Shown here: positions 1 to 64,000 of the stretch, piece after piece
Numbering within the stretch: position 1 is the stretch's first letter
How the letters are laid out: each line of letters opens with the position of its first letter
DNA from: an uncultured Planctomycetia bacterium
GTDB lineage: Bacteria > Omnitrophota > Gorgyraeia > 2-02-FULL-51-18
Direction: 5' to 3'
Length of the DNA stretch: 64,000 nucleotides
NCBI GenBank assembly: GCA_964431835.1
Contig: CAYSKO010000007.1
Coordinates: 8,997 to 72,996, forward strand
Made by a program: the position numbers and the translations under genes
The notes under the pieces: generated by a model
What the model saw: the letters and a program-made list of their open reading frames with translations, nothing else
The model's database searches: none
Told to the model about the DNA's origin: nothing

Positions 1-105
1 GCGAAAATCATCGCGCGCCACAGCGGGTCGATCCGCGTGGAAAGCGAGCCCGGCGCCGGAACGACCTTCCGCGTGCTGCTTCCTGCCGTTCCGGCCTCCG
101 CATGA
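1..105 (+). CDS. Sensor histidine kinase, C-terminal fragment (HATPase_c end, ...GSIRVESEPGAGTTFRVLLP); 5' end lies outside the window
   Basis: Open frame from position 1. The G-x-G-T-T-F motif is typical of the kinase ATP-lid/G2 box. The stop overlaps the start of the next gene (ATGA). Confidence 0.6.
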   Translation, partial: AKIIARHSGSIRVESEPGAGTTFRVLLPAVPASA

Positions 106-476
106 CGGCCCGTCCGCGCATTCTCATCGTCGACGACGACGCGGAAATCTCAAGCTACATGCGCGAGCTTCTCGAAAGCCGCGACTACGAGGTGCGCGTC
201 GTTCCCGACGGAGCCGATGCGATCCGCGAGACGCACCGGTGCCGCATCGACCTCGTCCTCATGGATATCCGCATGCGCACGCTCTCAGGCATCTGGTTCT
301 GCAAGGCGCTGAAGGAAAAGGCGCAGACCCGCAACATTCCGGTCGTGATGGTGTCGGCCTACTCCGACGACGAAAGCCGGCAAAAGGCGTTTTCCGCGGG
401 CGCCGACGGCTTCCTGCCCAAGCCGTTCCGCTCCGAAGACCTCCTCGCGATCATCCGCCGGAAGCTCGCGGCATAA
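102..476 (+). CDS. Stand-alone response-regulator receiver (CheY-like REC) protein, no output domain
   Basis: Has the ILIVDDD acidic pocket, the phospho-acceptor D in LVLMDIRM, a conserved T/S and K (LPKPF). 124 aa, single domain. Confidence 0.85.
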   Translation: MTARPRILIVDDDAEISSYMRELLESRDYEVRVVPDGADAIRETHRCRIDLVLMDIRMRTLSGIWFCKALKEKAQTRNIPVVMVSAYSDDESRQKAFSAGADGFLPKPFRSEDLLAIIRRKLAA

Positions 477-480
477 TTTC

Positions 481-509
481 TCGACACGGGCGCTCCCGTT
501 AGGCATAAT
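481..509 (+). promoter_or_regulatory. Sigma-70-like promoter TCGACA-17 nt-CATAAT placed 7 nt upstream of the ATG at 517 (predicted leaderless transcript)
   Basis: Hexamers read directly from the sequence. There is no SD between the -10 and the ATG. Confidence 0.35.
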
Positions 510-516
510 ACGCCCG

Positions 517-1056
517 ATGCACAACCTCGTTGCCGTTCGACAATCTGACGAGATCCCCGAAGAGCTCCGTTCCACTCCCATCGGCAAGTTGTTTGAGTAC
601 CATAACCTTGGCCGCTCCTGGGAGACGTGCGAGAACGCCGAGCTCCTCGTCGTCATGTGCATGGACAACCGCAAGTACCTGCACATACCGGACAACTTCG
701 CCTACATCGTCCGCGCCGCGGGAGCGAATATCCGCCGCAGCGAATTCAAGATATCTTTCGCGATCGGCGTCGGCGCGGTGCGCCACGTCGCCATGATCGC
801 GCATACGCAGTGCCGCATGATGAACCTGGTCTCCCAAAAAGAGGAGTTCGTGAAAGGCCTTGTCGCCACGGGATGGACCGCCGAGCGCGCGGCCGCCCAC
901 TTCGATGAGTTCGCGCCTTCTTTCGAGATCGGCAACGAAACGGAGTTTATGGCGGGCGAAGCGGTGCGTCTCCGCCGGGAATACCCGAACGTCGTCTTCC
1001 GGCCTATCCTTTACCGCGTCGAAGACAACCTGCTTTACCTCATTTCAGAAAAATAG
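517..1056 (+). CDS. Beta-class carbonic anhydrase-like protein
   Basis: Zinc-ligand motifs C-x-D-x-R (CMDNR) and H-x-x-C (HTQC) at beta-CA spacing. 179 aa. Confidence 0.55.
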   Translation: MHNLVAVRQSDEIPEELRSTPIGKLFEYHNLGRSWETCENAELLVVMCMDNRKYLHIPDNFAYIVRAAGANIRRSEFKISFAIGVGAVRHVAMIAHTQCRMMNLVSQKEEFVKGLVATGWTAERAAAHFDEFAPSFEIGNETEFMAGEAVRLRREYPNVVFRPILYRVEDNLLYLISEK

Positions 1057-1109
1057 AAGATTTCCCCGAAGTGTAGGATAATACCCTCTCGAACAAAAGG
1101 GGATCGCGT

Positions 1110-2171
1110 ATGCCTTTGCTCAAACTGAAAAGTCCCGCGGATTTCATCGGGAAACAGGGTTCCGGCGTCATCAGCTTTGGCTCCGGACAGCCCGACTTGC
1201 CGCCGCCCAAAGAGGCGTTCGAGGGAATCAACGTCAAGCGGGATCTCCGCTACGGCCTGATCCAGGGGGAAACGAACCTTCGCGAGGCTCTCTCGAAGGA
1301 GTACCCCGGCTCGACCGCCGCGAATTTCGTCATTACGAACGGCGCCTCCGAGGCGCTCGATCTCGTCTTCCGCATGTGGCCGGGGGAGAAGATCCTCCTG
1401 CCGCGTCCTTATTATTATTCGTACCTGCCGCTCATTCTGATGGCCGGCATGAAACCCGTGTTCACCGATCTCGTCGACGGCCGCATCGACATCAAAGATT
1501 TCCGCCGGAAGATCCGCGGCTGCAAGGCCGTCCTCGTGAATTCGCCGTCGAACCCCACGGGCCGGGTGGAATCCATCGAGACGCTCAAAGAAATCGAGAA
1601 GACCACGCAGAAGCTCGGCATTTACGTCGTCTCGGACGAAGTCTACAAGGACCTCATCTACGAGCGCGAGAATTACGAGATCCAGGGCAAGCGCGTGATC
1701 ACCATCAACTCGTTCTCGAAAACGTACTGCATGTGCGGGGTGCGCGTGGGGTATCTGTGGAGCGCGGACAAGAAGGTCGTGGAGGACGTCTGCGAATTCA
1801 AGACCCACACCTCGATGAATACGAACCTCGTCGGCCAGGATATGGCCCTTTCCACTTTGAGCGCCCCGAAGGAATACACCGAAAAACAGCGCCTCATCTG
1901 GCGCGAGAGGCGTGATTTCATCTACAAGGGCCTCCTCGACCTGGGTTTCGATCTCTGGAAACCCGAAGGCGCATTTTACGTGTTGCCGAAGGCGAAGAAC
2001 GCCCGGAAGTTCCTCTCGGTGCTGTACCAGGAGCACAAAGTTATCACGTATCTCGGCGAATGGTTCGGCGCCCCCGACCGCATCCGTTTGAGCTACGCAC
2101 TCGACGTGAAGCAGATCGAAGAGGGCCTCGGCCGCATCCGGACCGCGATGAAAAAAGTCCGGGTGCTTTGA
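1110..2171 (+). CDS. PLP-dependent aminotransferase, class I/II (aspartate/aromatic aminotransferase fold)
   Basis: NSPSNPTG motif and the SFSKTY lysine (PLP Schiff base). SD AAAGGGGA upstream. Confidence 0.8.
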   Translation: MPLLKLKSPADFIGKQGSGVISFGSGQPDLPPPKEAFEGINVKRDLRYGLIQGETNLREALSKEYPGSTAANFVITNGASEALDLVFRMWPGEKILLPRPYYYSYLPLILMAGMKPVFTDLVDGRIDIKDFRRKIRGCKAVLVNSPSNPTGRVESIETLKEIEKTTQKLGIYVVSDEVYKDLIYERENYEIQGKRVITINSFSKTYCMCGVRVGYLWSADKKVVEDVCEFKTHTSMNTNLVGQDMALSTLSAPKEYTEKQRLIWRERRDFIYKGLLDLGFDLWKPEGAFYVLPKAKNARKFLSVLYQEHKVITYLGEWFGAPDRIRLSYALDVKQIEEGLGRIRTAMKKVRVL

Positions 2172-2182
2172 AGGAACCGGGC

Positions 2183-3502
2183 GTGAAAAAGGTTTTCCTT
2201 CAAACCTTTGGCTGCCAGATGAACGAGCGCGACTCGGAGGCCGTGACCGGACTTCTTTACGCGCGCGGCTGGACCGGCGTTTCCTCCCCCGAAGAAGCGG
2301 ATCTCCTCCTCTACAACACCTGTTCGATCCGCGACCATGCGGAGCAGAAGGTGTTCGGCCGCATGGGCGGTTTCCGGAAACTCAAAGAAAAGAATCCCAA
2401 GCTCATCATCGGTATCCTCGGCTGCATGGCCCAGGAGCACGGCACGGATTTTTTCCGCCGGAATCCCGGGATCGATCTGGTTTGCGGCACCGGCAACCTC
2501 GCGGACGTTCCCGCGCTCGTCGAGGATATCGAGCGTCAGCGCGGTCCGCGCCTGGCGGTCGACGGCTTGGGCGGCGAATACGGCTTGGACGGAATCGCGT
2601 ACCGCGAGGGCTCGGTGAAGGCACTCGTCACGATCATGACCGGGTGCGACCACCGCTGCACTTACTGCATCGTTCCGTACACGCGCGGAGACGAACGCTC
2701 GCGGCCTTCGAGCGACGTGACGGCCGAGGTCGCGGACCTCGCGGCACGCGGCTTCAAGGACGTCATGCTCCTAGGCCAGAACGTGAACTGCTACGGCAAG
2801 AATCTCGGGGAAGAGGGAATGGATTTCGCCGTTCTCCTGGAGAAGATCCAGACGGCCGCCCCGGGTCTTCCGCGCCTGCGCTTCATCACGAGCCATCCGA
2901 AAGACGCGAGCGACAAGCTTTTCCGCGCGATGCGCGACCTGCCGTCGGTGTGCGAGCATCTTCATCTGCCCGTCCAGTCCGGCGCGAACCCCGTCCTCAA
3001 GCGCATGAAGCGCGAGCACACGGTCGAGTGGTACGTCGAGCGCGTCGAATCCTACCGCGCGCACCTTCCCGAAGGCAGCCTCACGACCGATTTCATCATC
3101 GGTTTCCCGGGCGAAACCGAAAACGATTTTCTGGACACGCTCGCGCTCGTCGAGCGGGCGGAGTTCGACTCTGCGTTCATTTTCCAGTACTCGCCGCGGC
3201 CGGGTACTCCGGCGCTGAAGCTCGCCGACGACGTACCGCAGGAAGAGAAGGGCCGCCGCCACCGCGCGCTCCTGGCCGCGCAGAGGTCCGCGTCGGTCCG
3301 GCGGAACGGCCGTTTCGCGGGACGCACGGTGGAAGTGCTTTTCGAAACGCCTTCGCGCCGCGACGAGGGTCGCTGGGTTGGGCGCTCGCGCGACTACAAG
3401 CGCGTCGTCGCCGCCTCCGCGGTCCCGCTCGAAGGCGAGCTCCGGAGCGTCCGGATCACGGGCATCGCCGACGAGACACTGCTCGGGGAGATCGCTCTTT
3501 GA
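2183..3502 (+). CDS. miaB: tRNA-2-methylthio-N6-dimethylallyladenosine synthase MiaB (radical SAM methylthiotransferase)
   Basis: N-terminal KKVFLQTFGCQMN MTTase motif, CDHRCTYCIVP radical-SAM cysteine triad and a TRAM-like C-terminus. GTG start with SD AAGGA 8 nt upstream. The track ORF from 2060 is an upstream read-through of the same frame. Confidence 0.9.
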   Translation: MKKVFLQTFGCQMNERDSEAVTGLLYARGWTGVSSPEEADLLLYNTCSIRDHAEQKVFGRMGGFRKLKEKNPKLIIGILGCMAQEHGTDFFRRNPGIDLVCGTGNLADVPALVEDIERQRGPRLAVDGLGGEYGLDGIAYREGSVKALVTIMTGCDHRCTYCIVPYTRGDERSRPSSDVTAEVADLAARGFKDVMLLGQNVNCYGKNLGEEGMDFAVLLEKIQTAAPGLPRLRFITSHPKDASDKLFRAMRDLPSVCEHLHLPVQSGANPVLKRMKREHTVEWYVERVESYRAHLPEGSLTTDFIIGFPGETENDFLDTLALVERAEFDSAFIFQYSPRPGTPALKLADDVPQEEKGRRHRALLAAQRSASVRRNGRFAGRTVEVLFETPSRRDEGRWVGRSRDYKRVVAASAVPLEGELRSVRITGIADETLLGEIAL

Positions 3503-4140
3503 AGCGGGGGACGGGCGCGGTGCTGGTTTTCGCGCTTATAGCCGCCTGCGCGCCCGCGCACGCGAATTTTGGCCGCGCGACGACCCGGAAAGAACGCGAA
3601 GCCGCTCTCTCGCCCCGCGGCGCGGCTTCCCGGCTCTACGAGCGCATCCACGAATGTTTCCTGTCGGACGACCACGTTTCTGTCGAGCGGCTCTCCGGCG
3701 AGTATCTGGAGACGCCGCGCCAACCGAAGGCACAGGACGTGAAATTCCTACGTGCGCTCTCTCTCGTCAAGCTCGGCCGCGGAGCCGAAGCGCGCGCCGA
3801 GCTTGAACGCCTCGAATACGGCGCGACGAACCCCGAGAAAAAAGCCCGCGCCGCCGCGGCGATCGGCGACTCGTTCGTGGAAGAGGGCGACCATTCGTCC
3901 GCCTACCGGATTTATCAGGACACGCTCCGCCGCTACCCGTCGTTCTCCGAAGCGCCGTTTCTTCTCGAGCGCCTGGCGGCTTTCGCGCGCGAACTCGGCC
4001 ACGGACGCGAAGCCGATTATTTCGGCGGCCGCTTGTCCGCGGAATTCCCCGGGTGGGCGCCACCGGGCCCTCCGCAGAGCCGTCCTCTCGGCCGCGGCGC
4101 GGTAGAAGAACGACCTCACGACAACGCCGGACGCTCGTGA
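3499..4140 (+). CDS. Secreted hypothetical protein with TPR-like helical repeats (signal peptide MKRGTGAVLVFALIAACAPAHA)
   Basis: TTG start overlapping the miaB stop, with SD GGGAGA. An n-h-c signal peptide ends in AHA. The Ala/Leu-rich helical repeats are TPR-like. An alternative start is GTG 3520. Confidence 0.5.
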   Translation: MKRGTGAVLVFALIAACAPAHANFGRATTRKEREAALSPRGAASRLYERIHECFLSDDHVSVERLSGEYLETPRQPKAQDVKFLRALSLVKLGRGAEARAELERLEYGATNPEKKARAAAAIGDSFVEEGDHSSAYRIYQDTLRRYPSFSEAPFLLERLAAFARELGHGREADYFGGRLSAEFPGWAPPGPPQSRPLGRGAVEERPHDNAGRS

Positions 4141-5054
4141 GCGGGGAGGCGCGCCGCCTCGTCGCGATAGTCGGCCCGACGGCTTCTGGAAAATCCGACG
4201 TCGCCGCGGCCGTCGCCCGGCGCCTGCCGGTCGAGATCGTTTCCTGCGATTCTATGCAAGTGTACGCAGGTATGGCGGTCGTCACGCAGGCGCCGCCGCC
4301 CGGCTCGGCGCACCTAGTCTCCTTTCTTGATCCGTCGGAAGAATACAACGCCGCCCTTTTCCGGAAGGACGCCTCGCGGATCGCGGCGGAGATATCGTCA
4401 CGCGGGCACCTCCCGCTCGTGACCGGCGGGACCGGCCTCTATCTGCGCGCGCTTCTCGACGGGCTTTTCGAGGAAGGCGCCGCGAAGGATCAGGCGCTCC
4501 GTGACCGGCTCGTCGCCGAGGCGGCCGTATCGGGAGCGCCCGCGCTCCACGCGCGCTTGGCCGTGCTCGATCCAGCGCGCGCGGGGCGCGTGCATCCGAA
4601 CGACCTTCGACGCATCGTCCGAGCCCTCGAAGTCTGCGAGCTCACGCGCCGGCCGATGTCCGAGCAAGAGCCGCGCCGGAGCGGACTTCGCACGGAATAC
4701 GCGTGCCGGATATTCCTTCTCGAGCGTTCGCGGGAGGATCTCTACGCCCGCATCGAACGGCGCGTCGAACGGATGACGGGTGAAGGGCTTCTCGACGAAG
4801 TCCGGCGGCTCGCCGGGCGGCCGCTCGGCAAAACCGCCGCGACCGCGCTCGGAATCCCCGAGATGCGCGCCCATTTGGAAGGGAAGATCACGCTCGAAGA
4901 GGCGGCGGCCCTTCTTAAAAAAAATTCGCGCCATTACGCGAAGCGCCAGCTTTCGTGGTTCCGCCACGAGAAGGGCGTGGAGCCGGTCCTTGTGGGAGCC
5001 GCCGAGACGGCGGAGGAAACCGCGGAAAAAATAATCGGAGCTTTGAGCGCATGA
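4137..5054 (+). CDS. miaA: tRNA dimethylallyltransferase MiaA
   Basis: P-loop [10 protein letters not shown] and the LVGGTGLY motif. GTG start overlaps the upstream stop (GTGA). Confidence 0.9.
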
Positions 5055-6301
5055 GAGAGCGGGCGTTTTTGGTCAATTTTTCGTTCGAGAACGACAAGCG
5101 GTCCTCGCGGCTCGAAGATGACGCGGCGGAGCTCGAGGAACTCGCGCGGGCCGCGGGCCTCGCGGTATGCGGCTCGGTAAAATTCCGTCAGCCGCGCGCC
5201 ACGGCCGCGACGCTCGTGGGGAGCGGCAAAGCCGTCGAGCTCGCGGCCCTCGCCCGCGCGGCGAAGGCCGACGTGGTCGTTTATGGAAGCGAGCTTTCAC
5301 CGAGCCAGCAGCGCAACCTCGAGGAGGCGAACGGCCGCAAGACGATCGACCGCACGCAGCTCATCCTCGATATTTTCGCCCAGCGCGCCCGCTCGAACGA
5401 AGGCAAACTCCAGGTCGAGCTCGCGCAGCTTCAGTACCTCCTGCCGCGGCTTTCCGGAAAGGGGAACGAAATGTCCCGCTTGGGCGGCGGCGTGGGCACG
5501 CGCGGTCCGGGCGAACAGAAGCTCGAAGTCGACCGCCGGCGCGTGCGCGAGCGTGTGGCGCGTCTCACCGACGCGTTGGCCGAGCTCCAAGTGCGGCGCG
5601 GTGCGGGCATTGCGCGCAAAAAAGAGCAGAGGCTGCCGCTTTTGGCGCTCGCCGGCTACACGAACGCCGGGAAATCGAGCCTCTTCAACAGGCTCACGAA
5701 TTCCACCGGCCTCGTGAAAGACCAGCTTTTCTCCACGCTCGACACGACCACGCGTCTGGCCACGCTCCCGGGCCGCCGCGAAGCGCTTCTGGTCGACACG
5801 GTCGGTTTCGTGCGGGATTTGCCGCACCATCTCGTCGAGTCATTCAAGGCGACGCTCGAAGAGACCGTGCACGCGGATATTCTCCTTCATATCGTCGACG
5901 CAAGCCGCCCGGACCGGGATTTTCTGCAGGAATCGGTTCTTTCGGTGCTGGAGAGTCTTGGCGCCGACGAGAAGCGCACGATCCTCGTCTTCAACAAGGC
6001 CGACCGCCTCACCCCCGAAGACCGCCGCTCGCTGAAAGCCGCCGATCCCGACGCCTCGCTCGTCTCCGCCTTGACGGGCGAGGGGATCGACGCGCTCGTC
6101 GAGCGCCTCGCGGCCGCGCTGCCTGAACGGGTGACGAAACGCTTCTTCCTTCCGCCCCGGGCTTCCAGCCTTCTCCACCTCCTCTATGAAAACGGCGACG
6201 TCACCGCCCGCGTCGATGACGCGCGCGGCGTGCACGTGACCGTCACTCTCGCCCCCGAGACCGCTGAAACCTTCCTTAAGCGGCTGAAATCCTTGGAATA
6301 G
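5051..6301 (+). CDS. hflX: GTPase HflX
   Basis: HflX N-domain plus G-domain ([21 protein letters not shown]). ATGA overlap with miaA. Confidence 0.9.
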
Positions 6302-6401
6302 AGATTTTAAAAAGAAGTTTATGAAGAAAACACATTTCGGTTGACCCCTTAAAGCTGAATTGGTATCGTAATAAACGTTTCTACGGCTTATTTTTCCCTT
6401 C

Positions 6402-6423
6402 CGCGCCTTGCGCGACTTTTTTT
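6402..6423 (+). terminator. Putative intrinsic terminator downstream of hflX (CGCGC-ctt-GCGCG followed by TTTTTTT)
   Basis: A 5-bp all-GC stem with a 3-nt loop and a 7-T run, read directly. Confidence 0.3.
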
Positions 6424-6472
6424 CTGCCGTTTCGCTTCTGGATAAGTTTAACGACGTTTCAAAAAGGCATCC

Positions 6473-8134
6473 ATGGTCTCAGGCCGCCGCAGAAAACTCG
6501 CCCTCTTTTCCATCCTCACCCTGATCCCGCTTTTGGCGCTCCAGGTGCACTCCTCAGATTTCAAAGACCGGCTACTCCTAGCCATCCTCGGCTTGTGGAT
6601 AGCCGGCGCGTGGATCATCGTCGAGCGCGAACTGAACCAGGGGGACCGCGCGCGGGCGCGCGCCGAGAAGGAGCGCGCCGAGATGAACGTCTTCTTAGAC
6701 TCCATCATCGAAAACATCCCCCACATGATCTTCGTGAAAGACGCACGGGATCTTCGTTTCGTGCGTTTCAACAAGGCGGGGGAGGAGCTCCTGGGTTATC
6801 CGCGCGGTGAGCTCATCGGAAAGAACGATTACGATTTCTTCTCGAAGTCCGAGGCCGATTTCTTCACGCAAAAAGACCGGGAAACGCTCGAGCGCGGAGA
6901 GGTTGTGGACGTAACCGAGGAGCCGATCGAAACCAGGCACAAGGGAGTGCGTATCCTCCACACGAAGAAGATTCCATTGAAAGGCCTGGACGGCCGCGCG
7001 CTCTTCCTTCTCGGCATTTCCGAGGACATCACCGAACGCAAGCACGCCGAGCAGGCACTCCACGACTCGTCGGCGGAGATCCGCGATCTCTACAACAACG
7101 CGCCTTGCGGCTACCATTCCGTCGACAGCGAAGGGACGTTCGTCGAAATGAACGACACCGAGCTTTCGTGGCTGGGTTATTCGCGCACGGACGTGATCGG
7201 GCGCATGAAAATCTCGCACGTTCTCGCCGAAGACAGCCGCAAGCTCTTCGAATGGCATTTCGCCCAGTTCAAACGCCGCGGCGAGATCCGCGGCCTGGAG
7301 CTCGATCTTATACGGAAGGACGGCCGCGCGATGCCGGTTATTATGAGCGCCACAGGCGTCTACGACGCGGGCGGTAATTTCGTTAAAAGCAGGACCACCC
7401 TCTTCGACCTCACCGAAAGAAAACGCGCCGAGGAGCTCGCGCGGTCCAACCGGGAGCTCGAGCTTTTCGCGCGCACCGCTTCCCACGATTTGAAGGAGCC
7501 TCTGCGGAAAATCCTCCATTTCGGAGACCGCCTGAAAGAGAAGCTCTCGCGCACGCTCGAGCCCGACGACCACGATTCGCTCGAACGCATGACGCGCGCC
7601 GGCGCGCGGATGGGCCGGCTCATCGACGACCTGCTTCTTTTCTCGAAAGTCGCCGTCCAGCCCCGTGAGCAGCACGAGATCGACCTTTCCCAGGCGGTGC
7701 GGGAGGCTTTGGCGGACCTTGAGATGCGCGTTCAAGAGACCCGCGCCGCGATCACGGTCGGGAGCCTTCCGACGCTGAGGGGGGAGCCCGTCCAGATCCG
7801 CCAGCTTTTCCAGAACCTGCTCTCGAACGCGCTCAAGTTCTGCAAGAAAGAGGAACCGCCCCGCATCGAGATTTCGGGCCGCGAATTCGACGGGCAGGTC
7901 GAAGTCACGATCCGCGACAACGGCATCGGTTTCCCGGAGCGCGAAAAGGAGCGTATTTTCCGCCCGTTCCAACGCGTCCACAGCGAGTTCGAGGGGACGG
8001 GCCTGGGGCTTTCCATCTGCCAGAAGATCGTCGAAAGCCATGGGGGGACGCTTGCCGCCGAAAGCTCTCCCGGACAAGGCTGTCTTTTCCGTTTGACTCT
8101 CCCGAAGCAGGGCCGTCCCGCCGAATCCAGCTAG
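6473..8134 (+). CDS. Membrane-anchored PAS-PAS sensor histidine kinase (HisKA + HATPase_c), orphan (no adjacent regulator)
   Basis: N-terminal TM segments, two PAS folds, the H-box ASHDLKEPL, the N-box LLSNALKF and the G-boxes DNGIGF/GTGLGL. Confidence 0.85.
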   Translation: MVSGRRRKLALFSILTLIPLLALQVHSSDFKDRLLLAILGLWIAGAWIIVERELNQGDRARARAEKERAEMNVFLDSIIENIPHMIFVKDARDLRFVRFNKAGEELLGYPRGELIGKNDYDFFSKSEADFFTQKDRETLERGEVVDVTEEPIETRHKGVRILHTKKIPLKGLDGRALFLLGISEDITERKHAEQALHDSSAEIRDLYNNAPCGYHSVDSEGTFVEMNDTELSWLGYSRTDVIGRMKISHVLAEDSRKLFEWHFAQFKRRGEIRGLELDLIRKDGRAMPVIMSATGVYDAGGNFVKSRTTLFDLTERKRAEELARSNRELELFARTASHDLKEPLRKILHFGDRLKEKLSRTLEPDDHDSLERMTRAGARMGRLIDDLLLFSKVAVQPREQHEIDLSQAVREALADLEMRVQETRAAITVGSLPTLRGEPVQIRQLFQNLLSNALKFCKKEEPPRIEISGREFDGQVEVTIRDNGIGFPEREKERIFRPFQRVHSEFEGTGLGLSICQKIVESHGGTLAAESSPGQGCLFRLTLPKQGRPAESS

Positions 8135-8138
8135 AATC

Positions 8139-8166
8139 TTGACACCCGCCGGGATTGTGCTATTCT
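8139..8166 (+). promoter_or_regulatory. Sigma-70-like promoter of the heat-shock operon: TTGACA-16 nt-TATTCT
   Basis: Perfect -35 hexamer. The -10 lies immediately upstream of CIRCE. Confidence 0.45.
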
Positions 8167-8171
8167 AAGCA

Positions 8172-8198
8172 TTAGCACTCACTCTCTGTGAGTGCTAG
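8172..8198 (+). promoter_or_regulatory. CIRCE operator (HrcA binding site) TTAGCACTC-N9-GAGTGCTAG
   Basis: Matches the consensus TTAGCACTC-N9-GAGTGCTAA at 17/18 positions. It sits between the promoter and hrcA. Confidence 0.85.
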
Positions 8199-8211
8199 AA
8201 GGAGCCCTGGA

Positions 8212-9024
8212 ATGAGCGACAATCAGGCACGCAAGGACAAGGTTTTCGAACTCATCGTCCGAGCTTATATCGAGACCGCCGAACCGGTGGGCTCGCGCAT
8301 GATCTCCCGCCGTTCCGACCTGGGTTTATCCTCGGCATCCATCCGGAACGTGATGGCCGACCTCGAAGAAGAGGGTCTTCTGGCCCAGCCCCACACGTCG
8401 GCCGGCCGCGTGCCGACCGACAAGGGCTACCGTTACTACGTCGACCGGCTCATGGAGCGTGAAGAGCTGCACGATGACGAAAAGGCCGAGATCCGCGCCG
8501 AGCTCGACAAAGCCAAGTCCATCGACGGCATGGCGCTCAAAGTTTCCAAGCTCATCTCGGAACTCACCGAGAACACCGCGCTCATTTACATTCAGGGGAT
8601 CAAGCGTATTTCTTTCCTATCCGGGCAGAACGATCCCGAGCAGGCGCGTAAGTTGTCGGCCCTCATCGATGAGGCGGCCGCCGAGCTTTTCATCGATGGC
8701 GCGTTCCGGATGTTCGAGCAGCCGGAGTTTCAGGATTCCAAGCAGATGCGCCTGCTTCTCCAGACGCTCGACGACAAGGACGGCCTCGTGCGCGTGTTCG
8801 TGAAGGATCTCTCGCGGGACGAGGGTTTGCGGGTCCACATCGGGAGCGAGAACGCGCCCGAGAAGCTCGATAATTTGAGTCTCGTCGTCAAAGATTGCCA
8901 CCTAGGGCTCACGCCGTTCGGCGCCATCGCCGTCGTCGGTCCCAAACGCATGCGCTACGCGCGCATCGTCTCGGTCGTCGAGTTCGTGGCGGACACCGTT
9001 TCCGAAAAGATGAAGAGGATCTGA
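8212..9024 (+). CDS. hrcA: Heat-inducible transcription repressor HrcA
   Basis: Winged-HTH N-terminus (ELIVRAYIETAEPVGSR), HrcA family length and the operon context. ATG with SD AAGGAG; a possible in-frame upstream start is at 8188. Confidence 0.85.
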   Translation: MSDNQARKDKVFELIVRAYIETAEPVGSRMISRRSDLGLSSASIRNVMADLEEEGLLAQPHTSAGRVPTDKGYRYYVDRLMEREELHDDEKAEIRAELDKAKSIDGMALKVSKLISELTENTALIYIQGIKRISFLSGQNDPEQARKLSALIDEAAAELFIDGAFRMFEQPEFQDSKQMRLLLQTLDDKDGLVRVFVKDLSRDEGLRVHIGSENAPEKLDNLSLVVKDCHLGLTPFGAIAVVGPKRMRYARIVSVVEFVADTVSEKMKRI

Positions 9025-9557
9025 TGTTCGGTAAAAAAGATTCCGAAACGAACGCCGAGGGCGCGCAGCCCTCCGGAGAGCCTCGAGACTCGGCCGAAGC
9101 CCCGAAGCCCGCGGAAGATCTGAAGGTCGCCGAGTACCGCGACCAGATGCTGCGCATGAAAGCCGAATTCGAAAACGTGAAGAAGCGCCTCGAGCGCGAC
9201 AAGTCGGACGCCGTCAAGTACGCGAACGAGAAAATTCTCGTGGACGTGCTCCAGATCGCAGACAACTTCGAGCGCGCGCTCTCCAGTATCGACCAGGGCC
9301 ACGACCCGGCGAAGGTGAAGCAGGGTCTCTCGATCGTCCGCGACGAGCTTAAGAAAGTGCTCGAGCGCCACGGCGTCGAGACGGTCTCGAGCGTCGGCGC
9401 ACCGTTCGATCCCAACCTGCACGAGGCGGTCGGGATCGTCGAGACCGACGACGCCGAGGACGGCACGGTCGTCGACGAAGTTCAAAAAGGTTATTTTCTC
9501 AATGGGCGCTTGATCCGCCCGAGCCGCGTGCGAGTCGCACAAGCGGCCAAAAAATAA
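9024..9557 (+). CDS. grpE: Nucleotide exchange factor GrpE
   Basis: GrpE coiled-coil plus beta-domain ([12 protein letters not shown]..., [16 protein letters not shown]). ATGA overlap with hrcA. Confidence 0.9.
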
Positions 9558-9585
9558 ATCCGTAAGAAAACAGGGGGTTACGAAC

Positions 9586-11484
9586 ATGGCTGAAAAAATC
9601 ATCGGTATCGATCTCGGCACCACGAATTCGTGCGTCGCCGTCATGCAGGGCGGGGAACCCGTTGTCATTCCGAACGCAGAAGGCGGCCGGACCACGCCGT
9701 CCGTCGTCGGTTTCGCGAAGAACGGCGAGCGTCTCGTCGGGCAGGCCGCGAAACGCCAGGCGATCACGAACCCGGAGAACACGATCTTCTCCATCAAGCG
9801 TTTCATGGGTCGCAAACACGGCGAAGTACTCGGCGAAGAGAAGCTCGTCCCTTACAAGATCGTCGAGGCGAAGTCCGGCGACGTGCGCGTGAAGGCGGGG
9901 AACGGTGAATTCTCTCCGCCGGAAATCTCCGCGCTCATCCTTCAGAAGATGAAGCAGACCGCGGAAGATTATCTGGGCCACAAGGTGACGAAGGCCGTCA
10001 TCACCGTGCCCGCTTATTTCAACGACTCGCAGCGCCAGGCCACGAAGGACGCGGGCAAGATCGCCGGTCTCGAGGTGCTCCGCATCATCAACGAGCCCAC
10101 CGCGGCCGCGCTCGCGTACGGACTCGACAAAAAGAAAAATGAGAAGATCGCCGTGTACGATCTTGGCGGCGGTACGTTCGACATCTCGATCCTCGAGATC
10201 GGCGACGGCGTCTTCGAAGTCCGCTCGACCAACGGCGACACGCATTTAGGCGGCGACGACTTCGACCAGCGCGTGATGGACTGGATCGCCGACGAATTCA
10301 GGAAGGCCGAAGGCATCGACTTGCGCAAGGACCGCATGGCTCTCCAGCGCTTGAAGGAAGCGGCCGAGCGCGCGAAGATCGAGCTTTCGAGCAACATGCA
10401 GACCGAAATCAACCTCCCGTTCGTCACGGCGGACGCCTCCGGGCCGAAGCATCTGACGATGACGCTTTCGCGTTCCAAGTTCGAGCAGCTCGTGGACGAT
10501 CTCGTCCAGAAGACGCTCGAGCCGTGCAGGAAAGCGCTCAGCGATGCGAAGCTGAAGGCGGAGGAAGTGGATGAGGTCGTCCTGGTCGGCGGCATGACCC
10601 GCATGCCGAAGGTCCAGGAGGTCGTGAAGCAGCTCTTCAAGAAAGAGCCGCACAAGGGCGTGAACCCGGACGAGGTCGTCGCGATCGGCGCGGCCATCCA
10701 GGGCGGCGTCCTGGTCGGCGACGTGAAGGACGTGCTTCTCCTCGACGTGACCCCGCTCTCGCTCGGCATCGAGACGCTCGGCGGCGTAAACACGAAGCTC
10801 ATCGAGCGCAACACCACGATCCCGACAAAAAAAAGCCAGGTCTTCTCGACCGCGGCGGACAACCAGAACGCCGTCTCGATCCACGTCCTCCAGGGCGAGC
10901 GAGAGATCGCGTCCGGAAACCGCACGCTCGGCCGGTTCGACCTGGTCGGCATTCCGCCAGCGCCGCGCGGCGTGCCTCAGATCGAAGTCGCGTTCGACAT
11001 CGACGCGAACGGCATCGTGCACGTGTCGGCGAAAGACCTCGGCACGGGCAAAGAGCAGAAAATCCGTATCGAATCCTCGAGCGGCCTTTCGAAGGAAGAC
11101 ATCGAAAAGATGACCAAGGACGCCGAGGCGCACGCGGAAGAAGATAAAAAACGCCGCGAGGCGGTCGAGGCGCGCAACAAGCTCGACGGGCTCGTCTATC
11201 AAGTCGAGAAGTCGCTGAACGACGTGGGCGACAAGGTCGACGCCGGCGACCGCGAACGCGTTCAGAAGGCTCTTGGCGCCGCCAAGGAAGCGCTTGGCAA
11301 GGAAGACGTCGACGCGATCCTAGCCGCCGAGAAGGATCTCACCGCGGCTTCTCACAAGCTCGCGGAGGCCATGTATAAGCAGCAGGCGCCGGGCGCCGAG
11401 CAAGAATCCGGGGCAAACGGTTCGGCCGAGACGAAGGAAGACGTCGTCGACGCGGAATACAAGGTCGAGGACGAGAAGCAATAA
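9586..11484 (+). CDS. dnaK: Chaperone DnaK (Hsp70)
   Basis: [14 protein letters not shown] and DLGGGTFD motifs, full length (632 aa). Confidence 0.95.
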
Positions 11485-11510
11485 TCCCGGAAGGAACTGC
11501 TGGGAATTCG

Positions 11511-11546
11511 AGCGTATAGCGGGTAAAATCCGCTATACGCTTTTTT
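11511..11546 (+). terminator. Intrinsic terminator/attenuator between dnaK and dnaJ (12-bp stem AGCGTATAGCGG/CCGCTATACGCT, 7-nt loop, T6)
   Basis: Perfect 12-bp stem followed by TTTTTT, read directly. Confidence 0.6.
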
Positions 11547-11562
11547 CAATACGAAGGAAACG

Positions 11563-12666
11563 ATGGCTCAGAAAAGAGATTATTACGAGATTCTCGGCAT
11601 CGGGAAGCAGGCTTCGCCGGAAGAGCTGAAGAGCGCTTACCGCAAGGCCGCGATCCAGCACCATCCCGACAAGAATCAGGGCGACAAGAAAGCCGAAGAG
11701 CGTTTCAAGGAAGCTACCGAGGCGTACCAGGTGTTGTCGGACCCGCAGAAGCGCGAAGCGTACAACCGCTACGGCCACGAAGGCGTGCGCGGGGCGGGCG
11801 GTCCCGGTTTCGGCGCGGCTGGTTTCGAGGACATCTTCGGCGACATCTTCGAAGATTTCTTCGGAGGCTCGCGCCGCCGGCGCGGCCCCCAGCGCGGCGG
11901 CGATCTGCAGGTCGAGGTCGAGATCTCGTTCGAGCAAGCCGCGTTCGGAGTCGAAAAGGAAGTGGGCCTGCGTCGCGAGGAATCCTGCAGCGCCTGTAAG
12001 GGAAGCGGAGCGAAAGACGGCACGGCCCAAACCACCTGCGCGACCTGCCGCGGCACGGGCCAGATCGTAGCCTCAAGCGGTTTTTTCAGCGTCGCCCGTC
12101 CCTGCCCGCGTTGCCACGGACGCGGAACGTTCATCGAAGAGCCGTGCGACCCGTGCGGCGGCGACGGCCGCGTCACGGCGGACCGGAAGGTGAAGCTCAA
12201 GATTCCCGCCGGCGTCGACAACGGCATCCGCCTGCGCATGACGGGCGAGGGCGAGGCCGGCACGCAGGGCGGCCCACGCGGCGATCTTTACGTGGATCTT
12301 TTCGTTCGGGCGCACGAGATCTTCACGCGCCGGGGCACGACGCTCGTCTGCGAGGCGCCGATCAGCTTCGTACAGGCTGCTCTAGGGGCGGAGATCGACG
12401 TTCCGACGCTCGAGGGCACGACGGCGCTCAAGATCCCGGTCGGCACCCAGCCGGGAAAAATATTCAAGTTGAAGGGTAAGGGACTCGCCTCGCTGGACGG
12501 CCGCGGCCTCGGCGACATGGAAGTGCACGTCGTCGTCGAGACGCCGACGCACCTTTCGGACAAGCAGAAGGACCTTCTCAAGCAATTCGCCGCGCTGTCG
12601 GGCGAGAAGGTGAATCCCTTGTCTGCGTCGTTCGTGAACAAGATGAAGGAACTGTTCAAGAAATAA
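11563..12666 (+). CDS. dnaJ: Chaperone DnaJ (J domain, G/F region, four CxxCxGxG zinc-finger repeats)
   Basis: HPD motif, CSACKGSG/CATCRGTG/CPRCHGRG/CDPCGGDG repeats and the C-terminal domains. Confidence 0.95.
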   Translation: MAQKRDYYEILGIGKQASPEELKSAYRKAAIQHHPDKNQGDKKAEERFKEATEAYQVLSDPQKREAYNRYGHEGVRGAGGPGFGAAGFEDIFGDIFEDFFGGSRRRRGPQRGGDLQVEVEISFEQAAFGVEKEVGLRREESCSACKGSGAKDGTAQTTCATCRGTGQIVASSGFFSVARPCPRCHGRGTFIEEPCDPCGGDGRVTADRKVKLKIPAGVDNGIRLRMTGEGEAGTQGGPRGDLYVDLFVRAHEIFTRRGTTLVCEAPISFVQAALGAEIDVPTLEGTTALKIPVGTQPGKIFKLKGKGLASLDGRGLGDMEVHVVVETPTHLSDKQKDLLKQFAALSGEKVNPLSASFVNKMKELFKK

Positions 12667-12684
12667 CCGAAAAGGAAGAAGCGA

Positions 12685-12957
12685 ATGCCCACTTACGAAT
12701 ACCGCTGCGAGAAATGCCGCAAGAAGTTCGAGCTCCTCCAGCGTATGTCCGAGCCGCCGGTCAAGAAGTGCCCGCTGTGCGGGGGCGGCAAGGTCGAGCG
12801 CCTGATCGGTGCCGGCGCCGGACTCATCTTCAAGGGCAGCGGCTTTTACATCACCGACTACAAGAAGCCCTCCGCTTCCGACGCGGCCAAAAAGTCCAAG
12901 GACGAAAAACCGAAGGAATCCAAGGAAACGAAGAAGCCTTCGAAATCCAATGACTGA
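12685..12957 (+). CDS. FmdB-family zinc-ribbon protein (putative regulatory protein)
   Basis: N-terminal MPTYEYRCEKC...CPLCGG CxxC pairs and a Lys-rich tail. Confidence 0.8.
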   Translation: MPTYEYRCEKCRKKFELLQRMSEPPVKKCPLCGGGKVERLIGAGAGLIFKGSGFYITDYKKPSASDAAKKSKDEKPKESKETKKPSKSND

Positions 12958-13336
12958 GCGCGCGCGCGCGTGGTGCGCGGTTGTCGTTTGGGGAGCTTTT
13001 ATCTTCGGGGTCTCCTCTTTCCCGCGCCTCCATGTCGCGCCGGCTCCGTGGATGAAGTATCAGCCGGATAAGATCTTCCATTTCCTCGAGTACACGATTT
13101 TCGGGTATTTCTTGACGCGTGCATTTTGGCTGACGTACAATTTCCGCTCGACTCTCGCGCTCGCGCTCGCGACGTTCGCCGCGGGCACCCTGTACAGCGT
13201 GTCGGACGAGTGGCACCAAAAGTTCATACCGGGCCGGCATTCGGACCCGATGGACGTGGCCGCGGACGCGCTGGGCGTCGCTGCCGGAACATACATCCTG
13301 CTCAAGAAGACGAAAGGCTCCGCCCCTCATGCCTGA
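12950..13336 (+). CDS. VanZ-family membrane protein
   Basis: Four hydrophobic segments and the conserved SDEWHQ motif typical of VanZ-like proteins. Confidence 0.7.
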   Translation: MTERARAWCAVVVWGAFIFGVSSFPRLHVAPAPWMKYQPDKIFHFLEYTIFGYFLTRAFWLTYNFRSTLALALATFAAGTLYSVSDEWHQKFIPGRHSDPMDVAADALGVAAGTYILLKKTKGSAPHA

Positions 13337-14585
13337 GATTCGAGCGTTCCGTGCCTGGCGTTACGATGAACGGAAGACTTCCGACCCCGCACGTCTTTTC
13401 GCGCCCCCGTACGACGTCATCTCGAAAAAACAGCAGAAGGCGCTCTACTCGGCTGATCCGCACAACGTGATCCGCTTGGAACTCGGCGAAGAAAAGCCCG
13501 GCGACTCCGCGCGCGACAACAAGTACGTGCGTGCCGCCCGCTACCTCGGCCAGTGGAAGGGAGCCGGCGTCCTCACTCAGGAAAACGCGCCCTCCCTTTA
13601 CGTCTACGTGCAGGACTACAAGGAGGAAGGGGTGAAGCGCACCCGCCACGGCTTCTTCGCCGCGATGAAGATCGACGAGAAGGCCGTCAAAAAACACGAG
13701 AACACGCTCGCGGGCCCGAAGAAGGACCGCCTCGCGCTCCTTAAGGAAACCAAGACGAACCTGAGCCCGATCTTCGGCCTTTTCGAGGATTCGACGTCCG
13801 AAATCCAAAAGCTCTTGAAGGAAGGTGCGAACTCGAAGCCGGTGTACGACGTCACCGTCGATGGCGTCCGTCACCGCCTGTACGTCGAGACCGACCCCAA
13901 GCGCATCGCGCGGCTTGCGGCCCTCATGAAGAAGAAGCCGATGTTCATCGCCGACGGCCATCACCGCTTCGAAGTCGCCTGCCAGTACAAGAAGCTCGCG
14001 GGTAAAGGCGCCGCCGGCTGGGTCATGACCTATTTCGCCGACTGCCGCAACAATCCGTTCACGATCTGGCCCACGCACCGCCTCGTGAAGTTTCCGACCT
14101 CGATGAAGGACGCGCCGTCCGCGCTCTCCCGCCTGGGGGATGTGGAGCGCGTGTCGAAGCTCGACGCCGTCCTCGAAGCGCTCGCTGAAAGCCGTGAGGA
14201 AGCCCGGGACAAACGCTACTCGTTCGGGTTCTACTCGAAGAAGAGCGGCTACCTCCTCCTCACGCTCGACGACGCGCTCGCGCAAAAGGTGAAGAGGAAC
14301 CCCGTGGATTCGCTGGACGTCTCGGTGCTCCATAAGTTCGTGATCGAGCCCGTATTCAAGATATCGAAGATCGAGAAGTCCGAAGCGATCGACTTCACGC
14401 GCGACGCGCGCGAGGCCGTCGCACGCGTGAACGCGGGCGAGCTCGACGGAGCGCTCTTCCTCCGACCCACGTCGCTCGGCGAGATGATCCTCGCTTCGAA
14501 GAAGGGTCTCAAGATGCCTCAGAAGTCGACCTACTTCTACCCGAAACTTCTTTCGGGACTCGTGTTCCACTCGCTCGAAGGCTAA
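13329..14585 (+). CDS. DUF1015-family protein
   Basis: Its length and conserved blocks (MFIADGHHRFE, PTHRLV) are characteristic of DUF1015. Confidence 0.7.
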   Translation: MPEIRAFRAWRYDERKTSDPARLFAPPYDVISKKQQKALYSADPHNVIRLELGEEKPGDSARDNKYVRAARYLGQWKGAGVLTQENAPSLYVYVQDYKEEGVKRTRHGFFAAMKIDEKAVKKHENTLAGPKKDRLALLKETKTNLSPIFGLFEDSTSEIQKLLKEGANSKPVYDVTVDGVRHRLYVETDPKRIARLAALMKKKPMFIADGHHRFEVACQYKKLAGKGAAGWVMTYFADCRNNPFTIWPTHRLVKFPTSMKDAPSALSRLGDVERVSKLDAVLEALAESREEARDKRYSFGFYSKKSGYLLLTLDDALAQKVKRNPVDSLDVSVLHKFVIEPVFKISKIEKSEAIDFTRDAREAVARVNAGELDGALFLRPTSLGEMILASKKGLKMPQKSTYFYPKLLSGLVFHSLEG

Positions 14586-14587
14586 AA

Positions 14588-15301
14588 ATGCACAAACCGC
14601 GCTCGCTCACTTCGTTGTCGCTCTTTTTCCCGTGCTACAACGAGAAAGAGAACGTCGGCACCATGATCGAGCAGGCCATCGAGGTGGGGGAAACCTACGG
14701 CGTCGACTACGAGGTGATCGTCGTCGACGACGGCAGCCGCGACGGCTCGGCCGAGATCGTGAAGAAGTGGTCCGAGAAGAACGCGCGCGTGCGCTTGGTG
14801 GCCCACGAGCGCAACATGGGCTACGGCGCCGCTCTGCGTACGGGCTTGGCCGCCGCTGAGAAGGACCTCGTTTTCCTGACCGACGGCGACAACCAGTTCC
14901 GTCTGGCCGACATCGAGAAGCTGTTTTCGAAGATCGACGGCTGCGACGTGGTCACGGGATACCGCATCCAGCGCCGCGACGACGCCCGGCGCGTGATCCA
15001 AGGGCGGCTCTGGACCTCGCTCAATCGCACGCTCTTTGGCCTCAAGGTCCGCGACGTCGACTGCGCGTTCAAGCTCTTCCGCAAGAAGGCCTTAAAGGAC
15101 CTGCGTCTCGAGTCGAACCAGCTTCTGATTCACGCCGAGATCCTGGCGAGGCTCCAGCGTAAGGGCTTTCGGATCGAGGAGATAGGCGTCACGCATTACG
15201 CCCGGACCGCCGGAAAGCCGAGCGCGACAGGCCTTTCGCGCATCCTGAAGACCTTCTTCGAGCTTTTCCGGCTTTGGGGCCGAATCCGCTCCGAAAAGTG
15301 A
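14588..15301 (+). CDS. Family-2 glycosyltransferase (polyprenyl-phosphate sugar transferase, DPM1/ArnC-like)
   Basis: LSLFFPCYNEKEN, VVDDGSRDGS and the DxD motif (TDGDNQ). Confidence 0.8.
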   Translation: MHKPRSLTSLSLFFPCYNEKENVGTMIEQAIEVGETYGVDYEVIVVDDGSRDGSAEIVKKWSEKNARVRLVAHERNMGYGAALRTGLAAAEKDLVFLTDGDNQFRLADIEKLFSKIDGCDVVTGYRIQRRDDARRVIQGRLWTSLNRTLFGLKVRDVDCAFKLFRKKALKDLRLESNQLLIHAEILARLQRKGFRIEEIGVTHYARTAGKPSATGLSRILKTFFELFRLWGRIRSEK

Positions 15302-15308
15302 CCGCGGC

Positions 15309-15335
15309 GCCCCCGATTCCCGTTGAATCGGGGGC
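15309..15335 (+). promoter_or_regulatory. Strong hairpin (11-bp stem GCCCCCGATTC/GAATCGGGGGC, 5-nt loop) between the GT2 gene and accD; the right arm contains the only SD-like GGGGG for the accD start
   Basis: Perfect inverted repeat read directly, with no downstream T-tract. Confidence 0.5.
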
Positions 15336-15341
15336 CCGCTT

Positions 15342-16211
15342 ATGTTAAGATTCACGGATACCATGCCCTTCGACACCAAACTAAAAGTCAACACGATCCG
15401 CATCCTCCGGCGACGGGATATTCCCGAAGGGCTTTGGACGAAGTGCGAGGAATGCGGCGAGATCATCTACAACAAGACCCTGGAGGAAGACGCCAAGGTC
15501 TGTCCGAAGTGCGACTATCACTTCACCCTCTCGGCTCCCGAGCGCGTTGCCCAACTCACCGACGAAGGCACGTTCCAGGAATTCTTCTCCGAAGTCCGCT
15601 CCGGCGATCCTCTCAAGTTCAAGGGCCCCAAGTCGTACGTCGCCAAGATCAAGGAAGATCAGACCGCGACCGGCCTTACCGACGCGGTCGTCACCGGCGT
15701 CGGCCAGGTGAACGGCACCAAGCTCGCTCTCGGCGTCACGGATTCGCGTTTCATCATGGGCTCGATGGGCTCCGTGGTGGGTGAGCGCCTCACGCGTCTC
15801 ATCGAGAAGGCCACCGCCGAAAAGCTTCCGGTCGTTATTGTCTCGGGCTCAGGCGGCGGCGCGCGCATGTACGAAGGCATGTTCTCGCTCATGCAGATGG
15901 CTAAGACCTCACAGGCGCTCGCCAAGCTCCACGAGGCCGGCGGCCTCTTCATCTCGGTGCTTACGAATCCGACGATGGCCGGCGTCATGGCGAGCTTCGC
16001 TTCGCTCGGTGATCTCATCGTAGCAGAACCAAAGGCGCTCATCGGTTTCACCGGTCCGCGCGTCATCGAACAGACGATCCGCCAGAAACTGCCCGAAGGT
16101 TTCCAGACTTCCGAATTTCTCCTTGAGCATGGCATGATCGACAAGATCATCCACCGCCGTCAGCTCAAAGGCGCTCTTCACCAGTACATCAACTTTTTCA
16201 ACCGTTCGTAG
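15342..16211 (+). CDS. accD: Acetyl-CoA carboxylase carboxyltransferase beta subunit AccD
   Basis: N-terminal C4 zinc finger (CEECGEIIY...CPKCDYH) and the carboxyltransferase domain (GSGGGARMYEG). The alternative start ATG 15363 (MPFDTK...) gives an E. coli-like N-terminal length. Confidence 0.9.
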   Translation: MLRFTDTMPFDTKLKVNTIRILRRRDIPEGLWTKCEECGEIIYNKTLEEDAKVCPKCDYHFTLSAPERVAQLTDEGTFQEFFSEVRSGDPLKFKGPKSYVAKIKEDQTATGLTDAVVTGVGQVNGTKLALGVTDSRFIMGSMGSVVGERLTRLIEKATAEKLPVVIVSGSGGGARMYEGMFSLMQMAKTSQALAKLHEAGGLFISVLTNPTMAGVMASFASLGDLIVAEPKALIGFTGPRVIEQTIRQKLPEGFQTSEFLLEHGMIDKIIHRRQLKGALHQYINFFNRS

Positions 16212-16220
16212 GAGACAGGG

Positions 16221-17324
16221 ATGCCCCAAGTTCGCCTGGTGAACGTGAAGAAAGTCTATTCCGGCAACATCACCGCCGTGCAGGACGTGTCACTCGACAT
16301 CGAGCGCCGCGAATTCGTCGTGTTCGTCGGCCCGTCGGGCTGCGGTAAAACAACAACGCTCCGCATGATCGCCGGCCTCGAGGACATCTCGGGCGGCAAG
16401 ATCTACATCAACGATAAAGTCGTCAACGACATTCCGCCGAAAGACCGCGACATCGCGATGGTGTTCCAGAATTACGCGCTCTACCCGCACATGACCGTGT
16501 TCCAGAACATGGCGTTCGCGCTGAAGCTCCGTAAATACCCGAAGGACGAGATCCAAAAGCGCGTCAGCGAAGCGGCGGAGATCCTTGGCATCGAGAAGCT
16601 TCTCGACCGCAAGCCGAAGGAACTCTCCGGCGGCCAGCGCCAGCGCGTGGCGCTCGGACGCGCGATCGTCCGCAAGCCGCACGTGTTCCTCTTCGACGAG
16701 CCGCTCTCGAACCTCGACGCCAAGATGCGCGTTCAGATGCGCACCGAGATCAAAAAGCTCCACCAGCGCCTGCAGGCGACGATCATTTACGTCACGCACG
16801 ACCAGACCGAAGCCCTCACGATGGGCGACCGCATCGTCGTCATGAAAGACGGCGTGATCCAGCAGCTGGCCGACCCGCTCAACCTCTACGAGCGCCCGGT
16901 GAACAAGTTCGTGGCGAGCTTCATCGGTAGCCCGCCGATGAATTTCCTGAACGGCCAGGTCATCCGTTTGGACGGCAAGCTTTACTTCCAAAACGGCCCC
17001 TTCAAGGTCCGTATCAACGACGCGATGGGCCCGAAGCTCGCCGAATACGTGAACAAGGAAGTGGTTTTCGGCATCCGCGCCGAGGATATCTACGACAAAC
17101 TTTTCACGTCGGCCGCCTCGCCGGACAACACCGTCCGCGCGACCTGCGAAGTCGTCGAGCCCATGGGCGCCGAGGCGTACCTTTACCTCCGCTGTGGCCC
17201 GAACCAGTTCATCGCGCGCGTGTCGGGCCACATCCGCCCCGGCGTGAATCAGGACTTGGACCTCGTGTTCGATATGGGCCAGGCGCACTTCTTCGACAAG
17301 AATACCGAAAAGACGATTCTTTAA
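16221..17324 (+). CDS. ABC transporter ATP-binding protein, carbohydrate-import type (MalK/UgpC-like, with a C-terminal TOBE domain)
   Basis: Walker A GPSGCGKTT, the LSGGQRQR signature and Walker B LFDEPLSNLD. No permease or binding-protein genes are adjacent. Confidence 0.9.
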   Translation: MPQVRLVNVKKVYSGNITAVQDVSLDIERREFVVFVGPSGCGKTTTLRMIAGLEDISGGKIYINDKVVNDIPPKDRDIAMVFQNYALYPHMTVFQNMAFALKLRKYPKDEIQKRVSEAAEILGIEKLLDRKPKELSGGQRQRVALGRAIVRKPHVFLFDEPLSNLDAKMRVQMRTEIKKLHQRLQATIIYVTHDQTEALTMGDRIVVMKDGVIQQLADPLNLYERPVNKFVASFIGSPPMNFLNGQVIRLDGKLYFQNGPFKVRINDAMGPKLAEYVNKEVVFGIRAEDIYDKLFTSAASPDNTVRATCEVVEPMGAEAYLYLRCGPNQFIARVSGHIRPGVNQDLDLVFDMGQAHFFDKNTEKTIL

Positions 17325-17485
17325 GAAATAGTAGGAAAGGGAGGGGCCAGCTGCCGCCGTATTTCATCCCGATCCTCGCCTATCTTCTATGGCTGGCCGT
17401 CCTCGCGTCGCTTTTCCCGGTCTTTCGCCTCGATCTCCATCTCTCCGACCAATTCGTCGCCGCTCATTTCTTCCTTCTGCAGCTC

Positions 17486-18766
17486 GTGCTCGTATTCGCG
17501 TGGGCACTGTCCGGCCCCGGCGTGGCCGCGGTGCTCTCGGGTCTCGCGGCGATCGTCACGCTCTACCTCGCGCTCGGCGCCAAGGAGCCCGCGTTCTTCC
17601 TTCAGGTGCTCATCTTCGCCGGGCTCTTCGTCTTCATGGCATTCTATCTCCAGGCGATTCAGCAGCGTTATAAGGACAAGCAGATCGCGCGAGAGAAGCT
17701 CGCCGAAGATCTCCATCTCACCCGTAAGGAGATCGAGAAAAAGACGGCGCTGAAAGGCGCGCTCCGCCGAAAGATCGACCGGTTCCTCGACCTCGAACGC
17801 TTTTCGGAGCAGTTGAAGGAGGCTCAGGGCCTGGAAGCGGCCGCGAAGCTCATCGTCGAGGAGTCGTGCCGCGTGCTCGAGAAGGCCGACGAATGCGTAC
17901 TTTATCTGGTCGACGAGGATAAGCAGGAGCTTTCGCTGACCTCGACCGCTCCGGCGGCGCGGGGCCGCATGGAAAAGGCGGGACGGGTCTTCGACCAGTG
18001 GGTCATGAAGCGCTCGCAGGCCGTGATGATCGAGGACACGCGCGACGACTTCCGCTTCACCTCCGAGGCGAAGCCGGATCTGGACGACTGGCGCTCGGTT
18101 TGCGCCTCGCCGCTCGTCGTTGAGAACAAGGTCCTCGGCGTGATCCGCGCCAACTCCCTCAAGCCCCGTTGTTTCTCCGCGGACGACCTCCGTCTCTTAG
18201 ACGTGTTCGCCGGATTCGGCGCCGTCACGCTCCGTAACATCCTCCTTTACCGTACGGCCGAGGAGCTCGCCACGCGCGACGGTCTCACTGGCCTCTACGT
18301 GAAACGCCACTTCGAGGAGCGCTTGGCCGAGCTCGTCCGTGCGGCCGAGGCCGCCTCGGCGCCGTTCTGCGTCGTGCTTCTCGACATCGATCACTTCAAA
18401 CGCTACAACGACGAATACGGCCACTCGGCGGGGGATCTGGTCTTGAAGAACGTCGGGGGGATCGTGTCCGACGCCTGCGGTCCACGGGACACGGCGGCGC
18501 GTTACGGCGGCGAGGAATTCGTCGTGCTCCTGGCCGGACGCCCGAAGGGGTCGGGGCTCGAGGCCGCCGAAAAGCTGCGGCAGGAGATCGAAAAGGCCGT
18601 GTTCGTGCTGCGCCGCGCCGAGCGCCACGTGACGGCGTCCTTCGGGGTCGCTTCGTTCCCGGAAGACGGGCGCACGCCGCAGGATCTTCTTTGGGCCGCC
18701 GACAAGAACCTCTACGAAGCCAAGCATTCGGGAAGGAACCGCGTATGTGGCGCTACGTCGTCCTAA
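17486..18766 (+). CDS. Membrane-associated GAF-GGDEF diguanylate cyclase (active-site GGEEF; I-site degenerate)
   Basis: GAF-like block, GGDEF domain (RYGGEEF) and N-terminal hydrophobic helices. The first canonical start is GTG 17486, but the open frame plus a strong SD (AGGGAGG) 8 nt before CTG 17351 suggests about 45 more N-terminal residues. Confidence 0.8.
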   Translation: MLVFAWALSGPGVAAVLSGLAAIVTLYLALGAKEPAFFLQVLIFAGLFVFMAFYLQAIQQRYKDKQIAREKLAEDLHLTRKEIEKKTALKGALRRKIDRFLDLERFSEQLKEAQGLEAAAKLIVEESCRVLEKADECVLYLVDEDKQELSLTSTAPAARGRMEKAGRVFDQWVMKRSQAVMIEDTRDDFRFTSEAKPDLDDWRSVCASPLVVENKVLGVIRANSLKPRCFSADDLRLLDVFAGFGAVTLRNILLYRTAEELATRDGLTGLYVKRHFEERLAELVRAAEAASAPFCVVLLDIDHFKRYNDEYGHSAGDLVLKNVGGIVSDACGPRDTAARYGGEEFVVLLAGRPKGSGLEAAEKLRQEIEKAVFVLRRAERHVTASFGVASFPEDGRTPQDLLWAADKNLYEAKHSGRNRVCGATSS

Positions 18767-20076
18767 ACGGGCTGTGGTTCTCGATGCTTTTCCTCGTCCA
18801 TTTCTACGGGACTCCGAAGAGTCGCGCGTTCGTGCTCTTTTCGATCGCAGCCGCGGCGGCGGGGATCGCGACGCTTCCCGGCGTGGATCCGTTCGCGTGG
18901 GTCTTCTACGCCACGGCGTCGTTGCTCGTTTTTTGGGGGGCCGGGAAATTCCGGCTCTGGGCTTCGGCGCGTTCCGTGGCCGTCGGCGAAGAGCTCGAAG
19001 CGATCGAGCGGCGCTTGAACCAGGAGCACGGGACGCTCGCGGCGCTCGCCGACGAGACGAGCGGCATCTCGCTTCAGGCGGATGAAATCACACACCTCTG
19101 CGACCGCTTGAAGGAAATGTCCCAGAGTCTGGACCGCCTCGAGACGTTCCTGATCCTCGGTGAGGCGCTCGCGAAGCATTTCAAATTCGAGCGGCTCAAG
19201 CTCGTCTTCTTCGAGGATATCGACGCGTTCCCGAAACCCGAAAGCGTTTTCCAGCTCTCTTGGGCCGATTTCCAGGGCGTCTTCGACCGAAGCGCCTATA
19301 AAAAGAACCCGGATCGCGCGCGCGGTGAGATTTTTGACTTCGACCGCATGGTGATCGACACGCTGTCGCGCGGGGGGCGGCTCCTCTACGCGGCGCCCAC
19401 CGAATGGGGCGCGCCCTACATGGCGCACCCGGTCATTCTCCAGAACAAGCTCGCGGCCGCGATCATCCTGACCGGCATCAGCGAGAAGGACGTCCAGATA
19501 TTCACAATTCTCACCGAGAGCTTCGCGGCCGAGATCCGCCGCCTGCGGCTGTACGAGCGCGTCCAGATGCTCGCGACGACCGACGGGTTGACCGGGGTCG
19601 CCGTACGCCGGACCCTCCTCGAGCGTTTGGAGGGCGAGCTCGACCGCTCCCGCCGCATGGGCCACAAACTTTCTTTCCTCCTCATCGACATCGACGACTT
19701 CAAGCGGTTCAACGACCAGTGCGGGCATCTCGTGGGGGACGTCGTTCTCCGTGAAGTCGCCGACACCGTCCGAAAGAATATCCGCGAGGTCGACCTCGTG
19801 GGACGTTACGGCGGGGAGGAGTTCGGTGTTTTTCTCATCGAGACCGACGAGGCGGGCGCCCTCTTCGTCGCCGAGCGTATCCGGAAGGCGATCCAAGACA
19901 AACAGTACCGCGCCTACGACGAAGACTTAAAGGTCACGGTGAGCATCGGCTGTTCCACCTACGCCGCGGGTCAACCGCAGGACGCCGCGAGTATCGTCGA
20001 CACCGCCGACGGAGCCCTGTACGGAGCCAAGCGAGCGGGTAAGAACCGCGTGCACATGGCTGGCGCGACCCCCTGA
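18745..20076 (+). CDS. Membrane-associated GGDEF diguanylate cyclase, paralogous to the upstream gene (GGEEF, intact RxxD I-site REVD)
   Basis: N-terminal TM helices and the GGDEF domain (RYGGEEF). The ATG with SD GGGAAGGA overlaps the upstream gene by 22 nt. Confidence 0.85.
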   Translation: MWRYVVLNGLWFSMLFLVHFYGTPKSRAFVLFSIAAAAAGIATLPGVDPFAWVFYATASLLVFWGAGKFRLWASARSVAVGEELEAIERRLNQEHGTLAALADETSGISLQADEITHLCDRLKEMSQSLDRLETFLILGEALAKHFKFERLKLVFFEDIDAFPKPESVFQLSWADFQGVFDRSAYKKNPDRARGEIFDFDRMVIDTLSRGGRLLYAAPTEWGAPYMAHPVILQNKLAAAIILTGISEKDVQIFTILTESFAAEIRRLRLYERVQMLATTDGLTGVAVRRTLLERLEGELDRSRRMGHKLSFLLIDIDDFKRFNDQCGHLVGDVVLREVADTVRKNIREVDLVGRYGGEEFGVFLIETDEAGALFVAERIRKAIQDKQYRAYDEDLKVTVSIGCSTYAAGQPQDAASIVDTADGALYGAKRAGKNRVHMAGATP

Positions 20077-20086
20077 CAATTTTTTC

Positions 20087-20115
20087 TCTTATCCTGATTC
20101 GTACCAAGGTATAAT
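20087..20115 (+). promoter_or_regulatory. Candidate promoter with a perfect -10 TATAAT (20110-20115) 7 nt upstream of the ROK ATG (leaderless arrangement); weak -35
   Basis: Read directly. No SD precedes the ATG at 20123. Confidence 0.3.
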
Positions 20116-20122
20116 ACCCGCC

Positions 20123-21097
20123 ATGTCAAAAGTCGCGATTGGAATAGACATCGGCGGGACGAGCATCAAGCTCGGCCTCGTCACGGGCCAGGGCCGCCTG
20201 ATCGAGAAGACCTCTTTTCCGACCGATAAAAAGGGCGGCCGCGAGAAAACCCTCCGGGAGCTCGAGCGCCAGGTGAAAGCGTTCGCCGCGAAGGCGCGCT
20301 CCGCCGGCCACCAAGTCGCGGGCGTGGGCATCGGCGCTCCGGGCCCCGTCGACGTCGATCGCGGTTTCGTCTACTTCTTCCCGAACGTCCCCGGCTGGAA
20401 AGACACGCCGCTCGTTTCAATCCTCTCTAAGCGCCTCCGGATGCCGGTCCGTCTCGACAACGACGCCAACGCCATGGCGCTCGGCGAATTCCTCTTCGGC
20501 GCGGGCCGCGGTGTAAAGAACGGCATCGCCCTCACGCTAGGCACGGGGGTCGGCGGCGGCATCATTCTGGACGGCAAGCTTTTCCATGGCCCGACGTACT
20601 CTGCGGCCGAGATCGGCCATCTCGTTATCAACGAGGACGGCCCCAAATGCGGCTGCGGCAACACTGGCTGCATCGAAACGTACGTCGGCAACGGTTATTT
20701 CACCCGGGAAATCGAGCGCCGCCTGGCCAAGGGCGAGAAAAGCGTCCTTTCGGCTTGGATCAAAGAAGGGAAGACGCTCACACCTCTCCTTGCGAAGGAA
20801 GCATGGAAGAAGGGCGACCGTTTCGCGAAGAAAATGTGGGCGGACACGGGAACGCATCTGGGCAACGCCCTCGTGGGCCTCGTGAACATCCTGAATCCAG
20901 AAAAGATCATCCTGGGCGGCGGAATAGCCCAGAACCCCGAGATCCTTTTTCCGCACGTCATCGAAACGATCCGGAAGAAGGCGTTTCCGATCGCCTTCCG
21001 TTCGCTGAAAGTGGTCCCGGCGCGTCTCGGCACCGAAGCGGGGCTCATCGGCGCGGCAGCGCTCGTTTTCGCGAACTCGGAGGGGAAGCGCACGTGA
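20123..21097 (+). CDS. ROK-family sugar kinase (glucokinase-like)
   Basis: N-terminal GIDIGGT ATPase motif and the ROK zinc motif (CGCGNTGCIE). Confidence 0.85.
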   Translation: MSKVAIGIDIGGTSIKLGLVTGQGRLIEKTSFPTDKKGGREKTLRELERQVKAFAAKARSAGHQVAGVGIGAPGPVDVDRGFVYFFPNVPGWKDTPLVSILSKRLRMPVRLDNDANAMALGEFLFGAGRGVKNGIALTLGTGVGGGIILDGKLFHGPTYSAAEIGHLVINEDGPKCGCGNTGCIETYVGNGYFTREIERRLAKGEKSVLSAWIKEGKTLTPLLAKEAWKKGDRFAKKMWADTGTHLGNALVGLVNILNPEKIILGGGIAQNPEILFPHVIETIRKKAFPIAFRSLKVVPARLGTEAGLIGAAALVFANSEGKRT

Positions 21098-23253
21098 CCC
21101 TTCTTCGCCGCGTCCTTTTCGCCGCTCTGCTCGCAGGCGCGCTTTTCCAGACCCCCGCTTTCGCCGACGCCCCCGCACCCGAGGGAACGGCCGCCAATCC
21201 AGCCTCGCCGGCCGGAGCCTCCGAGAAGAACGAGGCGCTCGTTCCGATCCAGGTGAAGGGCGACAACGTCGAATATTTCCACGAGGAAGAGAAGGCAATC
21301 GGGACCGGCAACGTCTCGATCGATTACGAAGGCTCGCGTCTTACCGCCGACAAGATCACGGTCTTCATGAAACAAAAGACCGCGCTTGCCGAAGGCAACG
21401 TGACCCTCACTCAGGAAGGTGCGACCTACAAAGGACAGCGCGCCGAATACGATTACGCCCGGAAGGTCGGGACCGTCACCGGAATGGCGGCCACAATCGA
21501 GCCGGGCCTGCACGGCAAGGCCAAGCAGGTGGAAATCGTCTCCGAAGGTCATTACCGCATGAAGGACGCTTACTTCACGACGTGCGACCCTTGCAATGAC
21601 AACCCGTTCTACCGCGTCCAGGCGAAGTCGATCGACATCTATCCCGGCAAGAAGGTAGTCGTCAAGAACGCGCTCATCCTCGTGAAGGGCATCCCCGTCT
21701 TTTTCGTGCCGGTCTACGTGCAGCCGCTCGTGAATTTCGACCGCTTCCCTGTGCAGCTCGTGCCAGGCAAAAACTCCGAGTGGGGCCCGTTCCTTCTTTC
21801 CCGCTGGCGTTACGAGCTTGCCGATTCGCCTTCGCTTCAGTCGAAGGGGAACATCCAAGCCGACTACCGCATCAAGCGCGGCGTCGGCGTCGGCGTCGAG
21901 AATTTCTACAAGGGCGATAAGATCGGTCGCGGCGCCGCGCGCGTGTACTACGCCGACGACCATGACGCCCCGCCGCTCGGAGAGACGAAGGGCCGCTACC
22001 GCGGCCAGTTGCGGCACCAGGTTCCGCTCACGCCGGACACCACCCTCACCGCCGAATTCAACAAGCAGTCCGATCCGGAGATCGTGAAGGACTTCTTCTT
22101 CGACGAGGAATACGAACGAGACGCGTTCCCCGACACCTACGTGTCCCTGATCACGTCGAAGCCCGAATACACACTCTCGTTCCTCGAGCGCGAGCGCGTC
22201 GACGACTTCTACACCGTCGTCGAACGCAGCCCCGAGGTCCGCTTCGACACGCACAACCGCCGCTTCGCCGAGACGCCGTTCTACCTGCGTCAGGAGTTCC
22301 AATTCGCGAACTTGAAGAAAGAATTTGCCCGCTCGGAGAACCAGCTAGACGTGATGCGCTTCGACGTGAACCAGACGCTTTCCTACGACGGCCAGATCGG
22401 TCCCGTGTCCGTGACGCCGCGCGTGGGCACCCGTCAGACCTACTATTCGCGCCGTCTCGAGGATTCCGAGGATCTCGTCCGCGCCACCTTCGACCCGGGC
22501 CTCGACATCTCGACGCGCTTCTACCGCACCTACAACAAGAACGTGCACAAGTGGGGCCTCGATTACAACGGCATCCGCCACATCTTCACACCCACGGCGA
22601 GCTACAATTTCCGCCCGAACCCGACCGCGCCGCGTACGATCCTGCAGCAGTTCGACGCGATTGACGCCCTCGACAAGCGCAACTTCATCCGGTTCCAGTT
22701 CGAGAACAAGTTCCAGACCAAGCACCACGAGAAGGGGACGGGCGCTCTCTACACCCGCGAGATCGCGCGCGTGATTCCGTTCTTCGACATGGATTTCGAC
22801 ACCAAGCGCCTCGAAAATATCGGGTACGACGTGGAGCTGCGTCCCTACAGCTGGCTCGGCATCGAGTCGGACGCGCTTTACGATCCCCGCCAGGACAACT
22901 TCGAGACCGTGAACTTCGATTTCTATCTGGGCGAGAAGGACGGCGTGCAGGTCGGCGTCGGACACCGTTACGTGCGCGACGAGTCGAGTCTTTTGACCAC
23001 CGAAGTCCGCTGGACGATCAACCCCGAGTACTCGGTGCGCGTGTACGAGCGCTTCGAGTTCGACGACGACGAGTCCGAAGAGTTCGAGATCACCCTTTCC
23101 AAGACGTTCGAATGCGTCATTGCCGATTTCACGTACAACCACAGGGAAGGCGACACGTTCTTCGTGGTTCTGCGGCTCAAGGGTTTCCCGAAGGCCTCCT
23201 TCGGTCTTAGTCAATCGTACAACCGTCCGAAGGCGTCGCCGGGACGCCTCTAA
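21094..23253 (+). CDS. lptD: LPS-assembly outer-membrane protein LptD (OstA)
   Basis: Signal peptide (LFAALLAGALFQTPAFA), the OstA/LptA-like N-terminal jellyroll and a roughly 600-aa aromatic-rich beta-barrel region. GTG start overlaps the ROK stop. Confidence 0.75.
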   Translation: MTLLRRVLFAALLAGALFQTPAFADAPAPEGTAANPASPAGASEKNEALVPIQVKGDNVEYFHEEEKAIGTGNVSIDYEGSRLTADKITVFMKQKTALAEGNVTLTQEGATYKGQRAEYDYARKVGTVTGMAATIEPGLHGKAKQVEIVSEGHYRMKDAYFTTCDPCNDNPFYRVQAKSIDIYPGKKVVVKNALILVKGIPVFFVPVYVQPLVNFDRFPVQLVPGKNSEWGPFLLSRWRYELADSPSLQSKGNIQADYRIKRGVGVGVENFYKGDKIGRGAARVYYADDHDAPPLGETKGRYRGQLRHQVPLTPDTTLTAEFNKQSDPEIVKDFFFDEEYERDAFPDTYVSLITSKPEYTLSFLERERVDDFYTVVERSPEVRFDTHNRRFAETPFYLRQEFQFANLKKEFARSENQLDVMRFDVNQTLSYDGQIGPVSVTPRVGTRQTYYSRRLEDSEDLVRATFDPGLDISTRFYRTYNKNVHKWGLDYNGIRHIFTPTASYNFRPNPTAPRTILQQFDAIDALDKRNFIRFQFENKFQTKHHEKGTGALYTREIARVIPFFDMDFDTKRLENIGYDVELRPYSWLGIESDALYDPRQDNFETVNFDFYLGEKDGVQVGVGHRYVRDESSLLTTEVRWTINPEYSVRVYERFEFDDDESEEFEITLSKTFECVIADFTYNHREGDTFFVVLRLKGFPKASFGLSQSYNRPKASPGRL

Positions 23254-23275
23254 AGTCCCTATAAGGAAGGATACG

Positions 23276-24568
23276 ATGAACATAGCCGTTGTCGGTACCG
23301 GTTACGTCGGACTCGTTTCCGGGGCATGCTTCGCGAGCCTCGGGAACAAGGTCGTCTGCGTGGATGTGGATGAAAGAAAGATCGCGATGCTGAAAAAAGG
23401 CAAATCGCCGATCTACGAGCCGGGCTTGGAAGAGCTCGTCCGCGAAAATATCCGCAAGAAAACCATTACGTTCTCGACCGATTTGAAAAGCGCCACGCGG
23501 AAAGCAGAAGTGATCTTCATCGCGGTCGGCACCCCTCCCAAACCCAACGGGGACGCAGATCTCTCCTATATCGAGGACGTCGCTCGCACGATCGCGCGCG
23601 AGGTCAACGGCTACAAAGTGATCGTCGAGAAGAGCACCGTGCCGGTCCAAACCGGCGAGAAGATCCGCGACACGATGCGGCTTTTCGCGCCCAAGGGAGC
23701 CCAGTTCGACGTGGCGTCGAACCCTGAGTTCCTGCGCGAGGGGAGCGCGGTGAGCGATTTCATGAACCCCGACCGCGTGATCCTGGGTGTCGAATCCGCG
23801 CGCGCGAAAAAAGTCCTCATCGAGCTCTACAAGCCGCTCAAATCCCGCATCCTCGTCACGGACATCAAGTCCGCCGAGATCATCAAGCACGCTTCCAATT
23901 CGTTCCTCGCGATGAAGATCTCCTTCATCAACGCGATCGCGCGCGTCTGCGACGCGGCGAAAGCCGACGTCGAGCTCGTCTCGCTGGGCATGGGCTTGGA
24001 TTCGCGTATCGGCAAAAGTTTCCTCTCGCCCGGCATCGGTTTCGGTGGTTTTTGTTTCCCGAAGGACCTCGCCGCGTTCATCCGCATCTGCGAGAAGCTC
24101 GGCTACGACTTCGATCTCCTGCGTGCGGTGGAGCGGATCAACGAAGAGCAGAAACGCTATTTCGTGAAGCGTATCGAGGAGGTCCTCTGGAACATCAACC
24201 AGAAAACGATCGCGGTGCTGGGGCTTGCTTTTAAGCCCAACACCGACGACATGCGCTACGCCCCGTCGCTCGACATCGTCGCGGCGCTCCAGGCCCAGGG
24301 CGCCCGGATCCGCGCCTACGATCCCCACGCGATGGACAACGCGAAGAAGCTGATGAAGAACGTCGTTTTCTGCCGGGACGCTTACGAGGCCTGCAAGGGC
24401 GCCGACTGCGCGATTGTCGTGACGGAATGGGGCGAATTCAAACAGCTGGATCTGAAGCGGGTGAAAAAGCTCCTCACGCAGCCGACGATCGTGGACGGCC
24501 GCAACATCTACGACCCCAAGAAGATGAAGGCGCTCGGTTTCCGCTACGCGTCCATCGGGAGGTCGTGA
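23276..24568 (+). CDS. ugd: UDP-glucose 6-dehydrogenase
   Basis: N-terminal GTGYVGL Rossmann motif and the catalytic Cys block (GFGGFCFPKD). Confidence 0.9.
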   Translation: MNIAVVGTGYVGLVSGACFASLGNKVVCVDVDERKIAMLKKGKSPIYEPGLEELVRENIRKKTITFSTDLKSATRKAEVIFIAVGTPPKPNGDADLSYIEDVARTIAREVNGYKVIVEKSTVPVQTGEKIRDTMRLFAPKGAQFDVASNPEFLREGSAVSDFMNPDRVILGVESARAKKVLIELYKPLKSRILVTDIKSAEIIKHASNSFLAMKISFINAIARVCDAAKADVELVSLGMGLDSRIGKSFLSPGIGFGGFCFPKDLAAFIRICEKLGYDFDLLRAVERINEEQKRYFVKRIEEVLWNINQKTIAVLGLAFKPNTDDMRYAPSLDIVAALQAQGARIRAYDPHAMDNAKKLMKNVVFCRDAYEACKGADCAIVVTEWGEFKQLDLKRVKKLLTQPTIVDGRNIYDPKKMKALGFRYASIGRS

Positions 24569-24569
24569 C

Positions 24570-25319
24570 GTGGAAGAGCTGAAGGGCGTAATCCTGGCCG
24601 GCGGCCTTGGCACGCGCCTTTGGCCCCTTACGAAGATCACGAACAAGCACCTTCTCCCGGTCTACGACAAGCCGATGATCTACTATCCGCTCGCCTCGCT
24701 CGTTGAAGCGGGAATCACCGACATTTCGATCGTCACCGGCGGCAATCATGCGGGTGAATTCCTCCGTCTTTTGGGCGACGGCCACGCGTTTGGCCTGAAC
24801 CACATTAATTACACCTACCAGGAAGGCGAGGGCGGCATCGCGCAGGCGCTCGGCCTCACGCACTACTTCACCAAGGGCGCGCGGACTGTCGTGGTCCTCG
24901 GCGACAACCTCTACGAGGACAGTCTGCAGCCGTTCGTGGAACGCTACCGGAAGCAGAAAAAAGGTGCGCGCGTTCTCTTAAAGCGAGTCGAAGATCCTGA
25001 GCGTTTCGGCGTCGCGGAGCTGGCGGGCGGAAAGATCCTTTCGATCGAGGAAAAGCCCCTAAAACCCAAGTCCGACCTCGCCGTCACCGGCGTGTACATG
25101 TACGACGATAGCGTGTTCGATATCATCAGGACGCTTAAACCTTCCAAGCGCGGCGAGCTCGAGATCACCGACGTGAACAACGAGTACATCCGCCGCGGCG
25201 AACTCGAGTACGACGTCCTGGACGGCTGGTGGACGGACAGCGGCACGATCGAGTCTCTCTTACGCGCCAACAGTCTCGTCGCCCAGATGGCGCATGCCAA
25301 GTCCAAGGGGAAGGCGTGA
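24570..25319 (+). CDS. rfbA: Glucose-1-phosphate thymidylyltransferase (RmlA-like, short form)
   Basis: N-terminus GVILAGGLGTRLWPLT...LLPVYDKPMIYYPL is the RmlA signature. 249 aa. Confidence 0.75.
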   Translation: MEELKGVILAGGLGTRLWPLTKITNKHLLPVYDKPMIYYPLASLVEAGITDISIVTGGNHAGEFLRLLGDGHAFGLNHINYTYQEGEGGIAQALGLTHYFTKGARTVVVLGDNLYEDSLQPFVERYRKQKKGARVLLKRVEDPERFGVAELAGGKILSIEEKPLKPKSDLAVTGVYMYDDSVFDIIRTLKPSKRGELEITDVNNEYIRRGELEYDVLDGWWTDSGTIESLLRANSLVAQMAHAKSKGKA

Positions 25320-26335
25320 AGAGTCGGAGGGTCCTCGTCACCGGCGGCGCGGGTTTCATTGGCTCGTGCCTCGTGAAGATGTGGCTCCGCGAGGATCCGA
25401 AGATCGAGATCGTGAATCTCGACAAACTCGCGTACGCGGGAGACCTCGCGCGCTTGAAAGAGATCGAAAATGAGCCGCGGCACCGTTTCGTGCGCGGAGA
25501 CGTCGCGAACCCGGCGGAAGTGGAGAAGGCGATGGCGGGCTGCGACGGCGTGGTGCACACGGCCGCCGAAACGCACGTCGACCGCTCCCTTCTCGACGCC
25601 AAAGCCTTCATCGACACGAACGTCTACGGCACGTACGTTCTTCTCGAGGCCGCCCGTAAGGCGGGCGTCCGGCGTTTCTTGACCGTCAGCACCGACGAAG
25701 TGTACGGCAGCCGTCCGACGGGCTTCTTCAAGGAAGGCGCCCCGATGGCCCCGACGAGCCCCTATTCCGTTTCGAAGACCGCTTCCGACCTCCTCACCCT
25801 TTCCTACACCCACACGCACGGCCTGCCGACGGTCGTCACCCGCGGCTCGAACACCTACGGCAACTGGCAGTATCCCGAGAAAGTCATCCCGCTTTTCATA
25901 TCCAACGCGTTCTCGGACAAAAAGCTTCCTCTGTACGGGGACGGCAAGCAGGTCCGTAACTGGATGCACGTCGACGACCATGCGCGCGCGATCCTCGTCG
26001 CGTTCAAGAAGGGGAAGGCCGGGGAAGCGTACAACGTCTCTTCGAGCGTGTATCTGCGCAACATCGACCTCACGCGCCGTATTCTCAAGCTGCTCGGCAA
26101 GTCCGAGGCTCTCATCGAACGCGTGACCGACCGCGCTGGACACGACCGCCGCTACGCAATCGATTCGCGCCGCCTGCGCGCACTCGGCTGGAAAGAGCGT
26201 GTGTCCTTCGAAAAGGGCCTCACGGCGACAGTTGATTGGTACCGGGTGAACGCGGCCTGGTGGCGCGGCATTAAGGAAAAGAACGCTTTTGGCGAATACT
26301 ATCTGAAAACCTACGGAGACCGCCGCCGGGGATGA
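25316..26335 (+). CDS. rfbB: dTDP-glucose 4,6-dehydratase
   Basis: VTGGAGFIGS motif, the YSVSK catalytic pair and family length. GTGA overlap with the upstream gene. Confidence 0.9.
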   Translation: MKSRRVLVTGGAGFIGSCLVKMWLREDPKIEIVNLDKLAYAGDLARLKEIENEPRHRFVRGDVANPAEVEKAMAGCDGVVHTAAETHVDRSLLDAKAFIDTNVYGTYVLLEAARKAGVRRFLTVSTDEVYGSRPTGFFKEGAPMAPTSPYSVSKTASDLLTLSYTHTHGLPTVVTRGSNTYGNWQYPEKVIPLFISNAFSDKKLPLYGDGKQVRNWMHVDDHARAILVAFKKGKAGEAYNVSSSVYLRNIDLTRRILKLLGKSEALIERVTDRAGHDRRYAIDSRRLRALGWKERVSFEKGLTATVDWYRVNAAWWRGIKEKNAFGEYYLKTYGDRRRG

Positions 26336-27219
26336 TCCTCATCACCGGCGCTTCTGGAATCCTCGGCTCGGCGCTGATGCGCCGCCTGGGAAAGCGGGCG
26401 CGGGGCGTGTCGCGCAGCGGCCGCGGCGGCGCGGAAACTGCGGATTTGTCCCGCGCAGCCGACGTCGCGCGCCTTTTCGCGGACGAACCCGTGCTTGTCG
26501 TCAATGCGGCCGCGTTTTCGGACGTCGACGGCTGCGAACGGGATGCCGCGCAGGCCTGGGCTTCGAACGCCGAAAGCGTGAAGAATCTCGCGGTGGAATG
26601 TTCGCGCCGCGGAGTGCCGTTCCTTCATGTGAGCACGAACTACGTGTTCGACGGCCGGAAAGAAAGACCGTACGCCGAGGACGACGCGGCATCGCCCGTC
26701 CAGATTTACGGGCTCACGAAGCTGGCGGGCGAGCACTACGCGCTCGCGTGTTCGGCGCCGACGGCGGTTGTGCGGACGAGCTGGCTTTTCGGCGAGGGGA
26801 ATTCCAAGAATTTTGTCGCGGCCATCGGCGAGCAGCTGAAGAGGGAGCCCGTCGTTCGCGTGCTGGACGACCAGGTCGATGCGCCCACGCACGTCGAAGA
26901 CCTCACGGATGCGCTCGAGCGCGTCGCGGCGGCGCTCGAGGCCGCTCGGAGCGGCGCGCGCCGCTACAGGGAAATTTTTCAAGTCTGCAATGCGGGGACC
27001 GGCACGCGGCTCGAAATGGCGCGCGTGATGAAGGAATCCTCCGGAAGCCCCGCGCGCGTGGAACGTCTGGACGCGTCGGAGCTCAAAGGACGCGTGGCGA
27101 TTCGCCCCGCTTACGGAGCGATGTCGCCCGCTAAATACGAGGCGGCGTTCGGCGTGCGTATGCGCGATTGGCGCGAGGCGCTCGCGGAATTCGTCCGGAG
27201 TGCGCCTTGCGCGTCCTGA
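26332..27219 (+). CDS. rfbD: dTDP-4-dehydrorhamnose reductase
   Basis: ILITGASG motif and RmlD-like length and blocks (YGLTKLAGE). Confidence 0.8.
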   Translation: MILITGASGILGSALMRRLGKRARGVSRSGRGGAETADLSRAADVARLFADEPVLVVNAAAFSDVDGCERDAAQAWASNAESVKNLAVECSRRGVPFLHVSTNYVFDGRKERPYAEDDAASPVQIYGLTKLAGEHYALACSAPTAVVRTSWLFGEGNSKNFVAAIGEQLKREPVVRVLDDQVDAPTHVEDLTDALERVAAALEAARSGARRYREIFQVCNAGTGTRLEMARVMKESSGSPARVERLDASELKGRVAIRPAYGAMSPAKYEAAFGVRMRDWREALAEFVRSAPCAS

Positions 27220-28145
27220 TTACGGGTTCTGGTGGCTTCGTCGGCCGACACCTCGCGGCTTACGCCGCGGCGCAGGGAGCCGACGTTATTGGGACGCGCC
27301 GTCCGGGCATATCTCTCGAGGGAAAAAGCGTCGAGCTAGACCTTACGAACGTGGATTCCTTGCGGCGAGCAGTGAAGGAAGCGGCGCCCGATCTCATATT
27401 TCATTTGGCCGGCGAATCGTCGGTGGCTGCCTCGTGGCTCTCGCCCGAGCGGACGCTCGAGACGAACGTTCTCGGCCTGCAAAGGCTCCTCGAGGCGGTC
27501 CTTACCGAGAAGCCCTCCGCGCGGGTCCTTGTCGCGTGCTCGAGCGACCAGTACGGCCCGGTGGACGAAGAGGATTTACCGATCGACGAAAGCGCCCCGT
27601 TCCGGCCGACGAGCCCCTACGCGCTTTCGAAGTGCGCGCAGGATCTCATAGCGTATCAGTTCCACTACGCGCACGGCCTCCACGTAGTGCGCACACGGAA
27701 CTTTAGCCAGATCGGTCCCGGCCAGGACGCACGGTTCGCGCCCGGCCGCTTCGCACGCGAGACGGCCCGCATCGAGGCGGGTCTTGCGGAACCGGTGATG
27801 AAGACGGGAAATTTGGACGCGATCCGCGATTTCACGGACGTCCGCGATTCAGTGCGCGCTCTCTGGCTCGTGCTCGATTCGGGACGCCCCGGCGAGGCCT
27901 ATAACGTTTGTTCGGGTCTCGGGCGGCGCGTAGGGGACATCGTGGAGCATTTCCGCCTCCGCTCGCGGAAGCCGTTCCGCGTGGAGACGGATCCGGCGCT
28001 CGTGCGGCCGGTCGATGTGCCGGCCGCCTGGGGCGACGGTTCGAAGCTTTCGAGGGAGACGGGCTGGCGGCCCGAGATTTCGTTTGAACGGGCGCTCGAC
28101 GACCTGCTCGAAGACTGGCGAAAAAAAGTAAAGGAAGGCGCATGA
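27207..28145 (+). CDS. NAD-dependent epimerase/dehydratase family protein (GDP-sugar dehydratase/reductase-like)
   Basis: LITGSGGFVG Rossmann motif and the YALSK catalytic pair. TTG start 27207 is preferred; the in-frame ATG 27168 would overlap rfbD by 52 nt. Confidence 0.75.
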   Translation: MRVLITGSGGFVGRHLAAYAAAQGADVIGTRRPGISLEGKSVELDLTNVDSLRRAVKEAAPDLIFHLAGESSVAASWLSPERTLETNVLGLQRLLEAVLTEKPSARVLVACSSDQYGPVDEEDLPIDESAPFRPTSPYALSKCAQDLIAYQFHYAHGLHVVRTRNFSQIGPGQDARFAPGRFARETARIEAGLAEPVMKTGNLDAIRDFTDVRDSVRALWLVLDSGRPGEAYNVCSGLGRRVGDIVEHFRLRSRKPFRVETDPALVRPVDVPAAWGDGSKLSRETGWRPEISFERALDDLLEDWRKKVKEGA

Positions 28146-29458
28146 AGGGCATCGAACCCAAGAGCATCGAATTGAAGATCAAGGACCGCTCCCTCCGCGT
28201 GGGGATCGTCGGCCTCGGATACGTCGGTCTTCCCCTGGCGGTCGCTTTCGCGAAAGCCGGTTTCGGGACCACCGGCGTCGACGTCGACCCCCGTAAAGTC
28301 CGCTCGCTGACCGGCGGTAAATCGTACGTGTTGGACGTGCCGTCGGCCGACGTGAAGGCCCTCGTTCGCTCCCGGAAGCTCCGCGCGACATCCGATTACG
28401 CAGCGCTCGCCACGGTCGACGCCGTGATCATTTGCGTGCCGACGCCGCTTTCGAAGACGAAGGAACCCGATGTCTCGTATATCGTCGACGCGACCAAACG
28501 TATCGCCCAGCGGCTGAAGAAAGGCCAGCTCATTGTGCTCGAGAGCACGACTTATCCGGGCACCACCGAAGAGGTGATGCTCCCGCTTCTCGAGCGCTCG
28601 GGACTTAAAGTGGAGCGAGACTTCTTCCTCGCGTTCTCGCCCGAGCGCGTCGATCCCGGCAACAAATCGTTCGACACGGTGTCGATCCCGAAGGTCGTCG
28701 GCGGAATCGGGCCCGCTTCGACACGCGCCGTGACGGCCCTCTACGCGTCCGTGATCCGCCGCATCGTTCCGGTGTCCTCGGCGAAGACAGCCGAGATGGT
28801 GAAGCTTCTCGAGAATACGTTCCGAAGCGTCAATATCGGGCTCATCAACGAAGTCGCGCTCATGTGCGACCGTCTCGGCATCGACGTCTGGGAAGTGATC
28901 GAGGCCGCAAAGACGAAGCCCTTTGGTTTCATGCCATTCTATCCCGGGCCGGGTCTCGGGGGGCACTGCCTTCCTATTGATCCTCTGTACCTTTCCTGGA
29001 AATCGCGCCTGCACGGCTTCGAGGCCCGGCTCATCGAGCTGGCCTCCGCGGTGAACGAATCGATGCCTCATTACGTGGTCCAGAAGGTGGCGCAGCTTCT
29101 GAACGACCGCCGCGTGCCGCTCAAGAACGCGTCGGTCCTGGTCCTCGGCGTCGCTTACAAGCGGGACGTCGACGATCTGCGTGAATCGCCGGCGCTCGAA
29201 GTGATCGGCGGTCTCGTGAAGGGTGGGGCGCGCGTTTCTTTCGCGGACCCGCACATCGCATCGCTTTCGATGGCCGGAAAGACGCTGAAGGCAAAGCCCC
29301 TCACCGCGTCGCTTCTCGCCGCTCAGGACTGTTCGGTCGTGATCACCGACCACGCGGGATTCGACTACGACCTCGTCGCAAAAAACGCGAAGCTCGTCCT
29401 CGACACCCGGAACGCGATGCGCCGCCATAAAGGCCGCTCGCACGTGCATTTTCTTTAA
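28142..29458 (+). CDS. Nucleotide-sugar dehydrogenase, UDP-N-acetyl-D-glucosamine/mannosamine 6-dehydrogenase type (WbpA/WecC/TviB family)
   Basis: GLGYVGLPLA Rossmann motif, the catalytic GPGLGGHCLPID block and a 438-aa length. Confidence 0.85.
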   Translation: MKGIEPKSIELKIKDRSLRVGIVGLGYVGLPLAVAFAKAGFGTTGVDVDPRKVRSLTGGKSYVLDVPSADVKALVRSRKLRATSDYAALATVDAVIICVPTPLSKTKEPDVSYIVDATKRIAQRLKKGQLIVLESTTYPGTTEEVMLPLLERSGLKVERDFFLAFSPERVDPGNKSFDTVSIPKVVGGIGPASTRAVTALYASVIRRIVPVSSAKTAEMVKLLENTFRSVNIGLINEVALMCDRLGIDVWEVIEAAKTKPFGFMPFYPGPGLGGHCLPIDPLYLSWKSRLHGFEARLIELASAVNESMPHYVVQKVAQLLNDRRVPLKNASVLVLGVAYKRDVDDLRESPALEVIGGLVKGGARVSFADPHIASLSMAGKTLKAKPLTASLLAAQDCSVVITDHAGFDYDLVAKNAKLVLDTRNAMRRHKGRSHVHFL

Positions 29459-29470
29459 TGGATGAAGAAT

Positions 29471-29560
29471 GGAAGGGTGTTTCGTTTATTCGATGCAGCA
29501 GAAACGTGGCATACAAGACAATGTTGTTTCCGCGTAATCGAAGAAACGAAACACCCTTCC
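29471..29560. repeat. Imperfect 24-bp inverted repeat (GGAAGGGTGTTTCGTTTATTCGAT / ATCGAAGAAACGAAACACCCTTCC, 23/24 complementary) separated by 42 bp; an AT-rich seam inside the polysaccharide cluster
   Basis: Arms at 29471-29494 and 29537-29560, read directly. Confidence 0.7.
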
Positions 29561-29561
29561 C

Positions 29562-29593
29562 ATTGAGTCATGAATAAATTGAGTCATGAATAA
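29562..29593. repeat. Perfect tandem duplication of the 16-mer ATTGAGTCATGAATAA, abutting the inverted repeat and containing the candidate start codon of the downstream gene
   Basis: Copies at 29562-29577 and 29578-29593, read directly. Confidence 0.7.
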
Positions 29594-30539
29594 GATGAAA
29601 ACACTCCTTATAACCGGCGGCGCCGGGTTCGTAGGACGGCACGCGATCGACGCGGCCCTTAAAAAAGGGTTCGCCGTCCGCGTGCTCGACAACTTCTCGA
29701 CGAGCCGCCGCGAGGCGCTCGATTCCGTGAAGCAGCGGATTAAGCTCATCGAAGGAGACATCCGCGACCCGAAGATCGCCGCGCGCGCGATGAAGGGCGT
29801 CCATGCCGTCTTTCATCTGGCGGCGATTCGCTCGGTGATGCGCTCGGTCGAGGACCCGTTCCTCGCGCACGAAGTGAACGCCACCGGCACCCTCGTGCTT
29901 CTGGAGGCGGCCCGTGCAGCGGGCGTGAAACACTTCCTTTTCGCTTCCACGAGTGCCGTGTACGGCGACACGCCGGCCCGCCGCCAGAGCGAGGCAGGGC
30001 CGCTCCGCCCGATCTCGCCCTACGGCGCCGCGAAGCTCGCCGCCGAAATGTACGCACGCCACTATTCGCTCGAGAAGGGCCTTCCAACCACCTCGATCCG
30101 CATCTTCAACGTCTACGGTCCACGCCAGAACCCGGAGTCCAAATATTCGCTCGTCGTGCCCGGCCTTCTTTCGAAGATCCTGAAAGGGGAGAGGCCGAAG
30201 ATAGACGGCACCGGAAAACAGTCGCGGGATTTCGTCTACATCGGCGACGTGCTCGAGGCGTTCTTCCGCGCCCTCGGCAACCGGAAATCCCACGGCAAGG
30301 TGTATAATGTGGGCTCTGGCCGGACGCATTCGATCAACGACCTGGCGAGTACCCTGATCCGGCTCGCGGGCTCGCGCCTCAAGCCGGAATACGGACCCCG
30401 CCGCGGGGGAGACCCGGATGTCACCTGCGCCAACGTGCGCGCGATCGGCCGCGAACTGGGCTGGCGGCCGCGAACGGGGCTCGAACGCGGACTCAAGGAA
30501 ACCACCGAATGGGCGATAAGAGAAAAAAGCGCGTTCTGA
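29586..30539 (+). CDS. NAD-dependent nucleotide-sugar epimerase (UDP-Glc/UDP-GlcNAc 4-epimerase family, WbpP-like)
   Basis: ITGGAGFVG motif and the YGAAK catalytic pair. The alternative start ATG 29595 gives MKTLLITGG. Confidence 0.85.
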
Positions 30540-31459
30540 TCACGGGCGGGGCCGGCTTCGTCGGCTCCCATCTCTGCGAGCGCTTCCTAGAGCGCGGGCA
30601 CGAGGTGATCGCACTCGACAATTTCATCACGGGAGCGCCCGAAAATGTCCGGCATCTTTCGGGCCGGCGGAATTTCTCTCTCCTTCGCCACGATATTTCG
30701 AAGCCGATCGACGTCGACGGACGGATCGACCTCCTCTTTCACTTCGCCTCCCCCGCGAGCCCTCCCGACTACCTTAAATTTCCGATCCAGACGATGAAGG
30801 TCGGCGCGCTCGGTACGCACAACGCGTTGGGCATCGCGAAGAAAAAGCGCGCGTCATTCGTGCTCGCCTCGACGAGCGAGGTGTACGGAGACCCGCTCGT
30901 GAACCCGCAGCCGGAAACCTACTGGGGGAACGTGAATCCCGTGGGGCCGCGCGGCGTCTACGACGAGGCCAAGCGCTTCGCCGAGGCGATCTCGCTCGCG
31001 TACCTGCGCGAGCACGACGTCGATGTCAAAATCGTCCGGATCTTCAACACCTACGGCGAGCGGATGCGTCCGGAAGACGGCCGTGTCATCCCGAATTTCG
31101 TCACGCAGGCGCTCTTGGGTAAGCCCTTGACCGTCTACGGCAAGGGCAACCAGACGAGGAGTTACTGCTTCGTTTCGGATCTCGTGGACGGCATCGAAAA
31201 GCTCGCGCTTTCGCGCCACCACGGTCCCGTGAACATCGGAAATCCCAACGAGACGTCGGTGCTCGAGCTTGCGAAGCTCATCATCCAACTGACCGGTTCG
31301 AAAAGCCGCATCGTTGAGCGGCCTCTCCCTGTGGACGATCCGAAGGTGCGCTGCCCCGACATCCGGCAGGCGAAAAAGCTTCTTTCCTGGAAACCGAAGG
31401 TCGATCTGGTCACCGGGCTCGGTCGCACGATCCCTTACTTCCGGCGCGCGGTGCTTTGA
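30509..31459 (+). CDS. UDP-glucuronate decarboxylase (UDP-xylose synthase, UXS-like SDR)
   Basis: [12 protein letters not shown] motif, the YDEAKR catalytic pair and the UXS blocks [10 protein letters not shown] and [11 protein letters not shown]. Confidence 0.8.
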
Positions 31460-32190
31460 GCGGTTCGCCCCTTTTGTCGGTGGTGGTCCCGGCCTACCAC
31501 GAAGAAAACAAGATCGTCGAAGCCCTGCGCCGCATCGAGGCTTATCTGTCCTTAGGCGCCCGGCCTTGGGAAATCGTCGTCTGCACGGACGGATCGACCG
31601 ACGGCACCGACGCAGCGGTCCAGGCCTTCGCCGAGGCGCTTCCCGAGGGCCGCGTCCGGCTCCTCACTACTGAGGTTAATCGCGGAAAGGGCGCCGCCGT
31701 CCGCCGCGGCGTGATGGCCTCTCACGGCGAGATCGTTCTTTTCACCGACGCCGACCTTTCCGCGCCGATCAAAGAATGCGAAAAGCTGATCGCGGCGCTT
31801 TCTGAAGGTTACGACGTGGCGATCGGCTCCCGCGGGGTCCGTTCGCCCGGCGCGGACGTCAGGCAGAGCCCCCGCCGCCGACTCTCGGGCCGGGTATTCA
31901 ACGGTCTCGTCCGGAGCATCACCGGCCTCAAGTTCAGCGACACGCAGTGCGGTTTTAAGGCGTTCAAGCGCGAGGCCGCGCGCGAGCTCTTCGGCGAGCA
32001 GAAGATCGATGGGTTCGCGTTTGACGTTGAAATCCTTTGCCTGGCCCGGACGAAGGGTTTACGCGTGAAGGAAGTGCCGGTCATGTGGAGCGAGGGCCTG
32101 GACTCCAAAATCCGCCTCGGCGCGGATTCCTGCGCAATGGCCCGCGAACTCTTCCGTATCCGACGGCTCCACCCCGAGGGGGCACGCTAA
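31456..32190 (+). CDS. Family-2 glycosyltransferase, polyprenyl-phosphate hexose/pentose transferase type (DPM1/ArnC-like)
   Basis: [19 protein letters not shown] and the DAD motif (TDADLS). Confidence 0.8.
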
Positions 32191-32217
32191 AAAAACGTGC
32201 GCTTCTGCCGAAAGCCC

Positions 32218-32247
32218 TCGACAACGCGCGCGTCGGCGCGATAAAAT
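32218..32247 (+). promoter_or_regulatory. Candidate sigma-70 promoter TCGACA-18 nt-TAAAAT upstream of the small His-rich protein gene
   Basis: Hexamers read directly. SD AAGGAG sits before the ATG at 32289. Confidence 0.3.
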
Positions 32248-32288
32248 CTAAGGGTAGGCTTTTTTACAAACCACAAGGAGATGTCTCA

Positions 32289-32585
32289 ATGAAGAAGATT
32301 CTCGTTTGGACCGCGATCGGCCTGTTTGCGGCCGCCTCGAATGCCGCCGCTGGCGACGCCTGCTGCGGAACGTCCTCGCCCGAAGAAATGAAGCAGTCCG
32401 CCCAGACGGTGGACGACGCCGCCAAAGCGCTTGAAGGCACCAACCCCGAGCTCGCAGCCAAACTCAAAAAGATCGCCGCGCACAAGCGTGAGCACGGTGA
32501 AGGCAAGGCGGAGCACGGTGAAGGCAAGGCGGCGCACGGGCACGGGCAAGAGCATCCCGCCGGCGGCTCGGAGCACCCGGCTTAA
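32289..32585 (+). CDS. Small secreted His-rich protein (signal peptide, CC motif, tandem EHGEGKA repeats), putative metal-binding
   Basis: Strong SD, an Sec-type signal peptide (MKKILVWTAIGLFAAASNAAA), a perfect 21-bp tandem repeat at 32489-32530 and a terminator immediately downstream. Confidence 0.6.
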   Translation: MKKILVWTAIGLFAAASNAAAGDACCGTSSPEEMKQSAQTVDDAAKALEGTNPELAAKLKKIAAHKREHGEGKAEHGEGKAAHGHGQEHPAGGSEHPA

Positions 32586-32612
32586 ACCAAGAAAAAAAGT
32601 CGGTCAGTTGAA

Positions 32613-32658
32613 CGGAGCGGGAGGCCGGTAGGCCGTCCCGCTCCGGTTTCGTTTTTTT
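32613..32658 (+). terminator. Rho-independent terminator (10-bp GC-rich stem CGGAGCGGGA/TCCCGCTCCG, then TTTCGTTTTTTT)
   Basis: Read directly. Confidence 0.75.
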
Positions 32659-32679
32659 CGCGAGAACGGGTTCCTTATA

Positions 32680-34890
32680 ATGACAGATTTCCACGCATTG
32701 ATTACCTCGGGGCTTTTCCTCCCGATTCTCTTCGCCGCGGGCACCGCCCGTGCCGGTGAAGCGCATCGTCATACTAACCGCCTGGCTTCCGAAAAGAGCC
32801 CCTACCTCCTACAGCACGCCCACAATCCGGTCGACTGGTATCCTTGGGGCGACGAAGCTTTCGAGAAGGCCCGTCGCGAAGACAAGCCGGTGTTCCTTTC
32901 GATCGGGTACTCGACTTGCCACTGGTGCCACGTGATGGAGGAGGAATCCTTCGAGGACGAAACCACCGCCGCGCTTCTCAATGACCGCTTCGTCTCGATC
33001 AAAGTGGACCGTGAGGAACGCCCCGACATCGACGGCGTCTACATGAACTACGTGATGGCCACGACGGGAAGCGGCGGCTGGCCGATGAGCGTGTTCTTGA
33101 CTCCCGACCGGAAACCCTTTTACGGCGGTACGTATTTCCCGCCGGAAGACCGCTACGGCATGCCTGGCTTCAAGAGCCTTCTGAAAGAACTCGCCGACGC
33201 CTGGAAGACGCGTCGCTCTGAGATCGTCGAATCCGCTGATTCTGCCGCCGCTTTCTTGGGTGCTCGCCGTCAAAAGGGTGAAGCGAAGGTGCTCGGAGAG
33301 GAGACGCTCGCGGCCGGTTATACCCGGTTCGAGCGCATCTTCGACGACGCACATGGCGGCTTCGGCCGCGCCCCGAAGTTTCCGCGTAGCCACGTTCTTT
33401 CGTTCATTCTCCGCCAGGGCCGCCGCTCGGGCGAGCCGCGTGCTCTCGAGATCGTAGAAAAGACGCTGAAAGGCATGGCCGGCGGCGGTATGTACGACCG
33501 CCTGGGCGGGGGCTTCCACCGCTATTCGGTGGACGGACAGTGGCGCATCCCGCATTTCGAGAAGATGCTTTACGACCAGGCGCTTCTGGTGGCGACCTAC
33601 GTCGAAGCGTATCAGGCGACGGGGGACGCTTTCTACGCCCGGATCGCCCGCGAGACGCTCGATTACGTCCTCCGCGAGATGACGTCCCCCGAGGGCGGCT
33701 TCTACTCGGCGCAGGATGCCGACAGCGAGGACCCTCATGTCGCCGGAAAGAAGCGCGAAGGCGCTTTCTTCGTCTGGAAGAAGGAAGAGATCGAAAAAAT
33801 TCTTGGTGCCGAAAACGCGAAACTCGCGGTATTTCGCTACGGGGTCGAGCCGGCTGGCAACGCGCTTTCCGATCCGCACAACGAATTCAAGGAACAGAAC
33901 GTTCTCTACGACGCGCGCACGCTTGAGGCGACCGCCTCCGAATTCGGCCTGAAAGCGGAAGAGGCGGTCCGGCGGTTCGAGGGGATCGACCGCGCGCTCT
34001 TCGATGCGCGGAAGAAACGCCCGGCGCCCTATTTGGACGACAAAGTTCTCGCCGACTGGAACGGCCTCATGATCGCCGCTTTCGCGCGCGCGGGCCGTGC
34101 TCTGGACGAGCCGCGTTACGTGGAGGCCGCCGCGCGGGCCGCCTCATTCGCGAAAACGGGCCTCACGCGACCGGACGGAACGCTCTACCACCGCTGGCGC
34201 GGCGGGGAAGCGGGAATCCCGGGAAATTTGAACGACTACGCGTCGCAGATCGAAGGGCGCCTCGCTCTCTACGAAGCGACGTTCGACGAGGCGCACCTGA
34301 CCGAAGCGCTCCGGTTGGCCGATATCCTCGTCCGGCTTTTTCACGACGAGGAGGACGGCGGTTTTTACCTGACCGCCGCGGACGCCGGTGCTCCGATCGC
34401 GCGTTTGAAGGAATCGCACGACGGCGCCGTGCCGTCCGGCAACTCGGTGGCCGCGCTCGCGTTCGTTCGGCTCGAACGCATCACGGCCGACCGCAAGTGG
34501 CGCGACCTTTCCGACCGCACGCTCGAGGCGCTTTCCGCCGACGTCGCCGCTGAACCCACGTCTCTACCTTACCTTCTCATGGCGCTCGACTACGCGATTG
34601 GCCCGTCCGCCGAAGTTGTGCTCGCCGGCCGTGCCGACGACCCGGCGCTCGCGGCGTTCACGAAGGCGGTGTTTGGCGCATTCGCGCCGAACAAGGTCGT
34701 CCTCTTCCACAAGGAAGGGCAGGGCGCCGCGCTCGAGAAGATCGCCCCGTACGTGAAGGATCAGACCGCACTGGAAGGCCGGATGACCGCCTACGTCTGT
34801 CGCGACCACGTCTGCGGGTTGCCTACCGCGGACCCGGCCGCCGCCGCGAAAGCTTTGGAACCGACGAAACCGCAAGTCACGAAAGCCTAA
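32680..34890 (+). CDS. Thioredoxin-domain protein of the DUF255/YyaL family (N-terminal thioredoxin-like domain plus a six-hairpin glycosidase-like domain)
   Basis: Signal-like N-terminus, the conserved CHWCHVM motif and a 736-aa length. Confidence 0.8.
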
Positions 34891-34904
34891 AAAAGGAAAA
34901 AGGC

Positions 34905-36026
34905 ATGACGCCCACGCCGCAAACCGTCGTCGAGAACCCCGTGAAACAGATCCTGCGTCACGGGCAGAGCATCTGGTACGACGGGCTGATCGAGATCAAA
35001 CATTTCGAGACGATGATCCGCGAGGACGGGATCCGCGGCGCGACCACGAACCCCGCGATCTTCGAGAAGGCGCTCTCGCACCACGAATACGACGCCGAGA
35101 TCGCGCGCCTGGCGCAGACCGAGACGCCGGAGGAGATCTGGAAGACGCTCTCCGTGCGTGCGGTCCAGCAGGTGTCCGACGCGTTCGCGGGCGTGTTCCG
35201 CGATTCGCGCGGCGAGGACGGATACGTGTCGATCGAGGTGAGCCCACTTCTGGCGCGCGACACCGCGGGCACGATCGAGGAAGGACGCTTTCTTTGGAAG
35301 GCCGTCTCGCGGCCGAACGCGATGATCAAGGTGCCGGCCACGAAGGAAGGCCTGCCCGCGATCAAGGCGCTCACGGCCGACGGAATCAACGTGAACGTGA
35401 CGCTCATTTTCTCGCTGACGCGCTACCGCGAGGTGATGGACGCCTATCTTTCGGGGCTCGAAGAACGCCTGAAGGCCGGTAAGCCGCTGACGGGCATCGC
35501 GTCAGTGGCGAGCTTCTTCGTGTCGCGCGTCGACACGGCGGTGGACAAGGAAATCGACACGCGTCTGGCGTCCGCTTCCGAGGCCGAGAAGCACGTGCTG
35601 CGGTCTTTGATCGGCAGGATTGGGATCGACAATTCGAAGGCGGCCTACCGGGAATTTGAAACCGTCTTCTCGGGGGAGCGTTTCCGCAAACTGGAGTCCG
35701 CCGGCGCGCAGGCGCAGCGTCCTCTGTGGGCGAGCACCGGTACGAAGAACCCCGCGTACTCCGACACGCTTTACGTCGAGGCCCTGATGGGTCCGCGCAC
35801 GGTCAACACCGTGCCGCCGCCCACGCTCGACGCGTTCCGCGACCACGGAAAGGCGGGCTCGCGGCTCAAAGAAGGAACCGACGAGGCACTCGCGCGGATG
35901 ACCGCGCTCGGCGCCGCCGGAATCGATTTGGACCGCATCACCGACGCCTTGGAAAAGGCCGGCGTCGAATCGTTCGCGGATTCTTACAGGAAGATCATCC
36001 AGAGCATAGGAGCTAAAAAATCATGA
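34905..36026 (+). CDS. tal: Transaldolase
   Basis: GQSIWYDGL and GATTNPAIF motifs and the Schiff-base lysine block (MIKVPAT). Confidence 0.9.
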   Translation: MTPTPQTVVENPVKQILRHGQSIWYDGLIEIKHFETMIREDGIRGATTNPAIFEKALSHHEYDAEIARLAQTETPEEIWKTLSVRAVQQVSDAFAGVFRDSRGEDGYVSIEVSPLLARDTAGTIEEGRFLWKAVSRPNAMIKVPATKEGLPAIKALTADGINVNVTLIFSLTRYREVMDAYLSGLEERLKAGKPLTGIASVASFFVSRVDTAVDKEIDTRLASASEAEKHVLRSLIGRIGIDNSKAAYREFETVFSGERFRKLESAGAQAQRPLWASTGTKNPAYSDTLYVEALMGPRTVNTVPPPTLDAFRDHGKAGSRLKEGTDEALARMTALGAAGIDLDRITDALEKAGVESFADSYRKIIQSIGAKKS

Positions 36027-37696
36027 ACCGATCCGAATTCGCCGCGAAAGCGGCCTGGGGTACCTACGGCGAGGCGATCGCCGAATGGACCGGCAAACTC
36101 GACCGCCAGTCTGTCGTGAAACGCATCTGGGACAAAGACGCTACACTTTGGAAGAAGGAAGCGGCCGCGCAAGCCGAGATCAAGAACCGCCTGGGCTGGC
36201 TCGCGGCCGTCGCCGGTTCGAAGAAGTCCGCGCGCGAGTGGACGTCGTTCGCCGACGAGGTCAAAGCCTCCGGCGTCGAGCACGTGGTTTTGCTGGGCAT
36301 GGGCGGCTCGAGCCTCGCGCCCGAGGTCTTTCAGCGCACGTTCGGCAACGCCGCGGGATTCCCGGCGCTGACCGTGCTCGACTCGACCGACCCGGCGCGC
36401 GTCGCCGACGTCGAAAAGGCCATCGATCTCGAAAAGACGCTCTTCGTGGTTTCGTCGAAATCGGGCGGCACGATCGAGCTTCTTTCGTTCTTCAAGTATT
36501 TCCACGCCAAGGTGAAGTCGGGGGACCGCTTCATCGCGATCACCGATCCGGGCACGCCGCTCGTCGAGCTCGCGAAGCAGCACAACTTCCGCCGGGTGTT
36601 TTTGGCGCCCGAGGACGTGGGCGGCCGTTTCTCGGCGCTCACGTGCTTCGGTCTCGTTCCGGCGGCGCTCATCGGCGTCGATCTCGGCAAAGTGCTCGAA
36701 GGCGCGGAGCGGATGGTTTCGGCGTGCTCGCCCGAGAGCGCCGCGGAATCGAATCCCGCGGCGGCGCTCGGCGTGGGCATGGCGGTGCTCGCCGAAAGCG
36801 GACTCGACAAACTCACGATCCTCGCGCCCCAAGCCCTCGAATCGTTCGGCGATTGGGCCGAACAGCTCGTCGGCGAATCGACCGGCAAGGAAGGTTCGGG
36901 CGTTGTCCCGATCGTCGCCGAGCCTGTGGCCGAGGTTGCAAAGTACGGAGAAGACCGCTTCTTCGTCGCGCTGCGCCTCGCGTCCGAACCGGACGAAGCG
37001 TTCGATAAGCGCGTCGCGGCCCTCGAGAAGGCTGGTCGCCCGGTGCTCTCGCTCACGCTCGCGGACCGTTCCGATATTGGCGCGGAGTTTTTCCGCTGGG
37101 AGTTCGCGACCGCGCTCGCGTGCGCGCTTCTCAAGATCAACCCGTTCGACCAGCCGGACGTGCAGTCCACGAAGGACCGCACGAAGGCTCTTTTAAGGAA
37201 GCTCGAGGATGGCGGAGAGATCCCGCTCCGCGAATCCTCGGTGCCGCTCGACGCGTTCTGGGAGAACGCCGAGCCGGGCGATTACGCGGCAATCCTCGCG
37301 TTCGTGCCCGACCGCGAACCGCTCCGGAAGAAGCTCGTCGCCCTCCAAAAGGAGATCCGCGACCGGACGAAGCTTGCGGTGACGCTGGGCTTCGGCCCGC
37401 GCTACCTCCACTCGACCGGCCAGCTCCACAAGGGCGGCCCCAAGACGGGAGTGTTCTTCCTTATCACCGCGGCGCCGTCGGAAGATATCCCGGTGCCCGG
37501 CGAGAAGTACACGTTCGGGCAGCTCGAACTCGCGCAAGCGATGGGCGACTTCGAGGCGCTCGAGACGAAGGGCCGGTGGCTCTTCCACGTGCGGCTCGAT
37601 TCCCCGACCGAAGAGGCGCTCGGAAAGCTCCATAAAGACGTCACGGCCGCGCTGAAAGCGGGCGCCGCTCACGAGAAGGAGCTGTCCAACTACTGA
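36023..37696 (+). CDS. pgi: Glucose-6-phosphate isomerase (the bacterial type usually paired with transaldolase)
   Basis: SIS-domain blocks (VLLGMGGSSLAPEV, VVSSKSGGT) and the C-terminal PGI fold. ATGA overlap with tal. Confidence 0.85.
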   Translation: MNRSEFAAKAAWGTYGEAIAEWTGKLDRQSVVKRIWDKDATLWKKEAAAQAEIKNRLGWLAAVAGSKKSAREWTSFADEVKASGVEHVVLLGMGGSSLAPEVFQRTFGNAAGFPALTVLDSTDPARVADVEKAIDLEKTLFVVSSKSGGTIELLSFFKYFHAKVKSGDRFIAITDPGTPLVELAKQHNFRRVFLAPEDVGGRFSALTCFGLVPAALIGVDLGKVLEGAERMVSACSPESAAESNPAAALGVGMAVLAESGLDKLTILAPQALESFGDWAEQLVGESTGKEGSGVVPIVAEPVAEVAKYGEDRFFVALRLASEPDEAFDKRVAALEKAGRPVLSLTLADRSDIGAEFFRWEFATALACALLKINPFDQPDVQSTKDRTKALLRKLEDGGEIPLRESSVPLDAFWENAEPGDYAAILAFVPDREPLRKKLVALQKEIRDRTKLAVTLGFGPRYLHSTGQLHKGGPKTGVFFLITAAPSEDIPVPGEKYTFGQLELAQAMGDFEALETKGRWLFHVRLDSPTEEALGKLHKDVTAALKAGAAHEKELSNY

Positions 37697-38232
37697 TGAA
37701 ATTCGCGGAGACGGCGATACCGGGCGTGTTCGTGGTCGAACCGTCGGTTTTCTGGGACCAGCGCGGCTTCTTCTACGAGTGGTACAGGAAGGATCTCTTC
37801 GCGGCTCAGGGGATCGGGACGGAGTTCGTGCAGGACAATCACAGCTGCTCCTCGCGGGCGACGCTGCGAGGCCTTCATTTCCAGGCCGCGCCGTTTGCGC
37901 AGGCGAAGCTCGTGCGTGTCACGCGCGGCGAGGCGTTCGACGTCGTCGTCGACGTCCGTAAGGACTCGCCGACCTTCGGCAAGCACGTGACCGAAACCCT
38001 CAATCCGGAGAACAAGAAAATGCTCTACGTACCCGCCGGTTTCGCGCACGGATTCCTCGCGCTCAAAGAGGACACCGAGTTCGAGTACAAGGTGTCGGCG
38101 CCCTATTCGCCCACGCACGAGCGGGGGATCGCCTGGAACGACGCGTCGCTCGGTATCCGCTGGCCCCAGCTCGACGAACCGTACCGCGTTTCCGCCAAAG
38201 ATTCCCAGAACGCGGCATTGTCTTCGCTATGA
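37696..38232 (+). CDS. rfbC: dTDP-4-dehydrorhamnose 3,5-epimerase
   Basis: RmlC cupin blocks (DQRGFFYE, RGLHFQ, GFAHGF). 178 aa. Confidence 0.9.
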   Translation: MKFAETAIPGVFVVEPSVFWDQRGFFYEWYRKDLFAAQGIGTEFVQDNHSCSSRATLRGLHFQAAPFAQAKLVRVTRGEAFDVVVDVRKDSPTFGKHVTETLNPENKKMLYVPAGFAHGFLALKEDTEFEYKVSAPYSPTHERGIAWNDASLGIRWPQLDEPYRVSAKDSQNAALSSL

Positions 38233-39377
38233 AATACGTCGACAAGCCGGAATCGGTCGCCGAAGCCGCCCGTCTCATCGGGGCGGCGCCTTGGGCTTCG
38301 GTCGACTGCGAAGCGGACAGCCTTCACCACTACGTGGAGAAACTCTGCCTGATCCAGATCAGCGTTCCGGACCACGATTTCGTGGTGGACCCGCTCGCCG
38401 GAGCGGATCTCACGCCGATCATGACCGCGATGTCGCCCAAGCCGCTCAACCTGCACGGCGCGGATTTCGACATCCGCATGATCCGGCGGTTCCACGGTTT
38501 CCGTTCGACGGCGCACATCTTCGACACGATGATCGCGGCCCAGCTCCTGGGCTACGACCACCAGGGCTATGCGGACTTGGTCGAACGCCACTGCGGCGAG
38601 AAGCTTTCGAAATCCAGCCAGAAGGCCGACTGGTCGCGCCGCCCGCTCGACGAGAAGATGCTCGACTACGCCGTAAAGGACACGCATTACCTGAATCCGG
38701 TGAAGCTTCAGATGGAGGCCGAGCTCCGTGAGCTCGGGCGCTTCGAGTGGCACCGCCAGTGGTGCGCGCGCCTTCTCAACGCACTCATGAACGAGACTGA
38801 CGCTCCGCGCGAGGAAACCGGCCGCGAATGGCAGGTCAAAGGATGCCGCGAGCTTTCGGGAAAGGCGCTCACGTACCTTCGCGAGCTTTGGTACTGGCGC
38901 GACAAGGAAGCGCGCCGCAGGGACCGCCCGAGCTTCAAGATTCTCAACACCGAGTATCTAATCGAAATCGCGAAGTGGGCCGTCGCGAATCCGGGAACGG
39001 ACGCGGGAATGATGCCGAAGGCGCCGTCCAACGTGCGTCACGAGCTGCGCGAGCCGATCAACGCGGCTCTCAAACGCGCGGACGCTCAGCCGCAGGCCTT
39101 CGTCACGCAGGAGCGGGGAAAGTTCGAGAGGAAGCGCTGGACCAACGACGACGCGAAGCGATTCTTACAGTTGAAAGACGAACGGCAGGCGCTGGGGAAC
39201 GAGTTCAAGCTCCAGCCGAGCTTGCTGGGGACGAACGCGGCGCTCGAGATTTTGGCGTCGGGCGCTCCGAAGACACGGGAAGAGGTTGAAAAGCTCGACT
39301 GCCTGATGCCCTGGCAGATCGATCTGTGGGAAGAGCGGCTTTACAAGATCACGAACCCGCCGTCGAAGGGAAGCTGA
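38229..39377 (+). CDS. rnd: Ribonuclease D (DEDDy 3'-5' exonuclease + HRDC domain)
   Basis: Exo motifs (VDCEADSL, YAVKDTHYL) and a C-terminal HRDC-like region. Confidence 0.8.
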   Translation: MKYVDKPESVAEAARLIGAAPWASVDCEADSLHHYVEKLCLIQISVPDHDFVVDPLAGADLTPIMTAMSPKPLNLHGADFDIRMIRRFHGFRSTAHIFDTMIAAQLLGYDHQGYADLVERHCGEKLSKSSQKADWSRRPLDEKMLDYAVKDTHYLNPVKLQMEAELRELGRFEWHRQWCARLLNALMNETDAPREETGREWQVKGCRELSGKALTYLRELWYWRDKEARRRDRPSFKILNTEYLIEIAKWAVANPGTDAGMMPKAPSNVRHELREPINAALKRADAQPQAFVTQERGKFERKRWTNDDAKRFLQLKDERQALGNEFKLQPSLLGTNAALEILASGAPKTREEVEKLDCLMPWQIDLWEERLYKITNPPSKGS

Positions 39378-39381
39378 CGCT

Positions 39382-39615
39382 TTAGTCGTTGTCGTCGGAG
39401 TCGCCGCCGCCGAACCAGCCTTTATTCTCTGGCTTATTCGCCTTTTTCTTCGTGTCGATGAGCTGGCCGTCTTCCATGTCCTTGGCGACGGCGTAGCCGC
39501 CGACGACGCCGCCGGCGATAAGGGCCGCCGCGCAGCCCGGAAGGGAAAGCGCCGAGATCGTGAGCGAAATCATCATGAGAAGCGTGACGAGCGAGCGGAG
39601 GAATGGGATGCGCAC
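39382..39615 (-). CDS. OsmB-like glycine-zipper lipoprotein (signal peptide with lipobox LPGC, then GxxxG zipper AGGVVGGYAVA)
   Basis: GTG start with SD AAGGAG. The lipobox and Gly-zipper 2TM motif are read directly. It is the only minus-strand gene in the first 61 kb. Confidence 0.55.
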   Translation of the reverse strand: MRIPFLRSLVTLLMMISLTISALSLPGCAAALIAGGVVGGYAVAKDMEDGQLIDTKKKANKPENKGWFGGGDSDDND

Positions 39616-39658
39616 GGGGGAGTCTCCTTTCGCCGATTATAGCATAAACCCCTCAATT

Positions 39659-39667
39659 TGATATAAT
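39659..39667 (+). promoter_or_regulatory. Extended -10 element TGaTATAAT placed 8 nt upstream of the gatC ATG (predicted leaderless gatCAB transcript)
   Basis: Read directly. There is no SD before the ATG at 39676. Confidence 0.35.
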
Positions 39668-39675
39668 CACCCCCT

Positions 39676-39966
39676 ATGGCCGACATCGATCTTAAGAACG
39701 TCGCGAAGCTCGCGCGCCTCCACCTCACCGACGACGAAATCCGTCACCTGGAAGGCCAGGTGAAAGGGATACTCGACTTCGTCGAGCAGCTGAAGGAAGT
39801 AAACGTCGAGGGCATCGAGCCTACGACCCACCCGTTCCCGGTCCGGGACGTCTTCCGCGAAGACGAGCCGAAGCCCTCCCTCAAGATCGAAGAGTTCCTG
39901 AAGACGGCTCCCAAGGCCAAAGGCCGCTTCTTCGAGGTCCCGAAGATCATCGAGGATAAATCGTGA
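39676..39966 (+). CDS. gatC: Asp-tRNA(Asn)/Glu-tRNA(Gln) amidotransferase subunit C
   Basis: GatC family N-terminus ([19 protein letters not shown]) and its operon position before gatA/gatB. Confidence 0.9.
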
Positions 39967-41405
39967 GCTTGAACTTCGCCGAAATGACCGCCTCCGCGCT
40001 CGCGGAAGCCTACGCCGCCGGCGCCACCCAGAAGGACGTCCTCGACTCCGTTCGCGCAGCCGCCCAAACCAAAGACGCGGCCATCCGGGCCTACGTGAAG
40101 CTGGAGGGCGCCCAGCCCAAGCACCGCAAAGCCGAAAAGAAATCGCCGCTCTGGGGCGTCCCCGTCGCGGTGAAGGACAATATCTGCGTCGAAGGGCAGG
40201 AAGCCACCTGCGGTTCCAAAATCCTCCAAAATTATGTGGCGCCCTACAACGCCACGGTCGTCGAGAAGCTCTTGGACGCCGGCGCCGTGATTTACGGCCG
40301 CACGAACATGGACGAGTTCGCGTTCGGATCGAGCTGCGAAACATCTTTTTACGGCCCCACGAAGAATCCGCGCGATCTCACCCGTGTTCCCGGCGGCTCG
40401 AGCGGCGGTTCCGCGGCGAGCGTCGCGGCGCATGCGGCCGTCCTTTCCCTGGGCTCGGACACGGGCGGTTCGATCCGCCAGCCGGCCTCTTTCTGCGGAA
40501 TCGTCGGGCTTAAGCCCACCTACGGCCGCGTGTCGCGCTACGGCCTCATCGCGTTCGCTTCCTCGCTCGATCAAATCGGCCCGTTCACGAAGGACGTCCG
40601 CGATTCCGCGCTCCTTCTTCAGGTGATCGCGGGCCACGACCCGAAAGATTCGACTTCCGCCGAAGTGCCCGTCCCCGATTACGCGTCGTTCCTCGGGAAA
40701 GATGTGAAGGGGATGCGGATCGGCATTCCGAAGGAATACGTCGCCAGCGGCCTCGGCGCCGACGTGAAGAAGGCGATGGACGACGCCGTGAAGACTCTCG
40801 AGGCGCTCGGCGCGACCGTCTCCGAAATCTCGCTGCCGCACACGAAGTACGCGGTAAACGTGTATTACATCGTCGCCCCCTCGGAAGCGAGCTCCAATCT
40901 TTCGCGCTTCGACGGCGTCCGCTTCGGTTTCCGCGAGGCCGCCGCGGACGCGCTCGTTCCGATGTACGAACGCTCGCGCGGCACCGGCTTCGGCGCCGAG
41001 GCCAAGCGCAGAATCATCCTAGGCACCTACAGCCTTTCTTCCGGCTACTACGACGCCTACTATCTCCGCGCGATGAAAGTGCGCACGCTGATTAAGCGCG
41101 ATTTCGACGAGGCGTTCGCGAAGGTCGACGCGATCCTTACGCCCACCGCGCCCTCCGCGGCGTTCAAATTCGGCGAGAAATCGAAGAACCCGCTTGAGAT
41201 GTACCTCTCGGATATCTTCACGATCTCGGCGAACCTGGCCGGCGTCCCGGCGATCTCGGTGCCGGGCGGCCTTTCCGCGGCGGAAGGCCTCCCGATCGGC
41301 CTCCAGTTCATGACGAAGCCTTTCGACGAGGGTAATCTCTTCCGCGTGGCGCACGCCTTCGAGCAGGCCACCGACTGGCACAAGAAACTGGGGAACGTGA
41401 AATGA
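39963..41405 (+). CDS. gatA: Glutamyl-tRNA(Gln) amidotransferase subunit A
   Basis: Amidase signature ([12 protein letters not shown]) and the Ser-cisSer-Lys triad context. Confidence 0.95.
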
Positions 41406-42844
41406 GCCTCATCCCGACGATCGGACTCGAGGTGCACGTTCAGCTGAACACGAAGACGAAGATCTTCTGCGCGTGCGCGGTGCGTTTCGGAGACCAGCCC
41501 AATTCGAACGTCTGCCCGGTGTGCCTCGGCCTTCCGGGCGTCCTGCCCGTCCTCAACCGCGAGGTGTTCAAGCTCGGCCTGCGCGCGGTCGTCGCACTCG
41601 GCGGCGAGCCCTCGGAGCGCGTGAAGTTCGACCGCAAAAATTACTACTACCCCGATCTGCCCAAGGGCTACCAGATCTCCCAGTTCGACCAACCGATCGG
41701 CCGCGGAGGATTCGTCGAGATCGAGACGAAAACGGGCCCGAAGCGCGTGCGGCTGAACCGCCTCCATCTGGAGGAGGACGCAGGGAAGCTCCTCCACGAC
41801 CAGTCGCCGACTTCGAGCCTGGTGGATCTGAACCGCGCCGGAACGCCTCTCGCCGAGATCGTGAGCGAACCCGATCTCGACTCCGCCGACGAGGCGTACG
41901 CGTATCTTACGAATTTGAAGGCGATCCTCCGCTCCATCGGCGTGTCGGAATGCGACATGGAAAAAGGACAGCTTCGCTGCGACGCAAACGTATCCGTCCG
42001 CAAGTCGAAGTCCGAGCCGCTGGGCACGAAGGTCGAGGTCAAGAATTTGAACTCGTTCAAAGCGGTCAAAGCCGCGATCGAGCACGAGATCGAACGCCAG
42101 ACCGCCGCCCTCGGAAAAGGGGAGAAGCTTTTTCAAGAAACGCGCCTTTGGGACGACGGCAAGGAAAAGACCTTTACGATGCGTTCGAAGGAAGAGGCGC
42201 ACGACTACCGTTATTTCCCAGAGCCCGACCTCGTCCCGTTCACGCTTACGAAGGAGGCGATCGAGGAGGCCCGGAAGTCCCTCCCCGAGCTCCCGAAAGC
42301 AAAGAAAGAGCGTTTCGTTTCCCAATTCCAGCTTTCGGATTACGATGCGGCGCTCCTGACCTCGCAGAAGGAAGTCGCGGATTTTTTCGAGAAAACCGTC
42401 GGCGAGTTCAAGCTCGAGCCAAAGTCGGCCGCCAACTGGATCACGGGCCCCGTTTTCGCGTATTTGGGCGAGAAGAACCTCGCGATCGACGGCACCGCAC
42501 TCTCGCCGAAGCTTCTCGCGCGCACCGCGGGTCTCGTGCAGGCGGGGAAGATGAGTTTCCAAGCGGCGAAGGAGAAGGTGCTTCCGCTCGTCATGGAAAC
42601 CGGCCGCTGCCCCGAGGAAATCATGAACGAGAAGGGCCTCGCGCAGGTTTCGGACGACGGGGCGCTCGACGGCTGGATCGCCGAAGTGGTCGCGGCGAAC
42701 GAGAAGGTCGTAAACGAATTCAAATCCGGTAAGGACGGCGCAGTCATGTTCCTCGTCGGCCAGGTCATGAAAAAAAGCGGCGGCAAGGCCAATCCTGGCA
42801 AGGTGCAGGAGCGCCTCCGCCAGCGCCTGGCCGCCTCCGCGTGA
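41402..42844 (+). CDS. gatB: Aspartyl/glutamyl-tRNA amidotransferase subunit B
   Basis: GatB N-terminal blocks ([26 protein letters not shown]) and the C-terminal YqeY-like domain. Confidence 0.95.
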
Positions 42845-44025
42845 AGCTCTCTCCGCGGAGGGCGCTCGTCCCCGCGGCTCTCGCCCTCGTCCTCCTCCTC
42901 GGTCTCGCGGCCGCCGGATTCACGGCCGATCTCCTGAAAGGCGTCGACCGCCGTGCGTTCGAACGCCAGCTCGATCTCTTTGTCGAAGTCGTCCAGCTCG
43001 TGCGGAGCGAGTACGTGGACGAAGTGAAGATGGAAAAACTTTTCTCGGGCGCTCTCTCAGGGATGCTCCGCTCGCTCGACCCCTACAGCCAATTCCTCGA
43101 CGCCGAGGCCTACAAAGACCTGAAAAGCGACACCGAAGGCCAGTTCGGCGGCGTCGGAGTGGAAGTGGGCGCCAAGGCCGGCGTTCTCCACGTGATCGCG
43201 CCGCTCGATGAATCGCCCGCGTCCCGCGCGGGCTTGAAGGCCGGCGATGTCATCGTAAAAATCGACGGGGAGGCCATGCGGGACTTGCCGCTTTCCGACG
43301 CTGTCCACCGCCTGCGCGGCGCTCCCGGCACCCACGTGCGCCTCACCGTGATGCGCGAAGACTCGGACAAACTCCTCGATTTCGACGTGAAACGTGAGCG
43401 CATCGCGATCCGGAGCGTGAAGGAAGCGCGGATACTGGAAGGCGGTATCGCGTATCTACGCCTTTCGGCTTTTCAGGAAAATACCGCGGCCGATTTTGAC
43501 GCGGCGATCTCGCGGCTCCGCGGGGAGGGGATGACGGCCCTCATCCTCGATGTGCGGAACAATACGGGCGGCCTTCTTCTCGCCGCGATCGAGGTGGCCG
43601 AGCGCTTCGTGCCGGCCGGAAAAACCGTGATCGCGACCCGCGGGCGGAATCCAAAGAAGGGCCAAAAGTATGTTTCGGGCAATAAAGAGCCGCTCCGGCT
43701 CCATCCGCTCGTCATCCTCGTCAATAAAGGCAGCGCGTCGGGTTCGGAAATCCTCGCCGCGGCGATCCAAGATCACAAACTCGGCGTGATCGTGGGGCAG
43801 AAAACGTTCGGAAAAGCTTCGATCCAGACCCTCGTGCCCCTCCCGGATGGCACGGCGATCCGCATGACGACGTCGAAGTACGAAACGCCCGCGGGCCGTA
43901 TTCTCCACGAAGCGGGCGTGAAACCCGACGTCGAGATCGAACCGGCCGATCCGAACGGCAAAGACCCGGCGCTCGACCGCGCGCGTTCGCTCGCGCGCGA
44001 GCTTTCCGGAGTGCCTCGGGCATGA
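42841..44025 (+). CDS. ctpA: Carboxy-terminal processing protease (S41 peptidase, PDZ domain)
   Basis: Signal peptide, PDZ (GLKAGDVIVKIDG) and the S41 catalytic blocks (LDVRNNTGG, KGSASGSEI). Confidence 0.85.
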   Translation: MKLSPRRALVPAALALVLLLGLAAAGFTADLLKGVDRRAFERQLDLFVEVVQLVRSEYVDEVKMEKLFSGALSGMLRSLDPYSQFLDAEAYKDLKSDTEGQFGGVGVEVGAKAGVLHVIAPLDESPASRAGLKAGDVIVKIDGEAMRDLPLSDAVHRLRGAPGTHVRLTVMREDSDKLLDFDVKRERIAIRSVKEARILEGGIAYLRLSAFQENTAADFDAAISRLRGEGMTALILDVRNNTGGLLLAAIEVAERFVPAGKTVIATRGRNPKKGQKYVSGNKEPLRLHPLVILVNKGSASGSEILAAAIQDHKLGVIVGQKTFGKASIQTLVPLPDGTAIRMTTSKYETPAGRILHEAGVKPDVEIEPADPNGKDPALDRARSLARELSGVPRA

Positions 44026-44924
44026 TGGACCGCCGCCTCACGATCGCGCTCGCCGTCGCCTTCATCGTGACGGTCGCCGTTTTTACCGTACGCGGCTGCA
44101 CGAAGCGTTCCGACGTGCCGAAATCCGCACCCGCGCGTGTCGCGCGTCCAGTGAAGCCCGCGCCCGTGAAACCGAAGCCGAAGCCCAAGCGTCCTTATAA
44201 AGCCCCCGAAACCGTGCCGTCGCCCGTGACGCGTCCGTCCGGGGGAGAGGCGAAGCTCGCGATCGTGCTCGACGACTGGGGCCGCAAATACGACATTTTC
44301 GAGGAGGTGCTCGCGCTCGAGCGGCCGCTCACGCTCGCCGTCATCCCGCATCTTCCATATAGCGCGCGGATCGCACGCGAAGGCCGCGCGGCCGGTCTCG
44401 GCATCATCGTCCACTTCCCGATGCAGCCGAAGGCGGAGACGCACGTCGAACCCACGACGATCTTGACGACCACTCCCGATGCCGTGATCAAGAAGCGCTT
44501 GGACGACGCGTTCCGTTCCGTCGCGGGCGCCCAGGGTATGAACAACCACCAGGGTTCCGCCGCCACGAGCGACCTCCGCGTCATGCGCACGGTGCTCGGG
44601 CACTTGAAATCGAAGAACGTCTTCTTCCTCGATTCGAACGTGATCTCAACCACCGTCGGCCCGCGCGTGGCGAAGGAAATCGGCATCCCTTTCACGAAAC
44701 GCGACGTCTTCTTAGACAACGAGCTCGACGAGGACGCGATCGTCGAGCAGCTCCGGAAGGCCAAGCGCATCGCGCTTTCGCGCGGGAGCGCCGTCGCCAT
44801 CGGCCACGACCACGACGTGACGCTCGCGGCCATCCGCCGCGTTCTTCCGGAGATTGAGCGCGAAGGCGTGCGGCTCGTACTCGCCAAAGACCTCCTTCTC
44901 TACCCCGAGGACGACATCGAGTGA
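44022..44924 (+). CDS. Divergent polysaccharide deacetylase family protein (YibQ-like) with an N-terminal TM anchor and a Pro/Lys-rich linker
   Basis: Conserved blocks (LAIVLDDWG, HFPMQP, MNNHQGS). Confidence 0.7.
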   Translation: MMDRRLTIALAVAFIVTVAVFTVRGCTKRSDVPKSAPARVARPVKPAPVKPKPKPKRPYKAPETVPSPVTRPSGGEAKLAIVLDDWGRKYDIFEEVLALERPLTLAVIPHLPYSARIAREGRAAGLGIIVHFPMQPKAETHVEPTTILTTTPDAVIKKRLDDAFRSVAGAQGMNNHQGSAATSDLRVMRTVLGHLKSKNVFFLDSNVISTTVGPRVAKEIGIPFTKRDVFLDNELDEDAIVEQLRKAKRIALSRGSAVAIGHDHDVTLAAIRRVLPEIEREGVRLVLAKDLLLYPEDDIE

Positions 44925-45955
44925 TCACCCTCGGCGTGGAAACCTCCTGCGACGAGACGTCCGTCGCGATCGTTTCGGGGCGGAAAATCCTCTCGAACGT
45001 CGTCGCCTCGAGCCTCGAGGAACAAAAGCGCTACGGCGGCGTCGTGCCGGAGATCGCCTCGCGCGCCCAGCTCGAGGTGCTCCTACCCACGCTCGACGAG
45101 GCCCTTAAAAAAGCGAAAGTTCCGCTCCGCAAGGTCGATCTCATCGCCGTCACGCGCGGCCCCGGCCTCATGGGATCGATCCTCGTCGGCCTTTCGGCGG
45201 CCAAAGCGCTCTCGCTCGCGCTCGGGAAGCCCCTCGTGGGCGTGGACCACGTCCTAGCGCACGCCTACGCCGGGTTTCTTTCGGACCCCAAGCTCAAGTT
45301 CCCGTGTCTCGGCCTGGTCGTCTCCGGCGGGCACACGATGCTCCTTCGCATGGAATCGGCGTCCCACATGAAAACCCTCGGAAAAACGCTCGACGACGCG
45401 GCTGGGGAAGCCTTCGATAAAGTTGCAAAGATCCTAGGGTTGGGATATCCTGGGGGTCCAGAAATCGACCGGCTGTCCAAGAAGCAAGATCCGAACGTTT
45501 TTCGCTTCACCCGACCCTTTCTTTCGAGCGATTCGCTCGATTTCAGCTTCAGCGGAATCAAGACCGCCGTGTACCACCAGGTGGAAGCCCTGAAGAAAAA
45601 GGCGAAGGGGCCCGGTCCGAAGGTTCGCGCGCAGATTTGTTCGGGCTTCCAGGAAGCCGTCTGCGAGACGCTCGTCAAAAAGAGCGTGCGCGCCGCGGCG
45701 CGCGAGAACCTGAAGACGATCGTGATCGGCGGCGGGGTGAGCGCCAATTCCCGCCTGCGCGAGATGATGGCCGAAGCAGCGGACGAAGCGGGCCTGAAGG
45801 CCGTGTTTCCGCCGCTCGCGCTCTGCCAGGACAACGCGGCGATGATCGCTTCCTACGGTGAAGCGCTTTACCGGGAGGGGCGGCGAGACGCGCTCGACAT
45901 GCCCGGATACCCCGATTTCGAGCACCACGACGGAGCCACGAGTGGAAGAAAATAA
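44921..45955 (+). CDS. tsaD: tRNA N6-adenosine threonylcarbamoyltransferase TsaD
   Basis: LGVETSCDETSVAI, the HxxxH-like metal site (VDHVLAHAY) and VVSGGH. Confidence 0.9.
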   Translation: MITLGVETSCDETSVAIVSGRKILSNVVASSLEEQKRYGGVVPEIASRAQLEVLLPTLDEALKKAKVPLRKVDLIAVTRGPGLMGSILVGLSAAKALSLALGKPLVGVDHVLAHAYAGFLSDPKLKFPCLGLVVSGGHTMLLRMESASHMKTLGKTLDDAAGEAFDKVAKILGLGYPGGPEIDRLSKKQDPNVFRFTRPFLSSDSLDFSFSGIKTAVYHQVEALKKKAKGPGPKVRAQICSGFQEAVCETLVKKSVRAAARENLKTIVIGGGVSANSRLREMMAEAADEAGLKAVFPPLALCQDNAAMIASYGEALYREGRRDALDMPGYPDFEHHDGATSGRK

Positions 45956-46322
45956 GACCCCGCAAGAAGAGCCGAACCCCGCCGATGAGCGCTACCTCAT
46001 CGACGTCCGCGAGGCGGCGGACCTCCTCGACATCAGCGAGGAAGAGCTCTGGGCGCTCGTCCACGACCACAAGATCCCCACGCACAACATCGCCGGGGCG
46101 TTCCTGCGCTTCAAGAAGTCGGACATCGAGGCGGTCAAGATCAAATGGCGCATCCACCGCGAGCTCTTCCCCAAGAAGCAGCGCTGGTTCGCGCACCGCG
46201 ACACGGTCAAGGCGGCTGGCATCGCCGAGAAACTCTCGGACTTCTGGTACTTCAACGATTTTTACGTGATTTGTTCGTTGCTCATCATCGTGCTGCTCTA
46301 CGTGATCATCAATACCCAGTAA
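45942..46322 (+). CDS. Small HTH (excisionase/MerR-type HTH_17-like) DNA-binding protein with a C-terminal hydrophobic membrane anchor
   Basis: GTG start overlapping the tsaD 3' end. The HTH block is YLIDVREAADLLDISEEELWALVHDHKIPTHNIAGAFLRFKKSDIEAV. The C-terminus (FYVICSLLIIVLLYVIIN) has lower GC. Confidence 0.45.
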   Translation: MEENKTPQEEPNPADERYLIDVREAADLLDISEEELWALVHDHKIPTHNIAGAFLRFKKSDIEAVKIKWRIHRELFPKKQRWFAHRDTVKAAGIAEKLSDFWYFNDFYVICSLLIIVLLYVIINTQ

Positions 46323-46344
46323 AAGGCCCGCCAAAAAACCCCCG

Positions 46345-49017
46345 ATGAAATTCGTCCTGCTCGACGGCAACTCGTTCTGCTACCGGGCATTCTTCGCCAT
46401 CCGCGAGCTCCGCAACTCGAAGGGTCAGCCGACGAACGCCGTTTACGGCTTCATCACTATGCTGGAAAAGCTCCTCAAAGATATCAAGCCCGACGGCATG
46501 GTGCTCACGTTCGACATGAAGGGCCCGACGCACCGCCACGAGAAGTACGAGGAGTACAAGGCCCAGCGCAAGCCCATGCCCGACGACCTCCGCTCCCAAA
46601 TCCCCCTCATCAAGGACGTCGTTCGCGCCTACCGGATCCCCATCTTCGAGAAGGAAGGGTACGAGGCCGACGACGTGATCGCGACGCTCGCCGAGCGGAT
46701 CAAGGCCGCGGGCCACGAGACGTTCATCGCGACCGGCGACAAAGACATGCTCCAGCTCGTGGGAAAATCGGTGAAGATCGTGAATCCACAAAAGGAGAAC
46801 TTCATCTACGACGAGGCCGCCGTCAAAGAACGCTTCGGTGTGGACCCGGAGCGCGTGACGGACGTCATGGCCCTCATGGGCGACGCCTCCGACAACATCC
46901 CGGGGGTCACTGGCATCGGGGAAGTGACGGCGTCCAAGCTCATTATCGAATTCGGCTCGCTCGATGCACTTTATAAGAATCTCGCGAAGGTGAAAGGCGA
47001 CAAGCTCCGCGCGAACCTCGAAGCGGGGAAGGAAATGGCGTATCTCTCGAGGGACCTCGCCACCGTCGACCGCGCCGTGCCAATCGACATCGACGTGACC
47101 GCGCTCAAGCGCTGCGAGCCGGACGCCGAGAAGCTCGCCGAGCTCTACCGCGAATTCGAGTTCCGCACTCTTCTTAAGAACCTCCCGTCCGCCGAGGATA
47201 AGAACGCCGAGGACGCGGCACTCGAGTACGCGCTCGTTTCCGACGAAAAGGGCTTCGCGAAGCTCGTCGAGACCCTTTCCAAGAAAAAGGCGTGGGCGTT
47301 CGATTTCGAGACGACGAGCGTAAACTCGCTTCTTGCACGCCCGCTCGGCGTGTCGTTTTCGTGGAAAGACAAAGAAGCGTTCTACGTCGCGTTCACCGAG
47401 AAGGGGCCGCTCCAGGCGAAGGAATGCCTCGAGCGCCTGCGTCCGCTCTTCGAGAACGAAAAGATCGCCAAGACCGGGCAGAACCTGAAATACGAGGCGA
47501 TGCTCCTCGGGAGCCACGGGATCGAGCTCCGGGGCATCGCGTTCGACACGATGGTCGCCTCCTACTGCCTCAATCCGGCCAAGCCGAACCACAACCTGGA
47601 CGACATCGCCGCCGAACAGCTGGGGATCCGCATCACGCCGATCACGGAGCTTATCGGCACCGGCCGGAACGAGATCCCAATGGAGGAGGTGCCACTCGAA
47701 AAGGTCTGGCCGTATGGCTGCCAAGACTCCGATGTCGCCCTTCGCCTCGAAAAGACGCTCGCGCCTAAGCTCGCCGAAAAGGACCTGGACGGCCTTTTCC
47801 GGGACATCGAGATGCCCCTCGTTCCGATCCTCGGAGGCATGGAAACGGCCGGAATCGGCCTCGACATCGAACTTCTGGGAGACCTTTCGAAAGAAATGGA
47901 GAAGACCCTCGCCGCGGTCACAAAGACCATCCACAAGGAAGCGGGGACAGAATTCAACATCAACTCTCCCAAGCAGTTGTCGGAAATACTATTCGACAAG
48001 CTCCGCCTGCCTATGGTAAAAAAGACTAAGACAGGGGCATCCACGAACGTAGAGGTTTTGCTCGAGCTTTCCGAAATTCACCCGCTCCCCAAAGAAATCT
48101 TAAAATTCAGGGAACTTTCGAAGCTTAAATCCACCTATGTGGACGCTCTTCCGCTCCTTATCAACCCGCGGACGAAACGGGTTCACACCTCGTTCAATCA
48201 AACGGTGACCGCCACGGGGCGGCTCTCGTCGAGCGAACCGAACCTGCAGAACATTCCGATCCGCACCGAAGAAGGCCGGAAGATCCGGCGCGCGTTTGTC
48301 GCCGGTACGAAGGACACGGTCCTCGTCTCGGCCGATTACTCGCAGATCGAACTGCGCGTGCTTGCGCACCTCTCGGGAGACGAAAACCTGATCCGCGCGT
48401 TCAAGGAAGGCGCGGACATCCATCGCTACACGGCGGGCCTGATGTTCAACCTTCCGATGGAGAGCGTGTCAGACACGATGCGCAATTCGGCGAAGACCGT
48501 GAACTTTGGCGTTCTTTACGGGATGGGCGCGTTCAGCCTGGCCAAGAATTTGAACGTCTCGAACGAAGCCGCGAAGGACTTCATCAAGGCCTACTTCGAC
48601 CGTTACCCGAAGGTGAAGGTCTACCTCGACAAGAATCTCGAGGGGGCGCGGAAAGACGGCTACGTGCAGACCGCGTTCAAGCGCCGCCGGTATATCCCGG
48701 AGATCCTTTCGAGGGACGTGCGCGTGAAGGCGTTCGCCGAGCGCACCGCGAACAACATGCCGATCCAGGGCACTGCGAGCGACATCATCAAGATCGCGAT
48801 GATCCGCATCGCCGGGAAACTCGCGGCGGGGAAGTGGGGCGCGCGGATGATCCTGCAGGTGCACGACGAACTCGTGTTCGAAGTGCCCAAAACCGAAGAG
48901 AAGAAGCTTGTCGCGATGGTGCGTGCCGAGATGGAAGGCGCCGTGGATTTCAAGGTGCCGATGGACGTTTCAGTGAAGGCCGGGCCGAACTGGCTCGACA
49001 TGACGGAAGCCGCTTAA
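46345..49017 (+). CDS. polA: DNA polymerase I (5'-3' exonuclease, 3'-5' exo-like and polymerase domains)
   Basis: 890 aa, with the FEN-like N-terminus and polymerase motifs A (DYSQIELR), B (RRxAKTVNFGVLYG) and C (VHDELV). Confidence 0.95.
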   Translation: MKFVLLDGNSFCYRAFFAIRELRNSKGQPTNAVYGFITMLEKLLKDIKPDGMVLTFDMKGPTHRHEKYEEYKAQRKPMPDDLRSQIPLIKDVVRAYRIPIFEKEGYEADDVIATLAERIKAAGHETFIATGDKDMLQLVGKSVKIVNPQKENFIYDEAAVKERFGVDPERVTDVMALMGDASDNIPGVTGIGEVTASKLIIEFGSLDALYKNLAKVKGDKLRANLEAGKEMAYLSRDLATVDRAVPIDIDVTALKRCEPDAEKLAELYREFEFRTLLKNLPSAEDKNAEDAALEYALVSDEKGFAKLVETLSKKKAWAFDFETTSVNSLLARPLGVSFSWKDKEAFYVAFTEKGPLQAKECLERLRPLFENEKIAKTGQNLKYEAMLLGSHGIELRGIAFDTMVASYCLNPAKPNHNLDDIAAEQLGIRITPITELIGTGRNEIPMEEVPLEKVWPYGCQDSDVALRLEKTLAPKLAEKDLDGLFRDIEMPLVPILGGMETAGIGLDIELLGDLSKEMEKTLAAVTKTIHKEAGTEFNINSPKQLSEILFDKLRLPMVKKTKTGASTNVEVLLELSEIHPLPKEILKFRELSKLKSTYVDALPLLINPRTKRVHTSFNQTVTATGRLSSSEPNLQNIPIRTEEGRKIRRAFVAGTKDTVLVSADYSQIELRVLAHLSGDENLIRAFKEGADIHRYTAGLMFNLPMESVSDTMRNSAKTVNFGVLYGMGAFSLAKNLNVSNEAAKDFIKAYFDRYPKVKVYLDKNLEGARKDGYVQTAFKRRRYIPEILSRDVRVKAFAERTANNMPIQGTASDIIKIAMIRIAGKLAAGKWGARMILQVHDELVFEVPKTEEKKLVAMVRAEMEGAVDFKVPMDVSVKAGPNWLDMTEAA

Positions 49018-49022
49018 GACCG

Positions 49023-50420
49023 ATGAAACCGAAAGTTCTTTTTTGCGCGAGTGAAGTTGCGCCGTTCGCGAAGACCGGCGGGCTCGCCGATGTCGCCGGG
49101 TCCCTGCCACAGGCGCTGGGCAAGCTCGGCGTCGAAATGCTCGTGACCATGCCGCGCTACCGCGGTGTTCCCGAAGGGGAGCAAGCGATCGCCCCGGGCG
49201 TGCGTGTACGCTTCGTGGAGCACGAAGAATACTTCAACCGCTCGGCGCTCTACGGCAACGAGCTCGGCGACTACGCGGACAACCTCGAGCGCTTCGCGTT
49301 TTTCTGCAACCGCTCACTCGAAATCGCCAAGGAAACCGGTTTCCGCCCCGACGTCGTCCACGCGCACGACTGGCAGACCGCGCTCCTTCCCGTGTTCCTC
49401 AAGACGCGCTTGGCTCAGGATCCGTTCTTCGCCCGGACGAAAACGCTCTACACGATCCACAACCTGGCGTACCAGGGCGTGTTCGCCTCGAAACATTTTC
49501 CCGAGCTCGGCCTCGATCCGGCGCTCTTCAACATGGACGGCCTCGAGTTCTACGGCAAAATCAATCTCATGAAAGGTGGGCTTCTCTACGCGGACGCGGT
49601 CTCGACCGTGAGCCCAACGTACGCGCGCGAGATTCAGTCGAACGAGTTTGGCTGCGGCCTGGAAGGCGTGACCCGCCGCCGGGCGGAAGCCCTGCGGGGA
49701 ATTTTGAACGGCCTCGACTACGCGCACTGGGACCCGTCGGCCGACCCGGACATCGCCGAAGCCTACTCGGCCTCGAAACCGGCGGGGAAGACGGCCTGCA
49801 AGGCCGATCTCCAGCGCACGTGCGGCCTCGAAGAGAATCCGGCTGCGCCGGTGTTTGGCATCGTTTCGCGCCTCGCCGACCAAAAAGGTCTCGACCTTCT
49901 TTCGGACGTCTGCGATAAAATTTTGAAGGCGGGCGCGCAGTTCGTACTCCTGGGCGACGGCGACCCCGCGTACCGCACGACCTATAAAAACGTCGCCGCG
50001 CGGCACCCCCGGAAGGCGAGCGTCACTATTGGTTTCAGCGGCCCGCTGTCCCGCAAGATCTACGCGGGCTCGGACTTCTTCCTGATGCCCTCTTATTTCG
50101 AGCCCTGCGGCCTAGGGCAGCTGATCAGCCTGCGGTATGGCACTCTACCCATTGTTCGCGAAACAGGCGGCTTGGCGGACACTATCACCGACGCCGACAA
50201 GAACGACGAAACGGGCAACGGATTCTCTTTCAAAGAGCGCACACCCGACGCGCTCTGGAAGGCGTGCGAGCGCGCCCTCCGGTGCTGGGCCGATAAAAAG
50301 CGCATGGCGCTTCTGGTAAAGCGCGCGATGAAGGCCGATTTCTCGTGGAAGCGCTCGGCCGCGGAATACCGGGATTTTTATTCGTCGATGCTTGGCCGGC
50401 CGGCCGCGGAGGCCGCGTGA
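49023..50420 (+). CDS. glgA: Glycogen synthase (ADP-glucose type, GT5)
   Basis: N-terminal SEVAPFAKTGGLADV (KTGGL motif) and GT-B blocks. Confidence 0.9.
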   Translation: MKPKVLFCASEVAPFAKTGGLADVAGSLPQALGKLGVEMLVTMPRYRGVPEGEQAIAPGVRVRFVEHEEYFNRSALYGNELGDYADNLERFAFFCNRSLEIAKETGFRPDVVHAHDWQTALLPVFLKTRLAQDPFFARTKTLYTIHNLAYQGVFASKHFPELGLDPALFNMDGLEFYGKINLMKGGLLYADAVSTVSPTYAREIQSNEFGCGLEGVTRRRAEALRGILNGLDYAHWDPSADPDIAEAYSASKPAGKTACKADLQRTCGLEENPAAPVFGIVSRLADQKGLDLLSDVCDKILKAGAQFVLLGDGDPAYRTTYKNVAARHPRKASVTIGFSGPLSRKIYAGSDFFLMPSYFEPCGLGQLISLRYGTLPIVRETGGLADTITDADKNDETGNGFSFKERTPDALWKACERALRCWADKKRMALLVKRAMKADFSWKRSAAEYRDFYSSMLGRPAAEAA

Positions 50421-51022
50421 TCGTCGTCGGAGTCACAGGCTCGTTCGCATCGGGCAAAAGCGCGGCCACGACCCTCTTTAAAAAACAGGGCGCGGTGGTG
50501 TTCGACGCCGACGTCTCGGCACGGGGCGCTCTCGAGAAGGGTAAACCGGCCTACAGGGCCGTCGTGAAGCTCTTCGGCGGGAAGATCCTCGGCAAGAACG
50601 GGCAGATCGACCGCGCGGCCCTCGCCAAGCGCGTTTTCTCGAACCCGAAAGAGCTTAAAACGCTCGGCATCCTGGTTCATCCGGCCGTCATCATGGACGC
50701 GCTCGAAATCATGGACCGGACGAAGAAAAAGAAGGGTATACTCGTTCTCGACGTGCCCCTCCTTTTCGAATCGAAGATGGACAATCTCGCGGATTTCACG
50801 GTGCTCGTGAAAGCCCCGGCCAAAGCGACCCTCGCGCGCGCCTCGCAGCGCGGCGTGGACGCGGCCCTCGCGAAGAAGATCCTCGCGGCGCAGTGGCCGC
50901 CCGAGAAGAAGGCGAAGCTCGCGGATTACGTGATCGAGAACGCGAGCACCCTCGCGGACCTCGAGAAAAAAGTAAAAGAAACGGCCGCGAAAATCCGCGA
51001 AGCCGCCGCAAGTTTAGGTTAA
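50417..51022 (+). CDS. coaE: Dephospho-CoA kinase
   Basis: P-loop VGVTGSFASGKS and family length. GTGA overlap with glgA. Confidence 0.85.
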   Translation: MIVVGVTGSFASGKSAATTLFKKQGAVVFDADVSARGALEKGKPAYRAVVKLFGGKILGKNGQIDRAALAKRVFSNPKELKTLGILVHPAVIMDALEIMDRTKKKKGILVLDVPLLFESKMDNLADFTVLVKAPAKATLARASQRGVDAALAKKILAAQWPPEKKAKLADYVIENASTLADLEKKVKETAAKIREAAASLG

Positions 51023-51046
51023 CTAAAAAGGAGAGAAAGAAATAAG

Positions 51047-52309
51047 ATGGACATCGATCTGGCGAAACTCAAGAAAATGAAGATGCCCGAGCTGAACCAG
51101 CTGGCACACGAGATGAAGGTGGACGGCGTGAGCGGGCTGAAGAAGCAGGACCTCATCTTCAAGATCCTGCAGGCCCAGCCCCAGCAGTCGACGGGCGGCG
51201 TGATGACGGGCGAAGGCGTGCTCGAAATCCTGCAGGACGGCTTCGGCTTCCTGCGTTCGCCGAATTACAACTACCTCCCGTGCCCGGACGATATTTACGT
51301 CTCTCCGTCGCAGATCCGGAAGTTCAACCTGCGTACCGGCGACACGGTTTCCGGCCAGATCCGTCCCCCGAAAGAGGGAGAGCGCTACTTCGCGCTTCTC
51401 ATGGTGAACAAGGTCAATCTCGAGGAGCCTCACGAGGGCCGCGACAAGATTCTGTTCGACAACCTGACGCCTCTTTACCCGCACGAGAAGTGGAATCTGG
51501 AAGTCGCGCAGGCGGAAGTCTCGACGCGCATCCTGGACCTTCTCGCTCCGATCGGCAAGGGCCAGCGCGCGCTCATCGTGGCGCCGCCGTACAGCGGTAA
51601 AACCGTGCTCATGCAGAAGATCGCGAACGCGGTGACCTCGAACCATCCCGACGCCGTCCTCATCGTCCTCCTCATCGACGAACGTCCGGAAGAAGTCACG
51701 GACATGCAGAGGAACGTGAAGGGCGAGGTCGTCTCGTCCACGTTCGACGAACCGGCCGAGCGCCACGTGCAGGTCGCCGAAATGGTCATCGAGAAGGCCA
51801 AGCGCCTCGTCGAATCGAAGAAGGACGTCATCATCCTCCTCGACTCGATCACGCGTCTGGCGCGCGCCTACAACACGACCGTGCCCCACTCGGGCAAGAT
51901 CCTGTCGGGCGGCGTGGATTCGAACGCGCTCCATAAACCGAAGCGTTTCTTCGGCGCCGCGCGCGCGGTCGAAGAAGGCGGATCCCTCACGATCATCGCG
52001 ACCGCGCTCGTCGACACCGGCTCGCGCATGGACGAAGTCATCTTCGAAGAGTTCAAGGGCACGGGCAATTCGGAAGTCCAGCTCGACCGCAATCTCTTCC
52101 AGCGCCGCATCTATCCGGCCATCGACATCAAGAAGTCGAACACGCGCCGCGAGGAACTGCTGGTCGAGAAGGACGATTTGGCGAAGATCTGGATCCTCCG
52201 CAAAGTCCTGAACGAGCTGAATTCGTCCGAAGCGATGGAGCTCCTCATCGAAAAGGTGTCCAAGGCCAAAACGAATAAAGACTTCCTGAAAAGTATGAAT
52301 CGTGCTTAA
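51047..52309 (+). CDS. rho: Transcription termination factor Rho
   Basis: N-terminal RNA-binding domain ([14 protein letters not shown]) and the RecA-like ATPase (Walker A PPYSGKT). Confidence 0.95.
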
Positions 52310-52340
52310 ATAGGCGACCTAAAGGGAGAATCAAAGCGCC

Positions 52341-52544
52341 ATGAAAGAGAAGATCCACCCCAAGTACCATGAAACGACCATCACCTGCCTCTGCGGGAAC
52401 GTGATCCACACGCGCTCCACCAAGCAGAATATCCGCGTCGAAATCTGCGCAAGCTGCCACCCGTTCTTCACCGGCAAGCAGAAGTTCCTCGACACGGCCG
52501 GCCGCATCGAGAAGTTCGAGAAGCGGTACAAGAAGAAGGCTTAG
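52341..52544 (+). CDS. rpmE: 50S ribosomal protein L31 (zinc-ribbon type)
   Basis: MKEKIHPKY...CxxC...CxxCHPFFTG, family signature. Confidence 0.9.
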
Positions 52545-52554
52545 GTCACTTTAA

Positions 52555-52622
52555 CCGGACTCCGTCCGAGGGCGAGCGCCGCAACCCGGCGCAGACCTGA
52601 ACGCGGGGTCCGGTTTTTTATT
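52555..52622 (+). terminator. Rho-independent terminator after rpmE (10-bp outer stem with an internal GCGCCG/CGGCGC sub-stem, then TTTTTTATTT)
   Basis: Read directly. Confidence 0.5.
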
Positions 52623-52633
52623 TCCCCGCCCCC

Positions 52634-53692
52634 ATGCGATTCCTGAGGAAAGCCGAAGAGAAAGAGAAACGCTACGAAGAGGTGAAGAGCCTCCTCGAGG
52701 ACCCCGCCATCGGCGGCGACCCGACGAAAGTCCGCGACCTCGGCAAGGAATACCGGCAGCTCCAGAAGATCCACGAGCTCTATTCCGAGCACAAGAAACT
52801 CGAAGCGGAAACCGAAGGCGCCCGCAAAATGGCCGGCGATAAATCCCATCCCGAAATGATGGAGCTCGCCCAAGGGGAGCTCACCGAGCTCGAAGCGCAG
52901 ACCAAGAAAACCGTGAAGGATCTGGAAGCACTGCTCGTTCAGGACGACCCGGTGCTTCTCCGGAACGTCCTCCTCGAAATCCGCGCGGGAACTGGCGGGC
53001 TTGAAGCCGCGAGTTTCGCGGGCGAGGTGTTCCGCATGTACTCGCGCTTCTCCCAGAAGAACGGTTTCAAGGTGGAGGTCCTTTCCTCTTCCCCCGGAGA
53101 CGCTGGCGGCTTCAAGGAAATCATCGCGAACGTGATTGGCGAAGGCGCGTACGGCCGCTTCAAGTTCGAAAGCGGCACGCACCGCGTCCAGCGCGTCCCG
53201 GCCACCGAGGCTCAAGGGAGAATCCACACGTCGGCCATCACCGTCGCGGTCCTTCCCGAAGCCGAGGAGGTCGACGTGGAAATCAGGACCGAGGATTTAA
53301 AAATCGACGTTTTCCGCTCGGGCGGCCCCGGCGGGCAGTCGGTGAATACCACCGACTCGGCCGTCCGCATCACGCATCTGCCGTCCGGCCTCGTCGTCTC
53401 GTGCCAGGACGAAAAGTCCCAGCTTAAAAACAAACAGAAGGGCCTGAAGGTCCTGCGCGCGCGCCTTTTCGACAAGATCACGAGCGAGCGGAACGCCGAA
53501 ATCGCCAAGCAGCGCAAACAGCAGGTCGGCTCGGGCGACCGCTCCGAAAAAATTCGCACCTACAACTTTCCCGATCGCCGCGTGACCGACCACCGCGTGG
53601 GTCTTACGCAGTACAATCTCGAAGCCGTCATGCAGGGCGAGATCGAGCCGTTCATCGAAGCGCTCTACGAAGACGAATTCGAGAAGTCTTGA
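52634..53692 (+). CDS. prfA: Peptide chain release factor 1
   Basis: GGQ motif (SGGPGGQSVNTTDSAVR) and the PxT-type decoding region. Confidence 0.95.
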   Translation: MRFLRKAEEKEKRYEEVKSLLEDPAIGGDPTKVRDLGKEYRQLQKIHELYSEHKKLEAETEGARKMAGDKSHPEMMELAQGELTELEAQTKKTVKDLEALLVQDDPVLLRNVLLEIRAGTGGLEAASFAGEVFRMYSRFSQKNGFKVEVLSSSPGDAGGFKEIIANVIGEGAYGRFKFESGTHRVQRVPATEAQGRIHTSAITVAVLPEAEEVDVEIRTEDLKIDVFRSGGPGGQSVNTTDSAVRITHLPSGLVVSCQDEKSQLKNKQKGLKVLRARLFDKITSERNAEIAKQRKQQVGSGDRSEKIRTYNFPDRRVTDHRVGLTQYNLEAVMQGEIEPFIEALYEDEFEKS

Positions 53693-54564
53693 GCGAAGCG
53701 GCCCGGGAGAATCTCGCGCTCCTTAAAAATGTAGAGAAAGCGCTCGCAAAGGGCCGCGTGGTTTCCGCGGCGGCGGAGGCCGAGATCCTCGTGCGGCATT
53801 ACGCGAAGCTCGGAAGGGTCGATTTCTTCGCGGGGAGCCGGAACGTGCCGCCTGCGGCCCGGAAAAAAATCGAGAAGGCCGTCGCGAAGCGCGTGAAGGG
53901 GATTCCGCTCGGGCAAATCCTGGGGGAAGCCGATTTTTACGGCCGGACGTTCGCCGTCGACCGGCATGTTCTCGTCCCGCGGCCCGAAACCGAGGTCCTC
54001 GTCGAGGAGACCTTGAAGGCGCTCACGGAAACGGGCCTCCGGGCCCCGGAAACGCTCGATTTATGCACGGGCTCGGGGTGCATCGCCGTTTCGTTGACTT
54101 TGGAGCGTCCCGATTGTAAAATGACCGCTCTCGACGTCTCTCCCAAGGCGCTTCGCATCGCCCGTAAGAACGTGGAGAAACACGGGTTACGGAAAAAGGT
54201 CCGGTTCTTGAAGGGGGACCTTTTCGAAGCGTTCGGCAAGGGAAAGAAAGCTTTTTGGGACGTCATCGTCTCGAATCCGCCTTACATCCCCCGAAACGAG
54301 CTCAAGAAACTGCCGCGCGAAGTGCGCCGCGAACCGCGCGTCGCGCTGGACGGCGGCGAAGCCGGACTCAACGTGATCCGGAAAATTTTGGACGAAGCGC
54401 CGCGTTATCTCAAGGCTCCTGGGCGGCTTCTCCTCGAGATCGGCAAGGGCCAGTCGCGCGCTCTCGCGAAAGATCTCGCGCGGCGGCCGGAATATTCGGA
54501 TTGGAAGTTCGTCAAAGACCACACGGGCATCGAGCGCATTCTGACGGTGAGAGTAAATGGATAA
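53689..54564 (+). CDS. prmC: Release factor glutamine N5-methyltransferase PrmC (HemK)
   Basis: SAM-binding LDLCTGSG and the NPPY motif (IVSNPPYI). ATGA overlap with prfA. Confidence 0.9.
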   Translation: MSEAARENLALLKNVEKALAKGRVVSAAAEAEILVRHYAKLGRVDFFAGSRNVPPAARKKIEKAVAKRVKGIPLGQILGEADFYGRTFAVDRHVLVPRPETEVLVEETLKALTETGLRAPETLDLCTGSGCIAVSLTLERPDCKMTALDVSPKALRIARKNVEKHGLRKKVRFLKGDLFEAFGKGKKAFWDVIVSNPPYIPRNELKKLPREVRREPRVALDGGEAGLNVIRKILDEAPRYLKAPGRLLLEIGKGQSRALAKDLARRPEYSDWKFVKDHTGIERILTVRVNG

Positions 54565-55828
54565 ATTGGTCATCGAGGGCGGCAAACGCCTCGAGGGAAC
54601 GGTGAGCGTGAGCGGCGCGAAGAACGCGTCGCTTCCGATCCTCGCCGCCACCGTCCTCACGAAGGAAAAATCCGTCGTGAAGAACGTGCCCGAAGTCGCG
54701 GACATCTTCACGATGGTGAAGATCCTGAAAACGATGGGCGCGAAGGTTTCGTTCGAGAAGAACGTGGTCCAGGTCGATCCGTCGGGCATCAAGAATCCGG
54801 TGCTGACGTACAAGATCGTCTCCACGATGCGCGGCTCGATCTGCTTCCTTGGGCCGCTCCTGGCGCGCTTCAACGAAGCCACCGTGTCTTTCCCGGGCGG
54901 CTGCGTCATCGGCCCACGCCCGATCGATCTCCACATCAAGGGCGTGCGCGCGCTCGGCGCGGAAGTGACGCTCGAAAAAGGTTACGTCACCGCGAAAGCG
55001 AAGAACGGTCTCAAGGGCGCACGGATCTTCCTCGGCGGCGCCTTCGGTTCGTCGGTGCTCGGCACGGGCAACGTCATGATGGCGGCCACGACGGCGAAGG
55101 GAAAGACCGTCATCGACAACGCGGCCTGCGAGCCGGAAGTCGTGGATCTCGGCAATTTTTTGAAGAAGATGGGCGCGAAGATCGAGGGGCTCGGCTCGCC
55201 CTCCATCGAAGTGGAAGGCGTGAAGAGCCTTAAGGGCGCCGTCCACTCCGTCATTTCGGACCGCATTGAAGCCGGCACGTACATGATCGGCTCGGCGATG
55301 ACGAAGGGCGACGTGACGCTCACCAATTTCGATCTTTCGATGATGGGCGCCATGCTCGACAAGCTCCGCGAAGCCGGCGTGAACGTAACCGAGAAAAACG
55401 GCCACGTGCGCGTGCGCCGCGAGCGCATCCTCCGGCCCGTGTCGGTGACGACGCTCCCGTATCCCGGCTACCCGACGGATCTCCAGGCGCAGATGATGGC
55501 GCTCATGTGCGTGGTGCCCGGCATCAGCGTGATCACCGAAAAAATTTACCCCGAGCGCTTCATGCACGTCGCCGAACTCAACCGCATGGGCGCGTCCATC
55601 ATGCTCGAGGGCCCGTCGGCGATCGTTAGCGGCAAGAAGAAGCTTTCGGGCGCGCCGGTCATGGCGTCCGATCTTCGCGCGTCGGCCGCGCTCGTCCTCG
55701 CCGGCCTCGTGGCCGAAGGGGAAACCGAAGTGCGTCGCATTTATCACCTCGACCGCGGTTACGAGCGGCTCGTGGACAAGCTGGGCTCGCTCGGCGCCAA
55801 AGTGCGCCGCGAGAAAGATTACAACTAG
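54557..55828 (+). CDS. murA: UDP-N-acetylglucosamine 1-carboxyvinyltransferase MurA
   Basis: MDKLVIEGG...VSGAKNA N-terminus, the catalytic Cys loop and a 423-aa length. Confidence 0.95.
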   Translation: MDKLVIEGGKRLEGTVSVSGAKNASLPILAATVLTKEKSVVKNVPEVADIFTMVKILKTMGAKVSFEKNVVQVDPSGIKNPVLTYKIVSTMRGSICFLGPLLARFNEATVSFPGGCVIGPRPIDLHIKGVRALGAEVTLEKGYVTAKAKNGLKGARIFLGGAFGSSVLGTGNVMMAATTAKGKTVIDNAACEPEVVDLGNFLKKMGAKIEGLGSPSIEVEGVKSLKGAVHSVISDRIEAGTYMIGSAMTKGDVTLTNFDLSMMGAMLDKLREAGVNVTEKNGHVRVRRERILRPVSVTTLPYPGYPTDLQAQMMALMCVVPGISVITEKIYPERFMHVAELNRMGASIMLEGPSAIVSGKKKLSGAPVMASDLRASAALVLAGLVAEGETEVRRIYHLDRGYERLVDKLGSLGAKVRREKDYN

Positions 55829-55858
55829 AACCGAACAATCCCGGAAGGGGGTGAATGT

Positions 55859-56110
55859 ATGGCAGTCGTTATTCGTCTGAAATCGACCGGCACCAAGAAG
55901 AAGATCAAGCACCGCGTCGTCGTCACGGACTCGAAGTTCCCGCGCGACGGGCGTTTCCTCGAAGAAGTGGGTTATTGGGACCCTTCGAAGGAGCCCGCGG
56001 AAATGAAGATCAAGACGGACCGCGTGGAGTTTTGGATTTCCAAGGGCGCGAAGCCTTCGGACACCGTCCGCTCGATCCTCAAGAAGGTCGGAGTGAAGTA
56101 CGGTCAGTAA
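55859..56110 (+). CDS. rpsP: 30S ribosomal protein S16
   Basis: MAVVIRLKSTGTKKK...DGRFLEEVGYWDP family signature. Confidence 0.9.
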   Translation: MAVVIRLKSTGTKKKIKHRVVVTDSKFPRDGRFLEEVGYWDPSKEPAEMKIKTDRVEFWISKGAKPSDTVRSILKKVGVKYGQ

Positions 56111-56128
56111 GGACAGGAAAGAAAAGCC

Positions 56129-56911
56129 GTGAAGGTCGTCGTCCTCACGCTCTTTCCCGGCATGTTCGAGTCGTTTCTTTCGCACTCGATCATGAAACGG
56201 GCTTTGGCGGCGGGCACGGTCAGCGTAAACGCGGTCGATATCCGCGATTACGCCCACGACAAGCACCGGACGGTGGATGACCGTCCGTTCGGCGGCGGCC
56301 CGGGCATGCTGATGAAGCCCGAGCCGATCTTCGAAGCGGTCGATGCGCTCTTCGGAAAGCGTCCCAAGAAGAAAGGGCGCCGGTTCGTTTACATGAGCCC
56401 ACAGGGGAAACGGCTGGATCATGCGACGGCGGCCGGCCTGGCGAAGGCGGACGAACTGGTGGTGCTCTGCGGCCACTACGAGGGCGTGGACGAACGCGTG
56501 GTCGAGGCGTTCGTCACCGACGAAGTCTCCATCGGCGACTACGTCCTGACCGGCGGGGAACTGCCGGCCATGGTTTTGATCGACACGGTCACCCGGCTGA
56601 TCCCAGGGGTGCTCGGCAGGGAGGAATCGAAGGAATTTGAATCTTTTTGCGGGAATCTGCTAGAATACCCGCAATATACGAGGCCCGCCGTTTATCGCGG
56701 CAAGCAGGTCCCCCCGGTGCTCCTCTCGGGAAACCACAAGGCGATCGAGGGTTGGAGGAAGGAAGAGGCGCTCAAGCGTACGCGCGAGAGAAGGCCGGAT
56801 CTCCTTCACGGGGAAGAAGTTACGGTTAGTTCCAAGAAGGTAAAAGGAGAAGGTCATGCATCCGCTGTTGAAGGCGCTCGAAGCCGAGCAAATCAAAAAA
56901 GACATCCCTAA
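56129..56911 (+). CDS. trmD: tRNA (guanine37-N1)-methyltransferase TrmD (with a roughly 20-aa C-terminal extension overlapping rplS)
   Basis: SPOUT-knot blocks ([36 protein letters not shown]). Confidence 0.9.
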
Positions 56912-57236
56912 GTTCCGCGTGGGCGACACGATCAAGGTGTCGGTGAAGGTCGAAGAAGGCGATAAGACCCGCACACAGACCTTCGAAGGCACTGTCATGA
57001 AGAGGCAGGGTTCGGGTATCCGTGAAAGTTTCACGGTGCGCCGCACTTCTTTCGGCGAGGGCGTCGAGAGGGGTTTCCCGGTCCATAGCCCGAACGTGCA
57101 GAAGATCGAGCTCGTCCGCTCCGGCAAAGTGCGCCGCGCGAAGCTGTATTATCTCAGAGATCAGAAGGGTAAGAGAGGCAAGATTGAGGAAGAGCGCAGG
57201 CGCGAAGAGGCGGTTCCGACTCCTCCTTCGGCATGA
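56856..57236 (+). CDS. rplS: 50S ribosomal protein L19
   Basis: FRVGDTIKV...ESFTVRR family signature. SD AAAGGAGAAGG. Confidence 0.9.
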
Positions 57237-57888
57237 CGCGGATTTCCTGAACCGGGGTTTCCTGTCCCTGGCGGGCGTAGACGAGGTCGGTAGGGGTCCC
57301 CTTGCGGGACCGGTAGTGGCCTCGGCTGTGATCGTCAGGGACGCTTCATTTTCGTGCGCCATCGACGACTCCAAAAAGTTGTCGCCCGCATCCCGGGAAG
57401 TGGCGTACAGGGAAATCCTTCAGAAAGCCCACGTCGCCGTAAGCGTGAAGGATCATACGGTGGTCGACGAGCTCAATATCTTTTGGGCGTCGATGGCCGC
57501 GATGAAGGACGCCGTGCGCCGCTTGCCTTCCACCCCCGATTACGTGATCGTGGACGGCAACCACGTCCCCGATTTCGAGCAAGACAAAGACGTCCGCCGC
57601 GCCGCCCTCGTGAAGGGCGACTCCAAATCCCTCGCGATCGCCTGCGCCTCCATCGTCGCGAAAGTGACCCGCGACCGCATCATGGAAGAGTACGACAAAG
57701 TTTATCCCCAGTACGGCTTCAAATCCCACAAAGGCTACTGCACGCGCGAGCACGTCACCGCACTCCTCGCGCATGGCCCGACCCCGATCCACCGCCGCAG
57801 CTTCGAACCCGTGAAATCCCTCGTCGAAGGCCGCTCCCCGGGCCTCCGAATGAAAGATTGCCAGCCCCGCGGCTCCAATTTAGAATAG
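57184..57888 (+). CDS. rnhB: Ribonuclease HII
   Basis: [16 protein letters not shown] motif and the DDSK and DGN catalytic residues. The start is uncertain (TTG 57184 after the SD-like GAGAGG); it overlaps the rplS 3' end. Confidence 0.75.
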
Positions 57889-57894
57889 ACCTCC

Positions 57895-59433
57895 ATGGAA
57901 ACCCTTTTAATCATCGACTTCGGTTCCCAGTACAACCAGCTCATCGCCCGCCGGGTGCGCGAGTCGAAGGTGTACTGCGAGATCGTTCCGCCCACGATCA
58001 CCGCCGACCAGATCCGCGCCAAAGGGAACGTAAAGGGGATCATCCTTTCCGGCGGCCCGGCGAGCGTGTACTTAAAGAACGCGCCTCAGCTCGACGCGGG
58101 CTATCTCGAGCTCGGCCTTCCGATCTTCGGCATTTGCTACGGCATGCAGGCCCTTTCGCATCTTTTGGGTGGCAAGGTCTGCCGCGCGGAAGAGAAAGAA
58201 TTCGGCCGCGCCGATCTTTTCGTGAAAAGCTCCGGCGGCTCGCTCTTTAAGGGCGTCCCCCGGAAGTCTATTTCCTGGATGAGCCACGGCGATTACGTTT
58301 CGATCATGCCGAAAGGCTTCCAGACCACTGCCTTTACGAAGAACACCAAAGTCGCCGCATTCGAGAACGACGCGAAGAAGATCTACGGCGTCCAGTTCCA
58401 CCCCGAGGTCGCGCACTCCGAGCACGGTAAGAAGGTGATCGAGAACTTCATTAAGGTCTGCGGTTTCAAGAAGTCGTGGACGATGGAGAACTTCATCAAG
58501 GAGAAGACCCGCGAGATCAAGGAGAAGGTCGGGACCGACCACGTGATCCTCGGCCTCTCGGGCGGCGTGGATAGCTCCGTCGCCGCCGCGCTCATGGCGA
58601 AGGCGCTCGGGAAGCAGCTCACCTGCATTTTCGTGAACAACGGCCTGCTAAGGAAGAACGAGGTCGAGTACGTCCGCCAGGCATTCGCCGGCAAATTCAA
58701 TTTCAATCTCGACATCGTGGACGCCGAGAAGCATTTCCTCACCGCGCTGAAAGGCGTCACGGACCCGGAGAAGAAACGCAAGGTCATCGGCCACGAGTTC
58801 ATCTACGCCTTCGACCGCGAAGCGAAGAAAATCAAGAACGCGAAGTGGCTCGGGCAGGGGACGCTGTACCCCGACGTGATCGAGAGTAAGTCCGCCTTCG
58901 GCGGCCCCACCGCCGTCATCAAGAGCCACCACAACGTGGGCGGCCTCCCTGAGAAGATGAAGCTCAAGCTCATCGAGCCCCTCCGCGAGCTTTTCAAAGA
59001 CGAGGTCCGCGAGCTCGGGAAATCGCTCGGCCTCCCGAAAGAGCTCGTATGGCGCCACCCGTTCCCGGGCCCCGGCCTGGCCGTGCGCGTCTTGGGAGAA
59101 GTCACGAAGGAACGCTGCGACATTTTAAGGGAAGCCGACCACCGCTTCCTGGAAGAACTCCACAAGAGCGGCCTCTACACGAAGATCTGGCAAGCCTTCG
59201 CCGTCCTCCTCCCGGTCCGCTCCGTGGGCGTCATGGGCGACGAACGCACCTACGACAACGTCGTCGCCCTCCGCGCCGTCACCAGCGTCGACGGCATGAC
59301 CGCGGACTGGTTCGATATGCCGAAGGAAGTTTTGGGAAAAGTTTCTAACAGAATCATTAACGAAGTCAAAGGCGTGAACCGCGTCTGCTACGACGTGTCT
59401 AGTAAACCCCCGGCGACTATTGAATGGGAATGA
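57895..59433 (+). CDS. guaA: GMP synthase (glutamine-hydrolysing)
   Basis: GATase catalytic Cys (GICYGMQ) and the PP-loop SGGVDSSV. 512 aa. Confidence 0.95.
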
Positions 59434-59475
59434 GAAGGTAAGCATGAACCGCTTAACCGATAGGGTACGACATGG

Positions 59476-59503
59476 AGCTCAGCATCAGCTGAGTATTTTT
59501 TTT
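59476..59503 (+). terminator. Short hairpin (AGCTCAGC-atca-GCTGAGT) plus T9 run directly after guaA; the likely guaA terminator and the left border of the low-GC islet
   Basis: Read directly. Confidence 0.45.
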
Positions 59504-60137
59504 GAGCTTTTTTAAAAAAGAGAAATACCAAGACCCTTCCTTCCCTCCGCTTTTAGATAACGAAATTGAATTTATAAAAAAACTCGACGTAGATTCCGCG
59601 ACTCGATTCATTGAGACGCATGGAAAAAATAAATCCGCTGATGCCAAAGAGCATATCAGGGAAGCAAATCAATTCGAATTCGATATTTGCAATCTTTTAC
59701 TCAAAGGAGCAGGCGCGGCTTTTACATTATATTTTGCTTTGATCGCATATCTGAAGATAACGCCTTCATTTGTACCATTAATTCTTTGGGCTACTTCTGC
59801 GTATTTAGGCATGCTTCATCAGAAGAAATGGTCTCGGAGATTGTTGGGCATTGGTAAAAGAGAAAACTTAATTTCCATGGAAGCGGCACTTCAAATTTTC
59901 AAGCACAACGATGATAGATGTAAGTTCGTGATGCAGGTATTGAAAGAGCAGTTTTTGTACTTAAGCCGCATAACGGCGAAGCAGAGATTAAATCAAGCAG
60001 ACTATAAGTATGTTGTAGTATTCACAGAACTTCCTTTTTTTCTCATAAATTTACAGATTATTTTAGTTATCCTAGGAATTTTTATCGCCGCAACTCAATT
60101 ATTTCCCAACTCAGTAAGCTTAAATGTTGCTAGTTAG
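59502..60137 (+). CDS. Hypothetical membrane protein (two hydrophobic regions flanking a soluble middle segment), low-GC
   Basis: Open frame of 211 codons with an AT-rich composition. The only start is TTG inside the terminator T-run, so the true start may be an internal ATG. No recognisable domain. Confidence 0.35.
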   Translation: MSFFKKEKYQDPSFPPLLDNEIEFIKKLDVDSATRFIETHGKNKSADAKEHIREANQFEFDICNLLLKGAGAAFTLYFALIAYLKITPSFVPLILWATSAYLGMLHQKKWSRRLLGIGKRENLISMEAALQIFKHNDDRCKFVMQVLKEQFLYLSRITAKQRLNQADYKYVVVFTELPFFLINLQIILVILGIFIAATQLFPNSVSLNVAS

Positions 60138-60190
60138 TCGGCCTTAAAACAAAGTCCTGACAACGTCCTTTAAGCAAAAGAAACTGAACG

Positions 60191-60502
60191 ATGAGTGATT
60201 CGTACTCTGTTCTCGGTCTGAAGCCCGGCGCTTCGAAGGATGAGATTCGAGAGGCGTATCGCGATCTCGTGAAGGTTTGGCATCCGGATCGCTTCGCGCA
60301 CGATCCCGTTTTCCAGAAAAAGGCGCAGGAGAATCTCAAACAGATAAACAAGGCGTACGAGGAGCTTTCGAACGGGACGCAGAATCGAGCCGCGTGCGAG
60401 CGGAGCGTCCGCGTGAAAAAGCATCCCCTTCGTCTTCTGCGGGGAGCGCGAGGACTAGCGCCTCAGCCCATGCGTCGAAGCCGCGCGCGAAAGCTTCTGT
60501 GA
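60191..60502 (+). CDS. J-domain (DnaJ-like) protein
   Basis: YSVLGLKPGASKDEIREAYRDLVKVWHPDRF with the HPD motif. The Arg-rich C-terminus may be low-complexity. Confidence 0.7.
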   Translation: MSDSYSVLGLKPGASKDEIREAYRDLVKVWHPDRFAHDPVFQKKAQENLKQINKAYEELSNGTQNRAACERSVRVKKHPLRLLRGARGLAPQPMRRSRARKLL

Positions 60503-60723
60503 TGTCTTCTCAAAAATGCCATTTCGGCGGTTTGGCGCTCATGTGGACACTCTTTGGGCTTTTGGAACTCGGCGCGGTCGGTGTCTATCAAAGCTCGCCG
60601 CCAGCTCCGTCTACGAACGCTGAGGTGGCTCCCTGGACGGAAGTAGATCCGAAGTCGATCCGGCTCGAAGGGCTCGGTCCGATATTGGTTATTTCACGCT
60701 CGGATCAACGAAAGAGAGAGTAA
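60502..60723 (+). CDS. Small single-TM protein translationally coupled to the J-domain gene (TGATG overlap)
   Basis: ATG at 60502 shares the A of the upstream TGA. A hydrophobic helix (HFGGLALMWTLFGLLELGAVGVY) follows. Alternatively it is the frameshifted C-terminus of the J-domain protein. Confidence 0.35.
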   Translation: MSSQKCHFGGLALMWTLFGLLELGAVGVYQSSPPAPSTNAEVAPWTEVDPKSIRLEGLGPILVISRSDQRKRE

Positions 60724-60887
60724 GAAGCGTACAGGGCACTCCCACTAGCATCGTTGGTAACATGTGGTTGTATGGGTTCGATCACGTCTCCTTCGACTCA
60801 AGTGGAAAGGTCGTGGGGTACCGTAATGACTCCGGAAAGCTTAGAGTGCGATGATCGAAGCATCAACGGAGCGAGAAGGCATCTTCC

Positions 60888-60936
60888 CATACCGGACGTC
60901 GTCCCGACCGACCTTTCGGGACGTCGTCCCAAAACC
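60888..60936. repeat. 49-bp direct repeat, copy 1 (CATACCGGACGTCGTCCCGACCGACCTTTCGGGACGTCGTCCCAAAACC), with an internal 7-bp-stem hairpin
   Basis: Identical at 49/49 to the copy at 61536-61584. Confidence 0.85.
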
Positions 60937-61016
60937 CGGGGATACACAACAACTTATAGGAAGTCATCATCCGAACAGACCGGGCGCCGTCTGAGAAGTA
61001 ATTATCGGGGATCAAA

Positions 61017-61496
61017 ATGAAACGACCCATTCCGCTCGTTATGTCCTTCCTCTTGCTTGCTGGCTGCGCCACGATGAGCAGTCTTCCTAAGACTGCAAAC
61101 GACGTCAATTTCGATTCGAAAGAGGGGAAGACGGGCTGGTCCAAATATGAGGAGACGTTCTTCTTCAGGGGTGTGGACAAGCGCACGACGTACCTGGCGG
61201 CAAAGTCCGGGCTTTCGGACGCGGAATTCACCGTGACACAAGCGGATTTCGAGAAGGGATACGCCAAGGGTAAGCACGGCATGACGGCTTACGACTGGAA
61301 CATCGTGGCGGGCGTGTACGTCAAAGAGATAGAGGGTGGCACTCAGGTGAAGATCGTAGTGGAAGGCTCTAAGGACATCGGCTTCATGGGTGACATGACA
61401 GACCAAAGCTGGCCTCAGAAAATTTACAAGGGTATGCGGGACTACGTCCAAGGCGAGTCCTCCATAACGGATCCGAATAAGAAGATCTTTCAATGA
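61017..61496 (+). CDS. Hypothetical lipoprotein (signal peptide MKRPIPLVMSFLLLAGC with lipobox LAGC)
   Basis: Lipobox read directly. 159 aa, bracketed by the 49-bp direct repeats. No recognised domain. Confidence 0.55.
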   Translation: MKRPIPLVMSFLLLAGCATMSSLPKTANDVNFDSKEGKTGWSKYEETFFFRGVDKRTTYLAAKSGLSDAEFTVTQADFEKGYAKGKHGMTAYDWNIVAGVYVKEIEGGTQVKIVVEGSKDIGFMGDMTDQSWPQKIYKGMRDYVQGESSITDPNKKIFQ

Positions 61497-61535
61497 CGAA
61501 TACGGGAAAGACTGTAAATCATCGTCTTGATACTT

Positions 61536-61584
61536 CATACCGGACGTCGTCCCGACCGACCTTTCGGGACGTCGTCCCAAAACC
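61536..61584. repeat. 49-bp direct repeat, copy 2 (identical to 60888-60936)
   Basis: Read directly. Confidence 0.85.
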
Positions 61585-61663
61585 GGATGGATCGGCCCTT
61601 CATTCTGAAAGAGGCGTAAACAATCGCCTTAAATTAACGCTGTTGCCGACTCCGATTCCAGTC

Positions 61664-62332
61664 TCAGAGCGCGTTACTTTTTCCTATATTACAAACGGAG
61701 CAAAGGGTCCTTAGATTTTCAGTCATTGTCGCTCCACCTTTTGACCATGGCTTGATATGGTCAACATGCAAAACAACCGCCGGATCTTTCGCAGGGCTTG
61801 CACCACACATCTTGCAAATACAGTTATCTCGGATCAAAACCATAGCTCTAAGACGCCAATTGATCTTCCTTGGCCACTTTCCATGATTTATTTTAGAATT
61901 TCCGATGTTAGGGGCCACCTCCATCATCTCGGAATTATTCACAAAATCCCCGAATGCTTGCAGAGCCTTGTTCCAGGATCCAAATCGTTTTTCATAAGTG
62001 CCTAGCGCAAATTTTGAAAGACCCGCGGTTTTTTCCATATCTGACCCTACGGGCTGTCTTCCAAGCTTTTGCCAAACATCGGCTAAATTGCCGAACAACG
62101 TCTCTTCCTTGTTATTCGACGTCAGAACAATTCTTAATCCGGCCACCTCTAGCGCTGTATTCCATGCGCCAAATCGTCTAAGAATTGTGGTCTTTCCAAA
62201 TCTGCCCTTTTCATCATAGGCGGCTGCCGTTAAGGTTGTCTGTCCCATGGATTCCGCGACCCTTCGAATGTCGGCCGCCAACTCCTTATTTGGAATATTT
62301 CGCCTTCTAAGGTTAATTTCAAATTTTTTCAT
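61664..62332 (-). CDS. HNH endonuclease with two N-terminal homing-endonuclease-associated repeats
   Basis: HNH motif (HVDHIKPWSKGG...NLRTLCSVCN) and CxxC pairs. Two RFG(S/A)WN(K/T)AL repeat units are typical of HNH-associated repeats. Confidence 0.8.
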   Translation of the reverse strand: MKKFEINLRRRNIPNKELAADIRRVAESMGQTTLTAAAYDEKGRFGKTTILRRFGAWNTALEVAGLRIVLTSNNKEETLFGNLADVWQKLGRQPVGSDMEKTAGLSKFALGTYEKRFGSWNKALQAFGDFVNNSEMMEVAPNIGNSKINHGKWPRKINWRLRAMVLIRDNCICKMCGASPAKDPAVVLHVDHIKPWSKGGATMTENLRTLCSVCNIGKSNAL

Positions 62333-62336
62333 ACGC

Positions 62337-62792
62337 TCAATCCAAAAATGGCTCTATCCATTTTCTAAATAACTTTAACGCATCCGCCGGCACCACAATC
62401 GGGAAATCAACAAGCGCGTCCACGCCATGCGCCATGAAGTCGCGCGTGTTCCAGGTGACAAATGCGGATACTTTTGCCAAATGCGCCGAGCAAAGGATGG
62501 AGGCATCTCCCTTATCTAATTTGTGTAGAAATCGTTTTGCTTGAGTAGCCGTGGGTTCGGGTGCGATTTCCGGAGCGAGGGCTTTTAAAAGTTCGCGGCT
62601 TTTCTCAACCCGAATAGGAAACTTTTTGGATAAGACGCGGTCTATTTCTATAATAACCTCTTCCGAGACAACCATACTGATCGCGCCACCTTCTACGAGA
62701 CGGATAAGCTCTCCCGCCGCACCTTCCGGAGAAAGCAAAGCCGCTATGTAGGTGCTTGTATCAAAGAAGATGCGGTATCTCGGTATGGCCAT
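62337..62792 (-). CDS. vapC: PIN-domain toxin (VapC-like ribonuclease)
   Basis: N-terminal IFFDTS acidic motif and PIN fold conserved acidic residues. It lies immediately downstream of an AbrB-type antitoxin. Confidence 0.8.
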   Translation of the reverse strand: MAIPRYRIFFDTSTYIAALLSPEGAAGELIRLVEGGAISMVVSEEVIIEIDRVLSKKFPIRVEKSRELLKALAPEIAPEPTATQAKRFLHKLDKGDASILCSAHLAKVSAFVTWNTRDFMAHGVDALVDFPIVVPADALKLFRKWIEPFLD

Positions 62793-63038
62793 TTATGAAC
62801 TTTTGCTGTGGCGAATCTTTTTCAGATCCTTTAAAAGCTCATCCAGCGTGATACCTTTCTCTTTGGATTCTTTCACAAACCCCGCTGATGTAGTTTTAAA
62901 TGTAGAGAGCCCTGGGGTAATCAAAATCCCATTTCCCACTTTGGCTACGGACAAAACAGAGTCCTTCGAAAGATGAAGTGACTCCCTGATGCCTGATGGG
63001 ATCGTCACCTGTCCTTTTTCCCTCATTTTGGTTACCAT
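62793..63038 (-). CDS. vapB: AbrB/MazE/SpoVT-type antitoxin (VapB-like)
   Basis: Swapped-hairpin motif (KGQVTIPSGIRESLHL). ATG with SD GGAG, and its stop abuts the vapC start. The track ORF extends further upstream, but the 81-aa form fits the family. Confidence 0.75.
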   Translation of the reverse strand: MVTKMREKGQVTIPSGIRESLHLSKDSVLSVAKVGNGILITPGLSTFKTTSAGFVKESKEKGITLDELLKDLKKIRHSKSS

Positions 63039-63080
63039 TCTTCTTCTCCTATTTTCATACTGATTCCTACTTTCTAACAA

Positions 63081-63109
63081 AGTGTACCACAGATAGGGGT
63101 GGAATTCAA
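63081..63109 (-). promoter_or_regulatory. Candidate promoter for vapB-vapC-HNH on the minus strand: TTGAAT-17 nt-TACACT
   Basis: Reverse complement read directly. It lies about 45 nt upstream of the vapB ATG. Confidence 0.3.
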
Positions 63110-63458
63110 ATAGCAAACCCCTCTGTGCCAATGTGATCGCAAAAGCGGAGGCGTTACTCCCCGTGACACCCTATTTGCAAAACCGGGCCGCGTCGTTCAA
63201 CATAGGAGCTCTGGCGACCCCAGCCGTGCGCCTCTGCGCACGGCACTCCGGAGGCGGCTGTATAAGGGGTCAAGTCTTTCCCTGACTGCATCTGACGCGT
63301 ATCTATCGCAACGCCGTCGAATATCCGAATCCCATGCGACAAGCTTCTTGAAACGAAAGCAGCTTGAGACGATGGTCCTGTAGGACCCCATAAAATTACT
63401 TGTAGGGCCGATGGTGCAAATAATCTTTGAGTTTATTGTTTGTTTCACTGGACGCGCA

Positions 63459-64000
63459 TCAAATAAATATTTTTATTTTATGTTTTCTAGATCGCAACGC
63501 CATAAAAAAACTATAAGCCAAAGTTAAAATAGTTACAGGCAAAACAAATAATAGCGTGGTTCGACCGAATATCGGCAATAGATCGTGGGCTTGAGCGTTC
63601 AGGATCAAATAGATGATATAGAAAAAATAGTAGGCTAAAAAAATAAACCCTTCCCAGCGTGCAATCAGCCGCCCAGTTAAAAATATCGGCAAGCAAGCAA
63701 ACGCGACCGCGATCATGAACGGTAGATCAAAACCGATGAGGGATCGCGCGACGGGGACAGATCCAGCTCCGGACAACAGACCTGTCAGGCCTCCGACACC
63801 TAAAATATTGAATATGTTGCTACCGATGACATTCCCGATTGCAATATCCTTTTCTCCTTTAAGCGTTGCGACGACTGACGTGAAGATCTCCGGAAACGCT
63901 GTCCCTGCCGCGATGATCGTCAGCGAGATCACTAGATCGCTAACCCCGTACGCCTTAGCAATGGCTACAGCTCCCAATATCAGTCTATTGGACCCGAAAA
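63459..64000 (-). CDS. CaCA-family cation/calcium antiporter (YrbG-like), C-terminal half; the gene continues beyond the window end
   Basis: Alpha-2 repeat motif (GNVIGSNIFNIL) and multiple TM helices. AT-rich composition unlike the core genome. Confidence 0.7.
   Translation of the reverse strand, partial: FGSNRLILGAVAIAKAYGVSDLVISLTIIAAGTAFPEIFTSVVATLKGEKDIAIGNVIGSNIFNILGVGGLTGLLSGAGSVPVARSLIGFDLPFMIAVAFACLPIFLTGRLIARWEGFIFLAYYFFYIIYLILNAQAHDLLPIFGRTTLLFVLPVTILTLAYSFFMALRSRKHKIKIFI

Follow-up and report, generated by a model that had tools for sequence, protein, structure and literature searches.

Candidate leaderless promoters at gatC, a ROK-family kinase gene and two further genes of an Omnitrophota-like bacterium

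The four genes and their start codons

The window, that is the whole 64-kb stretch of DNA that was analysed (about 62 % GC), contains four plus-strand genes in which a promoter-like -10 hexamer lies almost directly against the start codon. They encode a β-carbonic-anhydrase-like protein of 179 aa (517-1056; CA-like in the following), a ROK-family sugar kinase of 324 aa (20123-21097), GatC of 96 aa (39676-39966), and GuaA of 512 aa (57895-59433). The first two, with ATG 517 and ATG 20123, are candidates for a leaderless start; gatC is the best-supported candidate and guaA a fourth, weaker one. gatC opens a gatC-gatA-gatB array with 4-nt overlaps between the genes, which continues to about 45955. 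All four genes start with ATG, and GTG or TTG starts occur in 7 of the 35 genes tabulated for the window.

Judged by protein similarity, the organism is an Omnitrophota-like bacterium of the PVC group. Omnitrophota are a candidate phylum within that group and comprise mostly uncultured, often ultra-small bacteria. The best matches of the ROK protein in species-representative genomes (55-68 % identity) were found in metagenome-assembled genomes (MAGs) of Candidatus Omnitrophota, some of them under other labels, and the named best matches of GuaA (65-80 % identity) belong to Omnitrophica/Omnitrophota, bar one labelled Eisenbacteria. MAGs labelled 'Candidatus Eisenbacteria' (DATJEK01), 'uncultured Planctomycetia', or 'uncultured Anaerolinea' (loci L002, L004-L011, L143, and L147) group with Omnitrophota on the basis of ROK, GatC, and GuaA similarity and of synteny. 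The taxonomic labels of these MAGs look unreliable.

The CA-like protein carries the CxDxR and HxxC motifs and gives a weak match to the Pfam profile Pro_CA, under the curated cut-off. A protein search returned more than 1000 homologs of 179-196 aa, with a query coverage of 97-100 %. Homologs were also examined at 59 metagenomic loci, which represent many phyla; nearly all of these begin at the equivalent residue, and the alignments run from residue 1. An identical protein is encoded on a JGI metagenome contig, and the contig of the window occurs in JGI metagenome 3300020057. In the ROK protein, positions 2-291 of the Pfam profile correspond to residues 6-315 and position 1 of TIGR00744 to residue 6, while the ATP-binding DxGGT motif occupies residues 9-13, which rules out any downstream start. 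Positions 2-93 of TIGR00135 fall on residues 2-93 of GatC, and most of the 120 matches listed for this protein are 95-97 aa long. For GuaA, positions 2-512 of NF000848 align with residues 5-512.

With profile or homolog alignments reaching residues 1-6, the annotated ATGs of the four genes mark the true N-termini, in agreement with the sequence-only reading, which had argued for its three genes (CA-like, ROK, and gatC) that the starts were not mis-called. The reading frames of these three are open from 349, 19943, and 39667, respectively, and in none of them does a possible start codon precede the ATG. Mis-called starts, with the true ones located downstream in frame behind ordinary leaders, could in principle be sought at the in-frame TTG 589 of the CA-like gene or at the GTG of codon 29 in gatC. 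These codons are not preceded by a Shine-Dalgarno (SD) sequence, nothing else speaks in favour of them, and together with the N-terminal alignments this makes mis-calling a most improbable explanation.

Geometry of the promoter-like elements

Re-reading of the sequence placed the three motifs of the sequence-only reading at exactly the coordinates given there, all on the plus strand. In front of the CA-like gene, a -35-like TCGACA (481-486) begins 5 nt past the stop codon (474-476) of a response-regulator gene and is followed at 17 nt by CATAAT (504-509), the 7-nt spacer acgcccg (510-516), and ATG 517. In a promoter scan, TCGACA-17-CATAAT matched the consensus at 10/12 positions, with 5/6 in the -35 hexamer and no TG; CATAAT keeps A2 and T6, without the first T of TANNNT. 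The ROK gene is preceded by GG-TATAAT at 20108-20115 (TATAAT at 20110-20115) and the 7-nt spacer acccgcc (20116-20122); a convincing -35 was not found upstream of this TATAAT. The -10 element of gatC is of the extended type, TGaTATAAT at 39659-39667 (TG at 39659-39660, TATAAT at 39662-39667), combined with a poor -35, and the 8-nt spacer caccccct (39668-39675) separates it from ATG 39676.

The promoter scan added a fourth case of this geometry, guaA, which was absent from the earlier list. Here, TTGCCA-17-TAGAAT occupies 57858-57886 on the plus strand (TTGCCA at 57858-57863, TAGAAT at 57881-57886), again with a 10/12 consensus match, 5/6 in the -35 hexamer, and no TG, and it ends 8 nt before ATG 57895. 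The element lies within the 3' end of rnhB, the stop codon of which (57886-57888) overlaps the last T of the hexamer.

All four genes thus have a -10 hexamer with the essential A2 and T6 at about 6-9 nt from the start codon, the spacers being 7 nt (CA-like and ROK) or 8 nt (gatC and guaA). The sequence-only reading had proposed that transcription starting 7 nt downstream of the -10 would put +1 on the A of the ATG. The count needs correction: the A is the eighth nucleotide after the hexamer at the CA-like and ROK genes and the ninth at gatC, and the distance is 10 nt in two gatC orthologs, so that some transcripts may carry a leader of 1-3 nt. The eighth or ninth base after the hexamer still falls within the range in which RNA polymerase starts transcription. 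The spacers are C-rich, and that of guaA (agacctcc, 57887-57894) includes an anti-SD-like CCTCC. Such C-rich spacers may focus the start site on the A or may reflect a property of discriminator-type promoters.

No SD was found between the presumed transcription start and the start codon of any of the four genes, and the CA-like gene has no SD-like 4-mer at -18 to -4. The earlier statement that the three genes lack an SD holds downstream of the -10 box; the ROK gene does have an AAGG at -17 to -14, the sole SD-like 4-mer among the candidates, which is located 5' of the box. At the 5' end of each of the four ORFs, RNA folding of 45 nt showed weak structure, albeit no less than in shuffled sequences (z between -0.01 and 1.2), a result that is neutral for the leaderless reading. 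Scanning the window for Rfam families and tRNAs gave no match, and the upstream regions are therefore not explained by a riboswitch or other noncoding RNA.

Frequency in the window and use of Shine-Dalgarno sequences

TATAAT occurs five times on the plus strand and twice on the minus strand of the 64 kb. The combination TATAAT-N6-9-ATG was observed twice, both times at a verified gene start, against 0.08 ± 0.31 expected from dinucleotide shuffles. When a good -10 box was defined as a match of at least 5/6 to TATAAT with A2 and T6 required, 8 of the 1234 ATG triplets on both strands had one at 6-9 nt upstream. Half of these eight are verified gene starts (517, 20123, 39676, and 57895). None of the remaining four is a gene start; they are confined to the AT-rich tail of the window (60-64 kb), and between 1 and 60 kb all qualifying ATGs are starts of genes. 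The enrichment at gene starts, evaluated against the 28 ATG gene starts, is significant (one-sided Fisher test, p = 1.4e-5). That an AT-rich hexamer and an ATG meet by chance where the intergenic region is short might be argued from the higher AT content of intergenic as compared to coding DNA, and from the four qualifying ATGs of the tail. Set against the shuffles, the Fisher test, and the conservation of the geometry at gatC and ROK across species (see below), chance is a very improbable explanation.

An SD-like 4-mer at -18 to -4 was present in 23 of the 35 genes, the AAGG of ROK included, compared to 22 % of random positions; about one third of the genes have none. The organism uses SDs, but less universally than the sequence-only reading implied when it credited most other genes with clear GGAGG-like SDs. 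Among the roughly 17 operon-first genes of the window, about three to four show the promoter-adjacent geometry. It was also sought at the SD-less genes polA (46345), a class-I release-factor gene (52634), an epimerase gene (29586), and a DUF255 gene (32680), none of which gave a clean fit. Histograms of TANNNT-to-ORF-start distances over the retrieved Omnitrophota loci were set aside, since they comprise too few independent genes and ROK dominates the signal.

Leadered units and other features of the window

Ordinary leadered units are present in the window and contrast with the four candidates. hrcA is preceded by TTGACA-16-TATTCT (with TG), a CIRCE element, and AAGGAG, with ATG 8212 as its start. 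This heat-shock control region (8139-8214) lies ahead of hrcA-grpE-dnaK-dnaJ, and the CIRCE inverted repeat, TTAGCACTC-N9-GAGTGCTAg, is found at 8172-8198. GTG 8188, the listed start of the hrcA ORF, is part of CIRCE and hence not where the gene really starts. Similarly, TCGACA-18-TAAAAT and then AAGGAG belong to a gene near 32290 that encodes a small secreted protein.

In the gene for a DUF255/thioredoxin-domain protein, the first ATG, 32680, coincides in part with a perfect TATAAT (TTATAATG, region 32676-32700), and a terminator-like hairpin with a T-run is located just before the gene (32630-32656). Either ATG 32680 is used without an SD and from some other promoter, or the in-frame TTG 32698 is used on a very short leader. 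Directly upstream of the gene for a GalE-like epimerase, two copies of a 15-nt direct repeat, TTGAGTCATGAATAA, stand with 1 nt between them (at 29563 and 29579; region 29563-29597). The repeat gives rise to two candidate ATGs, 29586 and 29595, and to a TAAATT 5 nt upstream of ATG 29586; of the two, ATG 29595 (MKTLLITGG) is the more probable start by profile alignment.

In the tail of the window (59500-64000), GC falls from about 0.62 to 0.49. This part contains a DnaJ-domain ORF (60191-60502) and two minus-strand genes, of which one (61664-62332) encodes an HNH endonuclease with homing-endonuclease repeats and the other (62337-62792) a PIN-domain protein. The tail is probably a foreign or mobile segment. 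In one relative (L148), an HNH gene is located downstream of guaA as well.

Conservation of the gatC promoter

The gatC locus was compared with six other orthologous loci (63-88 % protein identity; 63-100 % when the window itself is included). TATAAT was found 7-9 nt before the ATG in all seven, preceded by TG (TGnTATAAT) in six, and an SD was found in none. In the alignment, the six positions of the -10 hexamer and the ATG are invariant at a mean column identity of 56 %, the flanks having diverged. Most loci share the order RNase D gene, small minus-strand ORF, gatC, gatA. The upstream neighbour of gatC lies on the opposite strand, 298 nt away, and gatC must for this reason have a promoter of its own. 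The sole conserved promoter element abuts the start codon. This conservation is, at the level of sequence comparison, the strongest evidence for the leaderless reading, and a leaderless start at gatC is considered highly probable.

The divergent small ORF (39382-39641 region, minus strand) has its own -10 TATAAT (39636-39641, minus strand), back-to-back with the gatC promoter at 20 bp from the gatC -10, followed by an AAAGGAG SD and GTG 39615. It encodes a hydrophobic N-terminus and had no Pfam match. A minus-strand ORF of 50-58 aa is present at the matching place between rnd and gatC in the relatives L142-L144. The pair would show a leadered, SD-using transcript starting 20 bp from a leaderless-type one.

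Two arrangements at the ROK kinase gene

A total of 23 orthologous ROK loci, the window included, were compared. In nine, a strong -10 box lies 6-10 nt from the start codon, too close for an SD to fit in between. In eight, it lies 21-40 nt away, and all eight of these have an SD-like 4-mer. The remaining six have no strong -10 box within 60 nt; four of them carry an SD. A -10 box at 11-20 nt was found in none of the 23. GGTATAAT or TGnTATAAT recurs upstream of the Omnitrophota ROK orthologs, and in one ortholog (L015) the same leaderless geometry is combined with a GTG start codon. The two classes are interleaved when the loci are ordered by protein identity, which indicates repeated switching between the modes. 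This either/or pattern is what leaderless initiation would predict, the leader being either essentially absent or long enough to hold an SD. A leaderless start at the ROK gene of the window is accordingly regarded as rather likely, albeit with less assurance than at gatC.

guaA and the CA-like gene in other genomes

The leaderless geometry was found in none of four guaA orthologs (75-80 % identity) with the conserved order trmD-rplS-rnhB-guaA; these lack a -10 box close to the ATG and have purine-rich, SD-like stretches instead. The geometry in the window is thus lineage-specific, and guaA was downgraded as a candidate as the arrangement is not conserved. Since its ATG lies 6 nt past the rnhB stop codon, translational coupling is a live alternative here, and a leaderless start at guaA is somewhat doubtful.

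For the CA-like gene, a protein search, a metagenome scan, and inspection of one contig yielded no orthologs from the same phylum. The inspected contig was of Bacteroidota type, with a Por_Secre_tail neighbour. The homologs that were found are at most 62 % identical and come from other phyla; they support the start codon and cannot serve to test conservation of the promoter. What speaks for this gene is a 10/12 match to the promoter consensus, a start codon verified by homologs, and the lack of an SD, which together make a leaderless start an even bet. The proposal of the sequence-only reading that the repeated geometry reflects genuine leaderless mRNAs is therefore carried strongly by gatC with its 7/7 loci and well by ROK with its 23 loci, and for the CA-like gene it comes down to the motif and the verified start.

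Leaderless transcripts or read-through from upstream genes

Same-strand genes end 40 nt upstream of the CA-like gene, 46 nt upstream of the ROK gene, and 6 nt upstream of guaA, and scans detected no terminator behind any of them. Read-through polycistronic mRNAs are therefore plausible for these three genes, which would need SD-independent initiation on such mRNAs; for the CA-like and ROK genes this limits the leaderless proposal. It could be argued that expression comes mainly from read-through mRNAs and that translation without an SD proceeds by coupling or re-initiation, or by S1- or structure-dependent initiation, the -10-like hexamers being weak internal promoters or fortuitous AT-rich intergenic sequence. 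The guaA orthologs, which lack the hexamer and have SD-like purine runs, agree with this. So do polA (46345) and the class-I release-factor gene (52634): they have no SD-like motif and no -10 at leaderless distance, and are C-rich before the ATG, so that some SD-independent initiation on leadered mRNA seems to exist in this organism.

Read-through does not apply to gatC, with its divergent neighbour at 298 nt, and it leaves unexplained why TATAAT is invariant at 7-9 nt in 7/7 gatC loci. Nor does it account for the split among the ROK loci, in which an SD is present when the -10 is more than 20 nt away and absent when it is at 10 nt or less. A gap of 40-46 nt is, moreover, long for stop-start coupling. 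The truly coupled genes of the window have ATGA or GTGA overlaps of 4 nt, and of the four candidates only guaA starts within a few nucleotides (6 nt) of an upstream stop. Taken as the main route of expression, read-through is unlikely. Read-through transcription and internal promoters may well coexist.

The preferred reading is that the gatC, ROK, CA-like, and guaA genes have σ70-type promoters that give rise to leaderless mRNAs, and for the group of genes as a whole this is likely. Where transcription starts and how ribosomes load is inferred from the sequence. RNA polymerase would initiate at the A of the start codon or 1-2 nt before it, and the resulting mRNA would start with AUG and have neither a 5' UTR nor an SD. 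Ribosomes would load directly onto the 5'-terminal AUG, and the downstream cistrons gatA and gatB would be translated from their own SDs or by coupling across the 4-nt overlaps. Most of the promoter work would be done by the -10 box, usually with a G at -14 (TGn or GG at -15 to -13), the -35 often being weak. In the gatC orthologs as well as in the window, pyrimidines predominate directly upstream of the ATG, and a pyrimidine-rich spacer would make the A of the ATG the first favourable purine for initiation.

Relation to known leaderless systems

The mechanism envisaged is an ordinary one that has already been described in other phyla, not a new one. TANNNT at about 10-12 nt upstream of the start is an in silico mark of bacterial leaderless genes (PMC3160421), and genomes of GeneMarkS-2 group C have a Pribnow box 6-8 nt from the gene start (PMC6028130). 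For Actinobacteria and Deinococcus-Thermus, such promoter boxes have been recorded on a large scale (PMC3160421, PMC6028130). The promoter-adjacent arrangement was confirmed experimentally in Deinococcus (PMC12340547), and experimental verification has also been reported in PMC4007540. The genes described here resemble such TA-led or group C genes in that a -10 box ends 6-8 nt before the start codon and an SD is lacking (PMC3160421, PMC6028130, PMC12340547, PMC4007540). The known genes of this type are operon-first ones; here, gatC with its divergent neighbour is first in its transcription unit, and the CA-like, ROK, and guaA genes follow genes on the same strand. They also share with group C-type systems that operon-internal genes keep SDs and that orthologs switch between modes; ortholog switching between leaderless and SD-led modes has been described before (PMC3160421). 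Unlike the degenerate TAnnnT of Actinobacteria and Deinococcus, the full TATAAT is found here, often with TGn or GG upstream and despite a GC content of about 62 %. The share of operon-first genes involved, about three to four of roughly 17, falls short of the 25-50 % that group C genomes typically show, and the host is Omnitrophota-like and of the PVC group rather than a member of Actinobacteria or Deinococcus-Thermus.

In other bacteria, ribosomes are known to load directly on the 5'-AUG of leaderless mRNAs (PMC8459731, PMC4007540), and in the reporter-based rules for Caulobacter crescentus an AUG together with a zero or near-zero leader is reported to define efficient leaderless initiation (PMC8459731). 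All four candidates have ATG in common with the C. crescentus leaderless mRNAs, to which the leader length predicted from the promoter positions would correspond. As to accessibility of the start codon, folding gave no sign that it is special here (fold z of about 0). gatC and its TG-bearing orthologs, with TGnTATAAT and a poor -35, and ROK, with GGTATAAT or TGnTATAAT, resemble extended -10 promoters; the CA-like and guaA genes differ from these in having a good -35 (5/6) and no TG. Genes without an SD are also a feature of the Bacteroidota-type non-SD ribosome-binding sites of GeneMarkS-2 group B. Membership in this FCB-type group was rejected, as about two thirds of the genes have an SD-like motif and the signal is a promoter hexamer, not an A-rich ribosome-binding site.

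Implications for Omnitrophota

A full-text literature search retrieved no report of leaderless genes in Omnitrophota, and with the present candidates leaderless-type promoters would be known from a PVC candidate phylum as well. A broader possibility, put forward tentatively, is that leaderless initiation is a regular second mode of expression in Omnitrophota, with gatCAB fixed as leaderless throughout the phylum and ROK and guaA repeatedly flipping. The latter two would then alternate between a promoter-adjacent ATG and an SD leader of at least 20 nt, intermediate lengths being selected against. Should this be true, the choice of promoter would decide whether the array-embedded CA-like and ROK ORFs are translated at all.

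In conclusion, the biological value of these observations is modest, and their practical value lies in the annotation of Omnitrophota MAGs, in which software that relies on an SD to call genes and operons may score start codons wrongly. Where a -10 box lies 6-9 nt upstream of an ATG, it can serve as positive evidence both for the start codon and for the boundary of a transcription unit. The two best-sampled genes would further provide a comparative example of how modes of initiation interconvert, with gatC apparently fixed as leaderless and ROK alternating without intermediate leader lengths.

Follow-up and report, generated by a model that had tools for sequence, protein, structure and literature searches.

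Prokaryotic MITEs have been described as non-coding, AT-rich sequences of less than 500 bp that occupy intergenic positions, carry inverted repeats and form a stable stem-loop in the transcript (PMC10969869). The Correia elements, or NEMIS, are MITEs of Neisseria of about 100–150 bp with TIRs of about 25 bp; they lie in intergenic regions within transcription units, give a long hairpin in the transcript and are present in many copies. TA target duplications accompany them, and they carry IHF sites and end in promoter-like sequences. Cleavage of Correia elements by RNase III at the paired TIRs has been documented (PMC10969869; PMC2649163). ERIC sequences near gene ends can alter mRNA levels, with RNase E featuring in Yersinia (PMC10969869). 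They are imperfect palindromes, about 127 bp long, that lie between genes in transcribed regions, are found in 30–700 copies per genome and share a conserved consensus. REP and BIME sequences are intercistronic operon hairpins that are able to stabilise the 3′ ends of mRNAs. REP sequences are short (about 20–40 nt), GC-rich and highly repeated. Extragenic palindromes of the REP and BIME type are among the subjects of a review (PMC3184786).

The palindrome considered here lies between two genes on the forward strand of a 64-kb stretch of DNA, which was analysed as a whole and is referred to as the window. The upstream gene, deh (28142–29458, with the stop codon TAA at 29456–29458), encodes a nucleotide-sugar dehydrogenase of 438 amino acids with the N, central and C domains of Pfam UDPG_MGDP_dh. 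Its labelling as a UDP-GlcNAc dehydrogenase in an earlier note on this DNA is not established, because the only NCBIfam model that the protein passes is the generic nucleotide-sugar dehydrogenase TIGR03026; the best named matches, to UDP-ManNAc dehydrogenase and TviB, do not reach the respective cut-offs. The downstream gene, epi, encodes a member of the SDR epimerase/dehydratase family (Pfam Epimerase/GDP_Man_Dehyd), and its longest open reading frame covers 29586–30539 and 317 amino acids. Besides the ATG at 29586 (M1), which opens this frame, there is an ATG 9 nt further on at 29595 (M4), from which the protein would read MKTLLITGG. As 9 of 29 aligned homologues begin exactly at the M4 position (MK..L[VI]TGG), ATG 29595 is no worse a candidate for the start than ATG 29586. 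Nearly all genes of the window are on the forward strand, and neighbours within the cluster overlap or abut.

The inverted repeat, as the earlier note had it, is made up of two 24-nt arms that are complementary at 23 of 24 positions and flank a 42-nt spacer, and its coordinates and sequences were confirmed. The left arm (GGAAGGGTGTTTCGTTTATTCGAT) is at 29471–29494, the spacer at 29495–29536 and the right arm at 29537–29560, all on the forward strand, and the sole mismatch between the arms places A29488 opposite G29543. Pairing runs inward from the left arm to 29505, with the outer parts of the spacer (29495–29505 and 29526–29536) pairing imperfectly, and the repeat finder returned the extended pairing as 35 nt at 86% complementarity. 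In the MFE structure, the centre of the spacer folds into a small apical stem-loop. The 90-nt hairpin unit has a GC content of 46%, and GTTTC/GAAAC motifs recur in its arms and spacer. It is the top-ranked inverted repeat of the window, and one of only 7 whose arms reach 20 nt or more in the 543 kb formed by the window and the related loci. Neither the arm pair nor the pair of 16-mers that follows it (see below) occurred in dinucleotide shuffles of the window. The predicted RNA fold of 29440–29620 has an energy of -60.8 kcal/mol against -36.9 +/- 3.6 kcal/mol for dinucleotide shuffles, corresponding to z = -6.65. None of the Rfam 15 covariance models matched the hairpin at its gathering threshold. 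The best sub-threshold matches were plant miRNA precursors, with 16–21 bits against thresholds of 100–245, and this likeness was set aside as a generic resemblance between long hairpins.

The same deh–epi pair was found in 25 related loci from MAGs assigned to Omnitrophota or labelled ‘Planctomycetia’, and the length of the junction was measured in each as the distance between the deh stop codon and the site that aligns with M4 of the window epimerase. In 23 of the 25 loci this distance is between -5 and +26 nt, typically as an ATGA overlap or a stop-N-ATG arrangement, versus 136 nt in the window and 120 nt in L003, a near-identical contig described below. The hairpin block is therefore a lineage-specific insertion. 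It spans 29459–29593 on the forward strand, with boundaries that are uncertain by a few nucleotides, and measures 135 nt in the window and 119 nt in L003. The two remaining loci, L020 and L025, have junctions of 76–80 nt, with spacers that are unrelated to that of the window; in L020, the junction has expanded independently with a different, terminator-like palindrome. Intermediate forms of the block were not seen at the junctions of any of the 25 loci. The tight junction is thus the ancestral state, and from the geometry of stop and start codons in these relatives, deh and epi are probably translationally coupled there. Even the closest species in which the site is empty have epimerases that are only 58–68% identical to that of the window.

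The notion that the junction is a mosaic seam of the kind found in O-antigen and capsule clusters finds no footing in these comparisons. The gene order SDR–deh–epi–epi2 is conserved in the 25 related loci, and deh and epi are inherited together across the phylum. Syntenic deh orthologues are 49–68% identical across the 25 loci, and in the closer relatives the identities are similar on the two sides of the junction, with 62–68% for deh and 58–68% for the epimerase. If copies that are identical or 99% identical are set aside, the closest homologues of the epimerase are only 68% identical and come from Candidatus Omnitrophota MAGs, a few of which are labelled Planctomycetia or Eisenbacteria. GC content is level across the deh–epi junction.

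As a reading of the whole locus, we consider it reasonably probable that a solitary palindromic block of about 111–119 bp, with the 90-bp hairpin unit as its core, was inserted in this lineage only, most likely as a non-autonomous mobile element or a relic of one, that it is co-transcribed with the operon and has its effect, if any, at the RNA level, and that a 16-bp duplication was added later by slippage. In size (119 or 135 nt), intergenic position, stem-loop stability and AT-richness the block agrees with the description of MITEs, and it has no credible coding capacity. The AT-rich character noted earlier for this seam is real, at 42% GC in a window of 61%, but not special, as the other short intergenic spacers of the window have 39–47% GC. 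The empty site expected for a mobile element is likewise seen in 23 of 25 related loci, these being species with at most 68% epimerase identity and not strains. MITEs have terminal inverted repeats of about 4–30 bp at their ends; the 24-bp arms seen here lie 4–12 nt (left) and 14–17 nt (right) inside either inferred insertion boundary, and may thus be subterminal. Two candidate target-site duplications flank the block, GATGAA at 29461–29466 and 29594–29599 on the forward strand, and TAA at 29456–29458 and 29591–29593. Deletion of the block between the GATGAA copies would leave TAAtggATGAAAACA, which is much like the junction of one relative, L011 (TAAtgATGAAAAAA). However, a word of at least 6 nt is shared in 13% of shuffled flanks (P about 0.13), and neither GATGAA nor TAA can for this reason be taken as evidence of target duplication. 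The start of the arm, GGAAGG, may resemble the ends of IS5-family elements; this was given no weight, since GAAT and CATT, the flanking 4-nt words, do not form a direct repeat. Integron attC sites are defined by RYYYAAC/GTTRRRY core sites, and as read from the sequence no such sites are present at the ends of the block; an attC reading was rejected.

The defining property of MITEs, a family of copies dispersed in the host or in related genomes, was not found in the data searched. Low-stringency searches with the hairpin unit and its arms (blastn-short and nhmmer) against the window and 83 related loci returned self matches only. The gapped two-arm pattern gave 0 matches in 185,579 GTDB species-representative genomes and 0 in JGI metagenome contigs, both being collections from which the source contig itself is absent. 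Single-arm words gave 3 matches in JGI metagenomes (20-mer) and 5 in IMG/VR (17-mer); these are partnerless, lie in unrelated contexts and differ in GC content, and were rejected as chance matches. The hairpin block had no blastn match among plasmids and phages, and six-frame peptides of the block had none at E <= 10 among 5.8 billion proteins, a search with low sensitivity for intergenic copies. Nor does the window hold a cognate IS, as judged by transposase genes, of which none lies near the hairpin, and by arm matches. All these searches concern the window, the related loci and the databases named, and the host genome beyond the 64-kb window lies outside them. Because no collection searched contains a second copy of the arm, membership of a MITE family is unproven, and we call the element MITE-like, with regard to its shape and its behaviour, without classing it as a member. 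The earlier note had named, as findings that would speak against a MITE-like element, the absence of further arm copies together with an identical junction in all relatives: further copies are indeed absent from the data searched, but the junction is not identical in the relatives.

Compared with Correia elements, the block has a similar length, similarly long inverted repeats, an intergenic location in what appears to be a transcription unit and a long hairpin at the RNA level, but it was found in a single copy, is not similar in sequence, and lacks both a significant target duplication and a promoter-like site. A resemblance to ERIC sequences can be seen in the imperfect palindrome and its length; here too the sequence is unrelated, and the block is a singleton in the data searched. 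REP sequences are further removed, since the hairpin unit, with 90 nt, 46% GC and a single copy in our search, is not a short GC-rich multicopy palindrome. Palindromic intergenic inserts are a known kind of sequence, of which the present example is so far solitary, and the locus does not represent a new kind of system.

The most likely course of events, drawn in part by analogy with these elements, is the following. The palindromic block entered the deh–epi junction, where stop and start codons normally overlap or are a few bases apart, and would be co-transcribed with the operon, the mRNA folding into an irregular hairpin of about 35 base pairs. As for Correia and ERIC sequences, the intercistronic stem might then serve as a substrate for RNase III-type cleavage or as a barrier to exonucleases, and might in this way uncouple the two halves of the operon. 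Transcription termination at the hairpin is not expected. A scan of both strands found no terminator, and since the stem is followed by CATTGAGTC and not by a T-tract, the hairpin is not a classical terminator. A genuine terminator of this organism, with a GC stem and a T-run, is present at about 32612–32660, and a nearby gene uses an AAGGAG Shine–Dalgarno sequence; the epimerase start has neither feature. The earlier note had asked whether the structure sequesters the start region. It does not: in the folds predicted for either allele, the hairpin is self-contained and the start region lies outside the stem, with an unpaired probability of about 0.4–0.56.

Two small open reading frames cross the insert on the forward strand. 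One, of 39 codons (29458–29577), starts with an ATG that overlaps the deh stop codon as TAATG, and in the one-copy allele of L003 its TAA lies 1 nt before ATG M4. The other, of 34 codons (29462–29566), is in the deh frame and ends with a TGA 3 nt before the next ATG, which is M1 in the one-copy allele and the ATG at 29570 in the two-copy allele. Translation of the epimerase could then depend on re-initiation after these short frames, which end 1–3 nt from its starts, and by analogy they could relay ribosomes by termination–re-initiation, keeping a coupling that the insertion would otherwise break. Such a relay is only suggestive, because chance alone leaves the frame across the insert open in 12% of shuffled sequences.

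The stability of the stem might also be accounted for without a mobile element, if the hairpin had evolved locally as a selected intercistronic RNA element, which might direct processing, stabilise the mRNA or act as an attenuator, with selection keeping its arms near-perfect. The arms are still paired at 23 of 24 positions in a very stable structure, and a dedicated element would be expected to be a singleton, as this one is. The different terminator-like palindrome gained independently by L020 also indicates that this junction can acquire regulatory spacers. However, a near-perfect duplex of 24 bp is equally predicted for a palindrome that is simply young, and the hairpin is confined to one species-level lineage, where there is no covariation or conservation that would show selection. 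With no Rfam match and no intermediates in the relatives to add to this, we regard a local, selected origin as unlikely, if still deserving of attention, and favour the inserted and probably mobile block.

Directly downstream of the right arm, ATTGAGTCATGAATAA is repeated in tandem, with exactly 2.0 perfect copies at 29562–29577 and 29578–29593 on the forward strand. This confirms the duplication reported earlier, and also the observation that the ATG at 29586, with which the longest epimerase frame opens, falls within copy 2, ATG 29595 following 9 nt later. There are thus ATG codons at 29570, 29586 and 29595, and the 16-mer copies do duplicate a candidate translation-initiation region, as had been proposed. 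The number of copies varies in the population. The 90%-identity cluster of the epimerase holds a second protein, P0121, which is identical at 316 of 317 positions and is encoded on L003, a contig from a third run and another sample. In L003, the hairpin and its flanks are identical to those of the window, and a single 16-mer is present, the alignment showing a clean 16-nt gap that is placed at copy 1. Besides this 16-nt indel, the 1982 nt compared contain a single internal SNP, at 30432, and a mismatched base at the very start of the contig. Two copies of the 16-mer are present in L001 and L002, two further assemblies of the region, as in the window. As only one 16-mer accompanies the hairpin in the near-identical L003, the duplication must be a recent indel at the population level, and the two-copy state is, on the strength of this comparison, a very recent change in a near-identical background that may have happened more than once. 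The one- and two-copy alleles cannot be polarised, because every other species lacks the block altogether; that the two copies are perfectly identical speaks for a recent gain. Most simply, the duplication would have arisen at the 3′ edge of the hairpin by replication slippage, to which the neighbouring stem may have contributed, and it is still polymorphic. Look-ups for further contigs with either allele by way of the neighbouring genes, with the start coordinates used here, did not bring up any recorded product.

The epimerase reading frame is in frame and intact in both alleles, and the differences that the duplication makes concern the sequence ahead of it. In the two-copy allele, the stop of the 39-codon frame is shifted to 8 nt upstream of M1, and a 7-codon upstream frame, MNKLSHE*, is created at 29570–29593 on the forward strand, with its TAA (29591–29593) 1 nt before ATG 29595. 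The duplication also allows two palindromic TCATGA hexamers to pair in a weak 6-bp TCATGA/TCATGA stem over ATG 29586, the unpaired probability of which falls to 0.04–0.12 in the predicted fold with this pairing. From these predictions, the effect of the duplication should be at most a modest retuning of initiation, and not an on/off switch. As in contingency loci and other short tandem indels, the copy number of a unit (1 versus 2) differs between near-identical strains, and the 16-mer is situated at the translation-initiation region of genes of surface-polysaccharide type. Contingency loci differ in that here the unit is 16 nt long and present in only one or two copies, the reading frame is maintained both ways, and no on/off logic is evident. 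It can nevertheless be imagined that the hairpin promotes a reversible change in 16-mer copy number, so that a contingency locus has been built from a domesticated palindromic insert. The one-copy allele would then favour tight re-initiation from the short frames ending 1–3 nt from the epimerase starts, and the two-copy allele would divert ribosomes through the 7-codon frame and bury ATG 29586 in the TCATGA/TCATGA stem; if this were true, subpopulations would differ in how strongly they express the sugar-modifying enzymes and the glycosyltransferase encoded downstream. We find such a switch doubtful and would give it little chance.

The block and the duplication are both real, and are products of ordinary genome microevolution, with a slippage-type indel caught while polymorphic. 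If an inserted palindrome followed by slippage is the right reading, the locus provides a clean natural example, in an uncultured phylum, of a solitary palindromic insert that splits a translationally coupled pair in a conserved operon, and of a 16-bp duplication that followed as a very recent mutation and is still segregating in the population. The junction is no recombination seam of the polysaccharide cluster. The three natural states, i.e., the empty junction of the relatives and the insert followed by either one or two copies of the 16-mer, make the question of operon expression directly testable.

A role of the inverted repeat at the DNA level, as a protein-binding palindrome (an operator or a site for a nucleoid protein) that might also hold a promoter serving the genes downstream, would suit the long symmetric sequence with its recurring GTTTC/GAAAC motifs and the AT-rich spacer upstream of a gene. 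Arms of 24 bp that are 42 bp apart are unlike known operators, however, and the promoter scan of the hairpin found no sigma-70-like or other promoter-like site. No regulator gene adjoins the hairpin, and the site is missing from all relatives that share the operon, which makes this role decidedly improbable.

A genuine small protein encoded in the spacer, be it the 39-residue product of 29458–29577 or the 34-residue product of 29462–29566, with the hairpin as an incidental feature, is very unlikely. The placement of both frames is suggestive, as they begin at or beside the deh stop codon and, in the one-copy allele, end 1–3 nt from an epimerase start, but such a frame was also open in 12% of shuffles. 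GC3 is 0.37–0.42 in the two frames (0.42 in that of 39 codons) versus about 0.8 in the genes of the window; gene callers leave both uncalled, and their products have no family match and no homologue among 5.8 billion proteins. The two frames are probably not genes.

The 16-bp repeat abuts a unit with TIR-like arms, and the earlier note had for that reason considered it as a footprint of transposition or excision, i.e., a target-site duplication or the trace left by a departed element. The repeat is found on one side of the unit only, and L003 retains the hairpin with one 16-mer, which means that the number of repeats varies independently of the element. A target-site duplication of 16 bp would also be unusually long, and a footprint of this kind can hardly be the explanation.

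Palindromes and short repeats from a metagenome can be mis-assembled, but an assembly artefact is scarcely credible as the source of the hairpin or the duplication, because L001 and L002, independent Logan assemblies from other sequencing runs, are identical to the window base for base over 6.3 and 2.1 kb, duplication included, so that three independent assemblies agree, while the 32-bp two-copy repeat should contain no repeated 31-mer that could collapse and the one-copy contig carries its own linked SNP at 30432.

The window's hairpin, formed by 24-nt inverted-repeat arms (29471–29494 and 29537–29560) at the junction between the nucleotide-sugar dehydrogenase and SDR epimerase genes, gives only sub-threshold Rfam matches (29468–29564, minus strand; 16–21 bits), all to the plant miRNA precursor families MIR807, MIR2646 and mir-9449. 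We reject homology to these precursors, and regard scores at this level as a generic resemblance among long hairpins. Further long inverted repeats with arms of 20–29 nt are present in two related or fetched loci, L007 (3339–3411 and 3462–3607) and L069 (3923–4088), and show no sequence relationship to the window's hairpin.

A block of four genes, in which an SDR gene precedes the nucleotide-sugar dehydrogenase and two SDR epimerase genes, keeps its order in 25 loci (L004–L029) from across Omnitrophota MAGs and from several MAGs labelled "uncultured Planctomycetia"; stop and start codons within the block mostly overlap. The dehydrogenase–epimerase junction has been enlarged independently in two Omnitrophota MAGs besides the window. 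The L020 junction (2925–3000) holds a palindrome of 15 bp without mismatches (ATGTAGGGCACCCTT/AAGGGTGCCCTACAT), after which come a T-run and GGAG; that of L025 (2921–3000) holds repeats of the AACGAAAAACGA type.

Elsewhere in the window, a crude GC3-based map of plus-strand genes leaves three gaps of 550–660 nt with genome-like GC (0.59–0.67), at 3503–4052, 12667–13328 and 39378–39962. These may be genes missed by the map or structured RNAs; none of the three has an Rfam match at the gathering threshold. A small plus-strand ORF (32290–32583), preceded at 9 nt by the Shine-Dalgarno sequence AAGGAG, encodes a His/Gly-rich, signal-peptide-like product (MKKILVWTAIGLFAAASNAAAGDACCG...), and includes an in-frame tandem repeat of a 21-nt unit (32490–32539) that specifies 2.4 copies of EHGEGKA. 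The product is possibly a secreted metal-binding peptide. Downstream of the ORF lies a classical terminator with a GC-stem and T-tract (approximately 32612–32660).

Directly 3' of guaA (57895–59433), the GC content falls from about 61% to 47–51% (59434–64000). This region carries an HNH endonuclease gene with homing-endonuclease repeats (61664–62332) and a PIN/MazE-like toxin–antitoxin pair (62337–63131), both on the minus strand, as well as several family-less ORFs. The region is probably an island gained horizontally.

Follow-up and report, generated by a model that had tools for sequence, protein, structure and literature searches.

A compositionally mosaic accessory region 3' of guaA at a probable lineage-specific hotspot of an uncultured bacterium

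In the window, the whole 64-kb stretch of DNA that was analysed, the part from 59434 to at least 64000 probably represents a flexible accessory region which was built piecemeal at a lineage-specific hotspot 3' of guaA. Gene order is shared with relatives as far as the guaA stop codon, and the DNA beyond it is compositionally foreign and mosaic. The insertion was deduced from these two lines of evidence, the composition and the broken synteny, and at least three separate origins are inferred for the region. An earlier note had described it as a low-GC islet inserted directly after the guaA terminator. The foreign composition, the accessory genes and the start at the end of the shared synteny were borne out, while the single inserted islet was not.

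The guaA border, related genomes and base composition

The features at the left border were the following.

57895 to 59433, plus strand: guaA (GMP synthase; Pfam GATase and GMP_synt_C), GC3 0.84, core-like
59477 to 59503, plus strand: intrinsic-terminator-like hairpin and T-run; hairpin at 59477-59494 with a stem of 7 pairs and a loop of 4, tail ATTTTTTTT

The hairpin and T-run reported earlier are thus present. The hairpin is itself part of the low-GC sequence and has no conserved counterpart in the two nearest relatives, L083 and L003, whose GuaA proteins are 74-77% identical (77% in L083, the nearest). The core ends with guaA, which forms the left border of the variable region and is collinear with both relatives up to the stop codon. 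The tblastx collinearity extended over the whole 10 kb upstream of the guaA end and stopped at 59433-59460; downstream of guaA, tblastx detected nothing common to the window, L083 and L003. Each of the three carries its own, different low-GC cargo after guaA. In the case of L003, the fully bounded 3.4-kb interval from guaA to dnaE holds TPR, HigBA, Gp49/XRE and ORF6N genes, with no integrase and no tRNA. In L083, guaA is followed by an AsmA-like gene, two RAYT-like genes and REP doublets. The left flank is therefore conserved and the content differs in 3 of 3 genomes, the flank comparison referring to the left side only for the window.

According to the earlier note, the same genes after guaA in related genomes would speak against an insertion; a search of 160 other guaA loci gave no homologue of any islet protein up to 10 kb from guaA. 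No empty site was found, L083 and L003 being too distant for this (GuaA 74-77% identical) and holding their own cargo, nor was a close relative or strain with only some of the blocks at guaA. As the relatives are distant, the synteny break could come partly from ordinary rearrangement.

The GC content was 0.620 for positions 1-59433 and 0.475 for 59434-64000. The 400-nt windows of the core had a mean GC of 0.620 (sd 0.032, minimum 0.510), in comparison with 0.38 to 0.58 in the islet, corresponding to z values of -1.2 to -7.4. The fall set in within about 100 nt past the guaA stop (59433). The tetranucleotide distance to the core rose from z of about 0.3 at 57-59.5 kb to 10.6 at 61.5-64 kb. The GC3 of the core was 0.786±0.055 (n = 41 ORFs, minimum 0.66). 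Five islet genes were far lower, namely the 211-aa ORFan (0.37) and the HNH (0.44), AbrB (0.48), CaCA (0.48) and PIN (0.50) genes, with z values of -5.2 to -7.5 against the core, and the codon-adaptation index of the same five genes, scored against the core, gave z values of -3.6 to -4.9. The GC3 values of the other three, the small transmembrane (TM), J-domain and lipoprotein genes, were 0.57, 0.64 and 0.71, respectively.

The abrupt drop after the hairpin and T-run was thus confirmed by the GC, GC3 and tetranucleotide profiles, though from a measured core of 62% and not of about 65% as first stated. All three profiles that had been proposed for checking, GC, tetranucleotide and codon usage, set the region apart from the core. 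Base composition and codon usage both differ from the core, as is characteristic of horizontally acquired DNA, with block B (see below) being marginal; a codon usage like that of the core, which by the earlier note would have refuted the islet, was not observed for the five genes. At 95 guaA loci of other bacteria, the GC of the 3 kb downstream minus that of the 3 kb upstream averaged -0.008 (sd 0.028). The change of -0.126 in the window was the most extreme; L083 ranked 2nd and L003 5th of 95 loci by the GC drop.

Compositional blocks and gene content

The 400-nt GC steps were 0.38-0.39 (59434-60233), 0.51-0.58 (60234-61633) and 0.42-0.51 (61434-64000). The region is a compositional mosaic of at least three blocks rather than one low-GC block, and the composition gives no support to the insertion of one islet.

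59434 to 60150: block A, GC 37-39%, with the ORFan
60190 to 61590: block B, GC 53-58%, with the J-domain gene, the TM ORF and the lipoprotein gene
61600 to 64000: blocks C-E, GC 42-49%, with AbrB-PIN-HNH and the CaCA gene, truncated at the window end

The individual features of the blocks were as follows.

59502 to 60137, plus strand: block A ORFan, predicted membrane protein of 211 aa, GC 37%, GC3 0.37
60191 to 60502, plus strand: J-domain protein ORF of 103 aa with an HPD motif; Pfam DnaJ E = 1.7e-16 over residues 3-64; GC3 0.64
60502 to 60723, plus strand: small single-TM ORF of 73 aa; start overlaps the J-domain stop (TGATG); hydrophobic segment at residues 8-26
60675 to 60852, plus strand: stretch open in a third frame but lacking a start codon; weakly BamE-like
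61017 to 61496, plus strand: lipoprotein of 159 aa, lipobox LAGC with Cys17; small uncharacterised family; GC3 0.71
61664 to 62332, minus strand: HNH endonuclease of 222 aa with two homing-endonuclease-associated repeats; block C; GC3 0.44
62337 to 62792, minus strand: VapC-like PIN-domain toxin of 151 aa; Pfam PIN_3 E = 2.5e-13; ends 4 nt before the HNH start
62793 to 63038, minus strand: AbrB/MazE-type antitoxin of 81 aa; abuts the PIN gene (62792/62793); Pfam MazE_antitoxin E = 7.8e-7
63039 to 63458, no strand: non-coding spacer, taking the ATG at 63038 as the antitoxin start
63459 to 64000, minus strand: C-terminal part of a Ca2+/Na+ antiporter (CaCA/YrbG-like); Pfam Na_Ca_ex E = 3.2e-29; GC 45%, GC3 0.48

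The gene list given earlier was largely right: the Pfam and NCBIfam searches of the region returned a DnaJ domain, two HNH_repeat stretches with an HNH domain, PIN_3, the MazE/AbrB antitoxin and Na_Ca_ex.

The ORFan of block A has two hydrophobic segments. Its open frame reached 214 codons in comparison with 74±17 in shuffles (maximum 138), and 0 of 500 shuffles reached 214, so that by the frame-length statistics it is a real gene. No match was obtained in Pfam, NCBIfam, PHROG or PADLOC, and among 5.8 billion protein clusters its family had no other member.

In block B, the J-domain ORF continues past residue 65 as an Arg-rich tail which may be out of frame. The frame of the 73-aa TM ORF, which had no Pfam family match, is open back to 60277. 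The translation of 60675-60852 matched Pfam BamE only at E = 0.11, which is not significant, and nothing significant was found among solved structures. This stretch could be what is left of a single gene for a J-domain, a TM segment and a periplasmic domain that two frameshifts have disrupted. The lipoprotein family comprised 115 representative clusters at E <= 1e-3, with Cys17 invariant in the alignment. The AlphaFold2 model of the lipoprotein had a pLDDT of 87.5, and its predicted fold resembled weakly the BamC N-domain/helix-grip (Foldseek E = 1e-4, TM 0.48/0.64).

The presence of vapBC-HNH was confirmed by the domain matches. The HNH protein matched HNH_repeat (PF18780) in two stretches with E = 8e-26 and HNH (PF01844) with E = 2e-12, and the HNH motif with its CxxC pairs (CKMC...HVDH...N...CSVCN) is visible in the translation. 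The family had 4301 members at E <= 1e-10, which are about 60% identical across MAGs labelled as different phyla by their sources; elsewhere the homologues occur in unrelated contexts, e.g. as a lone gene flanked by cysS and a deaminase gene. The arrangement of a 151-aa PIN gene and an HNH gene at 4 nt recurs in an unrelated contig, with the HNH protein being 82% identical.

The PIN translation shows the acidic residues D11, E45, D96 and D118. The antitoxin scored 31.7 bits with the NCBIfam AbrB domain (cutoff 28.3), and its ATG at 63038, preceded by AGGAG 8 nt upstream, is the same start as called by JGI. The PIN toxin with acidic residues and the small DNA-binding antitoxin gene upstream of it in one predicted operon have the make-up of a VapBC pair. 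As in VapBC type II systems, the AbrB/SpoVT-fold antitoxin gene abuts the PIN gene, and the two genes form a small, self-contained unit whose composition is atypical. In contrast to such systems, a third gene, HNH with homing-endonuclease-associated repeats, follows 4 nt on in the same operon. A known anti-phage defence system was rejected since the islet proteins do not satisfy the PADLOC models: AbrB-PIN-HNH is not a defence system listed by PADLOC, the matches were generic HNH-level ones (restriction enzymes, PtuB; E = 1.5e-8 or weaker), and PIN, AbrB and the other islet ORFs gave none.

The stretch described previously as 330 bp of non-coding DNA is indeed non-coding, but given the antitoxin ATG at 63038 it extends over 63039-63458. 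Its ORFs had no Pfam match and Rfam gave none at E <= 1; the AbrB-PIN-HNH promoter and the sequence just 3' of the CaCA gene presumably lie in it. The CaCA gene is not a true fragment but is truncated where the window stops, and the visible part matches positions 190-312 of the 312 of the TIGR00367 model; its best homologues are only 53-62% identical.

These data bear on the improbable reading that the region is native, poorly expressed and fast-evolving, the low GC being due to relaxed selection or mutational bias and the synteny break to ordinary rearrangement. It would agree with relatives of just 74-77% GuaA identity and with block B, which approaches the core composition (lipoprotein GC3 0.71, core minimum 0.66), contains a REP element of the lineage and has its closest lipoprotein homologue in a contig of about 60% GC. 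Block B in itself may be native or derived from a close lineage because of its GC of 53-58%, the lipoprotein GC3 in the core range and the REP-like repeat common to a relative. For the region as a whole, a native origin is opposed by GC3 values of 0.37-0.50, which lie 5-7.5 sd below 41 core genes, by a 59-kb core that never falls under 0.51 GC in 400-nt windows, by HNH and PIN-HNH genes recurring in unrelated genomes and contexts, by an ORFan with no relatives at all and by a cargo at guaA that differs in all three related genomes.

The 49-nt repeat and the assembly

The lipoprotein gene is flanked by two copies of a palindromic element.

60888 to 60936, plus strand: REP-like element, copy 1; 49 of 49 nt identical to copy 2
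61536 to 61584, plus strand: REP-like element, copy 2; the lipoprotein and HNH genes converge on it

Both copies of this perfect direct repeat are intergenic, and they are the only 2 copies in the 64 kb, both inside the islet. As single-stranded DNA the repeat folded into a hairpin of -14.4 kcal/mol (z = -3.6) with a stem of 13 pairs and one mismatch. Like REP elements, it is accordingly short, extragenic and imperfectly palindromic and can fold into a hairpin. Its layout, GGAC-N3-GTCC-N14-GGAC-N3-GTCC, is that of the elements flanking the RAYT-like genes in L083. Each of these two Y1_Tnp genes is flanked by the motif, and their best NCBIfam match was REP_Tyr_transpos with 61 and 37 bits, below the cutoff of 80 bits for REP-associated tyrosine transposases. 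No RAYT gene was found within the 64-kb window.

The element resembles REP/REPIN-RAYT systems (PMC3116915, PMC3337134, PMC3733652) in being extragenic, imperfectly palindromic and situated at gene 3' ends, and in the same layout recurring on both sides of the two L083 Y1 transposase genes. It differs in that 2 copies are seen here, the RAYT gene is absent from the window and the L083 transposases score below the cutoff; furthermore, classical RAYT-linked REPs carry a GTAG tag and the 49-nt motif has CGTC.

One ORF between two identical, directly oriented hairpin-forming repeats is also reminiscent of integron gene cassettes. The attC sites of integrons are longer than 49 nt and have the core-site consensus GTTRRRY. 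An integron cassette array was rejected, as no integrase family match was obtained and the 49-nt repeat, read by eye rather than by a formal attC search, contains no GTTRRRY; there is no intI in the region, and in the relative the repeat flanks transposase genes. The perfect 49-nt direct repeat of the repeat-bracketed lipoprotein described earlier was confirmed. The gene is better read as lying between two REP-type genomic repeats, and less well as a cassette.

Other assemblies break at the REP copies (60917 and 61535), which, together with the metagenomic origin of the sequence, would fit a contig wrongly joining a 62%-GC genome to lower-GC DNA, possibly via a repeat. Such an artefact is highly improbable. 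Independent contigs with 99.96-100% identity to the window cover 47895-61535 (L002), 58917-60917 (L177) and 61413-63426 (L001), leaving 63427-64000 outside the cover of those retrieved. L002 spans the core and blocks A and B; L177, which is a Logan contig assembled from a separate run, reaches from guaA through block A into the start of block B; and L001 extends from the 3' end of the lipoprotein gene across REP copy 2 and all of block C. In addition, a near-core middle block and a lineage-specific repeat do not fit a simple chimera of two genomes.

Mobilisation and origin of the region

The guaA 3' end had been described as a known target of genomic islands, and this is documented elsewhere: GIsul2 inserts at GAGTGGGA (PMC9376610). 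The present region has the same position directly at the guaA 3' end, and because the ...IEWE* coding end is conserved, a similar DNA motif, GAATGGGA, stands at the position homologous to the GIsul2 target. The region might thus be the proximal part of a larger GIsul2-like island mobilised by an integrase, with the integrase and the far att site past 64000. The abrupt boundary at the guaA stop and the low GC persisting to the window end, the CaCA gene included, would also agree with this, yet we consider it rather unlikely.

No integrase adjoins guaA, and no ORF in 59434-64000 matched an integrase, recombinase or transposase family. The 64-kb window contains no tRNA, so that the absence of a visible integrase, transposase or tRNA noted before was confirmed by these searches. 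The guaA 3' end (59370-59510) is not repeated in the remaining 4.5 kb, where the longest exact match was 8 nt (usually 9-10 in shuffles). Differently from GIsul2, these 4.5 kb contain no att duplication, conjugation genes or resistance genes; differently from islands of this type, the composition is mosaic, and plasmid and phage records showed no DNA similarity to the region. Further points against such an island are the three compositional blocks, which speak against a single donor, the internal REP element, which is shared with the chromosome of a relative, and the lack of an integrase in the equivalent bounded interval of L003. A single integrase-borne island is therefore less likely than a hotspot filled piecemeal. 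Nothing in view shows how the region was mobilised. That the mobilising function lies beyond the window or was lost, as suggested earlier, agrees with its absence from view but is not the sole reading, given L003.

In the favoured piecemeal hotspot, the DNA downstream of the guaA terminator would tolerate insertions. Small selfish modules would accumulate there, namely the toxin-antitoxin (TA) pair, the HNH gene and REP elements moved by a RAYT encoded elsewhere, as would strays gained by recombination. The first origin would be the AT-rich ORFan membrane-protein gene. The second would be the moderately GC-rich block of J-domain, TM ORF and lipoprotein, punctuated by the two lineage REP-type repeats. 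The third would comprise the self-contained AbrB-PIN (VapBC-like) TA operon with a co-transcribed HNH gene of a promiscuous free-standing family, followed by the low-GC CaCA gene. The TA module, with its role assumed from family membership, may stabilise the region by addiction, and it is proposed that the region persists without an integrase because of this. A more far-reaching version is quite doubtful, in which the guaA 3' flank is an integrase-independent capture site where REP/RAYT moves or traps cargo and the lipoprotein gene is a REP-bounded mobile unit, and AbrB-PIN-HNH is a functional three-component TA-controlled nuclease and no chance adjacency.

The region is a further, unremarkable case of a known kind, accessory DNA beside a conserved housekeeping gene, and by itself it raises no new question. 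As in other flexible genomic islets at conserved hotspots, a housekeeping gene stands on the known side, the cargo differs in each related genome, and small accessory genes and TA modules of atypical composition occur with no dedicated recombinase in view. In contrast to them, one flank is seen here, and the hotspot was deduced from three distantly related genomes, none within-species. For annotation, it is useful that the ORFan, the TA-HNH operon and the REP elements are now marked, and so is the warning that the region is one where assemblies of this organism break. It also adds a data point on the guaA flank as a hotspot in a lineage with closest public genomes labelled Planctomycetia and Omnitrophota, in which, as L003 indicates, the guaA site can be filled without an integrase.

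Composition and gene content of the guaA 3' flank

The GC, tetranucleotide and codon-usage profiles of positions 59434-64000 (the islet) all departed from those of positions 1-59433 (the core). The detected features are presented in the following list, and the gene list of the earlier note was essentially right.

Features at the guaA 3' flank (window coordinates, strand or frame, description)
57895-59433: guaA, the window's last gene before the region
59477-59494: terminator-like hairpin with T-run, 3' of guaA
59502-60137, +: 211-aa protein with two strongly hydrophobic segments
60191-60502, +: J domain with HPD motif (E = 1.7e-16)
60502-60723, +: single-TM-helix ORF, its start overlapping the J-domain stop (TGATG)
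60675-60852, frame +1: open stretch lacking a start codon, with weak similarity to BamE (Pfam E = 0.11)
61017-61496, +: lipoprotein with lipobox LAGC
62332-61664, -: HNH nuclease with two homing-endonuclease-associated repeats
62792-62337, -: PIN_3 toxin
63038-62793, -: AbrB/MazE antitoxin
63039-63458: spacer with no family or Rfam match
63459-64000, -: CaCA antiporter, C-terminal portion only (match to model positions 190-312 of 312)

The GC content was 0.620 in the core and 0.475 in the islet. Over 400-nt intervals the core values had a mean of 0.620 (sd 0.032, minimum 0.510), compared with 0.38 to 0.58 past 59434. GC fell within the first 100 nt or so past the guaA stop codon (59433). The previously noticed GC drop was therefore real and abrupt, although the core, at 62%, lies a little under the 65% or so assumed for it. 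The tetranucleotide distance to the core was about z = 0.3 shortly before the guaA end and reached z = 10.6 in the 61.5-64 kb stretch. In comparison with a core GC3 of 0.786±0.055 (41 ORFs), low values were determined for the 211-aa ORF (0.37), HNH (0.44), antitoxin (0.48), CaCA (0.48) and PIN (0.50) genes, and higher ones for the small TM ORF (0.57), J-domain (0.64) and lipoprotein (0.71) genes. The codon-adaptation index with the core as reference followed the same pattern. The lowest core GC3 values, 0.66-0.68 against the mean of 0.79, belonged to four minus-strand ORFs (24944-26143, 27899-29449, 39744-40841 and 41060-42562), which were picked crudely and possibly in wrong frames.

Three compositional parts were distinguished: block A (59434-60150) with 37-39% GC, block B (60190-61590) with 53-58% GC and a lipoprotein GC3 within the core range, and blocks C-E (61600-64000) with 42-49% GC. 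Such differences make a single donor unlikely. The proposal of an inserted islet was borne out as regards its accessory and foreign character; a single insertion was not demonstrated, given the three blocks.

An assembly artefact is unlikely. The junctions were reproduced at 99.96-100% identity by three contigs of independent origin, taken from other assemblies: L002 (47895-61535), L177 (58917-60917) and L001 (61413-63426), leaving 63427-64000 as the only stretch without independent support. L002 differed from the window at six positions, all in the core, and at none over the 2.1 kb of islet past guaA. Three of the six differences were synonymous and clustered at 59352, 59355 and 59358, 75-80 nt before the guaA stop; the cluster may be due to chance or may mark a recombination event at the islet border.

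The 211-aa protein is encoded in an open frame of 214 codons. Shuffles of the AT-rich stretch resulted in frames of 74±17 codons with a maximum of 138, and 0 of 500 reached 214, which indicates a real gene. The protein is a strict ORFan, with no family match and no match but itself among 5.8 billion protein clusters. A function could not be derived from its structure, the single-sequence AlphaFold2 model being unusable (pLDDT 46.8).

The J domain is in frame 0 and the TM segment in frame +2, open from 60277. Together with the BamE-like stretch they may form one gene (60191-60852) split by two -1 frameshifts. The frame-specific GC3 plot was ambiguous on this reading, and a search of solved structures with it gave no significant match. 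The sequence was identical in two other assemblies, which excludes an assembly error. The J-domain ORF, with its clear Pfam DnaJ match on the plus strand, is absent from the JGI gene calls on L002, where an antisense 84-aa ORF was called instead (L002 12276-12530; window 60170-60424, minus strand).

Comparison with relatives at guaA

Relatives were collected as 160 loci from one genome scan and one metagenome scan with GuaA. The closest were the metagenome contig L083 (77% GuaA identity) and the Planctomycetia-labelled MAG L003 (74%). None of the 160 loci exceeded 77%, and no empty site was seen. Both relatives kept the gene order of the window throughout the 10 kb upstream (polA, a glycosyltransferase gene, coaE, rho, rpmE, prfA, prmC, murA, rpsP, trmD, rplS, rnhB, guaA), and the similarity stopped at the guaA stop codon. 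Downstream, no content was common to any two of the window, L083 and L003, and no homologues of the islet proteins were found near guaA in the 160 loci. In L003, guaA is followed by 3.4 kb with TPR, HigB/HigA, Gp49-like/XRE and ORF6N genes (41-50% GC versus 55% in its core) and then by dnaE, HU and hisS; neither an integrase nor a tRNA is present there. The window contains no dnaE. In L083 there are an AsmA/DUF748-like gene, two RAYT-like genes (RAYT, REP-associated tyrosine transposase) accompanied by REP elements, and a number of hypothetical genes (48-55% GC versus 63% in its core). The window's islet genes were thus absent after guaA in both relatives, each of which carries other low-GC content there.

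In an outside control with 95 guaA loci of other bacteria, the GC of the 3 kb after guaA minus that upstream was -0.008 on average (sd 0.028). The window's difference of -0.126 was the most extreme in this comparison, in which the window, L083 and L003 placed 1st, 2nd and 5th of 95. GC drops of 4-10 points in the 3 kb directly after guaA were also observed in the unrelated genomes at L077, L076, L056, L070 (Paenibacillus) and L061 (Alkalibacterium), a hint that DNA lands repeatedly at the guaA flank, also far outside the window's lineage.

These results fit a reading of the guaA 3' flank as a variable, lineage-specific hotspot, which would have been filled by several separate events. One event would have brought the ORFan; another the J-domain gene, TM ORF, lipoprotein and REP elements, a block perhaps native or from a close lineage; and another the TA-plus-HNH operon, followed by the low-GC transporter gene. 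The less likely classical alternative, one integrase-borne island with its right border beyond the window, has a precedent in GIsul2, whose target at the end of guaA is GAGTGGGA (PMC9376610). The window carries GAATGGGA at the corresponding position, and its guaA 3' end lies around ...ATTGAATGGGAATGA. The alternative is weakened by the mosaic composition, by the lack of an att-like repeat in the window and by the lack of an integrase adjoining guaA. In addition, the integrase-free and fully bounded L003 islet shows that the guaA site can be filled without a site-specific recombinase. The region is an ordinary further instance of a familiar type of genome region.

The lipoprotein and the 49-nt repeat

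The lipoprotein belongs to a small, uncharacterised family of 115 representative clusters, in the alignment of which Cys17 is invariant. Its AlphaFold2 model was confident (pLDDT 87.5) and weakly resembled the BamC N-domain, a helix-grip fold.

The gene lies between two copies of a perfect 49-nt repeat (60888-60936 and 61536-61584); the 64-kb window contains no third copy. The repeat is an imperfect palindrome, predicted as ssDNA to form a 13-pair stem with one mismatch (-14.4 kcal/mol, z = -3.6). Among 178 loci, its GGAC-N3-GTCC-N14-GGAC-N3-GTCC layout was found besides the window only in L083, in four copies within the low-GC stretch past that contig's own guaA. One of these (CATACCGGACCCCGTCCCAAAGGGGCTTTCGGGACGTGGTCCCAAAAGCC) matches the window element even in the flanks. 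Just 3' of its guaA, L083 carries two Y1 transposase genes (Pfam Y1_Tnp; 13541-14113, plus strand, and 15394-16077, minus strand) with REP-like elements on both sides of each. Their sole NCBIfam match was the REP-associated tyrosine transposase, at 61 and 37 bits, below the curated cutoff of 80. GGAC-N3-GTCC hairpin motifs flank each Y1 gene within L083:13374-16050, four of them as doublets, and none occurs in the preceding 13 kb of core. Since the same elements flank the Y1 genes, the best reading of the window repeat is a REP-type element belonging to the lineage (compare PMC3116915, PMC3337134, PMC3733652), and not a cassette boundary. An integron-cassette boundary was rejected because no intI was present, reading the repeat by eye gave no attC core-site match, and the element flanks the RAYT-like genes of L083.

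The L083 motif contains CGTC; CGTC-tagged REPs without a dedicated transposase were described in a survey (PMC3733652). Contig L177 ends at 60917, inside copy 1, and L002 at 61535, one base before copy 2. These ends point to further genomic copies of the element or to population variation at the two sites.

The right-hand end and the AbrB-PIN-HNH operon

As previously claimed, no tRNA, integrase or transposase was found within 59434-64000. The sole Rfam match in the spacers was snoR9 at a chance-level E of 0.33. The best homologues of the CaCA part reached at most 62% identity. Its match extends over positions 190-312, to the model end, so the gene is cut by the window end and is not the gene "fragment" it had been called. 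A known plasmid or phage origin was rejected, as blastn of the 4.6 kb gave no match in either collection; viral contigs contained only distant HNH-domain matches.

The antitoxin and PIN genes abut and the HNH gene follows after a further 4 nt, forming one tight operon. TA addiction, HNH nuclease activity and REP mobilisation by RAYT are putative functions, assigned from family membership. The HNH family is very large (4301 proteins at E <= 1e-10), with members of about 60% identity in MAGs source-labelled Omnitrophota, Deltaproteobacteria, Alphaproteobacteria and Bdellovibrio. Homologues were found alone between cysS and a deaminase gene, after dnaG-rpoD, next to genes for an HTH protein and a Schlafen-like ATPase (one population variant also has a serine recombinase), and in tandem with a paralogue. 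An 82%-identical HNH gene is directly preceded by a gene for a 151-aa PIN protein on an otherwise unrelated contig. The pairing of PIN and HNH genes is thus repeated in one unrelated context or more. Elsewhere in the family the PIN gene is missing, and the trio is therefore not a general system. It was also rejected as a known defence system, with no PADLOC system matches and other HNH members unlinked to PIN.

An HNH protein 67% identical to that of the window occurs on two contigs, followed by a serine recombinase gene in one (L173:5860-7182) and by different sequence in the other (L170:5680-8057), so that the population varies beside this gene. Tandem HNH_repeat-HNH paralogues (L179:2940-4672, L180:2074-3806) are preceded by a small HTH_3 gene, with a YhcG-type nuclease gene close by. 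In the loci L179-L183 a further ORF starts within 6-10 nt of the HNH stop; HNH family members may work with variable partner genes.

Follow-up and report, generated by a model that had tools for sequence, protein, structure and literature searches.

Downstream of guaA in an Omnitrophota-like bacterium, a single lipoprotein gene is enclosed by two 49-bp copies of a hairpin-forming sequence, designated R (copies R1 and R2), and this arrangement may be the footprint of a ~648-bp one-gene module that was inserted by reciprocal recombination, either homologous or site-specific, at a resident copy of R. This reading is preferred, at a confidence short of even, because the copies are perfect, sharp-edged and in the same orientation, and because they surround one self-contained gene within a mosaic island. 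The window referred to throughout is the whole stretch of DNA that was analysed, 64 kb in length, and the features of its accessory end are given in Table 1.

Table 1. Features of the locus (coordinates are those of the window)
Feature	Position	Strand	Description
Low-GC mosaic accessory region	59434-64000	.	38-56% GC, as against 62% in the core; holds the whole of R-gene-R
guaA terminator	59477-59494		Canonical hairpin followed by T8
Neighbour A, J-domain gene	60191-60854	+	Split over three reading frames
Repeat copy R1	60888-60936	+	49 bp; 36-bp core at 60894-60929
Interior segment B	60937-61535	+	599 bp, 51% GC
Lipoprotein gene	61017-61496	+	159 aa; lipobox LLAGC; GGGGA ribosome-binding site
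Repeat copy R2	61536-61584	+	Same sequence and orientation as R1; core at 61542-61577
Neighbour C, HNH endonuclease gene	61664-62332	-	Homing-endonuclease-associated repeats
PIN toxin gene	62337-62792		Next beyond the HNH gene
AbrB/MazE antitoxin gene	62793-63131		Next beyond the PIN toxin gene

The 49-mer CATACCGGACGTCGTCCCGACCGACCTTTCGGGACGTCGTCCCAAAACC occurs exactly twice in the 64-kb window, on the plus strand and in direct orientation, with 0 mismatches between the copies and a start-to-start distance of 648 bp. No third copy is present in the window at three mismatches or fewer, and the chance expectation, based on 100 shuffles, is 0 copies. The two perfect 49-bp direct repeats reported in the preliminary description of this DNA are therefore confirmed, both of their junctions being found in independent contigs as well (see below). 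The perfect identity had also been taken to imply a recent event; a recent origin of the duplication is plausible on comparing the two copies and is not forced by that comparison, since 0 differences over 49 bp limit R1-R2 divergence only loosely (< ~6% at 95% confidence). Because the flanks of R1 and R2, compared over 150 nt on each side, are unalignable, the repeat is sharp-edged, and the idea that R is part of a longer duplication was rejected, there being no similarity across the flanks. Partial copies of R above the level of chance k-mers are absent from the borders of the island, and there is no target-site duplication in the bases that flank R1 and R2. R1 is separated by 33 nt from the stop codon of the decayed J-domain gene to its left (60852-60854) and by 80 nt from the lipoprotein ATG to its right; for R2, the corresponding distances are 39 nt, from the stop codon of the lipoprotein gene, and 79 nt, from that of the convergent HNH gene.

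Each copy is built around a 14-8-14 core, GGACGTCGTCCCGA / CCGACCTT / TCGGGACGTCGTCC, in which two 14-nt arms (GGACGTCGTCCCGA and TCGGGACGTCGTCC), 93% complementary with one T.T mismatch, enclose an asymmetric spacer of 8 nt (CCGACCTT); the 49-bp identity reaches 6-7 nt past the dyad on either side. A 7-bp inverted repeat had been described earlier and is indeed present, but it underestimates the arms, which extend to the full 14 nt once the single mismatch is allowed. When folded, R gives a 13-pair stem that is uninterrupted apart from the T.T mismatch and has 0 bulges, with energies of -25.5 to -29.9 kcal/mol for 66-nt RNA stretches containing R, and of -14.4 and -15.6 kcal/mol (z = -3.6 and -3.9) for the two strands of the 49-mer folded as single-stranded DNA. 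The 'half-site' GGACG-T-CGTCC is itself an 11-nt palindrome and is for that reason seen as both a direct and an inverted repeat, and the second arm extends into a near-palindrome of 21 nt. A T-run is absent next to R on both strands (the tails being CCAAAACC on the plus strand and GGTATG on the minus strand), R is not called in a terminator scan, and no promoter-like site was found in or adjoining it. The possibility that R is a canonical Rho-independent terminator was rejected, given that there is no U-tract on either strand.

The lipoprotein gene is the sole gene between R1 and R2 and it is complete, in agreement with the earlier observation that the repeats flank exactly one lipobox lipoprotein gene. 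The interior segment consists of an 80-nt leader with a GGGGA Shine-Dalgarno sequence, the lipoprotein ORF and a 39-nt tail, and together with one R it amounts to 648 bp, the length of the putative module. R has a GC content of 63%, close to the 62% of the host core, and the contrast with the 51% of the interior bears out the description of a GC-rich repeat and a GC-poor cassette, albeit that 'GC-poor' is merely relative here. The GC content left of, between and right of the repeats is 56%, 51% and 45%, respectively, which counts in favour of an insertion. Homologues of the lipoprotein span 100% of the 159-aa form, and the family comprises at least 176 relatives, with identities of 41-71% (46-71% among the matches listed) and with 32 invariant positions. 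There is no significant match to Pfam, PHROGs or NCBIfam (one NCBIfam match is sub-threshold and attributed to chance), and the family is tightly conserved and without an entry in these three databases. The predicted fold is of the alpha+beta type (model pLDDT 85), with weak matches (TM 0.35-0.49) to helix-grip and BamC N-terminal domains. A role in phage superinfection exclusion or in envelope modification may be speculated upon.

The accessory region begins immediately 3' of guaA and the guaA terminator. The first 59 kb of the window, by comparison, have a GC content of 62%, and the 30 ORFs screened in this part are housekeeping genes without exception, almost all on the plus strand. To the left of R1, neighbour A encodes a J domain followed by a transmembrane-like segment and a C-terminal part that is BamE-like by eye; its sequence is identical in an independent contig (L053, below), and the gene is probably a pseudogene. 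In addition to the HNH and toxin-antitoxin genes listed in Table 1, the island holds a gene for a 211-aa membrane protein without a family and a half-size Na/Ca-exchanger ORF. No tRNA or tmRNA genes that might serve as att targets are present in the window, and no recombinase gene was recognized among the 38 ORFs screened in it (no Phage_integrase, intI, Y1/RAYT or TnpA/TnpB). As to the identity of the host, the nearest guaA has 80% amino acid identity and is labelled Eisenbacteria, and the best matches named Omnitrophica or Omnitrophota are at 72-74%; the host is accordingly an uncultivated bacterium that probably belongs to Omnitrophota and has no close relative in the databases. Exact-protein matches led only to the same locus (L053-L056).

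Two contigs from the JGI metagenome 3300015360 are informative on the structure of the locus. Contig L053 (Ga0163144_10008398) corresponds to window positions 47895-61535 at 99.96% identity (6 SNPs) and carries A-R1-B unbroken, and contig L054 corresponds to positions 63426-61413 at 100% identity and carries B-R2-C unbroken. Both repeat junctions are thus confirmed by independent metagenome contigs. An assembly artefact, the product of a looped or wrongly joined de Bruijn graph, might be suspected from the fact that contigs of other assemblies break at or beside R; however, contigs from an independent sample, overlapping by 123 nt, span A-R1-B and B-R2-C, each copy having unique sequence to its left and right, and an artefact is extremely improbable. 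The end of L053, at 61535, immediately precedes R2, and L053 shares exactly 123 nt (61413-61535) with L054, an overlap that would correspond to a vertex at which a graph with k = 123 branches, both the assembler and the value of k being deduced from the length of the overlap. A further contig, L055 (Logan, SRR6448209), stops 30 nt into R1. With an assumed k of 31, this is where a graph would be expected to break if R has two left contexts, an outcome in keeping with an insertion. On the other side of the balance, an empty allele (A-R-C) or a circle or tandem form (B-R-B) would give rise to branching at 60936 and 61584, where the two copies of R end on the right, and no break occurs at these edges, L053 crossing 60936 and L054 crossing 61584; neither an empty-site allele nor a circle junction was seen in the contigs. 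Both observations count against an insertion. Because L053 stops before R2 while the contigs cross the right edges of R unbroken, the sample 3300015360 seems to hold a variant at the end of B, in which that end is joined to non-R sequence, or else there is a divergence at 61412.

Further evidence comes from the company that the lipoprotein family keeps elsewhere. In the seven homologue contexts that were fetched and compared by tblastx, the lipoprotein gene is the only gene shared with the window, as would befit an insertion. In Acinetobacter prophages, the gene has that for the tail assembly chaperone on one side and that for the tape measure protein on the other, and in Marinobacter it is found among small ORFs, toxin-antitoxin pairs and IS elements. 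Another homologue occurs in a Druantia-type defence island beside DruA- and NurA-like genes. Gene tables place three more among neighbours unrelated to those of the window, one ~0.9 kb from a tyrosine integrase, one in an island of Abi, methylase and primase genes, and one between large unannotated genes. Additionally, 11 viral contigs in IMG/VR carry the gene. To judge from these contexts, the lipoprotein gene is acquired alone and repeatedly, and its surroundings are consistently mobile, so that a one-gene insertion in the window becomes credible.

Flanking repeats were compared across the family by aligning the 300 nt upstream with the 300 nt downstream of the gene at 23 fetched loci and in the window; as many of the loci share a lineage, the independent contexts number about a dozen. 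In only two lineages, namely the window (49 nt) and the Acinetobacter prophage (14 nt), is the gene flanked by a direct repeat that is significant. The latter repeat, 14 nt perfect within a 27-nt match of 78%, occurs twice only in 16 kb and was equalled in 0 of 300 shuffles, and it speaks for an insertion; the two flanking repeats are unrelated in sequence. Bracketing of the family by duplicated local sequence has, by this comparison, happened at least twice. However, none of the five closest fetched homologues has an R-like hairpin nearby, a result that counts against an insertion of the kind proposed, and since no homologue context contains such a hairpin, R belongs to the window locus and does not travel with the gene. 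An attC site was sought at the Marinobacter locus (L061) in view of its layout of small ORFs and toxin-antitoxin pairs, and no convincing one was found there. Close relatives of the Acinetobacter prophage, sought for an empty site, were absent from the phage collection.

R itself was sought well beyond the locus. Among the 185,579 genomes of the GTDB representatives there is no exact copy of the hairpin, and a scan of the same set with the pattern GACGTCGTCCC N6-24 GGGACGTCGTC returned 52 matches, all of them attributable to chance in high-GC coding DNA and 0 of them with a hairpin. When JGI metagenome contigs were searched for the hairpin with its loop and mismatch positions left free, two matches were obtained and both were taken as chance, one being an ordinary terminator flanked by A and T and the other a perfect hairpin of similar kind on contig L058, which is AT-rich and unrelated. 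No copy of R was found in this JGI contig collection, an incomplete one that missed known contigs of sample 3300015360. IMG/VR gave no match to the hairpin or to either end of segment B, plasmids and phages gave none to the whole unit by blastn, and in Rfam R has only a sub-threshold chance match to a snoRNA. Finally, a six-frame translation of R, compared with the called ORFs of 5.8 billion protein clusters, yielded no match at E <= 10, a weak negative given that an exact 16-aa match may miss that limit.

The proposed course of events would start from a single R in the convergent intergenic stretch between the J-domain and HNH genes of the island 3' of guaA. A circle of ~648 bp, in which the lipoprotein gene with a ribosome-binding site of its own is accompanied by a single R, would recombine reciprocally with the resident R and so produce R-gene-R in direct orientation; by the reverse exchange, R x R, the gene would be excised in circular form and a single R would remain. 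The crossover might be plain homologous recombination across the 49-bp identity, comparable to what generates the mini-circles of PeSLs (see below), or might be catalysed by a recombinase encoded elsewhere that acts on the lox-like 14-8-14 core. The homologous version presupposes that R is repeated in intergenic DNA elsewhere, which counts against it. In favour of the scheme, a core with 14-nt inverted arms and an 8-nt asymmetric spacer, present in two co-oriented copies, has the geometry of excision and integration; against it, the window contains no third R and no second cassette. The circular intermediate, the enzyme and the direction of the event (an insertion, and not the separate arrival of two R copies) are elements that we infer. 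The earlier suggestion of attL/attR-type recombination sites bracketing a mobile cassette fares well in respect of the sharp repeats, the one gene between them, the promiscuous family and the 14-8-14 core, whereas mobility, and with it an active cassette system, is conjectural, no recombinase having been found in the window. A more ambitious version of the insertion holds that R serves Omnitrophota-like bacteria as the recombination site of a minimal gene-cassette system independent of integrons, in which a recombinase encoded elsewhere would use the 36-bp core and would insert and excise single-gene circles, consisting of an ORF and a site, at hairpin sites of accessory islands; this version is distinctly doubtful.

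Several other explanations merit consideration, among which is the possibility that R itself is mobile, as a REP- or MITE-like palindrome or a RAYT/IS200-type substrate that landed twice independently, with the gene lying between the landings by chance. R forms an imperfect palindrome, its short flanks are asymmetric and its edges sharp and element-like; it occupies intergenic positions 33-39 nt past stop codons, its GC content fits the host core and not its surroundings, and JGI contig L053 stops precisely at the left edge of R2. Like REPs and REPINs, it is GC-rich and placed downstream of genes. Yet REPs are dispersed, of high copy number and typically arranged as inverted pairs, whereas R exists as two direct copies 648 bp apart, the only ones in 64 kb and both within 650 bp. 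No copy or half-copy was found in the 59-kb core, which has dozens of intergenic regions, and a dispersed high-copy form of the REP-like element suggested in the preliminary description is not seen in the window. Also unfavourable are the absence of a Y1/RAYT transposase from the screened ORFs, the absence of copies from the collections scanned (GTDB, JGI, IMG/VR, plasmids and phages, the six-frame negative being weak) and the lack of a target-site duplication; a MITE was rejected on the last count despite the presence of inverted arms. Independent landings of a mobile R are, on the whole, somewhat unlikely. A related notion places R at both ends of a single-strand transposable element (IS200/IS605- or PATE-like) with the lipoprotein gene as a passenger, as two co-oriented hairpins with asymmetric flanks at the ends of a short segment could indicate. 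The ends of IS608/ISDra2-type elements are similar and not identical, whereas R1 and R2 agree at 49 of 49 positions; since, in addition, TnpA and TnpB are missing from the window and no other copy of such an element appeared in the collections scanned, an element of this type is very unlikely.

It is also conceivable that mobility plays no part, and that R is a local hairpin, whether an atypical terminator, a stem-loop that stabilizes mRNA or a pair of operators bound by a dimeric DNA-binding protein, that was copied by gene conversion or local duplication. The location of both copies directly 3' of plus-strand stop codons, the position of R2 between convergent genes, the strong stem and the operator-like quality of the 11-nt palindromic arms, the second of which grows into the 21-nt near-palindrome, are all compatible with such a function. 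However, R is without a T-run, whereas the nearby guaA has a hairpin with T8, its loop is 8 nt, nothing alike is found where other genes end in the island or window, and the identity covers the non-palindromic flanks and spacer, beyond what function alone would conserve. A hairpin copied locally is accordingly judged unlikely. The proposal made earlier that R resembles integron attC sites, here as a two-site array of the CALIN type, draws on a likeness to integron cassettes, in that a promoter-poor single ORF (a small cargo gene of unknown function) is followed by an imperfect palindromic site that is repeated on the other side. But R is without RYYYAAC/GTTRRRY (R''/R') boxes, the nearest 7-mers being CCAAAAC and GTTTTGG on the minus strand, and its 49 bp fall below the 57-141 bp range. 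Folding reveals one T.T mismatch only and no extrahelical bases; there are two sites only, no attI is present in the window, no intI is among its 38 screened ORFs, and in other genomes the gene is found without R. An attC identity is effectively refuted by these features of boxes, length, fold and missing intI, and a CALIN-type array is highly improbable.

Insertion of a one-gene module finds a documented and enzyme-independent parallel in the PeSLs (promoter-early stem-loops) of T4-type phages, near-identical stem-loop and promoter cassettes that flank accessory ORFs in a hypervariable region and whose recombination yields mini-circles of ~400-1400 bp consisting of an ORF plus one repeat, for which reinsertion at other copies has been proposed by the authors (PMC2839356). 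As with R, stem-loop repeats bracket a single small accessory ORF (Arbiol et al. 2010, PMC2839356; PMC4122927). PeSLs differ in being composite (terminator stem-loop, sigma-70 promoter and Shine-Dalgarno sequence), in having many copies per phage genome and in terminating transcription. At the locus in the window, by contrast, only the hairpin is repeated, the Shine-Dalgarno sequence lies outside the repeat, there is neither a T-run nor a detectable promoter, and the two copies are in an island of a bacterial chromosome. Phage morons, self-standing gene modules lodged between conserved phage genes, offer a further comparison, as the lipoprotein family is a lone insert in Acinetobacter prophages with its own terminator and a short flanking direct repeat; the R locus, however, is chromosomal with no recognizable prophage, and its repeat is of 49 rather than 14 nt and forms a hairpin. 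The simple sites of tyrosine recombinases, lox for Cre (13-8-13), FRT for Flp (13-8-13) and dif for Xer (11-6-11), together with Xer-dependent modules, provide another point of reference. R shares with them inverted arms (14 nt against 11-13 nt) around an asymmetric spacer of 6-8 nt, a likeness that is necessary and far from sufficient, and two such sites in direct orientation lead to excision of the interval as a circle. In contrast, R has no sequence similarity to dif, lox or FRT, its arms are themselves palindromic, its identity continues 6-7 nt past the dyad, and no recombinase is among the 38 ORFs screened in the window, so that a claim for a specific enzyme has no support.

We know of no described mobile elements for the candidate phylum Omnitrophota. 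At present, the case is confined to a single locus of a single uncultivated lineage, for which neither an enzyme nor a polymorphism was found, and it should be viewed as a candidate rather than a discovery. The lipoprotein family is possibly worth separate study in its own right, being conserved and present in prophages and defence islands of several phyla. If reversible one-gene insertion at R is true, it would be a tiny and clean instance of a gene that moves as a circle of 'ORF plus one site' without belonging to an integron or a phage, and it would suggest that one-gene modules use hairpin sites in accessory islands as docking points.

The 3' end of guaA is a hot spot for insertions in other bacteria. 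Here, guaA and its terminator are followed directly by a low-GC island of mosaic composition, which is seen up to the end of the window and has its distal end outside it. Within this island, the J-domain gene on the left of R1, the first of the two identical 49-bp hairpin repeats (R), is broken, its pieces following one another as the J domain, a TM-like segment and a C-terminal part that looks, by eye, like BamE. Because the sequence is the same in an independent contig, this is probably a genuine pseudogene rather than a sequencing error. In its place, the metagenome gene caller had put an antisense ORF. On the other side of R2, the second copy, the HNH endonuclease carries two homing-endonuclease-associated repeats and has its stop codon 79 nt from R2, and the Na/Ca-exchanger ORF beyond the toxin–antitoxin genes spans just one of the two usual domains; with an in-frame stop upstream of it, near the window end, this ORF may be truncated or split.

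Features of the accessory island, its homologue loci and the other hairpins
Feature	Location	Strand	Description
Accessory island	window 59434-64000		mosaic, low GC (38-56 %); starts directly after guaA and its terminator
guaA terminator	window 59477-59494		canonical, T8
J-domain gene	window 60191-60854		split across three reading frames
Lipoprotein gene	window 61017-61496		homologues at loci L059-L081
HNH endonuclease and PIN toxin/AbrB-MazE antitoxin pair	window 61664-63131	-	directly adjoining
Na/Ca-exchanger ORF	window 63459-63977	-	
Inverted repeat	window 29471-29560		35 nt, 86 % complementary, 20-nt loop
Acinetobacter prophage direct repeat	L065 7950-7976 and 8518-8544		example locus
Perfect hairpin	L058 (Ga0207433_10027675) 6478-6507		GGGACGTCGTCCCGA-TACT-TCGGGACGACGTCCC

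Two metagenome contigs from JGI sample 3300015360, L053 and L054, overlap by exactly 123 nt (window 61413-61535), and the last base of L053 is the base preceding R2. The exact overlap and this stop imply a graph branch at the boundary between R2 and the interior that holds the lipoprotein gene. Neither an empty-site allele, in which a single R joins the two flanks, nor a circle or tandem allele, in which R joins two copies of the interior, accounts for the branch.

As to other hairpins, the one in L058 has arms nearly identical to those of R; the contig that carries it is unrelated, very rich in AT and full of further hairpins, and approximately one match is expected by chance at the size of the search that gave it. 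The longest hairpin of the window is the inverted repeat in an intergenic gap of the core region, between two sugar-nucleotide genes.

The lipoprotein family is strongly conserved (32 invariant residues), and it has no significant match in Pfam, PHROGs or NCBIfam. In Acinetobacter prophages (L062-L066 and L068), the homologue has the tail assembly chaperone gene on one side and the tape measure gene on the other, and a direct repeat brackets it. The perfect 14-nt core of this repeat, AATTAGTATCTTGT, has just two occurrences in 16 kb, and the downstream copy of the repeat is preceded by a canonical terminator. In Marinobacter sp. LV10R520-4 (L061 4500-12000), the homologue sits in a row of small same-strand ORFs, together with RelB/YafQ and Phd/ParE pairs and IS elements; the region looks similar to a chromosomal cassette array, and inspection of it found no convincing attC sites. 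Across distant bacteria, homologues occur as a lone accessory gene within prophages, integrase-bearing islands and defence islands. The modelled fold has a weak similarity to helix-grip and BamC-N folds, and it may be speculated that the lipoprotein acts in superinfection exclusion or envelope modification.
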